Assembly (NCBI GenBank): GCA_964187785.1 | Contig: OZ076412.1 | Span: 53,320,001-53,384,000, forward strand | DNA from: Amphiscolops sp. MND2022 | Taxonomy: Eukaryota | Reading direction: 5' to 3' | DNA length: 64,000 bases | Shown here: positions 1 to 64,000 of the stretch, piece after piece | How positions within the stretch are numbered: the first letter of the stretch is position 1 | Layout: each line of letters begins with the position of its first letter | Program-made: the position numbers and the translations under genes | Notes under the pieces: generated by a model | Told to the model about the DNA's origin: nothing | Database searches by the model: none | What the model saw: the letters and a program-made list of their open reading frames with translations, nothing else

Positions 1-365
1 TCCACAACCTCGAAATCACACTAAGGATCCCCCCTTTTTTCGGAACTATGCGACTTTTTGAAACTTTTTGGATTGAAATTTTTTCCCCAAAGGGTCCCCC
101 CTTCAATTTTTTTTGATGTTTTGCAACACAATGGATGTCAAAAAATCGCAAAGGGTCCCCCCTTTTACATTTTTTGGCACTGTGACACTGTTCAAAAATC
201 TCATTAAAAATTTTTTTTGGGAAATTTTTTCATGTCTCCAAAGGGTCCCCCCTTCAATTTTTTAAATTTTTTTTGCAACCAGCTGGTTTCACAAAGCCCG
301 AAGGGTCCCCTTTTTAAATTTTGAGCCTTAGATATGTCGCCGACTTTGGCCGTTCTCGGCTTGTT
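1..365 (+). repeat. Interspersed repeat family copy (HINE/DINE-like), left-truncated by the window
   Basis: AAGGGTCCCC subrepeats; terminus GAGCCTTAGATATG.CGCCGACTT.GGCCGTT..CGGCTTGTT. Confidence 0.85.
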
Positions 366-489
366 TCATCAACCAAGAGGTACGAAATCTTCATGCCTTT
401 GAAATGTCAGAACTTTTCCTTTTTCTACACACGCGTAACATTGTGAAAATTTTGGAAAATAGTCACAAATTAGTAGACGGTTGTAGGCT

Positions 490-900
490 TTTATGATGAG
501 TCCTATATTGCTTTTATGAGGCATGATGTTACATCGAGCCTTTATTATTGTACGGTTGCGAGATGTGGACCCTAACGACTGCAGAAAAAAATTAACTGAT
601 GGCCACTTAAAAGTGCTGAAAATTAGATGTCGACAAAGCGATTAACAAAGAAGTACTCCTTCGAGCCGGAACGAGGCGATGGATAATCCAGCAAAACGTC
701 AAGATCACCTTTTCGGGTATGTGATTAGGAAGAAAAATTTGTTTAAAAAAGTAAATTCACGCGATGAAACTAATGAACCGATCTTCTTGTGGTTTCTACT
801 TGATAAACTCAATAAAAAAAAGAGCTCTAGAAAAACTTTTCCAAGCGTGTTTATGTCTCTTTGGGAGCAGTAGTAAAAACATTCCTTTGGAAAAACATCG
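490..900 (+). mobile_element. LINE (RTE-like) RT C-terminal remnant
   Basis: IEPLLLYGCEMWTL and RQDHLFGYVIRK motifs. Confidence 0.6.
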
Positions 901-2449
901 AAAAACAAGATGACATCTAAATCATTCCAGGGGATATCGTCTGGGAGCCGCTTTTATCATCTAATGACTAAGATCCAATTTCAAACTAAATGCCATCACC
1001 TAATATTTGGCCGATGTCTGAGATTTAAGCTCCGCCTCTAAGACAAGTTTTTAAAAATCATATCGAAAATTAACCCTGATTGACCTGGTTGAATAAAAAA
1101 AATATCTCCACAACTACGCGTACCAGAGAAACGAACTGTAGCGCGTTTGAAAGGTCTGGTCTTGAGCTTTCATTTTGCTCATGTGAGCCCCTGTCACCGC
1201 GCGTCCCCTTCTCCAGAATTTTATTTTCTTTTTCCGGTACCGCCGCTTCACGGCAATTCCGCACTTCGGGGGCTTGTAGTAACAACAGGATATAATTGGG
1301 GTTTCTTTTACAAGGACTTGTCGTGAAAGGGTAAGGGGTTGCTTTTTTCTATTGTCAAAGACTTTTGAGAAAACTGGATTTCGCCAAAAACTGAATTTTG
1401 GAAATGTATAACCATTTTCTGTGCAAAAGAAAACATTTTCCCCAGATTTGAAGACACATTCACTTTTTTCCAATGCTTGTGCCATTCAAATCAATCTGCC
1501 AATGAACGGCTGAAACAAAACATTATCATCCAGTGTAAAGTGCATTTTCTGTAAAACGAGAGCGAACCGTATTCTAGTCAAATAGTGCACCGTGTTCAAC
1601 AACAGGATATTATTGGGGTTTCTTTTACAAGGACTTGTCGTGAAAGGGTAAGGGGTTGCTTTTTTCTATTGGTCAATTTCAATAGATCCAATTTCAAACA
1701 AAATGCGATCACCTAATATTTGGCCGAAGTCTGGGGTTTAAGCTCCGCCTCTAAGACAAGTTTTTAAAAAATCATATCGAAAATTAAAACGAAAGACAAG
1801 ATGATATGGAATAACTGCTCGGCCTTAGCAAGATGTCCACTGGTGGCCGCGAGTATGTGGAGGTGTGATCCAAAACTCAAAAAGCTTCCAGAATATGGAA
1901 AAGCCTACTCATTGATAATAAATATTACTTATTGATAAATTGAGTAAATTTACTTGAGTTCGTTCTAAATTTGAACACATTCATTTCTAGGTATTCCTAG
2001 ACAATTATCCCGAAACAATCTTCTTAATCGTTACATTGCCTCTACCCCGTCGAGCAGGAAAGTAATGTCTAACAGCCTGTTCTCAAAAGAAATTGATTTT
2101 TAGACGTTATTACCAAAATACTTATAGACATTATTCCTTAGACATTCGCGTCTCTCTTACTTGACTCAATTGTAGTTTCGAAGTGTTGAGTTATCCGAAG
2201 CGCGAATAACGTCTAAAATCCAATGTATTAGGATTGGGAATAAGCATGACTTGTCTTTTAACGTTATTCCTGCTCCCCTTAAGTTATCCGCTCAGGACCA
2301 CACTATCTCAGGGTCATACTATCAAAGGATGCTCCAATTGGAACTACATTACAAGAGCATGAGAGAGAGAGAAAGACGCTTAATTACTATACCTTATAAA
2401 AAAGAAACAACTTGTTTGGTACAGTAGGCGTAGTAATTAAAATGAAGTT

Positions 2450-2700
2450 AAAATAAAGTAGCACTTTTGAACTATTGGAGAAGTTGGAAGCCGTGCCAAA
2501 TATGGTTCTTAAAAAAAGTTGGACAATCTTTGTATAGTTGTAGCATGTGTTCTTTGATAAGTTTCTTCCATTTTTCTCTCTTGTATTTGATTGTTCTCAG
2601 TTCAGTGGGTAAGGAATTCCAACTTCTCACACAGGTATAAAAGAAGGAATAAAAGCATTGCCCAACAGTAAATTTCTTACGGCACTGGCAGTTCTCGGGA
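2450..2700 (-). mobile_element. 3' end of a CR1/L2-clade LINE
   Basis: SFFYTCVRSWNSLPTELR...WKKLIK, the typical LINE ORF2 C-terminus. Confidence 0.65.
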
Positions 2701-4149
2701 CTCATTCGGGGGACCATAACTAAGGTCTAAGGAGTAAGATCTAAATAAATTTCGTGATTAAGATCTAAAGAAGTAAATAAGGTCTAAAATGCGAAACGGG
2801 AATAAGATCTAAATAATTTTTCCAATGAAAATACAGTTTTGGGCAAACTTATTGGACATATTTATTTAAGTGACACCGGTAAATCGGTGCTGAATATTAA
2901 TGCATACATGTTTCCTGATGATGCATGCGTTCTATAAAAGCAATCTCCCTCGATTTGCCTATGGGGACCCGAAAATAACTTATGGAAGTCGATTGCATTG
3001 TCAGGGATATTCGAATACGATAACCCCCGACGTTTTCGCATTGTAGCGGACATGGTCGGGAAAGAGTTAACTTTGGGACAGGCGCTTGTATTCTTGATCT
3101 TGTTATCATATATGTCTCTGATTGCCAGAATTGTTCTTTCAGCTTTCCTTTCAATTTCGATTCCATCATTGTTTTTTCAATTTCAGCATATTCTTCAGTA
3201 TGCATATAGTGGAAGCCGCTTAAATGGGACACGCGTATGAGACAATACTCAATGTACTACTTAAAAGTAATATTTCGGTCCTCTGGCCTAGCTGGCCCGG
3301 TCAATTGTACTGCTGATATGAGACAACGAATATGGCGTCCCATATAAGCGGCTTCCATGTGTGAAATTTGAGAATTCAATTGCCGCTGTTCCCGAACAGT
3401 CATTTTTGTGTCTGTGAACACCGCAGATTGATTTTATCCTTATAGACATTACTTTTGGTATAAATGAAGCTATCTCTTACGAAAACCTTTGACCCCTTCC
3501 GTTTGCCCTCAGTTTCCTGCCAACTTGGCATTTTTACCGGAAATACTAGAAACCAAAATTTAGACCTTGGTTACGATTTAGAAGCTGGCATTCTCGAGAT
3601 CTTAGTTACAAAAAATGTCATTTAGATCTTAGTTACAGAAGTGCGTTTCGATCTTATTCCTTAGATGGCAGTTTGTGCCCGCAGTCATTTATAATAGAAA
3701 TCCAGTCATCTCGTTTCAGATTTTAATCAGGTTAAATCACTCTCGAGGCTATCGGCGTTACTCAGCGCTTATGAAAAATGACTAAAGTAGTCTTTTAATG
3801 AAACCCATTTAATGACTAGAGGGAGAATACTAACTCGTAATTCAGGAACACTTCTTTTGTAAGATGTAGGTAAAAAACTTCCTGCGTAGGATCTAAGTAA
3901 TTTATTTTGTGAGGTTCAAATTTTTCATTTCTAAGCAATGGCATTGCTCCGCTCCCGTGTTGTGTGGCAACGAATATGCTATCTTGTCTTTGGAACTATA
4001 CGTAGCCACTAAATGCAATGGAGTGGCCGTTGAATTCATTGATACAAAATTACAAGCAGCAACTAAAGACGTCATTTTCGTGTTTAGGACCAATCATAAA
4101 AATTCACGACAGCCGAACTTACAAAAGTGATTAGAAATTTTCAAAATCT

Positions 4150-4380
4150 CTACTCATTTCACTGTTCTCAATTTCGAAAAAAGAAACAGGAAGAAGGAGA
4201 GGCACAAATAACCTCTCCGGAAAGACATCTAGAAGTATTTTAGGAAACACCTAATCTGCCAAAACTGCAAATATGCTGACGATCTTACGATGCTGACTTG
4301 GAACGAATGCAAGCTGTGTGATCAACGATATGCAAAACAACATAGACATACTGAAAAACTGGCTGGAAGGATACTACAAG
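4150..4380 (+). mobile_element. LINE RT remnant
   Basis: YADDLTML at ~4273. Confidence 0.5.
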
Positions 4381-4613
4381 ATTTGCACTACAAGCTTGGA
4401 TACGCCAGTTAGTGAGCCAGCTAGTGAGTTTTGGAAAGCAGAATAAGATATAATGCAATAAGATCTAACGCTTTCTGATTGATGGAGAACACCTTATCCA
4501 TGTCAATTTGAGACTTTTGATTGGTTTAGATCTTATTCCGTTAGATCTTATTCTGCTTTCCAAAACTCACTAACTGGCTCACTAACTGGCGTATCCAAGC
4601 TTGTAGTGCAAAT
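4381..4613. mobile_element. Foldback MITE (233 bp) with ~85-bp terminal inverted repeats
   Basis: First 40 bp ATTTGCACTACAAGCTTGGATACGCCAGTTAGTGAGCCAG are the exact reverse complement of 4574-4613; imperfect pairing continues inward. Confidence 0.9.
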
Positions 4614-5889
4614 AACGTCGAAGGAATAGCGTCTAAAAGTGTTTCGGGTGCTACTTCTAAAGAAATAACGTCTAAAATTCAATGTTTTAGGATGGGGAAT
4701 GAGCATGACTTGGCTTTAGACGTTATTTCCGTTTTGCATTTAGATGTTATTCTTTTGACTTTATTGACGCTCGCCTATTCAAGCATCAGTGGAGAAGACG
4801 AAAAAAGATGTTTTTCAAAAAGAAGACCTGTTTTTCCAATCCCAACCGCTATATTTTGAAATTTGGAGAAGATGAAGTTATTGGAAATGTACCCATCGAC
4901 ATTCAAATCGAGTCACACGGAGCTAACATTTACATGAAAAATCAAAAGCAACCCAAACATGACCAATCTGAACAGAACCCAAATATGACTAGCAAATCAC
5001 TAGTTGTTCGAAATTTAGACGCAGATAACATAATGTTCGGTTCTCTTACTTCTTACAGCCGGGACTCCATGAAAGGACTAATATACCGAAGATGGAACAA
5101 CAGATTGAAAAACTTGAGTTTTTACAGCACTTTTGAGAGGGAAGCCAATGAATTCGGATTTCTGCCCAAACCTCTGAACAAAGCAAACAGTTTTTGTTTT
5201 GTACAAATCCTGTCCCAACATTGCATGCTTGGCAGTTTCCAGTTCCAAATTGGTAGATGTTTCACTACGGTGTATGCATGTATGCATGAAGAAAAATCTA
5301 CATGATGATCACCATTAGGCTGACTGGAGTAGAAGAGAAGTTTGAGATTCAGTTTCAGTTTCTCGTATGTTGTTCAAGAAGGAAAAATGTCTTTCAGAAT
5401 AAATTTTGGAGCATTTGACAGTTTTGCATTTCTGTCGAAGAAAAAGGTTTTTTTGAAAGTTTATACAATTGCATTACAGTAAAAAAGAAAATGTTCAATT
5501 GACATTAACTGATGAGGCAAAGATACTAAGTAGTTTAGCAGTTAAAGAAACCGTTCTCACAGTAGTCATAAATTCCCAGGGCTCACCGATATTACATTTT
5601 TTTTCAGGTTAAAGTAGTCGAAACACTGAACTGTCAAACTATTCGCATGAGTGCATGACAAATAGGCGAGGAAAAAAAGAAGCAAAAAACATCAACATAA
5701 GTTCCTGGAAAATATAACTCAATTGGAAGATGCAGAACACTTATCTATGTTTGTCAAAACCCCGTATTTATTGATCCGACATAAGACATACTAAAATTGT
5801 ATTCAACCGTTCACCATCTAGGCATTACAGAACCCATCCCAACAAGCAACTCAACAAGAGTTCGACTCTCAAGCAGAACAGTAGTTGTC

Positions 5890-8050
5890 AACAAGATAGG
5901 AACGGCCAAAGTCGGAACTCCGCTCAAGTTTCAAAACACCAAATTTATTGAATATGCAAAAGACCCTATGATGAAATTTCATCAACTTCTCAGTGCCGAA
6001 AAATACCCAAAAGTAAGGGATACAGATAAGACTCGAAACTGACTTTTCCCCAACTAGAAAGACAAAAAATCTATTTAGAAAAGCTTTTTTTCTCGGAAAA
6101 GTCTCAAGTGATGAAAAAGGAGCTTTCAGCTCGCAAAAAAGTTTTCCAAACCGCGAACATTTATGCAAGTTTATACACTTTGATCAAACAAAAATTTTCG
6201 AAAAAAAATCGCACAGTGCCGAAAAATCCTAAAGGTCATTCCCACAATCATTGAGTAAGCTCTCATCCGTTCCACAGGACCAAATAATAATCAATGAGGT
6301 CACCCTGTGGACTCCAAAAAAAGTTTTCTCGAGAAACCTCAAAAATCCAAAAAATTGAAAAGAAAACAAGGATTTTTTCTTTTTTAAAAAAAATCTTCGA
6401 TAAGTCGCATTGGGCCGAAAACCCGAAGGTGGTACTCTATGCTCGCAAACGCTTCGTTCCTGGTAAAAACCAAAAAGGGCACTTGGGTGGAAAAAAATGG
6501 AGCGCTTTTTTGAACATCCGCCTTCTTAGTAAAACGCATTTTTTTGGATATAACATCAAAGTTCGGATATTGCGCAAAAAATATCAAACCTCTGCTTCCT
6601 CCTGAATAAAACGCAATTTACTTCGGATATAACGTCAAAAGTTCGGATATAGTGTGCTGGGACAAATGGCAGCGCTTTTTTGAACATACGCCTCCTACTC
6701 AGTGACACGCAATGTCGGCAATTAGAACAATGTCAGCAAAACGCAAAGTTCGGATACAATGTCAGCAATTAGAATGTAGCGTGCTGACTATGCCAAATGG
6801 TCTTTTTCGTATGAATTATTTTCCCACTCCATTTGATTTTTTCTACGTAAAAGCGACGGATCAGTGATTCTTGAAGAAAAAACTACACCCTGTGAGAGTT
6901 GTGCCTTCTCTGAAAAAGCCGACTAAAAACATTGAAAATATATCAGCACAAACGAATAGCAAAGCGAGGATGGCCCGAACCGGCGCCCCGCTCAGGGTTC
7001 AAAACAAGTTTATTGAAGATGCAAAATTTTATTAAATTTACCATGCAGGAAAATACCCGAAAGGATACCCATTAGACACAAAAACTACTTTGAATCTTTG
7101 AACATGAAGTTCTTGTTTCTCAGGGGAAACCACTCATAGTGTCAAAAATAGCCTTTTTTTCACGCAGAAAATATTTATGCAAGTGAAGAGTACCTTTGGC
7201 TGAATCAAAAGTTTTTCAAAAAAGTCGCACATTGCCTAGAAAAACCGAATGTATGTTCCACAAGTATAGGGAAAACTATCATCTGTTCCACAAGACCAAA
7301 AAGAAGTGTTTTTAATATGCGAAAGAACTATATTGTGAAAAACTATCTAAAATACAGCGCCAAAAATACCCACCCGAAACGTCAAAAAACAACACTTTTT
7401 GAAAAAAATATTGATTTTTTCCCGAAAAGTTTCATAGTGCCGAAAAACTCAAAAAAGACACTCTAAGTTCGGAAAACGTTTTTTTAATCCAAAATTTTTC
7501 AAAACGTGATTTCACCAAATGAAATTTTCTCGAGAAAAAGCCGCAGAATGCTAAAAAAACTGTTTTCCCACAGGAAAGTGTGGCTTTTTTGTCACAGGTT
7601 TTGAGAACCTCTCATCAGCCCCACATGACCAAAAAGTAACTAAATATATCATCCTTAGGACTGGAAACAGGCTTTCCCAGGCAGAAAATCTCCAAAAACG
7701 ATAAAAATTGTGAAGGAAACTTCTTCAAAAACTTTTTCTCGAAATTTTTTTCCGATTATCGCACTGTGTCGAAAAACCATAAGGTGGCCTTCTATGCTCG
7801 CAAAACTCTGTTTCAGCTGAAAATCAAGACTGAGGCACTCTGGCTCTGAAAGTTCAAAAAAGTCCCATAGTGTCTGAAAATCCCAATGGTTTGATCCTCT
7901 ACTTTTGCAAGCCTAAAAATCATTTGTTTTAGGGGTGCTTCTCAGACCTCAAGACCTCAATAAAAACACTCTCGACCAAGTGGCAGTTAGAAGGTGCTCT
8001 AGCGCATAGATTTGCGTATAAAATCAGTCAGTTCGTTGGTCCTAAAAATC
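5890..8050 (-). repeat. Two adjacent diverged copies of the same interspersed family
   Basis: Starts AACAAGATAGGAACGGCCAAAGTCGG at 5890; GCCGACTAAAAA at ~6920; second start ~6960; boundaries approximate. Confidence 0.65.
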
Positions 8051-9419
8051 CACTGCTATAGTCGGGTCTCTTCTCCGAATCGCTGACTAAGAGAAGACGT
8101 TTGGTGGCGAAAAACTTTTCGTGGAAAGGACCACAGAATAACCGAATTTTTTCTAAACTTAGAGACGAAAGTGATGTGATTCCAGGTGTGGCTCGCTACA
8201 GCACGAACTATCCAGTTTAGGAACTGACGCCAGCACAAATTACCTAAATCAACTAGTTGACAGGAAGAATCGGAAGTCCAACTGAAACACAAATGCATTT
8301 GCTAGTAGGTTGGTGTTAGATAGAGATAAACGACATTCAATCAAGTTTATGAATTTTTACCAAAAGTATGGGCCTTGATAGGTTATTGAGTTTACATTCA
8401 CGGAGAACCGATCAAATTACTCACAGAACATCAGGTACTGAAACAATTTAAGTTTTCAACCAATCAGTTCTTACAATATTTGTTCCATTGACAACCTAAT
8501 ACTTCCATTAAATATATTTTTGATGAGATCAAGGTGTGATATTTACTTAAATATGATTTACCTTCAAATTGGTTATTTCTATTGCTTGTATTTAGTTGCT
8601 CAATTTTTTTCAAAGTTCTTTTCATTAATTGAATAAAATGATCATTACAAACATCTTTTCAGCTCATAACTCACAAGGTTATGTGTCCAGAACAATTCCA
8701 CTGGAGTGATTTATTGGTACATTAGAGAAACAAAATTTTCTGCGTAAAAAGTTGACGAATTGATGAAACAAAAAAGTGGGGAATTAATTGAAAGACTCTC
8801 CGGACAGTTAACGAAGTTCTACAATTTGATTTCACAACCTTACAAAAACTTGTTGACCTCAGAAAAACGTTAAAGACTACTAAGAAAAAGCAATGAACTC
8901 TTTTGTTAATTAGGGCTAGATCCCTTCCGATATAAAAATTCACCCTTGAATAAAAGCATTTTTTAAAATTTTTTTTATTTCAATTCCCGATAATGGAATC
9001 AAACAAAAATTACGGTTTCAAAGTATAGTTTAGTTAAACAGCATTAAATTATTTGGGCATTTTTAGCAGAATTCCTACAGAGGAAATAAAGTTGTAATCA
9101 GTTCGAACTAAAACCAGGTGACTGTTTGTTTTTTTTGTTTGAGTATTGAAAGGGAAAACAAATTAAAATTTTGAGATCTGAGTTTGTGGTTAGTATTGCA
9201 TGTTTGATTGTCATAGTTGTGAGCGTGCAAACTAAGTAGAAAACTCAGTTTTTCGGGCAAAGAGGATGGCTTCGTCATGCTTTGTGAACAGTTTGAGTCT
9301 AGAATGCATTTGTTGATTCTGTTTGGTGTGCTGAATTGAAGTGAAGGTAATGACTCTTGTAGATTGAAAAGTCCGAGTGGTTCATCGAGAGAAAAAAGAC
9401 AGGAAGCTAACAAAAAAGA

Positions 9420-9900
9420 GACCAGAGTGTTCGCTGGAGAAAAGTAAAAGGTCTGGTGGGAATTGGTTCAATGCTTGGATATAAAGTCTCTGTTGTTCTT
9501 GAGAAGTCCCGAAGGTGATGGACAACATGTGTGGAAAGCTTTATGTGACCGTTTTGAGAGATTCGAGCGTGCTCGATTGCAGCAGCTGATTGAGAAACTG
9601 ACTTAACTTAGAAAAGATCAAAAGAAACCTTGTTGATTTCCAGTGAACGAAGCGCTGAGTGAGCAAATGTTTGTATCAATCTTGTTGAAAGGTCTGCCCA
9701 AAGAGTCCGAGACATTTTATGCCCTTGTAAAATTTACCAAGGAAACCAAGTGTTTGGATGTTGTGAAGAGGGATCTGATAAATTTTGACACACCGAAGGA
9801 AACGAAGAGCAGAAGAAACCTAGTTCCTCAGAAGTAACGAAATTAAATATTATTTCTGTAGAGGACCAGGTCAAAAGTAATTCGAGTGTACGTGATTTGG
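9420..9900 (+). mobile_element. Ty1/copia gag remnant (possibly continuing as very decayed IN/RT to ~11300)
   Basis: VWWELVQCLDIKSLLFL...GDGQHVWKALCDRF..ERARLQQLIEKLT and SILLKGLPKE resemble copia gag; stops present. Confidence 0.7.
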
Positions 9901-12900
9901 AGTTTCAACGAGCCATATATTTCCTCATCGAATGGCAGATTGACTTCCGGATTGATGGGTACTGACATTTTTTGACCCAAACTACCGATTTAGGGCAAAA
10001 AACTGGAGATTAATTCGATGTTTTTCCTTTTGTTCATATTTTATTAGGGCATTTAGGGCTTCAAACTCATTATATCACTTTTCTGGCAATCATCACCCTT
10101 CATTTCCTGTTTAACATCGAAAATATTTTTTACTATTTATAGCGCAACGAAATCACGGTATCTGATTGGATTTCATTGGACCAAGCACTTCCTTGAGCGA
10201 TTTAGTCAATGACCGACCACCACTTACAACAAACATGCAGAAAATTAAACTTTTACTCCGAATGGAAATAACCACTGCTTTCGTGGGCTCGTCTTAGAAA
10301 TTGCAGCAAAAGCTGATATATCTACTTGATCTACCATGATGATTCACACACAACCAATGTATGGCTGGTTGAAAAAGGGTAGGCACCTGAAAAGAAATCC
10401 TTTTAACCAATTATGAAGGCGAATGATTCTATGTGTACGCAAAGAAGTCGTTTGCACACGCTTTTTATAGTTCATTTTTCCAAGTATACTACGGTCTGCC
10501 ATCAAACATCGAAACATGAGCCTCTTGAGAAAAACAAGTTGAATTCAAAACCAACATATTGTTTTGGAATAAAAACAGAAACCTGCAAAAGTGTTTCTTT
10601 GTTTGAGGAGGCAGTAGATTAGAGTTCCAGCAAATAAAAAGAAAAGAGAGTAGAAAAGGGAGGCTGCAACAACCATGGACATGAAGCCCTTGAAAATTGA
10701 AGCCGTTTTTGCGCTCAGCACAAGACGTAACAGCTTAACAGCTACACAGTTACCACCAACAGCAATATTGACACCACCACCAGGAACGAAATGAGGCCCA
10801 TGCATGAATTTCACGTGAATCGCAAAAAGCCACGAAAGTTCGGAAAGTTACATCAATCACCGCCAGTTCGACAACGACGGTGAAACCAGTGATGGGTACA
10901 CGCTCGAGAGGAAGATCAAAACACGTGAGAGACAACAGGATGAAGTCATTCTCCCTTTCTAACACATTAACCGAAATGTTAGGTTGAAACATGACTGAAC
11001 TGCTAACAACTTCCTAAAAACAAACATCGAAAGAGGACCATGGTAGTCTTGCACATTACCAGTTTAACATACCAAGAAGTGCAAGTTTCACGGCCAAAAC
11101 AGTTTCTTTTCGAACGACAGTTACAATCATAAACCCGTTTTTGCAGCGGGAAGAGAACATGACGGAAATGTATAAAGTTGGAGCCTTGCTTGAGGCTCCA
11201 AAAAAGCTCGAAGTCTCATTACAGTGCTCTTGATGCTTTGACAAAAAATTTCATAGCTTTCAGAGTAGTGAAACATTTCCGAAGGGCAACCTGCGGCCTT
11301 GAAGAACACTCATCACGTAATGAAAACATCACATATTAACCAATTAGCTGAAAAAAAATTCTCGAAGAAAAGTATTACAGTACTTTACAGAAAAGTATTA
11401 CAGAACTGAAGCAAAAAGATTAGACATAGAAGTTGCTTCCAATACAAGCTAAAGTACGGAATGGGTTGAAAAGACAAACATCATAAATTTTGAACCATGT
11501 CGATTGAATTTTCTGTTAAAACCGAGTCCAATAGTTACATTAGTAAGATTTGTGAAACGGTTAACAATGTTGACTACAGGAAACACCGTACAAAGATTTA
11601 ACCTCAACACAATTCAGAAAGAACCCAAACGAACAAGATATGAGCGTCCCACATTACAGTATACGACGTCGTTCCTTCAGTACTATTCCTTCAGTAACTT
11701 TACAACCAGTGAAGGAGAACGGCCGTTATCCAGTAGCAGAACATCATCACGCCATGCATTTCGGTCACCAAGCAGTGGTAACGGGGGTAACATGTAGTTT
11801 TGTAGCAGTCAATTGGCGTAATCTGACAACTAATTAATCAGCTAAACCTAAAGTAACTCTCTGATCTGTAACGTCTCCATCTGGCAAACCATGGCGGGCC
11901 ATATTTTTACAGTTGAGACTTCAAAAATTCGAAGTAGCCAAAGTTACGTCCACAGTGAGCTTAAAAGACCCTGTCTCCCAAATTGAAAAAAGCACAACAC
12001 AAGCGCGTAGAGAGAGCTCAAATACAAGAGAACGTGTGAATAATAACTGCAGAACGACGTTTTACGGAGAGCCGGAGACTCAATTAGCGACTGCTACTAG
12101 CGCCAAGTCGAAATAAGGACTCTTCGCGTATCTTTAGCATGTTGCTACTTTTTGTAATAAAATCCTAATTATGAGCGCGCGCGGTGCTTGTAGGCCTTTC
12201 TTCTCGTCCGTTGCCAGTATAATACTGTACACTATTGTAATTTGTTAATACTTTAGCTCGCTAGCTACTATTCTTGTGCCTGCAAAAGAAAAGGAAGTTT
12301 ACTCGTTATCACCAACACCGTTTTAGAGGCTAACAAAGCGGTAGTCTCCAACACAGAAAGGAAGATGCCCGTTATTCTCAGCAGTACCAGACAGGAACCG
12401 GTTGGCGAGTACTCAAGCGAAGCGGGACACCATCTCTTACGGGACGTCTTTCATCATCGGGAGGCAAAGAGGACATGTTGGCAGATCTGAGCCCGTCCCG
12501 TGCAAAAAGCCCAATCCCTTCCGGTTCCTCCCCCTCTTGTAACATTGCCTGACTGGGCGGCTGCTTGCCGTTGCAATCGTTCTGCTACTTTATGACAATG
12601 TTCACCATAGGCATTGGGTTTGACAAAAGTACGGAGCAAAAAGAATTATTGGATACAAATTGCTCCAATTTGAATAGTTTTTGGTTGATTTGTTTCAAAT
12701 TTGTAGTGAATAGTTACTTTTGTAGCTATATATGTAAAAATGGAACGGCACTACTGCTTGTCAAAACTTCAAATGAAGATGCATATAACTGCGTGATGAT
12801 ATTTTAAAAATTATACAAACATTTGGTACAATTCAAACAAAAATATACATTCTGACATGAGAGTTACGACACCCACTATTGAAACCACCATTTGGAAGCG

Positions 12901-13691
12901 ACTCTTCATACAAAATTGAGTTGCCTGATTGTTCGAATGCTGTATTGTTTTTGGTGAGTTGATTTGAAGATAATTGGTTTAGATAACACTTGCGCGGTTT
13001 CTTTTTGATGCTGGCGGTTTGTTTTTGTTACGTTTCCGTCCAGAAAAAAACATCTTCGAAGATAAAAAGACCGACAACAATCTAAGAACCCAGAGACGGA
13101 ACTATTGGGATTGCAAATAGTATAAATAAGGAGGCCCTTGATTGCATAATTTAGTAAGTTTCCATATTTGGTATTTAAAAAGATGTATTAAGTTTTTAAA
13201 AAAGGTGATAAATAATAGTGAGACTTCTTAAGAAATTTTTTCAATGGTTTTTCTTTGTGGTCGATGGCAGCTTTGAAGCCCTTTCAGAAAAATTATTTTA
13301 AATTTGTGAGTGGAAAAAAAACTTAGTAGGACTAAATGCATGAGATAATGTGGTATCACTTTTCCTGTTTTTATTGTTTTCAGAAAATTCATGGATATGT
13401 TAACAAAATTGGACGACAGAAAATCCTTGTAATTTTTTTCCAATAACCTCAAATAAATTGGACGACAGAAAATCTCAAGATAGAGCAAGCCTTAGAAACG
13501 TTGACTTTCTACCGTTTCCGGAGTCTAATCCGTCAGCTATGCTCTGCTATGCGTGCTATAAGCAACGTTTTGAATCTCTTCAACGTTTTTGCGGTAAACT
13601 AGATGAAAAAAAAAATCAGGAGAATAGTTATGCATCGAGAATAAATAACTACAAATAACTGTAATGAAAGAGTTATTGGAATAAATACTGA

Positions 13692-14087
13692 TTAAAAGCT
13701 AGTGTCTGTTATGCAGCCTTTTGAGGCACTTTGAACAACTCTGGCGAACTTCCGGAGAGACCCATGCTTAGCTTTCAGAGGGGGCTTAACCCATTCGGTT
13801 TTTCGGGCAGCCATTTCTGTCTCTGATACTTCTAAACTTAACAGTTGTTGATCAATGTCAATTGTTACCGTATCTCCATCTTTGACCAAAGCAATGGGAC
13901 CTCCACTGAAAGCTTCTGGAGCAACATGTCCGATAATGAACCCATGGGAGGCTCCGCTGAATCTCCCATCTGTAACCAAGGCACAACTTTTGCTCAGATT
14001 AGCACCTACTAGGGCTCCCGTTGGGTACAGCATTTCTGGCATGCCGTTTTGGGGTCCTTCGTACCGGATCACCACCACCATACCAGC
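13692..14087 (-). CDS. ilvD: ilvD exon 7 ([12 protein letters not shown]...[12 protein letters not shown])
   Basis: TAG acceptor; [18 protein letters not shown]; stop TAA at 13692-13694. Confidence 0.97.
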
Positions 14088-16051
14088 CTACATAAAAAAG
14101 ATTGATGTGAAAACAATGAACTTCGTAATTCCTAAAAATTAGTCAGTCAATGATTGATCCATCTGGGACTGCGTTATTAAGCTACTCACCGGAAAAAAAC
14201 TGAGTTTAAGTCCTCAATTCCTAATATTGCTATTCAAAGTTTTATTTCGAAGAACTTCTGATCTAACACAGAAATTGCTACTATCAGTAGTTTTCTTCTA
14301 GTTCGTATTAAAATTGTTGTTCCAATTAATTTGTTGATGTTTTAATATGTCAACAATTCAAGTCACCAACCTGTATTTTTTTGTGCTGGAAGCTCTCCAA
14401 CATACTTGCTTCGCTGTCAAACACGATAGCCGGACCTTCGAAGTAATGCCCCTCTTTTCCGCTTATTTTGGCAACTGCACCTTCTGGTGCCAGATTTCCG
14501 TGGATGATTTTCAAGTTGGATTTTGGTTTGCGAGGCGCTTTGACTGAGAATATGACGTCTTGATGAAGGTTTTCTAGACTAGGGACATGTTCCAGATTTT
14601 CAGCCAGAGTTTTGCCAGTGACAGTAATACAATGCGCGTTGAGATACCTGTGCAATGTTTAAAACAAGATTCATTCTTGTTCTGAAATTATTTTCATAGT
14701 TTGTACTCGAAAGTTTCAATTGTCACTGTATAACATTGACATTGTTATTTATATTCTTTCGCCAATCTCGCAGAGTAGCTACTTTTTATTTCTTTATTTT
14801 CAAGCACATTCCATCCTCGTGCATCAAAGCTAAAACGTATTCGAAGAGTATTTTAGTCTTTTTGTTTTCCGTCCCCATATTCCAATATTTTAGTCTTTTT
14901 GTTTTCTGTCCCCATATTCCAAAAGTTGGAAAGTAACTAACACAGCCGAGTTTTCTCGTAACTTTGCTATGTTCCATTTTAAACCGAAATGATTCTTCCA
15001 GAAAATTTAACTACCATAAAATTAGGTTCGTAACAGTGTAGTATTAGTGAAGATATTTCAATTTTCCTAGAAAAAAGTGAAAGACAAACAAAAAGACTAA
15101 AATGACCCCAAAATAGCCAAAAAAATCAAACTCAGTTTTTAACTGTTTTATGCAATTTTTGTAGTTTCTGAATATATTTGTGGGCATGAGTTCAACAGAA
15201 CAATCAGCAATTTAGCATACTCTTGTACAGAGAAACCTATAGTTTTTTTTTAAAAAAAAAGGATGATATGGACCAAAAAGTGTCGAAATCTTAACTAGTT
15301 TATAGACTACATTGGAGCCTTAGAAAATGTCGTCGCTAAAAGAGCTTAGAATGGAAAATATTTCGGCGCTCAGTCGAGTCTTGTAAAGAACTTGGATAGA
15401 CAAAAGGGTCTTCGTTCGATACTTCGTTATTTTTCAATAGCTTTAAAGCATAAATTTGCTCCCGGCTTATTATCAATAACTACACTCCACAAATTTATAC
15501 ATTGTTTGTATCGATTTAAAGTAATCGATTTAAATAATAATTTGAATAATAATTAATTTACAATAATTGTCATTATTAGTTTTAATTTGAATTTTTACAC
15601 TGCCCTCGTATATGTGAAATCTATCATTTTATCAAATTTGAGGAAATTCAGTGTCTTTTTTGTTTCAATAGAAACGACTTTTTCACAACTTAAGATCGAG
15701 CGCAAATGTAAATCTTAGTTGAAAACTTCGTCGAGTGTACGTACAGCAGGTAACTTGAAATCTAACGTCCACAACCAGCTTCGTGACCAAACAACATCTG
15801 CCGAAAATTTCAAATTTTTGAAGTAATACCGCACACAAAATGGCCGATTTGGCGGATACCCAAAATCTGTCTAGAAGACGTGCAAGAACGCCCAGACAGA
15901 GAACTGCAACGCCCACCAGCTTGGTGACAAAACAACACCTGCCAGAAATTTGTCAAAAATTCAAAGTACCGCACAAAAGAAATATGGTCGACTTAGCAGG
16001 TACCTAAAATCAGTCTGGAAGACGCATAAGAACACCCACACAGCGACACCT

Positions 16052-16098
<47 letters not shown>

Positions 16099-19000
16099 CA
16101 CAGAGAGACACCCTGAAGAGACAAAGAAGAAATAAGAGAACACATATTCTGTGAACAATACAAAACACTCCGGTGTAGTGCCGTCTCGTCCAGAGAATTC
16201 GCCACAGAATGCGGACACCACCGAATTTTAATGGAAGAAATAGGCAACTTTTGCAATAACTGTTTATCAGGTGAAGACTCGCTGAGACTTCATAAACATC
16301 ATTTCAAAGTGTAACTGATAATTCTCTGTGTATTTGTATTGATTTTCAAGTATTTGGAAATGCATGATCTGCCAGATTCTTTATTTTCATGACATTTACC
16401 AAATACAATGTACTTTCGCGAATTGTGTGTAGGAAGTCACAGGACTTTCAGTGTGCCAGCATCGAGGAGTCTCCTCGACGTTAGAAAAGTCCCCCAAAAG
16501 ACCGTTTATGGGAGAAAAACTGACGTTTAGGGTTGTAGATAGACTACGATCTCCCGTCCAAGCGACCTAAGCATTGTCCCAGTTTTAGTATGTGCTCTTT
16601 TTGCACTGCAGGACGTTACCAAATTTTTTGAATAAAAGTTAGAAAACTTCTTGTCATGACATCATATTTTTGTTTCACGTACCCATTATCTAGCAGGTGT
16701 TTGAGGAAGATGGAGGTGCCTCCTACTGAATGTAGGTCTGGCATGAAATACTTTCCACTGGGCTTCACGTTGCCTATGAAAGGAACTCTGTCGCTGATTG
16801 GCTGGAAATCTTGCATGTCCAGGGGGATTCCACCAGTATATGCAACTGCCAGTATATGTAATACTGCGTTTGTAGAGCCCCCAATGGCGCAAACTGCTGT
16901 GATGGCATTTTCTAAGGACTTCCTAAAACAATGTAACTGTTATGCAGCGCGTTATTTTCATCAAAGAATATTAAACAATAAATAAATTCAGCAAAAAAAA
17001 ATTAAATATCGACTTCACTTATTGTGTCTTCAAGCCTACTGCTGAGACTGTTGAGGACTTCTGGGTTTTTCAATGCTCCTTTTTTGGTTTATTTGAAAAC
17101 AACCATTTTGAATTGAAAAACAGAATGTCCAAATCTTGAACTTGAAAGGTAATTTTCCTGGAACAGCATTAATCTTAGCCCCCACAATAACGCTCAAAAA
17201 CTTAATGCACGACTAGCCGAGTGAACTTAATGCAAAACTTAACCGAGTGATGATATCTGAAGGCTTTATGTTCTTCACCAGCAAGTTTTTCATCGCAGGT
17301 CCTATCCTCGAGCACTCTTTTTCTTTCGCGGGGTCTAACGCGGGGTTTGAGGACCCGTTGGGGAGACACATACCCATAGCTTCAATGGCCACCGCCATTG
17401 TGTTGGCTGTGTACAGACCTGGACAGGATCCAGAACAACTGGAAGAATGCTTTGTAATCTCAATTCTTTCCTCATTCGTGATCTGGCCAGCTATCATTTT
17501 CCCATACAACTCCGAAGCCCCTCCGATATCAACAATTTCACCTGTTGGAAGTTTCATTATTCACGCATAAGATCATTCAATTTGTGACGTGAATCAGAGT
17601 TCTAGGCGTTTCACAATCGAATAAAAAGCACTACTACCTAATTGAGTTAACTGATAGGAGATAAGGAGTTTTTGAGTTTTTCAGTTTTTCCAATCCTGTT
17701 TTTAGTCGGCGCCTTTTCCCTTGAGGAAAAAAGCCCGACTATTACAGTGGGTATTTTTTTCAGCCTACAATCTCACTCTGAATGGTCCACTTTTCTTACA
17801 ATTCTCACAACCTTACAATTTTTACAATTCTTACTTAGCTTACGAAGCAGTATTTTTACATTATCTAAGAAACTCAACGGGGCCAAAGGGTACTCCCTTA
17901 GAGTATCTTCGGCTCTGTGAGACTTTTTTTCGAAATAAAAAATTTTTTACCAAAGGGTTCTCTTCAATTTTTTGATATTTTCTGACAGAATGGATGTTGG
18001 AAACTCCCAAAGGGTCCCCCTTTCAGTTTTTTCGGCATTGTGAGACTTTTTTTCATAAAAGGGTCGCCAATTCACCAATGCTTCGACATTTTGAAATTCT
18101 TTTGCTATTTTTCAGCCTTAGATATGGCGCCGACTTGGGCCGTTCCCGGCTTGTTATGGATTTAACTAAGATATAACCCTGTGATTGTTGGGGACCGAAA
18201 GGAAATAGTTTTTGCTTCGAGAAATGATATCTATATGCAATCAATGTGAAGACAAAATTTCAACCTTTATACTTCTTGACGAGCATAGATCCCCCGTAAA
18301 GAACAATGGAAGGTCGGTCGATCCTCAGTTGGGCAATTAGCACCCCTGGCATGTTTTTGTCGCAATTTGGGATACTGACATTGGCGTCGTAGTGCATGCA
18401 TTCTGTCACTGTCTCAATCGAGTCGGCAATGATCTCTCGGGACAACAGCGAGTACCTCATGCCCTCAGTACCCATCGACATTGCGTCACTAATGCTGATC
18501 GTGTTGAACCTGAAACGCCAGAGAACTGCTGAGGGAAAACTTCATCACTGCTTTTTCCAGGAAGGAAACATTATCATCGCTTTCAAATACGTTTTGAGTA
18601 GATACTTCTACAACAAAGTGGCACGTTTCTAATGAGAGAACCTTAAGCTGAAAGGTCTACTTTCTCCAAAGTAATCGAACTTTCGCTTCATATTTATAGG
18701 GTTTCTTACTCGGTTAGTTTTCACTGAAGTCGACTATAATAGTAGCTTTTGCAATCTGATTCAAGTAACCCAAACGTTTCTGCATTCAAAATACCAAGCC
18801 ATTTGTAAGTTTTTGGTCACTGTGCGAATTGTTTTTTTTTAAAATTTCAATTCACAGGAAAGTTTTTGTCCTCAAACGTTTTAATCAGGGTTTCCCTACA
18901 AGGCCGATGATCATAATCTGACCATATTATGGCACCATACAAATCATACAATTTTACTTACTATGATCTTGCCATGATCGGCCTGGAATCATTTATGGTC

Positions 19001-22000
19001 CAGAGTATGATCGGCCTGGAATCATACTGTGAATACGATGGCAGAGTATTATTGACCTTATTTTGTATGGGAGGGGATCCCGGGATGAATATTTCTGAAT
19101 TGAAACAGATTTTTTGGATTTTTTCGAAAGCAGTTCCTTTACAATTTGGAGTACTTTGCGGTCTTTGAACATCGAGCGCTGCGCCGACTAAGACAGTTAA
19201 CGTTAATTTTACGCGAACTGCAAACATTGGAATGGTTCGTTTTTGAAATCGCGTCACTGTTTGAACAAAAATTTATATTACACTCATCAAAGGGGTTCTT
19301 TTTCATTTATTTGTAATTACAACCAATATTAAATAGGTCCAAAACGTCCCATTCAAAGATTGATTCGGGATTACATTGTGCATGAAATAACATGGCTGCT
19401 TTTTAAAATGTTTTTCCAAACGACGTACTTGTCCCATAATAAAAATTGCCATGTGATATGCTTTTTAATACATTTCTTTTTGTTTTTTTGTCTGCGCTCA
19501 ACCCCTGGTTGTTTTTATCTCTTCAATCAAAGCTCGTTTTTCTGTTTAATCGCCCCACAGGGTACATGCCTCCGGTCTGTGCATGTTGCTTGCGTTTTTA
19601 AGGCTTTTGACCCGGATTGCTGATCCGTGCCAATTGTCATGCTTGTTTTATTATTTTTGTCGAAGTGGTGGCGGTCTGAACCGTTGTTACTGAAAGAGCG
19701 GTTTGGAGTTTATCCTTAGTTTTTCTTAGGAAGCTTTCTTGTAGGCTCTTTCAAAAAAAGTAAAAGGATTGTTGGAGGTTTTTTCCGTACTTACCGCATT
19801 TCAGTAAACAGTTTCTTCGTCTGTGTGTAGGACATCACCCTTCTGTATTTCGGGTCATACGTCGCCGGCTTTAATATGATCAGTTGGTCTGGAATTGTAC
19901 CGGCAGAATTGCGGGTGATCAAAACGGAAAGGTCACTTGAAACGACTTCAGGATAAATTTCTTAGTTCCGGGTGTGTGTCCAAAATGTTATTTAAAAAGT
20001 GTCTGCCTAATTTCTTGAGCGTACTGCAATTCGAACTACATACAATGCACTGTTTAGGTTCTGACGGAAATTTGATGCCTATGCGTCTTTCAGCAGGTAT
20101 GCTTTGTCGTGTTTTGCAAAAATTGGATTGTTCTCTCGATTGTGCCTATGTGTTTTTCGCAGCGCCGTAAATGCGAGTCACATTTTGCTCTTTGCATTTC
20201 TATACTCTTTGATATGAAAGCTTTGCTTTTGTCCAATTTTAGGAATTTTGGCACACTGTATACATATGTATGATCATCTAGAAATGTTATTACGGTAACT
20301 TGGTTGGTGTTTTTGAAATTGTCACCACTGAGCCTGCCGCAACTTTTGTCTTCGGCTTCGAGTATAAAAGGGGACGATGCAATGTTTACTGTGCAAAGTT
20401 CCCCTAGAATCTAATGAAAACGCTTCTCCTGGAAATTCAGATGGATCAATTGTTTTTTTTTCGATTTTTCTATATGAGGGATTTCAAATTTTTAATTCTT
20501 TCCACCATTGAGTTAGGCTGAGCCTGTCTTTGCCTTCTTTCCGATGTCAGCCACACATCCGACATCCAGAATATAGCTGTATCGGTGCACATTTTGTTGT
20601 TGCGTTACATGACGAAAATGTAATGCGTTGAATGCCGGGTAGCATGACCTTTCGAAGACTACAGTTCTGCCGTCTCCAACTTTGATTCAGCGACAGTGTG
20701 TAAGTCTTTTTCCCACTTGTGTATATTCTTCAGCATTTTAGATAAAGTTGTTCTCTTCAAGACAGCATTGTTCCCCAATGATGTCGAGGTTGGAAGCGGC
20801 TTCCTTTAAACAACGTTTCCCATGTCCACCGAAACATCAAGTTCGGCCACCAGTACACAATCTATTTGTCGTTTGCTGATGGCTTGCTGTTAGTGATGGT
20901 TTTCCTTTTTCTCTCTACCGCACGGTCGCTTCCTACACAGTGTACAGCTATCTTCTCAATGAGGTCGTAACGGTAGTCTTAAAATCGGAATGCCCGGATA
21001 CACTGGCGGATCGAGTGTGGTTACCGGTACCTCGTGTGAAGGTTAAACGGTAGATTCGGTTGTCTTGTGGCAAATAATTAGAAGATCCGATGAGGGGTCC
21101 TTCTCTCGATGGGACTTCGTCGTCGAAATGTTTCGCATTTCCGCCCCAGTATGTTTTTTTTTGCATTCTTCTTTCCGCTTTACCTGGAGGTTGGTGTGTT
21201 TCTGGTTGCATGTCTAAGTTCTTTTTGGCATCAGGGTCTACCGAATTTTGTCGCTTGTGCCACTGGGTCCGCATAATGCCGGGTTTGCTAATCGTAGACA
21301 TCGTCCTTCGCTTCTGGTGAAATGTCTTTTCTTTTTTGAATGGCCTTGATTGAATTTTTCGCTTCCCAGTGGCGTTTCAAACCTTTTTTCTATGCAAACA
21401 TTTTTTTTGTAGTTGTTGTCATTGTTTTCAATCATTAGATTATCTCGTGTATGGTCATCATTCGCAGACTTGGTCTGCGTTGAACTGGATTGTGAACAAG
21501 TGTGGTATTGTTTGGTTGGTAGCAGCTCGTATCAGTTTGCTTACCGTCTTATCTGTGTTCGTGCGTTCTGATTGGTTAAAATCCTAATCAATGCGGCTGT
21601 TTACCGTTGCACCCTCGGCGGAAGTGTTGATGAGGAATTGCTTCCGGTTTTGGTTTTTCAGTGTCTTTACAGTTATTGAAATGGGAAATTTATTTTCTCT
21701 TCCGGCAGTGTACTTCAGGGCACTGTGGAAATAAGGTAATCAGTCTAGTGACAGTTTTATACGGGCGCTGGTTTGTTTGTTCGTCCTGTTTTTCTTCGAT
21801 TGTTGTTCAAGCTTGGTGTTAGGAAAATAGAAGGACTTGTTTACCGTTTAAGTGAAATCTGAAAAGTTTGAGTTGCCGTAGTCCCTAAATTACGGCCAGT
21901 AGTTCTGTTTCGCAGGCAGAGTTTTTTCCCCTCTGCATCGTTTAAACAGCTGACAATCGCAACTCGTTTAAAGTCCCCGTTCCCTTATTTCTGCCATAGT

Positions 22001-23362
22001 GCTATTAAAAGTTCGGTGTTGCAGGAGTTTGTTGTTCTTTGTTGCTGTTGTATTGTTTTGTTGTTAGTTCTCTTTTCATGTTGTTGAAGTCGGAGATTCT
22101 TCTTGTTTCCTATTTTGTTTGTTTCGAGCAACAATTGTCTCCGTTTTTCAGTCGGCGTTTTTCCAGAGAAAAGTGTCGACTGTAGTCATGACTTTTCGTC
22201 AGTGTTTTTTTAACTTTAAAATTTCTTTTACAATACAACTGAAGTGACGTGAAGTGAAGTTCTACCCCAAAAATTATACAAGTATTTAAGAAGCCGCCAA
22301 ATTGTACCCGTTGGCTCAAGGAACTGAACCAAAAAAAGTTTCCCGCGTAACATACAATACCGGACGAGACCAAAGGGTCCCCCTTTTAGGTTTTTTGGCA
22401 TTGTGAAGCTTTTTCATTTTTTTTCGTAAAAGGGTCCCCAATTCACCAATAGTTTGACATTTTGAAGTCCTTTTGCTGTTTTGGAGCCATAGATATGGCG
22501 CCAACTTGGGGCGGTCCCCGCTTGTTTCTTATAGGTTTGGGATGAACTTGCGGAACATTTGATTGCGCCGAGGAACGATTTTGGGGTCTTCGTATTTATT
22601 GGTGGTTCTAGTTTGTTGCTTCATATGATTTATTTTTGTTTAGACTTATTCCGTTCTGCGAGATTGTATGCCCTGACCATATTGTTTCTTTTGATATAAC
22701 TTTGATATCTGTTTGCTGGATTTAAATCCCTGGTTTTCTAATTTCGTACCCAGGTTGGGTCGATATCGTTTTTCGATAGTTCTCTGATTATCTGGTTTGT
22801 GATGTTTTGTCACTAGGCTGTTGGACGTTACAAAGTGTGATATTTGAGCTTTTTAATGGGAAAATATGTTTTCACTGACCTGAGTCCTTTGAGCCCTGCT
22901 TTGTCTACGCTGACTTTGACCCAGCTGGCCAATTGATCCAAGTGATTGTTGCAAGGATTGCCTTCGATCCAGCAGCTGGAGATACCCACGAACGGCCTCC
23001 TCATGTCCTAGCATAAATAATTCAATAACATTTGAGAGACCTTTATAGGGAAAAATTTTTATTGAGACAAAAAAAATTTGAAAATTAATCAAACAAGAAC
23101 TTCAAGCAAACATTTTTTGCAAGAAAAGTTTCGGAACTTGAAATGCATGAACAAGTTTCGAATATCCATCGAAGTTTTGTACAAATCTCATCAAAAATTC
23201 CATTGCAATTGTTTTTTTTTGTTTTGAACAACTTGCCTGCTCCGTCATGCCTATGCCGTACAGAAACGACTGACTCATGTTCTGCTTGGGATCCTCGGTC
23301 AACTTCCGACTGTGGGGTCGACACTCCGCGGGAAACTCTCCCATATCTTCTATGTCCGCCAT
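13692..23362 (-). CDS. ilvD: Dihydroxy-acid dehydratase (IlvD/Edd family), 7 exons, 569 aa: complement(join(13692..14087,14371..14647,16683..16922,17244..17541,18265..18509,22880..23007,23237..23362))
   Basis: Exon lengths 126+128+245+298+240+277+396=1710 nt. Splice phases 0,2,1,2,2,0 join without stops. Family motifs: EGNPCN (Fe-S Cys), [82 protein letters not shown] (catalytic Ser), GHVAPEA. All acceptors are AG; donors are GT except intron 1 (GC). Confidence 0.97.
14371..14647 (-). CDS. ilvD: ilvD exon 6 ([18 protein letters not shown]...KKIQ)
   Basis: CAG acceptor, CAG|GTTGGT donor; [17 protein letters not shown] motif. Confidence 0.96.
16054..16096. repeat. (AG)n microsatellite in ilvD intron 5
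   Basis: About 21 consecutive AG units. Confidence 0.97.
16683..16922 (-). CDS. ilvD: ilvD exon 5 ([22 protein letters not shown]...LLDNG)
   Basis: TTTTAG acceptor, GG|GTACGT donor; GGSTNAVLH and KPSGKY motifs. Confidence 0.96.
17244..17541 (-). CDS. ilvD: ilvD exon 4 (EIVDIGG...[12 protein letters not shown]...DIITR)
   Basis: CAG acceptor, CG|GTTAAG donor; overlaps ORF 17213..17557. Confidence 0.96.
17695..18155 (+). repeat. HINE-like repeat copy in ilvD intron 3
   Basis: Begins TTTTTAGTCGGCGCC, ends GGCGCCGACTTGGGCCGTTCCCGGCTTGTT. Confidence 0.9.
18265..18509 (-). CDS. ilvD: ilvD exon 3 ([13 protein letters not shown]...CDKNMPG...KYKG)
   Basis: TTTCAG acceptor, G|GTTGAA donor; overlaps ORF 18260..18481. 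Confidence 0.96.
19650..22200 (-). mobile_element. Degenerate Ty3/Gypsy pol fragment (RNase H to integrase) inside ilvD intron 2
   Basis: Minus-strand remnants resembling DYL-S, (W)LPGI...C..C, L-DFAG and PK-CIRTD, plus an RNaseH-IN spacer similar to that of the 29-35 kb provirus. No LTRs found. Confidence 0.65.
22310..22526 (+). repeat. Truncated HINE-like repeat copy in ilvD intron 2
   Basis: AAAGGGTCCCC subrepeats and AGATATGGCGCC..CTTGTT end. Confidence 0.85.
22880..23007 (-). CDS. ilvD: ilvD exon 2 ([23 protein letters not shown]...GLR)
   Basis: Acceptor TAG, donor AG|GTCAGT; contains NPCN. Not shown in this frame in the supplied ORF track; translated by hand. Confidence 0.95.
23237..23362 (-). 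CDS. ilvD: ilvD exon 1 ([10 protein letters not shown]...[10 protein letters not shown])
   Basis: ATG at 23362. [23 protein letters not shown] matches the DHAD N-terminal 'SR.IT.D..Q.ASQAMLY..G' region. Donor is CAG|GCAAGT. Confidence 0.9.
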
Positions 23363-25816
23363 GACGTCACAAATGCAAGCTCAAATAACCTGCAATTACG
23401 TCATCAAATTATTCAATAACGTTCTAAGTTTGTTATGACCCTTTTGCTTTAACACTTCAAAGACCAAGAATCTCAGATATCACATGATGAATCAAGTTTC
23501 TGGACAGAAATAAACCACGCTAAAAAATTTTATGGCTTGTTCGATTCGTTTTTGATATATTTTTCCAACAAAATCGTAATACGATTTAATAACAAAGATA
23601 GGTTTTGAAACTAATTGATTTCGGAAGTCCGAGTGAATGCATACCATTGTACATGAAGGCCTCGAATATAAATCTGGTTTTTAACCGGCCAACCAACACT
23701 GATTAAAATTTACCAAAGCAAAACTAGGCAACTCGGTTTGAGCCTCTTACTAACTTAGTAAGAGGCTCAAAACATGTTGAACATTTTGGTTATCACGGGA
23801 AAACCTAGCTATGGAAAGAAGTGTTTTAATTTTTTTCATTTGAACTGTTTCTTGTGGATTAAAAAAAAACAAAAAAACTTGACACTATGCTGACTTCTAC
23901 AGATTGGTGTGATGTGAAAAGGAATCAAATAATTCGAGAAATTTTTCGAAGAAGAACAACTTTTGAATCTCACATGCACGAAATTCAGTGCTATTAACAG
24001 TTTTAAGATATTTGTAATTATAATTTTAGAATTGAAATAAAATAAATTAATAAATGTAATTAATAATGGCAATCAATAAGCTGAAAAGTGCTTTTCGTTT
24101 TTTGCTGAGAAATTTTTTATCAACTTGTAATGAGAGTATAAAGGGAAAACTTCATTGCATTCACAGCATAAAGTGACGTCACAGTTAGAAAATCTAGGAA
24201 TCTATGGACATGGTATAATTAATAAAGTTAGACAAACGTGACTACTGGGCGTGTAGAAGAGGGAAAACTGGAAAGGAAATTGAAGTAGTCGTATGAATTG
24301 GCTAGTGAAATATTCAAGTGCACAACTTAAGCGTCTACTTTTATTGCGCTGGTTATTGGACCATGGTAGAAGCTGAATGTGCTAAAAGTCTCGTTCTTTA
24401 TTATAACGACTAAACCCAATCGGATATAATTATTAAATAATTGCCACTTACCTACCAAATCTACGGAACTAGAATACTGTATTGTTTTGAGCTATTGTGG
24501 AATCTCCCTACTTATAACATTGCAAACCCACAAGTACAAATGTAACTATTGTCAAAAATGATCACATAATGATATTAGCATGAGTTTATTCCAGATTTTG
24601 GTGGCACGTTGACTCATAGTGTAAACTGTAGTTTTTTGAAAAAATTGGCTAAAATGTGCAGTTTTTAATTTATATAACATTATTTACAGCTTAAACAGTA
24701 TACACATAATGCAAACCAAAAAAATATAAAACTATTCTCGAGATGATGATTGAATATGGGGGAACTATTTTGGAGTTTCCAATTAGTTTTGGTAAGTAAG
24801 AGTATATTCGACACACTGTGGTCGCACTTAAACGTGAATCTCGTGTCTTGGTTTTGAAAAATAGCTATTTTCCAGATGACATGGTCCAACATCTTTTTTG
24901 ATCATCTTATTCATTGAAAGACTAGAGAGTAATTTGTGAAGGATCTTAACAAGCGATCCGGACCAATAACGATGGGAAATTGTGCAAAACTATGCCTGTC
25001 ATTATGTGTTTCAATGGAGTTTGCAAAAAGTTTGACGTGAAAAAACGAGAAGCGCAATGTCCTTGAAGTTTTTCTGCTTGGCTGGAGAAAAGAAACGAGA
25101 TCGATTGTGAAGTTTGTGGACAAGGTAGTGAGAATGAACCGTCCAATGTGAGCTTTGCTGTCTGGAAATATTGTAAAAGTCGATCATTTTTTACCACGGA
25201 ATGCGATGACTTATAACAGCGAAACAGTTCTCCAAAAATTGGACAAGAAAACAAGAGGTTCGCGTAATAATAGTTTGCCATTGTTATAATCTAATATTCT
25301 ACGGTTAAAACAGATCTTTGTTTTAAGACTTTAACTCGATTCTCTTCAAGTATCTATTTCTATCTTCGTTACAAAACAACAATGATTTCAAGCACAATAA
25401 CAATAAGTGACAATAATTAGAGTTTTGTTGGTATACAAGACCAAGTCTCTCTGTCTAAGTCCGTATGTTACGGTATGAACTGAATCTACGGTAGAGGTCA
25501 TGATGACGGCATGTCACAGCCATCATAGGAGAAACGTGATATAATTGAAAAATGGCTTTCGCGCATTGGAAGTTCCCGGAGTTTTGGTAAAGTATTTGAT
25601 AGTTTTTGTGAAAACTCACTTGGAAGTACAATGGAAACAACGTAAATTGTGATGAGAGCAGCGCCAAAATATACCGTGTTCTGCTTATTATAACCCTTCC
25701 GATAATAAGACACTCGTTAATTTTGACGGCTTGCTGAAAACAACTATCCAAATATAAGCAGTGTAAAAATTTATATTGTATTGCAATATATTGCAATTAA
25801 ATACAATTAAAATATT

Positions 25817-26291
25817 GGACCATGTGATCTATTTACCCCCCCCCCCCCAGGTACACCTTGTTAGGAATTCCCCCCCCCCCAAACGAAAACGGCTTTTTCA
25901 CAAGTATATTAATTATTGAATGAATGAAACAAGTTGATATGCTTACAAATATTAACAAACGCGTGAAGTTAAACTTCGAGGCAAAAGACCCAAATTTTTT
26001 AAATGCTGACTGCAAAGTTCGTAGTTTTGTAAATATGGAAGTATGTCCGTTTGGAAGCACATTTCAAAGAATAATGATTGATTTTAACTGTCAATCAATG
26101 TAAAAGATATGATTATGTCGACATCAATTATTTTATTGGACTAAAATTTCAACGCAACGATGTCGACATAATGGTATTTGACTATTTAAAACGTTATGTC
26201 GACATAATTAATTCGTTTAAAACTAGTATTTGAACCTACTGTATTATTCCCCCCCCCACCGCAGTTTGGGGGGAAATAGATCACATGGTCC
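25817..26291. mobile_element. MITE with 8-bp TSD (hAT-like)
   Basis: TIR GGACCATGTGATCTATTT / AAATAGATCACATGGTCC; AAAATATT on both sides (25809-25816, 26292-26299). Confidence 0.9.
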
Positions 26292-29181
26292 AAAATATTT
26301 ATCTAGTTGGAGCAAAAATACAATATATTTATTGAAATAAGAAAAATATTGTCAGAGCTCTACAATATATTGCGCAAAAAGTTTATGCAATATAGAAAAA
26401 AAACTTCATTTAATATGCATTTTAAACGGACCTCCAATTCTTCCTGCCAACAAATATGACTGGGTGCCTGGGACTTCCAACTTAGCGGAAAGACTTTTCA
26501 GCTATGCTCGATTCACCCTTACTGACTACCGCAAAGAAACGCTTCCTATTAGTTTCTAGAGTGTAGTTTTCTTTATACAAAGAAACAACATTGGGATGTT
26601 TGCCTTGTAAATGTTTCTCTGCCCAATAAATAATTTCACAATCTATTGTTTTTCTAAAATATTGCAGGACAATAAATACAATATATTTATTGCTGAAATT
26701 GAACCAAACAATATATTTATTTTTTTGAAAAAATATATTTAAATACAATATTTCACACCCCTGAATATAAGTCATTTTTCAATAGCGACTGATAACAAAC
26801 ACGAATGACGTCATTGCAATATACATGCATATACACTGCCATCGATTTTTTTTGTATCAAAGTACGACATGTCCCGCAAATAAGTTATGTAGCCACCAAA
26901 CATGTTACTGAAAAAATAAGACATGTCTTATATCAAGCAGAACACGGTATAAGAATTGTAGCAAAAACTGCATACAACGTCCAGCTGAAGATAATGAATT
27001 GCGTCAGATATTAAACGTCTGTCAAATTCTTAGCCTGTATTAATAGCATGCTTTAGATAACATATCAGCTTAAACTTATAAATCAGTCTTCAAAGCCTGC
27101 CTTGGCACCTTATTGAGTTTACAAGAATTGTTTGCTGAGATTTGTTTGCTGAGTACCTTCAGATAAACATTGATATATCCAAACTTGCGTTAATTCTTCT
27201 CTCTTTAGAAGTTAAAATAATTACACGAGAAGACTGGAAACGTTCAGTTCCAAAATGCAAAGAAGATCCTAAGACTCTTCATCGTAAAACAGCTTTTGAG
27301 AGAATTTTTCATCCATAACCAAGTTTCACAAGCACATATATGAATGAACACATGCAGTTCGAATATCTTTAGTTTCCTCAGATTCGAAATAGTGATAGAA
27401 ACGGCAAATCATAAAACAACAATTTCATCATTTTTCAAAACATTTAAGGTAACTTGGTTTCTATGTCATTTATTCGTGAAAAACAATGAACGCCTTTTCG
27501 TCTGTAAATTCTATTGTTTGTCTGTAACTTTGCTTACACTTGATATTTTTTCAATGTTTTAGAAACTAACTGGAATTTTTCCTATGTGCATTGAAAACTA
27601 TAGACAAGTATAAATAACGAGCTTTTTGTTGATAAAATTAGGTACGGCTAATTTGACAAGAAAGTTTTGGAAAAGATCTTGCATTAGAGAATTATGGACG
27701 TCAGTACGGGATACAATTTCCTAAGCTCGGCAGAATACGATTTCCTTCCGTGATAAAATGTCATGTGCTGGTGCCATCACAATAGTAACGGCATTGAGAT
27801 TGACAAAAACCGCCATAACAGGGATGCTTCATTGATTTACAAGAAACTATTGATAGCTTAGATCATGGACATGGAAAACTTTTGTCTAAACCCTTTAATT
27901 ATGGCTTCAAGGGAAAAAATTCAGATACTTTCTTTCCGAAGCAGTATAACAACTGCAATACGTCTCTTACAATGGAACGATAACTGCAGAGCTGAAAATT
28001 GATACACGAATACCTCAAGGTTCAGTCTTTGAACTTCTTTTACTGTATATAAATGACATACACCTTTGTATGAGCGATTGTAGAATAGTTATTAAAACCA
28101 TCACCAAATGATAAAATCTGCGTTTACTGCATGGAATACATGCCGGGAGCACTGAACGTTTGAAGTAAAACGTCACTTTATCGAGACACGTCAAAAATGG
28201 AGTCTGGTCGATGAGAAACTGTTGGCATTAAGTTTCGCTGTTTTTCTCCGTTTGTCTCAACGAAAGACTACCTCGAAGTCCTTCATTGAAAAACGCCAAA
28301 TGCCGAGGCCTGTTGACAAACTAGGTGAGGGCAAACTTAAAAACAGTTTTTGCTATACTTGATGACGTAACTCTGGTTACAGTCTACCGAGCTTTCTCCC
28401 TGATACCTAGCAGAATTGTTTGGAATAAAATCCGTCTTGGCATGACTGGCGTTTTTCGCAAATTAAATCACCTTCGGTATTCATATCTAGTCACTGTGAC
28501 ATTAGGCAAACTTTTGCATTGAATTGTCTCCCTATTCTTTCTAAGCCTCACTAGTTGAGGGATCACCTTCTGACTAATTGTTACATCAATAGCTTGCAAA
28601 ACATGGGAATTTAAACTGGATTTAATGTCATCTAATCTCAGTCGTTTTACTGTTGAGTTCTTCACTAAACGCCCCCCAAAGTCCCCTTACTCTCTGAAGC
28701 ATAACTTGAAAATTAAGCACTGATCTAAATTCCTCTCCGCTGGGGTTTGTTCTATCTTGAGGCAAATTAAACACAAAGTCTGATTGCAACTTTTCATTTT
28801 CGTAATTGTTTTCGAATTCATTTCTTAAGTAAATTTCGTAGCATAACGTTCATATCCTCTAATCAGACATAAGGTCTGGTTGAAGGGACTTGTTTCCCTT
28901 GCCTTTTGTTTTCTGGTTGAAGGCATATGTGAAGAAAGTTGCTCTCAAAAAATTGAACGGAGCTTGTATTTTTCATCCTGTTGGGATCGAGGTTCGAGGG
29001 AGAAGTTCCCGTCTCTGTTGGAAGCTCTCTAACCGATTCTCGTCTGTGAACGCTATCTGTAATGGGCATTTTGGTCATCCTCAGGATCACCATAGAAACA
29101 GGTTTTGAATAATGTCTTCAAGAATTACCAAATCAATAAACTCAATATCTCAGAAAGTACAGCACATAACAAATAATCAAC

Positions 29182-29378
29182 TGAGACGAAGATGCCATTC
29201 ATATGGCCATTTAAGTTCAACGTACCTGCCATAGAAACACTCTTATCGCAGAACATTTAGTGCCGGAGCTACGTTTTGATACAGTTGATCGTATAGTAGA
29301 CACAAATCTTGTAACGTACATTATTGTTGAGATTCTAGTTTTTAATTCAACTTCTTACTTATCCATTGGTCAATTACA
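29182..29378 (+). repeat. 5' LTR
   Basis: TGAGACG...CAATTACA; 7 substitutions versus the 3' LTR by eye. Confidence 0.97.
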
Positions 29379-29392
29379 TGGCGCAGTCAGCA
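29379..29392 (+). other. Primer-binding site, probably tRNA-Ser
   Basis: TGGCGCAGTCAGCA directly after the 5' LTR; reverse complement TGCTGACTGCG-CCA resembles eukaryotic tRNA-Ser 3' ends (tRNA identity is inference). Confidence 0.7.
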
Positions 29393-32300
29393 ATCTAATG
29401 GACACCCACTGAGACCCGAATACTTCGGTACAACCGGCCCAACCGGCCGTGAATCAAACGATAATAAACCAGACAACAGCAGACCGAATGGAGAAGAACA
29501 AATACAAAATCCCGATTTTATCGGACAGAGAAACTGATTCGACAAAAATAAACCCACGAATGTGGTGGGAACAAATTTCCGAGTACATACATCTCACGTA
29601 CAATCGGAATTTAGATGAAATGATGGACCAAGGCACCGTTCAAATGGACCCACATACCGTGTATCACATCAAGGGAGATGTTATTTGGGCAATAGGTCCC
29701 AAAGCCCAACACGAAATTATGAGAGGTCAATGGGGAAGAGAGCTGAAAGACGTTGACTTATCAGAACTATTGAAACTATTCAAGAAAACATTCATACCCG
29801 CGAGAAATGTTTTTCACAGTCGAGCCCAATTCTTTAACATCAAACAGTAGGACAACGAAACATTAGATGAATACTGGAAAAGACTTGTCGACATCGAAAG
29901 AAAATGCGAATTCAACAAAATCACACCAGAAGACATTATAAGGTACCAATTCGCAGCAACCAACAAGGACAAAAAAGCCCGAGACAAATTCATAAAAGGG
30001 CAAGTAAAACTCCAAATGGTCCTTGACACCATCGAACAGGACAATTACAATCGCAAATACGGAGACAAGTAGCCGAACAAAAAACACAGAAAACCTCCAT
30101 CCGATAGCTCGTCAAGCGAAAAACAAGTCGCTTACACACACCCAGCACGGAAACGAAAGACAACTGAAACGGGGAAGAAGAAGCTATCGAGCCGTAACTG
30201 CTACATTTGCGGTAAACCAACATGGTCATTGGAACACATCTGCCCAGCACGGCGAGCACAATGCAATAACTGCAAGAAAATGGGACATTTTGCCAAAGTG
30301 GGCAAATCCAAGACCGTCAGTCGGATCCAGAAGGAACCAAAACGGACAGTAACACTGAATCATGGCCAGAAGTCGACCACATTCAATCCGTCAACAGCAT
30401 CAACCGTATAGACTTCTACAATGCGATACTATTGGTCCTGGGACAGCCAATAGAATTCAATATTGACACTGTCTCTCCGATAATTAGTCCAATAGAAGTA
30501 TAAAAAACCACAAAAAGCTTTGTAGATGTAAACAAAAACCCGATAAAATTCCAAGGTGAGGCCATGGTGTAAGTGAAAACGGAAAGAAGCAAAGAAGTCC
30601 TACCCATATTAATTACTGAAAACAAAAACACCCAACCCTTGCTGGGGTTGGACTGGGTGGACAAACTGGAAATTGGATTACAAGGAAACAAGAACACGAA
30701 TATTATCCGACATATCGAAACCGACGAAAGACGACAGAAGATCATAAACGAATACGAAGACTTATTCAAAAACAATCACACAATCAAAGATCTGACAATT
30801 GACATCCAACTGAAAAAAGGTACAAAACCAAAACAACAAAAGGGGCGACCAGTACCAATACATTTTCAAAAAACGGTCAAACACGATTTGAAAAGATGAT
30901 TGAAAAAAGACACCTAGAGAAAGCGGACAAACCACGGAAAATTGTTTTATCACCATCAAAAAGGATAAATCCGTGAAAATAGCACTTGATTCAAGAAAGC
31001 TAAACGAAGCATGTGTCAAGAGAATAGCGGCAATGGCAAACATGGAAGAACTAATTAGTAAAATATTGGCAGAAATTACAAAAATAACGGAGAAATTTGG
31101 ATGACAAAGATTGACTTGGATTACGCTTTTGGGCAGGCAAAACTATCCAAAGAAGCAGCAAAACACTACGTGTTCTCGGTAATGGGACGAGACTTCACGC
31201 ACCACTACCGATTTAAGAAAGTCTTTTATGGGCTTTCGGATATCCCAACTGTATTTCAAGTACATATGGACAAAGTGCTGGAATATAAAACACCAGTCTG
31301 GCTAGATGACATCATTTGTGTAACCAACGGAACAATTGACGAACCCGAAAAAGAAGCACGCGAAGTACTCAACAAGTTACAAAACGCTGGATACAGAGCA
31401 AGCGAAAAGAAAACCGAACTCTTCAAATAAGAACTAACTTGGTTGGGTTACCACATAAATCAAAGCGGAGTAAAGCCGATAAAAGGCAAGACAGAAGCAA
31501 TAACGAAGCAATTGAGTGCCCCAAAGAGTGACAAAGAACTCAAATCCTTCTTGGGTTCGGTACAACATTTGTCAAAATTCATAAACAACTTGTCCAAGAA
31601 GACCGACAGAATGAGAAATTTATTGAAGAAAGAAACTCGTTGGGAGTGGACACCCGAAATAGATGAAGACTTCGAGAATTGGAAGAAAGAGATAACAGAA
31701 TCGCCATGCCTTGCCCACTTCGACCCAAAGAAAGATAACTACGTGACGACAGACGCTTGCAATACGGGCCTCGAGGCAACACTCTGGCAAAAAGAAGGAG
31801 AAATTTTCAGACCAGTCGCATTCGCTAGTAAATTCGTCACTGATTGTGAGAGGAAATAAGCTAATAATGAACTAGAACTACTAGCAGCGTTATGGGGGTT
31901 AGAGTATTCCAGATACTACGTATACGAAAAGAAAATTAACTTGTTAACCGATCATCAAGCACTCCAACCGTTGTTAAAGAGAAAGAGGGCGCAAGAGCAG
32001 TATAGTGCTAGGCTAACACGGTAGTTAGATAGATTGAGCCACTTCGATGTAAACATACAGTATACTGCTGGAAAAATTATTCCGCTGACGGATTACTTAA
32101 GCCGACATCCGATCATAAAAACCGCTGAGAACGGAACGGAAAATGACGTAAGCGGTCAAACCGAAACGGAATCCGAAGAAGAATTCGTGATGAATCAAAT
32201 ACACAGCTTATTCCATTTTATTCAAATGAACGGAAGCATAAAGAGATTCACGAAACGAATCAAACCGAGACCAAAAATTGACCAACCGTCTGATATACGC

Positions 32301-34810
32301 AAGCGTGAACAGAACAAACAAAATCATTCGCTCGAAGCCTCAGTACCATTGAACGGTGTTAATCCAACATCGATAAGACTTTTAAATCGCAATCAATCCG
32401 CACCAGAAACTAAAATGGACAAAGTCAACGGCATCGATTTGCAATTTATTTACAAAAAGAGAGGCCACTCCCCGGAAACCTACCGACTCTGGACGGAGAG
32501 AAAAAACTCCTAAAGCAGGAAAAGACGAGAATAGTCGGAAAAGGAAGCGACCATGAACTATTACAAGAAAATCGGCCCCCACAGCAAGCACGAAAACGGA
32601 TAGTGGAACTAAACATCCAAATATACAATCGCTTCTTCCACTAATGTGAAACCTTGGGAACAACACCGCTGAAAGAATAGCAACAAAATAATCACGAGTC
32701 ATGGATCATTCAAAACTCATCGGACAATGAGAGTCAAGTGAGCAACATTCGACAAAAGAAAAAATGCCCCACCAACGCACTCAAGAAACTCCGCAAGCGT
32801 GAAACGTCAACCTATTTAGACTAAAACAGACGGTCAAAACAATCACAATGGACGACGAACAGAATGAATACACAGAGGAAACCATCAAAAGATCAGAGAA
32901 AGATTTCGATCTCGACCTACCGATGCTCGTGGACGAGACGGCGAAGGACGTAAAGATTTTGGGCGCCATCGCTGCCCTCGAAAAGCATCAGCCCGAAGAC
33001 ATATTCTACCCGTATCGTCCACATAGAAGTCATCTAACCACCAGATTCGGTCTTCTCTTCTACAACGACAAGATCATTATACCCGAAAATATGCGGACAA
33101 CAAACATTGCCATGCTCCATCAAGGACACCCGTCTGCGACCACAAGGGATCAATTAGCGACAGCGTTCTGGTGGCCCGGCATTTACCAAGAAATCCGAGA
33201 GAAGGCAAAAAACTGCCTTAGTTGCAGAGCCTAAGGTAAGAATCTTGTAACACAATTACCGTCCACTGAGAAAAGCAAGCTAGAAACTTTGTCCGAGCCA
33301 AACCAAGAAACTCAATTGGATTTCGCTGGTCCAATAAAATCAAAGACTCGCGGCGACGTGTATATTTTGATGGCCGTCGACCGATTTAATAAATGGCCAA
33401 GGGCTCAAATTTGTGAAAGTACCGATTCACTAACAGTTTTAAAATTTTTAACGAGTTTTTGTTCAGATAACGGAAGGCCACGGAGTATACGTACCGACAA
33501 CGATAGTTGTCTTAAAAGTAACGAATTCAAGGAATTTTGTAACCGAGAAAATATAAAACGCATTAGATGCACATCAAATTTGCACACCGGTACCGGCCAA
33601 GTGGAAAGAACCGTACGAACAATTAAGTCACTAACTAGAGCAAAAATGGCAGATGGCTTAATATTCGAATAGAGTGTTAACTTAGCAATTAAAACAATCA
33701 GACACATTCCCAACAGTAAATTGAACATGACGCCGTTCCAGATGTTTTTCGGACGAAAACCTCGCACGGCGATAACTAATATAAATAGACAACCTGATCG
33801 TATCTTAGCTAATTGGAGAAAGACACAGACCAATTACATTTCAGCACAACCAACGGATCTTCAGATGTTCACCATAGACGATTCAGAAGAAGAAATGGCT
33901 GATTACATTCGATTCGGCTGATACAATACCGAACGCATTGAAATGCAGATTCAAAACTAATAAATTACTAACGGCAGTAAAAGAAACTAAACATACTATA
34001 ACTACACCTCACCTGAAGGGAAAACAATACACAAAAAACTAGCGTCAAAACCGTAAAAATTTCAGCTTTCAAAAAAACCGGATGAAAATCGGAAACCAAC
34101 TAACAGAAGTCGCAGATGTGGGAAATTCTGCCAAAGAGAATTCTGTGACACACATAAAGGAGTGTATGGAACTCCAAAAAGCCCGCAAGAACCGTGTAGT
34201 AGTTACACCCTACCGACAATGCCGCAGAAACGATCCACATATGATGACATTACCACAACTCACAGAGAAACGGACGCTCACGAACCACAAGCCGCTACAA
34301 CAGCGGACGAACAGCACGAAGAACAAAATCACACCGTAGAAGAACCACAACCAAAAGAAGACAACGCATCCGAAGCAAATACACCGCTGCCTACCACACT
34401 GATCCAATGTAGATCAGCCACGGTCCGCGTCCGTCCCAGAGGGGAGACGACCAACAGACCACTCCGATACGCGCAACCGTTATCGCTGAAGGATCGTCGG
34501 AAACGGAAAAGCAAACAGAGAAAAAGGTAAAACTAACGTTAAAGAGACAAAGCTGGAAAATAATAAAGTAACTTTGAACAATCAAGTGATCTTCGTAGAT
34601 CAGTTAGGATAAAGGGCGCTAGACGCACCGAGAAACTAGGAGGGGTAGAGTATTTCTAATATTGGTCGTTTAGGAACCATCTCCAGCCCACTTCGAAGAT
34701 TCCTTACAACTCCCTTTCCGAGACTGAAGAAAGAGGGCACACAAACAGGAAAAACTGCCAAGAAACCCTCCGGAAGTGAGGACTGGTTTCCCTAACTGCA
34801 GAAGGGGGAA

Positions 34811-35007
34811 TGAGACGAAGATGCCATTCATATGGCCATTTAAGTTCAAAGTACCTGCCATAGAAACACACTTATCGCAGAACATTTGGTGCCGGTGCTA
34901 CGTTTTGATACAGTTGATCGTATAGTATACACGAATCTTGTAACGTACACTATTGTTGAGATTCTAGTTTTTAATTCAACTTCTTACTTATCCATTGGTC
35001 AATTACA
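34811..35007 (+). repeat. 3' LTR
   Basis: Preceded by the polypurine tract 34801-34810 and followed by TSD TCAAC 35008-35012. Confidence 0.97.
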
Positions 35008-35235
35008 TCAACTATCAATTACCACTAGAAACTCAATAAAACAAAGGACAATTCTTTAATTCCGCCCAACTAGCAAGCTTGGGGCTCTACTGGCACTCCT
35101 TATAAAATGTTCACCTGCAGGAAATCATTCGACAATCGATTTTGAAACGTTGTTTAGAACAAAACTGAATTGAAGAACCAGATGTAAGAAACAGTAGAAT
35201 GTTTTCTATTGAGTCGCAAACAATTGAAATGCTTG

Positions 35236-36000
35236 AACAAGCCGGGAACGGCCAAAATCGGCGCTATATCTAAGTTTCAAAAAGCGCGAAGATTTAAAAA
35301 TTGTAAAAAGGTAGACCCTTTGAGCTTTAAGAAACTCCAGTTTGTTGCAAAGCGTGAAAAGGAGATCCCTTTGGGAATTTTTTTTCAAAGGTCGAAATTA
35401 GATTTGTGAAGAATGTCACAGTACCGGAAAAAGTAAAAGGGGACTCTTTCGGATTTGTAGCATCTATTTTGTTGCAAAATACTGAAACAAATGAACGGTA
35501 CACCCTTTGGTGCTATCCAAAAATCTTCGTTAAAATATCTCAGTGCCGAAAAAATTTTAAGTTAAAATCACCTAGATTGCCAAAGTCGGAACACAGCCCA
35601 AGGCACATAATTGTACCCGGGGACGTGGATTTAACGTCGTTGCAAATGCTTCACACAATGATTTTGGCGTTTTTTATGCGGCGAAACAAAAAAAAATTCG
35701 AAAAAAGTCGCAAAGTGCCGAAAAAAAGTGGGGCTAAGGGGGGATCCTTAGTTTGCTTTCGTGGTTCTGGACGTGTTTTGTTCTTTCTTTTCGTTTTGGA
35801 CGCGCGTTTGAGGTTCGAGTGTTTGAACCTCCATAGTTAAAGTTGTTGAACAAATGAACAAAAAAGTGGACCTTACGCGAGTAAAAAAACTACCCACTGT
35901 AAGAGTCTGGCACATTTTCTACTAAAAAGCGCCGACTAAAAAAGCTACCCACTGTGAGAGTCGGGCACATTTTCTACTAAAATGCGCCGACTAAAAAGAC
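35236..36000 (-). repeat. HINE-like repeat copy
   Basis: AACAAGCCGGGAACGGCCAAAATCGGCGC at 35236; GCGCCGACTAAAAA twice near 35930-36000. Confidence 0.88.
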
Positions 36001-36366
36001 AAAAGTGAAAATTATATCGTTTCTTGATTTCATAGATGGCTACGGGAAAACAAACTACAAAACAAAAGCAGAAATTCAAAATTATGCAGAAACTGGCAAT
36101 AGCATTTTGAGATAACTTCGCTTTGTTCCGTATCCTGATTGAATACCTTCATTCTTTTTCTCAGAATAACAACATGCTTTTCTACACAAAAGAAGCGATC
36201 TCTCTTTCTCCACCAAATTAAAGATGCTGCCTAGCTTCAAGAGAGAATTAAGCACCTACCCTTTTATGGCATTTTCAACACAAAAAAATAATCTTTAACA
36301 ATAGGATGTACATATATTAATAGAACTTTCTAAACCAAAATAAACAAAAAAGAAAATTCGAGAATC

Positions 36367-37536
36367 TCAATATTTAGTAAGAGCTCCTCGGCTTTTGATT
36401 ACTTCTGCTATTCTGTCTGGCATTGACATGAATAATTTCTCGCAATATTCGGGTGTTGTAACACTCTCCCATGCTAATGAAAAATTTTCTTACGAGATCG
36501 TCTTGTCCGGGAGCTTTTGCCCGTTTTCCGCTTCAGAATAAACCATGCTTTTCTATGGGGTTGATATCCGGACTGTTTCCTGGCCAATCCAATACCTGAA
36601 TATTTTCCTCCCGAAAAATCAGGAAACTACTCGCTCTATGACAAGGAGCATTGTCATGCGAAAATATATCAGCATGATGTTGTAACATTATGAAGCCTCT
36701 CCCGCAATAAACGCTCATCTATTTCTCTATTTACATGTACCCCAGTATCGTAAATTTTCAATTGACTACCACCATTTCTGCTGATACAGCCTCATATCAT
36801 ACTAAAAATTGGATGCTTGACGGCTTTTCAATACATATGGTTGCCGGTATCTTGTACCTGGCGGTCTCCGAACAAATACCCATTGGTAAAACTGACGTAT
36901 CATGGTTTCATCGGACAAGAGAACTTTTGCCCAATCTTCCAAGGAAAAAGCCGCGTACCGTTTTGAAAATTCCAGCCTCCTGTGACGCATAGATTTGGTT
37001 AAAAGTGGTTTTCTGGCTGCTCGATATCCATTTGGGTTGAATTTCTCACATAGGAGTCGTCGAATATGCCCAGCGGAATAAATTATCCCGTATGATTCAA
37101 AGTCCTTTTTAAAGTCACGGGAAGATGCAAATGGATCACGTTCATTTTTTTGAAGCAAAATGTGCAGAGTTCGTTCAGAATAACTTGATTTCTTTTGGAA
37201 TGTTCCTCTGGGTTTCTTGAGACCCGATAATCATTTTTTATCCATATTTTGCAACGAGAAGTGGCTGAAATGTTCAATACTTGGGCAATTTTTCGGTATG
37301 AAAAACCAAGTTTGATAAGCATTATTACTTTCTCTTTAATCTCTAAAGAATGGTCTTTTCTGCGCCCCATTTAGTGAATGTATGTTGGAACGATAATGTA
37401 TGTTCAATTCTAAATGATTTGATAACGTTTTCAATGTTTTTGAAAACCGGATGTGACGTGTTGAAGCAAAATGTGTGAATAAACCTTTCCTATAACACGA
37501 AAATTGTTAATTTTCGTAATCATGCGTTCACCACTG
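36367..37536 (-). mobile_element. Tc1-family DNA transposon, frameshifted transposase pseudogene; one end (TA|CAGTGGTGAA at 37536) visible
   Basis: HTH MGRRKDHSLEIKEKVI..GFSYRKIAQ, RKPLLT, SDET, HDNAPCH, WPGNSPDINPIE, C-terminal SMPDRIAEVIKSRGALTKY*. The matching TIR was not found. Confidence 0.93.
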
Positions 37537-38659
37537 TAAAGGAGCTTTCCGAAGTATCCTACACTTTCATACCAACAGCCAACCTTCTTTCAAACGTTGT
37601 TTCGAATTTGAATGGGCAAAAGTGTTTCTGATTTCGTCGAAACAAAATTTCTGCGAAATAGAACAGGAACATGTTCTACGTTTATCCTTTTTGCGCTATT
37701 AACTCACTCAAAAATTGTCCCGCAGAAAACATTTTAGCGTTAAAAGATAGGGAACAATTCCGAGCTAACAAAATTTTTCCCTGGAGGTTTTACGCATGTT
37801 TTCGACCCAACCCAGGTTGACACTTAGAGCACTGTTACGGTATTGCAGATGGCTGGAAGCAAAATTGTATCAATCATTCACATCATACTTCGAATTTGTG
37901 TGTTTCTATAGATTTCTTTCAAACAAAATAAACGTGGCAAGGATCTTGCAAAATGTTTTCAATTCGATAAATTTTTCCAACCGCCTTCTGATTTTGCAAC
38001 AGCGTATCCAGTAATCTCGCGCAAAACATTGACTGATCATAAATCATATTAGTAAATTGCTCAAAAACCTCAAATTCATTCAAAATTTTCCTCATGGCCT
38101 GAGCTTGCTATTTCATAACAACTTGCCCGTTTCCTTGTAAATCCAATGGCTCAATATTTTTGCCTAAAAAAACACGGATTGTGACTTTTACACTTCTAGA
38201 TTTCACAGTTCTTGAATTTTGATTTCTTAACAGTTTTAATTATGGTTTCCAACAAGAATAGCGATTCTGCCCGCAAATGGCCCCTGACTCTCAAGTTCAG
38301 CTAACAAACCGGAATTTTTGGCAGACATTTTTGTGCTCGTTTTCTTCCCTGACACGTGAGTGTTCCAAAGGCCTAATTAATTTGTTATTCTTTCTGAATT
38401 TTTATCAAGATGAGTTCATTGTCTTGGTAGCGTCTTTGACTGAATAGCAATCACGTGAATATTTTGAAGCTCTTCCGGAAGCTAGAAGCAATTCGAACCA
38501 CAAAAAAGGATTTCTCCGAAGACTGTTCATTATTCAGCTAATGCTGAAGAAGCATTTTGTGTGGAACGACCTCAGTGGAAATTTAGCGAACCGGAAGTGA
38601 AATTGGCGGTTAATTTTCTCCTCAGTTGTTCACGCTCAAGCTTCATCAAAAAATCTAAA

Positions 38660-38783
38660 ATGGGAAACCAATTAGTGAATGCTGCGTTTGTTTTTTTGAT
38701 CATTCTGAATGCCGAAGTTGCCGCTAGGTCTTATTGGGATGCTATTAGCGACACAGTAAGCGATCATTACGGTTCGGCAAAAG
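38660..38783 (+). CDS. Exon 1 of predicted small secreted protein (signal peptide MGNQLVNAAFVFLIILNAEVAA, then RSYWDAISDTVSDHYGSAK)
   Basis: ATG in A-rich context (AAAATGG). Hydrophobic core followed by a small-residue cleavage-like site (VAA). Phase-1 donor G|GTTAGC at 38783/38784. Confidence 0.6.
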
Positions 38784-39339
38784 GTTAGCCCTCAAACTAC
38801 TAATTTGAAACTTTCAATTTGAATTGTATTTTCGGCTTACTGTGAAACTTGAAAAATTGTGTGGTCAAAGAAAATAGTGCTATGAAAAACAGTACAAAAC
38901 ACATTGCAGAAATAAAACTATGAAGACAAAACTAAACATTATTGACATACATTTCTAAAGCATTAGCTTCAGCTCCTATTTGTCTTCAAACGATTGACGT
39001 GGGTAGCGCCAAAATTTTCAGTCGGAGATTAGTTCTGTGATGGTGTAGTTCTCAATTTTATAAATAGCTAAAACCAAAAAGACCGAGTTTCTAGTGAGCT
39101 GTGTTTTTTCCGAGAACAAGATCTTAAACTAAATCTTGACAGTGGTTTCACTTCAAGCGTTCTCGCACTTAAATACCTACTGTATACCCAGTGTACATTC
39201 AAGTATTGAAACTGCGAATATACTTATGTCGTGTTACAGTAATTGTAATTTAAAAAGCGGAATATTGACTGTTCGAAGTTCCGAACAACATCTTTGTGAA
39301 CTAACTAACCAAATTGATCTCGGGAGCCACTATAGCGAC

Positions 39340-40280
39340 GTGTTTTTAGTCGGCGCTTTTCTTATGAAAAGAGTAGACTATAGTCATGGCTTTCGTTTCG
39401 ATACAGTGCTTTTTTCGAAACACTTGAATTGTCCAAAATAGTTCCACCAAAAGTTCTACTTCGTTTTTGGCTAAGTGCCTTCTGGCCATCTACAAACTAC
39501 ATTTGAGCTGTAAATGAGTCCTCTTCGACAATACCGCAACCCAAACCGGATTCAACGCAAACCGGATAAGACGAATACCGGACGAATATAACGTTTCTTG
39601 GAGCATTTTTCAGTGATACAAAAGGGTCCCCCTTTTGATTTTTAGGAAATTTAGGGTTGGTGCAAAATCATTTGAAGCCAAAGCGTTCCCCCTTTGGACT
39701 TTTTTCGGTATTGTGAGACCTTATTCTTTTTCAACTAGCTGAACAGTTTTTTCTTCAAACTATTGCATACTTTGTTGTTTTTGGCTCTCTACGTTTTTCC
39801 TAAACTTTCATTTGGTCAAACGGTACCCTATTGTTTTTTCAAAATCTTGAAAAGAGTCTCAACAAAAATACGAAATCAAACAAACAAACACCTGAAGGGA
39901 TGTATCAACAAACACCAACGTCAAGACAGGACAAGAAGAGCGCAATATTGGCTGCTCGAAGTTCCGAAACAAATATCATTGAACTAACAGAGCAAATTGT
40001 TCTCGAGAGCTTCTATAGTGATGTGTTTTTAGTCGGCGGATTTTGGTAAAAAATGAGCCCGATTCTTTTACAGTGGGTGGTTTTTTTGTAGACGCGTAAG
40101 ATCCACGTTTTTGTTCACTTGTTCAACAACATCAGCCTGAACTACTGACGTCCAAAAGATTCTCGAAACACCGGAACCTCATCCAAAACAAACATCGACG
40201 TTCAGAACCTCAAAAACATACTAAGGATCCCCTTTGATGCTTTTAACTCGGATTTTTTTTGACACTATGTGACTTTTTAA
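39340..40280 (+). repeat. Fragmented copies of the same family
   Basis: TTTTTAGTCGGCG at ~39345 and ~40026, AAAGGGTCCCC at ~39620. Confidence 0.7.
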
Positions 40281-42369
40281 AAAATTTTCTGGATTACACA
40301 AAGTGTCTCCTCTTCGTTTGAGTGAAATCACTCACTCTGGGTTAAGCTTTCAGCTTCACAATTTCTGAAAGTCGTGGCTGTGTTCTCGAATTGGAATTCG
40401 CTTGCTCCGGTATCCGGGTTATCTGGACTCTTATCAGATAAGGAATCTATCTTGGAAGAAAGATTTTTTTCTATCATCTTCAATATTTCTCTCTGATTGG
40501 TCTCAGCTTCCTTAAGCCTTCTACAAACGGACTTTTCTACTCTCAGAAATTTCAGATATATTAAGCGCGTTCTCTGTCTTTAGACATGCAGCTTTTGGCT
40601 CTTCCCCTGAGCTTGCAGGGGAATCTCTCCTTGCTTTCCTTTTCGAAACCTTTTCTGACATTTTGAGTTTTAAGCTTTGGACAGTCTGCTGGTTTCCTTC
40701 AGTATCTTCCAGTAAAAAAATCAGAAAATTTGGAAATTTCCAAGATTTTATTGACTGAAATTAGAAGTGAAACAACAAATGCTTTGCAAAATTACTTCTT
40801 ATTCAACTGAACAAACTTAGCTGTTCATCGTATTTATACTTATCACCAGCAAAATTGAGGGAACAAGGCAAACAACCTTCACGCTTCGTTCAGTCCGGCG
40901 TCTATCCAAGGCAGGGAAACCGGAAGTTTAGTTCGGCTTTGTCGAACTCAGACCTCTAATTTGTTCATACTTTCCGGGGAAAGTAAGCGTCCACATCCTG
41001 TATGAGTTGCGACTCCGCTTCCCTTCGCCTCCAATTTCTGCCTTTTCAAGAAGCCGAAGCTGAACTCAGCAATAAAGAGAGGAAGTTAGTCATCAATCAC
41101 GCCCAAAAGACGAAAAAAGATAACAAAACAATGACACTCGCATTGAGGAAAATAGATATTTTCCAAATTAACACAATCAACTCAAAATACTTCGCAAAAG
41201 GAATGATTATGTGAAATACAACAGTAAATTGGCCTTTAAATTAACTCACAGAATATTGGTAGCGCAGTTTGATCGAAAGTTAAAAATCCCAGCCCCAGGC
41301 CATAGTCCAGGATATTCAAAAGTTCAAACAAAGCTTACATGAAAACTTGGTTAAACAACAACAACTGGTATATTCACTGGAAGAATATGGCATTAAAAAT
41401 GCTGCTTGGCACATTGGTCAGCCTGCTTGGCTAGTAGATCAATCAGGGTAATTTTCACAACACGTTTATATTCATTGAGATACATTGAGGAAGGGAAGCT
41501 CGGGACCAGGCCACTGTCTGGGAGGTGTACCTAATTATCATTTATATGTGACAGAATTATACTGCAAATTACAAGTAATCAATTGTAGCCACTTCATAAA
41601 CAGCAATATTGGGAAATGTTTCCATTAACTGTATGATTTCAAACTTTATTAGCGCAATCCATCTTTCTAACAGATTTTACTATCCCTTTGGCGTGGGACA
41701 CATCCTGGGCCAAACTACATGTTATTCATAATACCTAGACATTGGGGGCGCCCTGTAGCGCTATTTGGCATACGTTGTCGAAAGGCATGCCTCGGCATGC
41801 CTACGGACCGTGGGCGTTGATGTTTTTATATAGCGTTGGTTTATTTTGGAGAAAGTTTTTTCCTTGAATGACTATTGAATGTTTCAAAGTTTCAACCGGA
41901 CATGAGAAGTAAAATCATTGACGATATTGTATGTATGTCAAAGGTACTTTGTATTCAATAAACTTAAATCGATATGCATATTCAAATAGAAAAAATTACC
42001 GCACTTAGAGGAATTGTTGCAGCATGTATAAATACTAGAGACAAGGAGAAACTTTGTGAAAGAGATTAAACAAGTGTTGGTTAATAATCTGTTTTTCACA
42101 AGTGTCAGGCTGTAAAATGACGTGAAAAAGTATAACATCCCTACTTTATCTAATCATTTTTTTTGACAAAAGTTGAAGTAAAATATTGGAAAAGAAGGTT
42201 TCTGATTTTTATATATAGTATATGCAAGATAAAAGAAGGAAAAAAAGGAACGTTAAAGGCGAAATAAGTTCATTTCGAGCAAAAATATGTTTTACAAATG
42301 AGAGTATTAATATTAAAGCAAAATAAGAATGATTGCTTTTTGGAAACGAATACTTGAATTAGATTTAGT

Positions 42370-42670
42370 AGTCCTCATACAAACACACACTTGCACAACA
42401 CACACACCCGCACCATTCAGACACACCCTCAGCAGACATAACCCACACACTCGCACCACACAAACACACACCACACATCCCCTACCGTTTGCACACTCGC
42501 ACAAAACATATACACACCACACATCCCGTACCTTTCGCACACACAGGCAACCTACATCCACACCACACCCGAACCACACAAACACACACGCCCACAGGTA
42601 AAATAACAATAGATTACATCCTAACAACTGCATGCCAAATACAAGGCAAACATACCGCCATACAAACACA
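42370..42670. repeat. CA-rich low-complexity tract
   Basis: Degenerate (CA)n/ACACC runs. Confidence 0.8.
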
Positions 42671-43574
42671 TCCTAGTTCTAACCTGAAAAAATAGACTTT
42701 ATAGTTGGCTGTTGCAGTCACCGTCGTAGTCGTCGTTGAAAGTGCTTTGTCATCTGCACAATGATCGCCTTCATTCATTGATGATAAGGTTTTTTACCTG
42801 GTTTGTTCACTGAGTTCGATATTGAGGATAAAGTCAGAGGAAAACCAGTTTGAATTGTGACAGAAAAAAAACTCTTTCAAAAAGGAAAATTTCAAAAAAA
42901 TAAATGTATTTTCACAAAATTATAAACTCAAGATTAGTTTAATAAACTATGTTCAATAAAAATGAAATCAAAATTGTTCTCTCAAAATGGATACTTGATG
43001 ATTGATCATCTAATGAACCGGATTTGAACTGGTATACCTCATGTTGCTTTTTTGTTTTCCTTCTTCTTCAGACCAGAAACAAAACAGTTTTTGAACTGCT
43101 GCCAGCTGTTGTTACTAGAACTACACTAATTAATCGCACGGTCATACCAATAGCAAAACTTAGCTTGAGTTTCGAGGTAATCGTAAGAGGAAGCTGTAAG
43201 TGCCAAGTGTTAGTCAACTTTGGGGAAACACAGCAGAGCTCGTTTCGAACCATTTCATTTAAAACACTCAGCCAGACATCCTTCATGAAGTTGACATTTT
43301 AAATCCAAGGTTACCCAAGCCCTAATAAGACCGTTTTCTTCATATTAATTTTATAATTTTAAGACTAAAATTAAAATATGCAATCATTTTTGTTTGTTGG
43401 CTTGAGAGTGAAATTAGTTACATCTGCAATTGTTTCTCCTTTTAACTTAATTTAGAATTGTATTCGAACCTATGCATTTACCCTGCCATGTTCTGAGCGA
43501 CGATGATTAAGTCTAATTTATGAGTGTTTTCGTAGTTTGGCCACATTAGAAAAGAATGATGGCCTAATTACATT

Positions 43575-44935
43575 TGATGTAAATTATTTCGGTGTAGAAT
43601 CCGATCCGAAATTATAGTGCGTACTTGATGACATGAGAGGCGGCAGCTGTTAGTGGTCAACAGGTTGTGTGTTCTGTAGGGCCAGACAACCGGCAATGTC
43701 ATCATTTACATCATTTTACCACGAAACAATTGCAACAAAAGAGTCTACCCAAAACTCGGAACCAACAACCAAACAAAATGAAACACAGGACTAAAGGTCT
43801 GATGGAAAATGACACAAAGTTTGGAGTCGACAGGAGTCACAGCCTGGCATCAATTGTTAGATTTCGTTCGGTATGGAAACCGGTCCGAAATTATACTGTT
43901 TATTTGATGACATGTCCGGCCACAGTTAGCGTTCAACAGTTTGTGTTTTCTGTCGAGACAGACAACCAGCATTGGCGTCATTCACACATAATAATTTAGG
44001 ACCAATTTGCACCACGAAATCAATCCGACAAAAGAGCATAGCAGGAACTTCAGAGGAACAACCAAACAAAGTGTAACACAAGACGAAAGATAACATGGAA
44101 AATGATACATATTATGGAGTCGACAGGAATTACAGCCTGGCATCAATTGTTAGAAATCGTTCGGTGTGGAAACCGGTCCGAAATTATACTTTTTATTTGA
44201 TGACATGTCCGGCCACAGTTAGCGTTCAACAGTTTGTGTTTTCTGTCGAGACAGACAACCAGCATTGGCGTCATTCACACATAATAATTTGGGACCAATT
44301 TGCACCACGAAATCAATCCAACAAAAGAGCATAGCAGGAACTTCAGAGGAACAACCAAACAAAGTGTAACACAAGACGAAAGATAACATGGAAAATGATA
44401 CATATTATGGAGTCGACAGGAGTTACAGCCTGGCATCAATTGTTAGAATTCGTTCGGTGTGGAAACCGGTCCGAAATTATACTGTTTATTTGATGACATG
44501 TGAGCCGGCCACAGTTAGCGCCCAACAGTTTGTGTTTTCTGTCGAGCCAGACAACCAGCAATGCCATCATTTACACATAATAATTTAGGACCAATTTGCA
44601 CCACGAAATCATTCCAACAAAAGAGCATAGCAGGAACTTCAGAGGAAAAACCGAACAAAGTGTAACACAAGACGAAAGATAACATGGAAAATGACACATT
44701 TTATGGAGTCGACAGGAGTTACAGCCTGGCATAAATTGTTAGAAATCGTTCGGTGTGGATATCAGTCCGAAATTATAGTGCGTACTTGATGACATGTGAG
44801 CCGGCAGCTGTTAGTGCTCAACAGGTTGTGTGTTCTGTAGAGCCAGACAACCAGCAATGTCATCATTTACACATAATAATTTAGGACCAATTTTCACCAT
44901 GAAATAATTCAAACAAAAGAGCATAGCCAAAACTC
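43575..44935. repeat. Tandem satellite, ~293-bp unit, ~4.6 copies
   Basis: Anchor CAGCCTGGCAT at 43841, 44133, 44426 and 44722 (spacing 292, 293, 296). Confidence 0.96.
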
Positions 44936-45051
44936 GAAATCACCAGTAATGTGGAAATTGTTAATTCAGATAACAAAAAACAAGTTAGTGCAAAGAAAGA
45001 AGAAATCAAAGAATGACTTCAAGGTATCAGTTTGAACATTGCTAGACGGAC

Positions 45052-45087
45052 AACACTGATTGGCTGCTGGGGCAGCCAATCAGTGTT
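45052..45087. terminator. Perfect 16-bp hairpin, Helitron 3'-terminator-like
   Basis: AACACTGATTGGCTGC-tggg-GCAGCCAATCAGTGTT; CTAG at 45097-45100 (followed by T) and at 45042-45045. Confidence 0.75.
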
Positions 45088-46129
45088 CAACAGACTCTAG
45101 TGAGGACATAGTGGAAACTTTTTAAGCGTAGAAAATTTGCATGCATTCCAATGCTCGCGAGTGCTAAGTCACAAACCTCACACCAGTCCCGAAGTGCATG
45201 TTTTACCGTAGCTACCTGTCCAACTTCCTGGACGGGTATAGAACTTTTGAAAAGTGGCATTTCGGCAGATTTTCAAAATCAATCTGAAAAAGCGATAAAA
45301 CTTTTGCAGGAAGGAAATTTCGGCATATTCGGCTTCATCTGATGAGTTTTGTCTGTGTGGAAAAAAGAACGATTTCTTTCAACATGTTTTTCTTAGAGCG
45401 TTGGTCATTGCGGCACTAACTTTTACGGCAACAAACACATGAAAGAACATCAAAGAGATAAACAACAAAGTTTATGGGTTTATAAATGTTACAAAGTTGT
45501 AGTTTCTGACGCTTTTATTTCGTCTTGCACTACAAAGCAATGTGTTGATAATGCAAATCTTCTGTTGCGGGGTGCAGTTTATGTTTTCTCCTCATCATTG
45601 TCATTTGTATACTTCTTTTTAATTGATCAAGATGAATGTACGAATGTGGAGACATATTAATTGTTAAGGTTTTAAAAAACATAATATGTCAAACAACTGA
45701 AGGCAAAGATGATAAATGAACAATCAGTTGTGAATTTTTGATACCAAATGTGTTTTAATTGGGAAATAAGAATTGTTTTTATAATCATCTTGATTTCGTT
45801 ACCAGAATATATGTACTTTCACCGATGTTTTCTTTTGCCACTGTCAACCAATTTGCAAAGGCAAACAAGGCAAACGTAACAATTGTTGAGGGGAGAGAGC
45901 TGCTCCTAGTGAGGCCAATAGGTGTGACATCAACAAAATATTCACGAAGAATTATCAATGAACGTTACAAAATTGAAAGTGTCGAAGAATCCTGTGTGTT
46001 TGTAAGTTTCTTTTTTCAAAAATTCTGCAATTTCTGAAGGTTGCATGTTGTCACACTTTCTGACGACTGTCGACCATTTTGATTCCATAACAAGAATTGA
46101 ATCATTCTTAGAGTTTGCTACTCATTCTT

Positions 46130-46300
46130 AGAGTTTGCCGAAAGCGGCACATAATTATGCCCATGGCTTTCCCATGAGAATACTCGGTGGCACGTCTTCG
46201 CAAAATCCATTCATATCTTGTAACTTCTTCTTCACGTTGATGCAGCAACCAATGTGAATTGTGCAGTTTTTTAATGCATAAAAACCAAAGACTGATGGAC
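46130..46300 (-). pseudogene. GIY-YIG/SLX1-like nuclease remnant at the polyprotein C-terminus
   Basis: SVFGFYALKNCTIHIGCCINVKKKLQDMNG...KPWA*LCAAFG parallels VY.L......YIG.T.N...RL..HN.G....PW.L....GF. YIG>HIG and R>K; internal TAA. Confidence 0.55.
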
Positions 46301-46399
46301 ACGTGTCTTCCGGCATCACTTGGCGACAAATTGGATAAATGTTTTGAGAGATGGGGAACTGTACGATGCTTGTTGTGTCGGTTCTGCCTGCGAGGTTTT

Positions 46400-49175
46400 C
46401 AATGAAATTGTCAATAAATGAGTCCCACTGATTCGTTTTAAAACTAATGGATTTTATTGTTTGCAGGGATAAACTTTTCGGACCGATGAAAGTGAGATTT
46501 TCCAACTTCTTCACTCTGCTGATAATTACCAACAATTGATTTTTTTCCCAGAGTTTAAACATTCGCTTCTCAATTGGATTCGCTGTGGCTATTTGGGTGG
46601 CTAATTGGGCAAAATCATCACCGATGCATTTATGGATAGTTGATGCTTCGAATGGTTTGAGATGAAATTGAACACGGCGAATGGAAAAGTGTTTTTTGTA
46701 CAAATGAGGCAAGCTTTCTGTTCTTCTCACTTAAACAACTCTCCATCCATTTGCTTGAAAGTTTCGATGTCCATTTGTGTCTTTTGACGGCAGTTCACTT
46801 ATGCACGGTGGTGCAACAAATAGATCCACATGAGAATCTTCAGACGTTGGGACAATAAATACAACACAAAATTGTCCATGACAAAGTTGAAGTTCAGCAT
46901 CGTTTCTAGTCATTCTCATTGGTGCACCTTTATACAAAAACAATGCTTCAGGTTCTAAACAGTTTTTGTTCAACAAAGTCGCTACATTGTTGTCAAGTGT
47001 TTTTGTCCAGAGGTTTTGTCCCCTTCTGGATATTTCATCAGTGGCGGTGATTATTGTATTCGAGATTTTCTTAGCAATAATTGCGTTAGTTTGTTCAACT
47101 ACTAATTTTTTTGCCATCTTTGTAGGAACTACATTTCAAGTAGGTGAATCAGTTGGTAACTGATGCCAGGATTGAATAAAGTTACAGTTATCTGATGATA
47201 TTTGAGCTATTTCGGCTGCGTCGGCTTCAGTCAGTTCTTTTTTGTCTAGCAAGTTCAGCAGCCTCGAACCGTTCAGGTCATTCATTCTGACGTATTCTTT
47301 CAAGTAGTGGAAGGTGAAATTGGTGAACAAGATGGGAGATATCCGCATTAAAAGACCTTATGGGGGCTTAACTGTTTTGGATATCCATTACCAAACACAA
47401 GTATTCCTCCCATGGGCGTGTGCAATTATTCGCTAATCGAAGTGTTTGGTCCAAAACATACCATTGTTCGGAATTGAGCATTCCAATTTCTTCCACAACA
47501 AGAACATCTAATTTTTTCACCTGGACTAGTCTTGTTGGGTCGCGATAGATATTCTGAACAGTCGATTCTACTTGTTTCATAACTGGAGTTTTCTTTGACG
47601 GCAACAAAGGAATAAGGCGGTGTAGATGTATTCCTCCAAGTTCAGCTGCCTTTTCGCCTGCAAGTGTTGTTACCATGCACGTTGAACCACGTGCTAAGGC
47701 ATAACATAAAGCGATTAACGAGATAGTTGATTTGCCAGTTCCTGGCCTTCCGAAAACAAACTAATGCGTAACGAAGTTGGAATCAGCGCTCAAATACCTG
47801 TGTATGGCAGTAATAACTTTTTCCAGGACAAACTTTTGTGTTTCGAAAGAGACTCTACTTTGATCAGTCAAGTTTTCAAGAGTTGGTACAAACTGTACAG
47901 GACATGCAGTTGTAGCAGCAATGAGAGATTCTTCAGTAGGACAATTCGGTACTTTCCGACTGGAAACTACACCATTGCAAACCTTGATTCGGACAGTTTT
48001 CAGAAACTTTGCAGTTTTTTCATTTACAGTTTCAGTCACTGCTGCCATCAATACTCGTGGAGGTTGAACATGCTTTATAAAATTGTTTTCGGAATAATCT
48101 TTCAGAGTTTGAAAGCACTGAACAACATTTCGGTCGAACATTCGAGTGGACCCGGGAAGGTACTGCGCCTGCTCCAGAATGTATCCTTTGGTAAGGTCAA
48201 CGATACAATTTCTCATATCGTCAAATGGCAAGAGCCCAGACAATATGAAACTCCTCTTGAGATTTCCACAATTGAATAAATCAACTTCAGTTTCGAATTG
48301 TCCCATTGATAACAGCAAGTGTATCAAAAATTTGGAGGGATCGGACGGGTACACTTTAGAAAAATACACTACTGCATTACTTCGACAGTCTTCGTGAGGT
48401 GAGATGAATTGTTGTAAACACGGGTTTCGTGAAAAATGGTCCTGTAGGTTGATGGCTGAAACATGATCGGAATGATATATAAGATCAAGAAAATGTTTTA
48501 TTCGTTTTTAACGTGACAGTATTTGACGACCGAAGCCATCTATCCTGTTTAATCTTTCTGAATTCAACAGATCTCGGTATACTGTAAGTTAAGCCTTTTT
48601 GATAAGAACTCTTTCGAAGAACCAGAAGTAGTGTCGTGGGTTTTTAACAAAACGTAGTTCCGGTGGCCGTGCACTGTGGGCTGTTATACTGCTCACTGAA
48701 ATGTTGCTTTTTTTCTCTAGTTGAATTATTTTTTTTGGCTTGAGATAAAATGTCTCCAAGAAGGCATTGCATTTTCAATTCATTAGCGGCAACCGTCATC
48801 TTTTTTGTAAGCTGGGGTACTTTAACATCTGGGCGACTCTCCATTTCAAGGGTGTTAAGGCAAACACTAGTAAATGATGCTCGGAATTGAGCATTCCAAT
48901 TTCTTCCACAACAAGAACATCTAATTTTTTCACCTGGACTAGTCTTGTTGGGTCGCGATAGATATTCTGAACAGTCGATTCTACTTGTTTCATAACTGGA
49001 GTATTCTTTGACGGCATCAAAGGAATAAGGCGGTGTAGATGTATTCCTCCAAGTTCAGCTGCCTTTTCGCCTGCAAGTGTTGTTACCATGCACGTTGAAC
49101 CACGTGCTAAGGCATAACATAAAGCGATTAACGAGATAGTTGATTTGCCAGTTCCTGGCCTTCCGAAAACAAACT
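46400..49175 (-). pseudogene. PIF1-like SF1B helicase, N-terminal part duplicated
   Basis: Walker A FVFGRPGTGKS (47725-47760 and 49138-49173), TTLAGEKAAELGGIHLH, Walker-B-like VLVVEEIGML, later motifs KGAPMRMTRND, QFHLKPFEASTIHKCIG and LLVIISRV. In-frame TAG just before Walker A in both copies. Confidence 0.88.
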
Positions 49176-50293
49176 AATGCGTAACGAAGTTGGAATCAGC
49201 GCTCAAATACCTGTGTATGGCAGTAATAACTTTTTCCAGGACAAACTTTTGTGTTTTGAAAGAGACTCTACTTTGATCAGTCAAGTTTTCAAGAGTTGGT
49301 ACAAACTGTACAGGACATGCAGTTGTAGCAGCAATGAGAGATTCTTCAGTAGGACAATTCGGTACTTTCCGACTGGAAACTACACCTTTGCAAACCTTGA
49401 TTCGGACAGTTTTCAGAAACTTCGCAGTTTTTTCATTTACAGTTTCAGTCACTGCTGCCATCAATACTCGTGGAGGTTGAACATGCTTTATCAAATCGTT
49501 TTCGGAATAATCTTTCAGAGTTTGAAAGCACTGAACAACATTTCGGTCGAACATTCGAGTGGACCCGGGAAGGTACTGCGCCTGCTCCAGAATGTATCCT
49601 TTGGTAAGGTCAACGATACAATTTCTCATATCGTCAAATGGCAAGAGCCCAGACAATATGAAACTCCTCTTGAGATTTCCACAATTGAATAAATCAACTT
49701 CAGTTTCGAATTGTCCCATTGATAACAGCAAGTGTATCAAAAATTTGGAGGGATCGGACGGGTACACTTTAGAAAAATACACTACTGCATTACTTCGACA
49801 GTCTTCGTGAGGTGAGATGAATTGTTGTAAACACCGGTTTCGTGAAAAATGGTCCTGTAGGTTGATGGCTGAAACATGATCGGAATGATATATAAGATCA
49901 AGAAAATGTTTTATTCGTTTTTAACGTGACAGTATTTGACGACCGAAGCCATCTATCCTGTTTAATCTTTCTGAATTCAACAGATCTCGGTATACTGTAA
50001 GTTAAGCCTTATTGACAAGAACTCTTTCGAAGAACCAGAAGTAGTGTCGTGGGTTTTTAACAAAACGTAGTTCCGGTGGCCGTGCACTGTGGGCTGTTAT
50101 ACTGCTCACTGAAATGTTGCTTTTTTTCTCTAGTTGAATTATTTTTTTTGGCTTGAGGTAAAATGTCTCCAAGAAGGCATCGCATTTTCAATTCATTAGC
50201 GGCAACCGTCATCTTTTTTTGTAAGCTGGGGTACTTTAACATCTGGGCGACTCTCCATTTCAAGGGTGTTAAGGCAAACACTAGTAAATGATG
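47468..50293. repeat. Direct tandem duplication, unit ~1413 bp (47468-48879 and 48881-50293)
   Basis: Near-identical ORFs offset by 1413 (47761/49174; 48644/50057). Junction CTAGTAAATGATG-C-TCGGAATTGAGC at 48867-48892. Confidence 0.97.
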
Positions 50294-50499
50294 ATTTGAC
50301 GAAAGGGAGATCGAATAAATGCCAGTAGCACTCGATGATGCATAGATGTTCGGTTTGGAAAGCTTCTTTTCGTTGATTATCGATATCATTTTCCTGTCTA
50401 TGCTGCGCTGCTGAATTTTTGCTGTTCTCCATCTCGCCAACTGAAACTCTAAGTTGGTTTTGCTCGCTCCCAGCCGTCAGCAAGGCTCGAACTTTTTCC

Positions 50500-51753
50500 T
50501 CCATTCCTGCTGCATACTTGGTTATATATCGTGCAGATAGATACTTGTCGCAAAAGAATAAGTTATTCTGCGACTGAGTGAGTACAAAGAGATGCGGATT
50601 CATTGGTGTAAAGTTTTCATTTTTCCGGCTGGGATAAAAACCACTGTCCGGCTTTCAAATCATCTGTGACCCTAAACATATCTACAAATCCTTCTTTTGG
50701 TACGGCTAAACCACATTCTTTCAAAACAGCAAACGCTTCGTCAGAATGCTTGACATCTATCTCCTGATGAAAGTACTCCATGTTTGGTGGGTAAACGGGG
50801 TAACGGCAATAGGATTCTTCTTTTTGGCTAGTTGGTTTATGACATCGATATTTTACAGCTTGACAAGAATGGTAGTGTAAACGAACTGCATCTTTATAAA
50901 GCTCGTATGCTTCTTCATTGTTGCTGATCAAACCCATTTTTTTGAAAACAGCAGATTTTAAAGTGAACAAAAGTTGATTTTTGTGAGCAACAACTCTGTC
51001 CTGAAACGTTGGTTCAAATTTGTTTTGTTCCACCCAAATCAAATAATGTATGTGGGGTACGTTTCCTTGTGTTGTTTGGAATTCGTATCTCCACCAAATT
51101 CTAGCCACTTTCCCGAAAGGTTTTTGTGACGATTTTTCGATGTATTCCATGACAACAGACGAGATTCTTTCCCACATTCGCACGAAGAGACTCATAAAGC
51201 TTTGAACAGTTGCCTCATACATTTCTTCGCTCTCATGGCTATAAAAGTCTCTGACGGCTTCGAATAATGGCTTTACACCAAAGATTCTACACATGTTGCA
51301 CGTGAGTGTGAAAAAATAATCAGGTCCTTTCTCGGCACAGGCTGCAGCATCTTCCTGGACACGTTTTGAACTTTCAAGACCATCCCACTTCAAGGCAGTG
51401 TTTGGCAATTTGAGACTATCATCATCACCCAAAACATCTTCGAAGCCTCGCTTGAAAATTACATAGGTGCTGTGGGCTTTATTCATTTCAGCATTCATTT
51501 TCAAATCAAAAGCCAAGCTAGCATAATTTAAGCTCGTTGAAGTCATTAGAGCTCCATTCGTAAGTCTTGTCCACAAGTGATTAGAAACAGTCGCAAACCC
51601 TAGCTTTTGATTCAAGGAACCTGATTGTAATAAAAAAGATGGTAGGGCACCAACAAAAGTACCGTCGTTTTCTTGCTTCCAGAAGATTGTAGGAAACAAA
51701 AGTTTGTCTGGAATTTGTTGTCCAGATGGGGGCTCGTGATCGTTGCAAAACAT
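50500..51753 (-). pseudogene. HUH endonuclease (Helitron Rep) domain
   Basis: Motif 1 YFFTLTCN (~51300), motif 2 RYEFQTTQGNVPHIHYLIW (~51060), motif 3 YITKY (~50520; two Tyr spaced Yxx xY). Confidence 0.9.

Positions 51754-64000: not shown

What the first reader, a model, noticed from the sequence alone, without database searches (positions are those of the whole stretch)
13692..23362. Intact, intron-containing dihydroxy-acid dehydratase (branched-chain amino acid pathway) in an apparently animal genome
Seen: an uninterrupted 569-codon spliced ORF keeps all three Fe-S cysteines (NPCN, CDKN, GSC), the SD and PEM Mg-ligand positions and the DGRFSG serine, even though two introns carry TE debris. 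This implies purifying selection. Established: DHAD is the third step of Val/Leu/Ile synthesis and is absent from human, fly and worm, which need these amino acids in the diet. Inference: either a rare ancestral retention or an old, domesticated horizontal transfer (six spliceosomal introns). That the host is an animal is inferred only from the TE repertoire and intron style.
Basis: partly seen in the sequence, partly recalled or inferred. Interest (0 to 1): 0.8.

Follow-up and report, generated by a model that had tools for sequence, protein, structure and literature searches.

The report
Intact spliced DHAD gene, unidentified eukaryote
The window holds an intact, intron-split gene for dihydroxy-acid dehydratase, an enzyme of valine/isoleucine synthesis that animals normally lack; it sits in the chromosome of a transposon-rich eukaryote that is probably, but not demonstrably, an animal, so the striking reading (an animal with this enzyme) is still unproven.

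Summary
On the minus strand, 23362-13692, seven exons join into a 569-codon ORF. There are six introns: five GT-AG and one GC-AG. The exons cover both IlvD/EDD Pfam domains collinearly, and every exon matches the true DHAD models best. All eight catalytic residues are kept, including the Cys that marks [2Fe-2S] enzymes.

A second haplotype contig (98.2% identical) also keeps exons 3-7 open. It has 4 substitutions in 1456 exon bases (3 synonymous) against 41 plus indels in 3362 intron bases. This indicates purifying selection.

The protein is an orphan long branch. Nothing among about 15 billion proteins, GTDB genomes or JGI metagenomes exceeds 57% identity over the full length, or 65% in the best exon. 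ML places it beside fungal DHADs (92/58), but AU tests do not reject Bacteroidota or plant-type placements. None of its intron positions is shared with four other eukaryotic DHAD genes. Its origin is unresolved.

The host is not identified. The contig comes from an ENA metagenome assembly. The next gene is ACF1/BAZ1A-like (WAC-DDT-WSD-PHD), which points to an opisthokont and probably an animal. No RNA evidence was available. Foreign DHAD in bdelloid rotifers is a precedent.

The parts
23237..23362 (-). DHAD exon 1 (ATG at 23362; codons 1-42). Acidic N-terminus with no targeting-peptide character. Followed by a GC-AG intron.
   Evidence: net charge -4 over the first 17 residues; in-frame TGA 21 nt upstream of the ATG
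22880..23007 (-). DHAD exon 2. Holds Cys61 (NPCN), the Cys found only in [2Fe-2S] DHADs.
   Evidence: PMC9543379
18265..18509 (-). DHAD exon 3. Holds Asp93 and Cys134-Asp135-Lys136.
17244..17541 (-). DHAD exon 4. Holds Cys206.
16683..16922 (-). DHAD exon 5.
14371..14647 (-). DHAD exon 6. The one non-synonymous haplotype difference, H351D, is at 14634.
13692..14087 (-). DHAD exon 7 with stop codon. Holds Glu456 and Ser482. A lineage-specific 2-residue deletion lies just before the PEM motif.
18510..22879 (-). Intron 2 (4370 nt). Carries a copy of the short dispersed repeat at 22370-22526.
17542..18264 (-). Intron 3 (723 nt). Carries a copy of the same dispersed repeat at 17884-18155.
14648..16682 (-). 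Intron 5 (2035 nt) with an (AG)21 microsatellite at 16054-16095.
3835..3953 (-). First coding exon of the neighbouring host gene (ACF1/BAZ1A-like: WAC-DDT-WHIM1-WSD-PHD). It lies about 9.7 kb downstream of the DHAD stop on the same strand. The rest of the gene lies beyond the left end of the window.

Best explanation
This is a resident nuclear gene of a diploid, transposon-rich eukaryote. It encodes a [2Fe-2S]-type dihydroxy-acid dehydratase (IlvD/ILV3 type).

Shown: the gene is intact in two haplotypes and is split by six spliceosomal introns whose composition matches the surrounding genome. It is physically linked to an ordinary chromatin-remodeller gene and is under purifying selection.

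Inferred: the protein binds a 2Fe-2S cluster through Cys61, Cys134 and Cys206. It binds Mg2+ through Asp93, Asp135, carboxylated Lys136 and Glu456. Ser482 serves as the base to dehydrate 2,3-dihydroxy acids to 2-keto acids. As modelled it has no organellar targeting peptide, so it would act in the cytosol.

The protein is a fast-evolving orphan lineage that joined this genome long ago. Its best, though weak, placement is beside fungal (opisthokont-type) DHADs. The host is most likely an opisthokont, and I put the chance that it is an animal at roughly 60%. If it is an animal, the gene is best read as an old, domesticated transfer, of the kind known from bdelloid rotifers. If it is a unicellular relative or other protist, the gene is an ordinary pathway enzyme.
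For: Gene model and domains.

DHAD subfamily: every exon scores best against TIGR00110/NF002068. The summed scores are about 582 and 613 bits, against 342 or less for any other IlvD/EDD subfamily. The best solved relatives are plant, cyanobacterial and mycobacterial DHADs at E 1e-40 to 1e-43, against 1e-13 for sugar-acid dehydratases. An ad hoc DHAD HMM gives 804 bits, within the range of named DHADs.

Catalytic residues are all kept (definitions from PMC9543379).

Selection.

Genomic residence: a 1.41-Mb contig plus a 98.2%-identical haplotig both carry the gene with its introns. Intron GC is 0.376 against 0.38 for the window. The ACF1-like neighbour lies on the same contig.

Orphan status.

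Tree: the window protein is sister to fungi at 92/58, and at 97/57 with Exidia alone. Shared states with fungi are NPCNN, HYD, SDA and SGAS.

Precedent: PMC3499245.
Against: There is no expression evidence.

A relative's transcriptome (SRR19327882) holds the neighbouring gene at 85-91% nucleotide identity. No DHAD from it appeared in the protein searches.

The host was never identified.

The window protein differs at 10 of 114 near-invariant DHAD columns and lacks two residues next to the Mg-ligand Glu. Its substrate or activity may therefore differ.

The summed NCBIfam scores fall slightly under the curated whole-protein cut-offs (618 and 644).

The fungal affinity is not significant: AU p = 0.42 for Bacteroidota and 0.21 for the plant type. 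Long-branch attraction is also possible.

KARI and acetolactate synthase were not looked for, because no tool searches this genome.
Confidence: 0.6

Rival explanations
1. The host is a non-animal eukaryote, for example an ichthyosporean, a filasterean, an acanthoecid choanoflagellate, a large-genome early-diverging fungus or another protist. Such organisms make their own branched-chain amino acids. On this reading the gene is a routine, vertically inherited pathway enzyme and the finding is ordinary.
For: The source is a metagenome assembly, not a named animal genome. ML puts the protein beside fungal DHADs, as expected for an opisthokont-type gene. Teretosporea, Capsaspora and Acanthoecida keep essential amino-acid pathways (PMC12923814). 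The Helitron Rep protein has no relatives outside its own assembly, which suggests a poorly sampled lineage. The DDT domain of the neighbour scores below the Pfam cut-off, so that protein is divergent. CpG o/e is about 0.9-1.0.
Against: The terminal branch is very long (1.7 against a median of 0.3), which is unusual for a housekeeping DHAD. The N-terminus is acidic and has no mitochondrial presequence. No EukProt holozoan or other DHAD is closer than 57%. Gene density is very low and introns are long, with two host genes in about 100 kb explored; this looks more like an animal-sized genome. From memory only, the neighbour's WAC domain looks about 60% identical to human BAZ1A (untested).
Confidence: 0.35
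2. The gene was transferred anciently from a bacterium (for example Bacteroidota) into this eukaryote. It then gained all six introns and evolved fast.
For: None of the six intron positions is shared with three plant-type eukaryotic DHAD genes or with the 18-intron Exidia gene. There is no targeting peptide. The AU test does not reject a clade with Bacteroidota (p = 0.42). The loop between YGG and YG has the same length as in Chitinophaga and shares YKG-EI with it.
Against: No bacterial sequence is closer than 57% among GTDB species genomes, JGI metagenomes or 15 billion proteins. ML prefers fungi, and a 96/87 branch separates the window protein from Bacteroidota. Several residues shared with fungi are rare in bacteria.
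Confidence: 0.25
3. The protein is no longer a DHAD of amino-acid synthesis. It would be a neofunctionalised paralogue, for example a dehydratase of another hydroxy acid or a resistance-type copy. This would explain the fast evolution.
For: Ten of 114 near-invariant columns are changed, mostly Gly/Pro positions near the cluster-binding loop (PGCDK to PNCDK; CPGxGxCGG to SCSGSCPG). A 2-residue deletion precedes the PEM motif. The terminal branch is long. A cytosolic location is predicted.
Against: All metal and catalytic ligands are kept. Every exon scores far better against DHAD than against sugar-acid or 6-phosphogluconate dehydratase models. Named DHADs from Nitrospirota and others deviate as much.
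Confidence: 0.2
4. The gene is an assembly artefact or contamination: a microbial gene wrongly joined to host DNA.
For: The source is a metagenome assembly. Read-level checks could not be run.
Against: The gene has six spliceosomal introns with host-like composition. Two independent haplotype contigs carry the same exon-intron structure and flanks. Four runs each hold 97-100% of the sampled words across exons and introns. The dispersed host repeat lies inside introns 2 and 3.
Confidence: 0.02

Closest known systems
Fungal ILV3 / plant and cyanobacterial [2Fe-2S] dihydroxy-acid dehydratases (e.g. Arabidopsis DHAD, PDB 5ZE4; M. tuberculosis IlvD, 6OVT)
   Same: The two-domain IlvD/EDD architecture is the same, and all three Cys ligands, four Mg ligands and the catalytic Ser are kept. 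The best profile and PDB matches are to these enzymes. ML places the window protein as sister to the fungal sequences.
   Different: Identity is only 47-57%. The terminal branch is very long. Ten near-invariant positions are changed and two residues are deleted before PEM. There is no mitochondrial or plastid presequence. No intron position is shared with them.
Foreign (horizontally acquired) KARI and DHAD transcripts of bdelloid rotifers (Adineta ricciae; PMC3499245)
   Same: If the host is an animal, both are DHAD genes in a lineage whose relatives lack the pathway.
   Different: The genome context here (long TE-bearing introns, very low gene density, 38% GC) does not resemble what I recall of compact bdelloid genomes (from memory, not tested). 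No rotifer sequence was available for comparison. No KARI partner and no expression are shown here.
Bacterial IlvD of the Bacillus/Bacteroidota/Planctomycetota type (TIGR00110, NF002068)
   Same: These are the best-scoring curated models for every exon. Full-length identity to many of them is 54-57%.
   Different: The window gene is interrupted by six introns. Its summed model scores fall just under the curated cut-offs. It does not nest in any sampled bacterial group.
Sugar-acid dehydratases and 6-phosphogluconate dehydratase of the IlvD/EDD family (L-arabinonate dehydratase 5J84, YjhG/YagF, Edd)
   Same: They share the same fold family and the same metal-site layout.
   Different: Scores are much weaker (E about 1e-13 in PDB; summed NCBIfam bits 342 or less, against 582-613 for DHAD models).

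Membership tests
IlvD/EDD dehydratase family (Pfam PF00920 + PF24877) | N-terminal and C-terminal domains both present, complete and collinear | tested here: met
   Exons 2-5 cover ILVD_EDD_N positions 1-308 of 316. Exons 6-7 cover ILV_EDD_C positions 1-191 of 191. Each exon scores above the gathering score.
Dihydroxy-acid dehydratase subfamily (NCBIfam TIGR00110 ilvD / NF002068) | Whole-protein score above the curated cut-off (618 / 644 bits), and this model is the best among IlvD/EDD subfamilies | tested here: inconclusive
   The spliced protein could not be handed to the tool. Exon scores sum to about 582 (TIGR00110) and 613 (NF002068) bits, slightly under the cut-offs. Every exon nevertheless scores best on these models, and other subfamilies sum to 342 or less. 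An ad hoc HMM gives 804 bits, rank 194 of 200, above several named DHADs.
[2Fe-2S]-type DHAD | Three Cys ligands, including the Cys (At Cys66) that is absent from [4Fe-4S] enzymes | tested here: met
   Cys61, Cys134 and Cys206 are present in the conserved columns. The definition is from PMC9543379.
DHAD active site | Mg2+ ligands (At Asp98, Asp140, Lys141, Glu463) and the catalytic Ser489 | tested here: met
   Asp93, Asp135, Lys136, Glu456 and Ser482 are present. A 2-residue deletion lies 3-4 residues before Glu456.
DHAD enzyme | Dehydrates 2,3-dihydroxyisovalerate or 2,3-dihydroxymethylvalerate | not testable with these tools
   Needs an enzyme assay or complementation.
Branched-chain amino-acid pathway | Acetolactate synthase, KARI and BCAT encoded in the same genome | not tested
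   No tool searches the rest of this genome. None of these genes lies in the roughly 100 kb explored.
Horizontally acquired gene in an animal (bdelloid-like case) | The host is a metazoan | tested here: inconclusive
   The neighbour is WAC-DDT-WHIM1-WSD-PHD, i.e. ACF1/BAZ1A-like. TE types are uninformative. Organism names are coded.
Horizontally acquired gene in an animal (bdelloid-like case) | Integrated in host DNA: introns, host flanks, host-like composition | tested here: met
   There are six introns, two haplotype contigs, a host repeat inside the introns and a linked host gene.
Horizontally acquired gene in an animal (bdelloid-like case) | Nests phylogenetically within a donor group | tested here: not met
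   The protein is sister to fungi at only 92/58. The AU test rejects neither Bacteroidota (p = 0.42) nor the plant type (p = 0.21).
Opisthokont mitochondrial ILV3 | N-terminal mitochondrial presequence | tested here: not met
   The first 17 residues have net charge -4. An in-frame stop lies 21 nt upstream of the ATG. An alternative upstream exon cannot be excluded without RNA data.

The most novel reading that the evidence does not exclude
The host is an animal that keeps a functional cytosolic dihydroxy-acid dehydratase. Together with a KARI and an acetolactate synthase elsewhere in its genome, it would make valine and isoleucine itself. That would be a second, independent animal exception to branched-chain amino-acid auxotrophy, after bdelloid rotifers.
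Probability: 0.2. Interest if true: 0.8.

Novelty: new member of a known kind. Interest (0 to 1): 0.5.

Why it matters
Animals are held to have lost the nine essential amino-acid pathways at or before their origin. ILV3 is reported absent even from two choanoflagellates (PMC4339202). An animal with a selectively maintained DHAD would be a natural counterpart to the engineered valine prototrophy in CHO cells (PMC9560156). It would also make testable how such a pathway is re-housed in the cytosol. If the host proves to be a protist or fungus, the finding is routine. Even then it adds an unusually divergent DHAD lineage, with a changed cluster loop, that may interest enzymologists and herbicide or drug-target work.

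Tried and rejected
- Host identification by TE proteins failed. The Helitron Rep search returned only two hits, both from the same assembly. ESM Atlas neighbours of the integrase, Tc1 HTH and WSD pieces were spread over oomycetes, arthropods, chordates, fungi and plants.
- Rfam found no RNA family in the window. There are no telomere-type repeats.
- Walking along the contig used 12 look-ups. It found only TEs plus the ACF1-like gene.
- The last cluster look-up gave a relative's transcript (SRR19327882), but no tool names its organism. Paper searches for the accession found nothing.
- The WAC domain folded poorly (pLDDT 40), so no fold search was run. PDB holds no WAC-DDT match.
- Intron-position sharing was tested against three eukaryotic DHAD loci and against Exidia. 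There was no exact match. Two near misses (offsets of 4 nt and about 1-2 codons) were not counted.
- Sequence 'signatures' shared with fungi (SDA, SGAS) also occur in some bacteria and plants, so they are only weak support.
- Contamination or chimera was rejected.
- Pseudogene status was rejected.
- The spliced protein could not be passed to the search or fold tools as one sequence. I used exon references and scaffolded alignments A1 and A3, whose fragment placement was imperfect.
Full report
**The thing itself.** The open segments on the minus strand between 23380 and 13692 can be joined at canonical splice sites into one reading frame. The exons are 23362-23237, 23007-22880, 18509-18265, 17541-17244, 16922-16683, 14647-14371 and 14087-13692. 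Together they are 1710 nt, giving 569 codons plus TAA. Five introns are GT-AG. Intron 1 must use a GC donor (CAG|GCAAGT) to stay in frame. Intron lengths are 229, 4370, 723, 321, 2035 and 282 nt. An in-frame TGA 21 nt upstream, with no AG between it and the ATG, fixes the start of this first exon. An acceptor-like CCCCACAG just before codon 18 leaves room for an alternative upstream exon. CDS GC is 0.485 (GC3 0.53). Introns are 0.376, the same as the window at 0.38.

**Family.** Exons 2-5 cover Pfam ILVD_EDD_N positions 1-308 in order, and exons 6-7 cover ILV_EDD_C positions 1-191.
- In NCBIfam every exon scores best on the true DHAD models (TIGR00110 ilvD, NF002068). The exon scores add up to about 582 and 613 bits. 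The E. coli-type DHAD, PRK06131, L-arabinonate dehydratase, YjhG/YagF and Edd models add up to 342 or less. These sums lie a little under the curated whole-protein cut-offs (618 and 644). I could not score the spliced protein as one sequence with that tool.
- Against solved structures, exon 7 matches plant, cyanobacterial and other DHADs at E about 1e-40 to 1e-43 and M. tuberculosis DHAD at 5e-30. Sugar-acid and 6-phosphogluconate dehydratases reach only 1e-13 to 1e-18.
- An HMM I built from 199 DHADs scores the spliced protein at 804 bits. That is below the fungal DHADs (858-868) but above named DHADs from Nitrospirota and others.

**Catalytic residues.** The residues that define the enzyme are given in PMC9543379. 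They are three Cys ligands (At Cys66, Cys139, Cys211), Mg ligands (Asp98, Asp140, carboxy-Lys141, Glu463) and the catalytic Ser489. All are present here, as Cys61, Cys134, Cys206, Asp93, Asp135, Lys136, Glu456 and Ser482. Cys61 marks the oxygen-tolerant [2Fe-2S] class.

**Divergence.** The protein differs from the consensus at 10 of 114 columns that are at least 98% conserved in 199 other DHADs. Fungal, algal and Bacteroidota sequences differ at 0-4 such columns, and distant named DHADs at 8-12. The changes include PGCDK to PNCDK and CPGxGxCGG to SCSGSCPG. There is also a unique 2-residue deletion in the KGGPGMPEM loop.

**Selection and residence in the genome.**
- The window is identical to part of a 1.41-Mb contig (ctg185927_125x_l) of ENA metagenome assembly ERZ25074608. 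A 26.6-kb contig of the same assembly (ctg161789_99x_l) is a 98.2%-identical second haplotype covering window 19416-3470.
- Over exons 3-7 the two haplotypes differ at 4 of 1456 bases (3 synonymous, 1 H351D) with no indel. Over the introns between these exons (3-6) they differ at 41 of 3362 bases plus 24 indel columns (Fisher p = 0.0009). Both alleles are therefore open and constrained.
- Four sequencing runs each hold 97-100% of the sampled words across exons and introns.
- A short dispersed repeat of this genome sits in introns 2 and 3. It also occurs at 87-314 and 39619 in the window and in other loci.
- Contamination or chimerism is therefore not credible.
Expression is untested.

**Relatives.** The gene has no close relative anywhere I could search.
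- Exon 7 against 1.84 billion cluster representatives gave at most 61% identity.
- The exon-7 ORF against 5.8 billion clusters found itself, and then at most 65%.
- GTDB species genomes and JGI metagenome contigs gave at most 64%. The lineage-specific peptide patterns hit nothing.
- A profile made of the window exons on a fungal scaffold (A3) returned no window-like full-length protein.
- Over the full length, the best identities are 54-57%, to many Planctomycetota and Gammaproteobacteria DHADs and to plant-type eukaryotic DHADs. Identity is 50% to Chitinophaga and 47% to Wallemia.

**Phylogeny.** I built an ML tree under LG+C20+F+G4 (PMSF) with 42 rows.
- It puts the window protein beside the fungal DHADs (Exidia and Wallemia) with 92/58 support. 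Its terminal branch is 1.7, against a median of 0.3.
- A 98/96 branch separates the pair from the large bacterial plus plant-type clade. A 96/87 branch separates it from Bacteroidota.
- Without Wallemia it still pairs with Exidia at 97/57.
- Several states are shared with fungi: NPCNN, HYD instead of WYD, SDA, SGAS and an AR near the C-terminus. Some of these recur elsewhere.
- AU tests do not reject a clade with Bacteroidota (p = 0.42) or with plants and green algae (p = 0.21).

**Intron positions.** I compared intron positions with three eukaryotic DHAD genes that I modelled from fetched contigs (L004, L086, L087) and with the 18-intron Exidia gene (L172). None of the six positions is shared exactly. 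Two are near misses.

The origin is therefore old and unresolved. An opisthokont-type origin is the best guess, and ancient bacterial transfer is not excluded.

**Host.**
- The window is otherwise TE-rich. It holds Ty3/Gypsy pieces (29.4-34.5 kb), a Tc1/mariner fragment (36.8-37.2 kb) and a Helitron cluster (46-54.7 kb). None of these is diagnostic.
- Downstream of DHAD on the same strand lies a gene whose first coding exon is at 3953-3835. Its further exons lie beyond the window and encode WAC, DDT, WSD and PHD domains.
- A 1274-residue ORF from a 4-kb Logan transcript contig of run SRR19327882 belongs to the same 90% cluster. It shows the full WAC-DDT-WHIM1-WSD-PHD order of ACF1/BAZ1A. It is 85-91% identical in nucleotides to the genome, so it comes from a related species.
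- This architecture is that of the Itc1/ACF1/BAZ1A family (bioRxiv 10.1101/2025.04.27.650761, abstract). Together with the PHD finger it points to an opisthokont, more like animal ACF1 than fungal Itc1.
- From memory only, the WAC domain looks about 60% identical to human BAZ1A. I could not test this: PDB has no match and the fold was poor.
- Gene density is very low, with two host genes in about 100 kb. Introns are long, and heterozygosity is 1-2%. These features fit an animal-sized genome. CpG o/e is about 0.9-1.0.
- I put the chance of an animal host at about 60%.

**What is known.**
- ILV3 and the other branched-chain genes are reported absent from animals and from two choanoflagellates (PMC4339202).
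- Acanthoecid choanoflagellates, Teretosporea and Capsaspora keep largely complete essential amino-acid pathways (PMC12923814).
- Bdelloid rotifers express foreign KARI and DHAD (PMC3499245).
- So a DHAD in a unicellular holozoan is routine. In an animal it would be a rare but not first case.

**Verdict.** It is a divergent member of the [2Fe-2S] DHAD group, probably cytosolic. Whether it is remarkable depends on the host's identity and on the presence of KARI and acetolactate synthase.

Noticed in passing
window 3835-3953 (-), continuing beyond the left end (L085 11651-12179, 15936-16160; L088 10570-12207): An ACF1/BAZ1A-like chromatin-remodeller gene (WAC-DDT-WHIM1-WSD-PHD) lies 9.7 kb downstream of DHAD. 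A 1274-aa transcript ORF from a related species is in Logan run SRR19327882 (85-91% nucleotide identity). It is the best handle on the host's identity.
   Followed up: partly
window 46100-54750 (-): A Helitron cluster carries a Helitron_like_N Rep ORF (50617-51753) and a tandem duplication of a roughly 1.4-kb unit. The unit gives two nearly identical 202-aa ORFs (47761-48369 and 49174-49782). Further copies lie on other contigs of the same assembly (L089). No relatives were found outside that assembly.
   Followed up: partly
window 29400-34600 (+) and L090 17510-20099: Ty3/Gypsy-type LTR retrotransposon remains (RT_RNaseH_2, rve), broken by stops in the window. A copy with a 1681-aa pol ORF lies further along the contig.
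   Followed up: no
window 36805-37230 (-): A Tc1/mariner transposase fragment (HTH_Tnp_Tc3_2).
   Followed up: no
window 87-314, 17884-18155, 22370-22526, 39619-39635; also L085 11257-11562 and L088 about 18700-18950: A short dispersed repeat with core AAAGGGGGACCCTTTGG has 7 copies in the window against 0.04 expected. It is MITE/SINE-like and of unknown family.
   Followed up: partly
window 23362-23369 (-): A perfect CRE-like palindrome TGACGTCA overlaps the first base of the DHAD start codon. It may be a promoter-proximal element or chance.
   Followed up: no
DHAD CDS versus window: CpG o/e is 0.65 in the DHAD coding sequence but 0.9-1.0 in the window and other loci. RSCU correlation with the neighbouring gene's large exon is weak (r = 0.21), and GC3 is 0.53 against 0.40.
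   Followed up: no
L003 (ENA ERZ23499533 scaffold_372): The closest partial bacterial hit (P0003) sits in a complete ilvE-ilvD-ilvB-ilvN-ilvC-ilvA operon on a contig with a T9SS-tailed protein, so it is Bacteroidota-like. Its ilvD is called short, at 354 aa.
   Followed up: no
L086, L087 (unidentified compact eukaryotes): Their plant-type DHAD genes have introns 4 nt and about 1-2 codons away from window introns 6 and 3. These are near coincidences at two sites. They may reflect favoured insertion sites rather than shared ancestry.
   Followed up: partly
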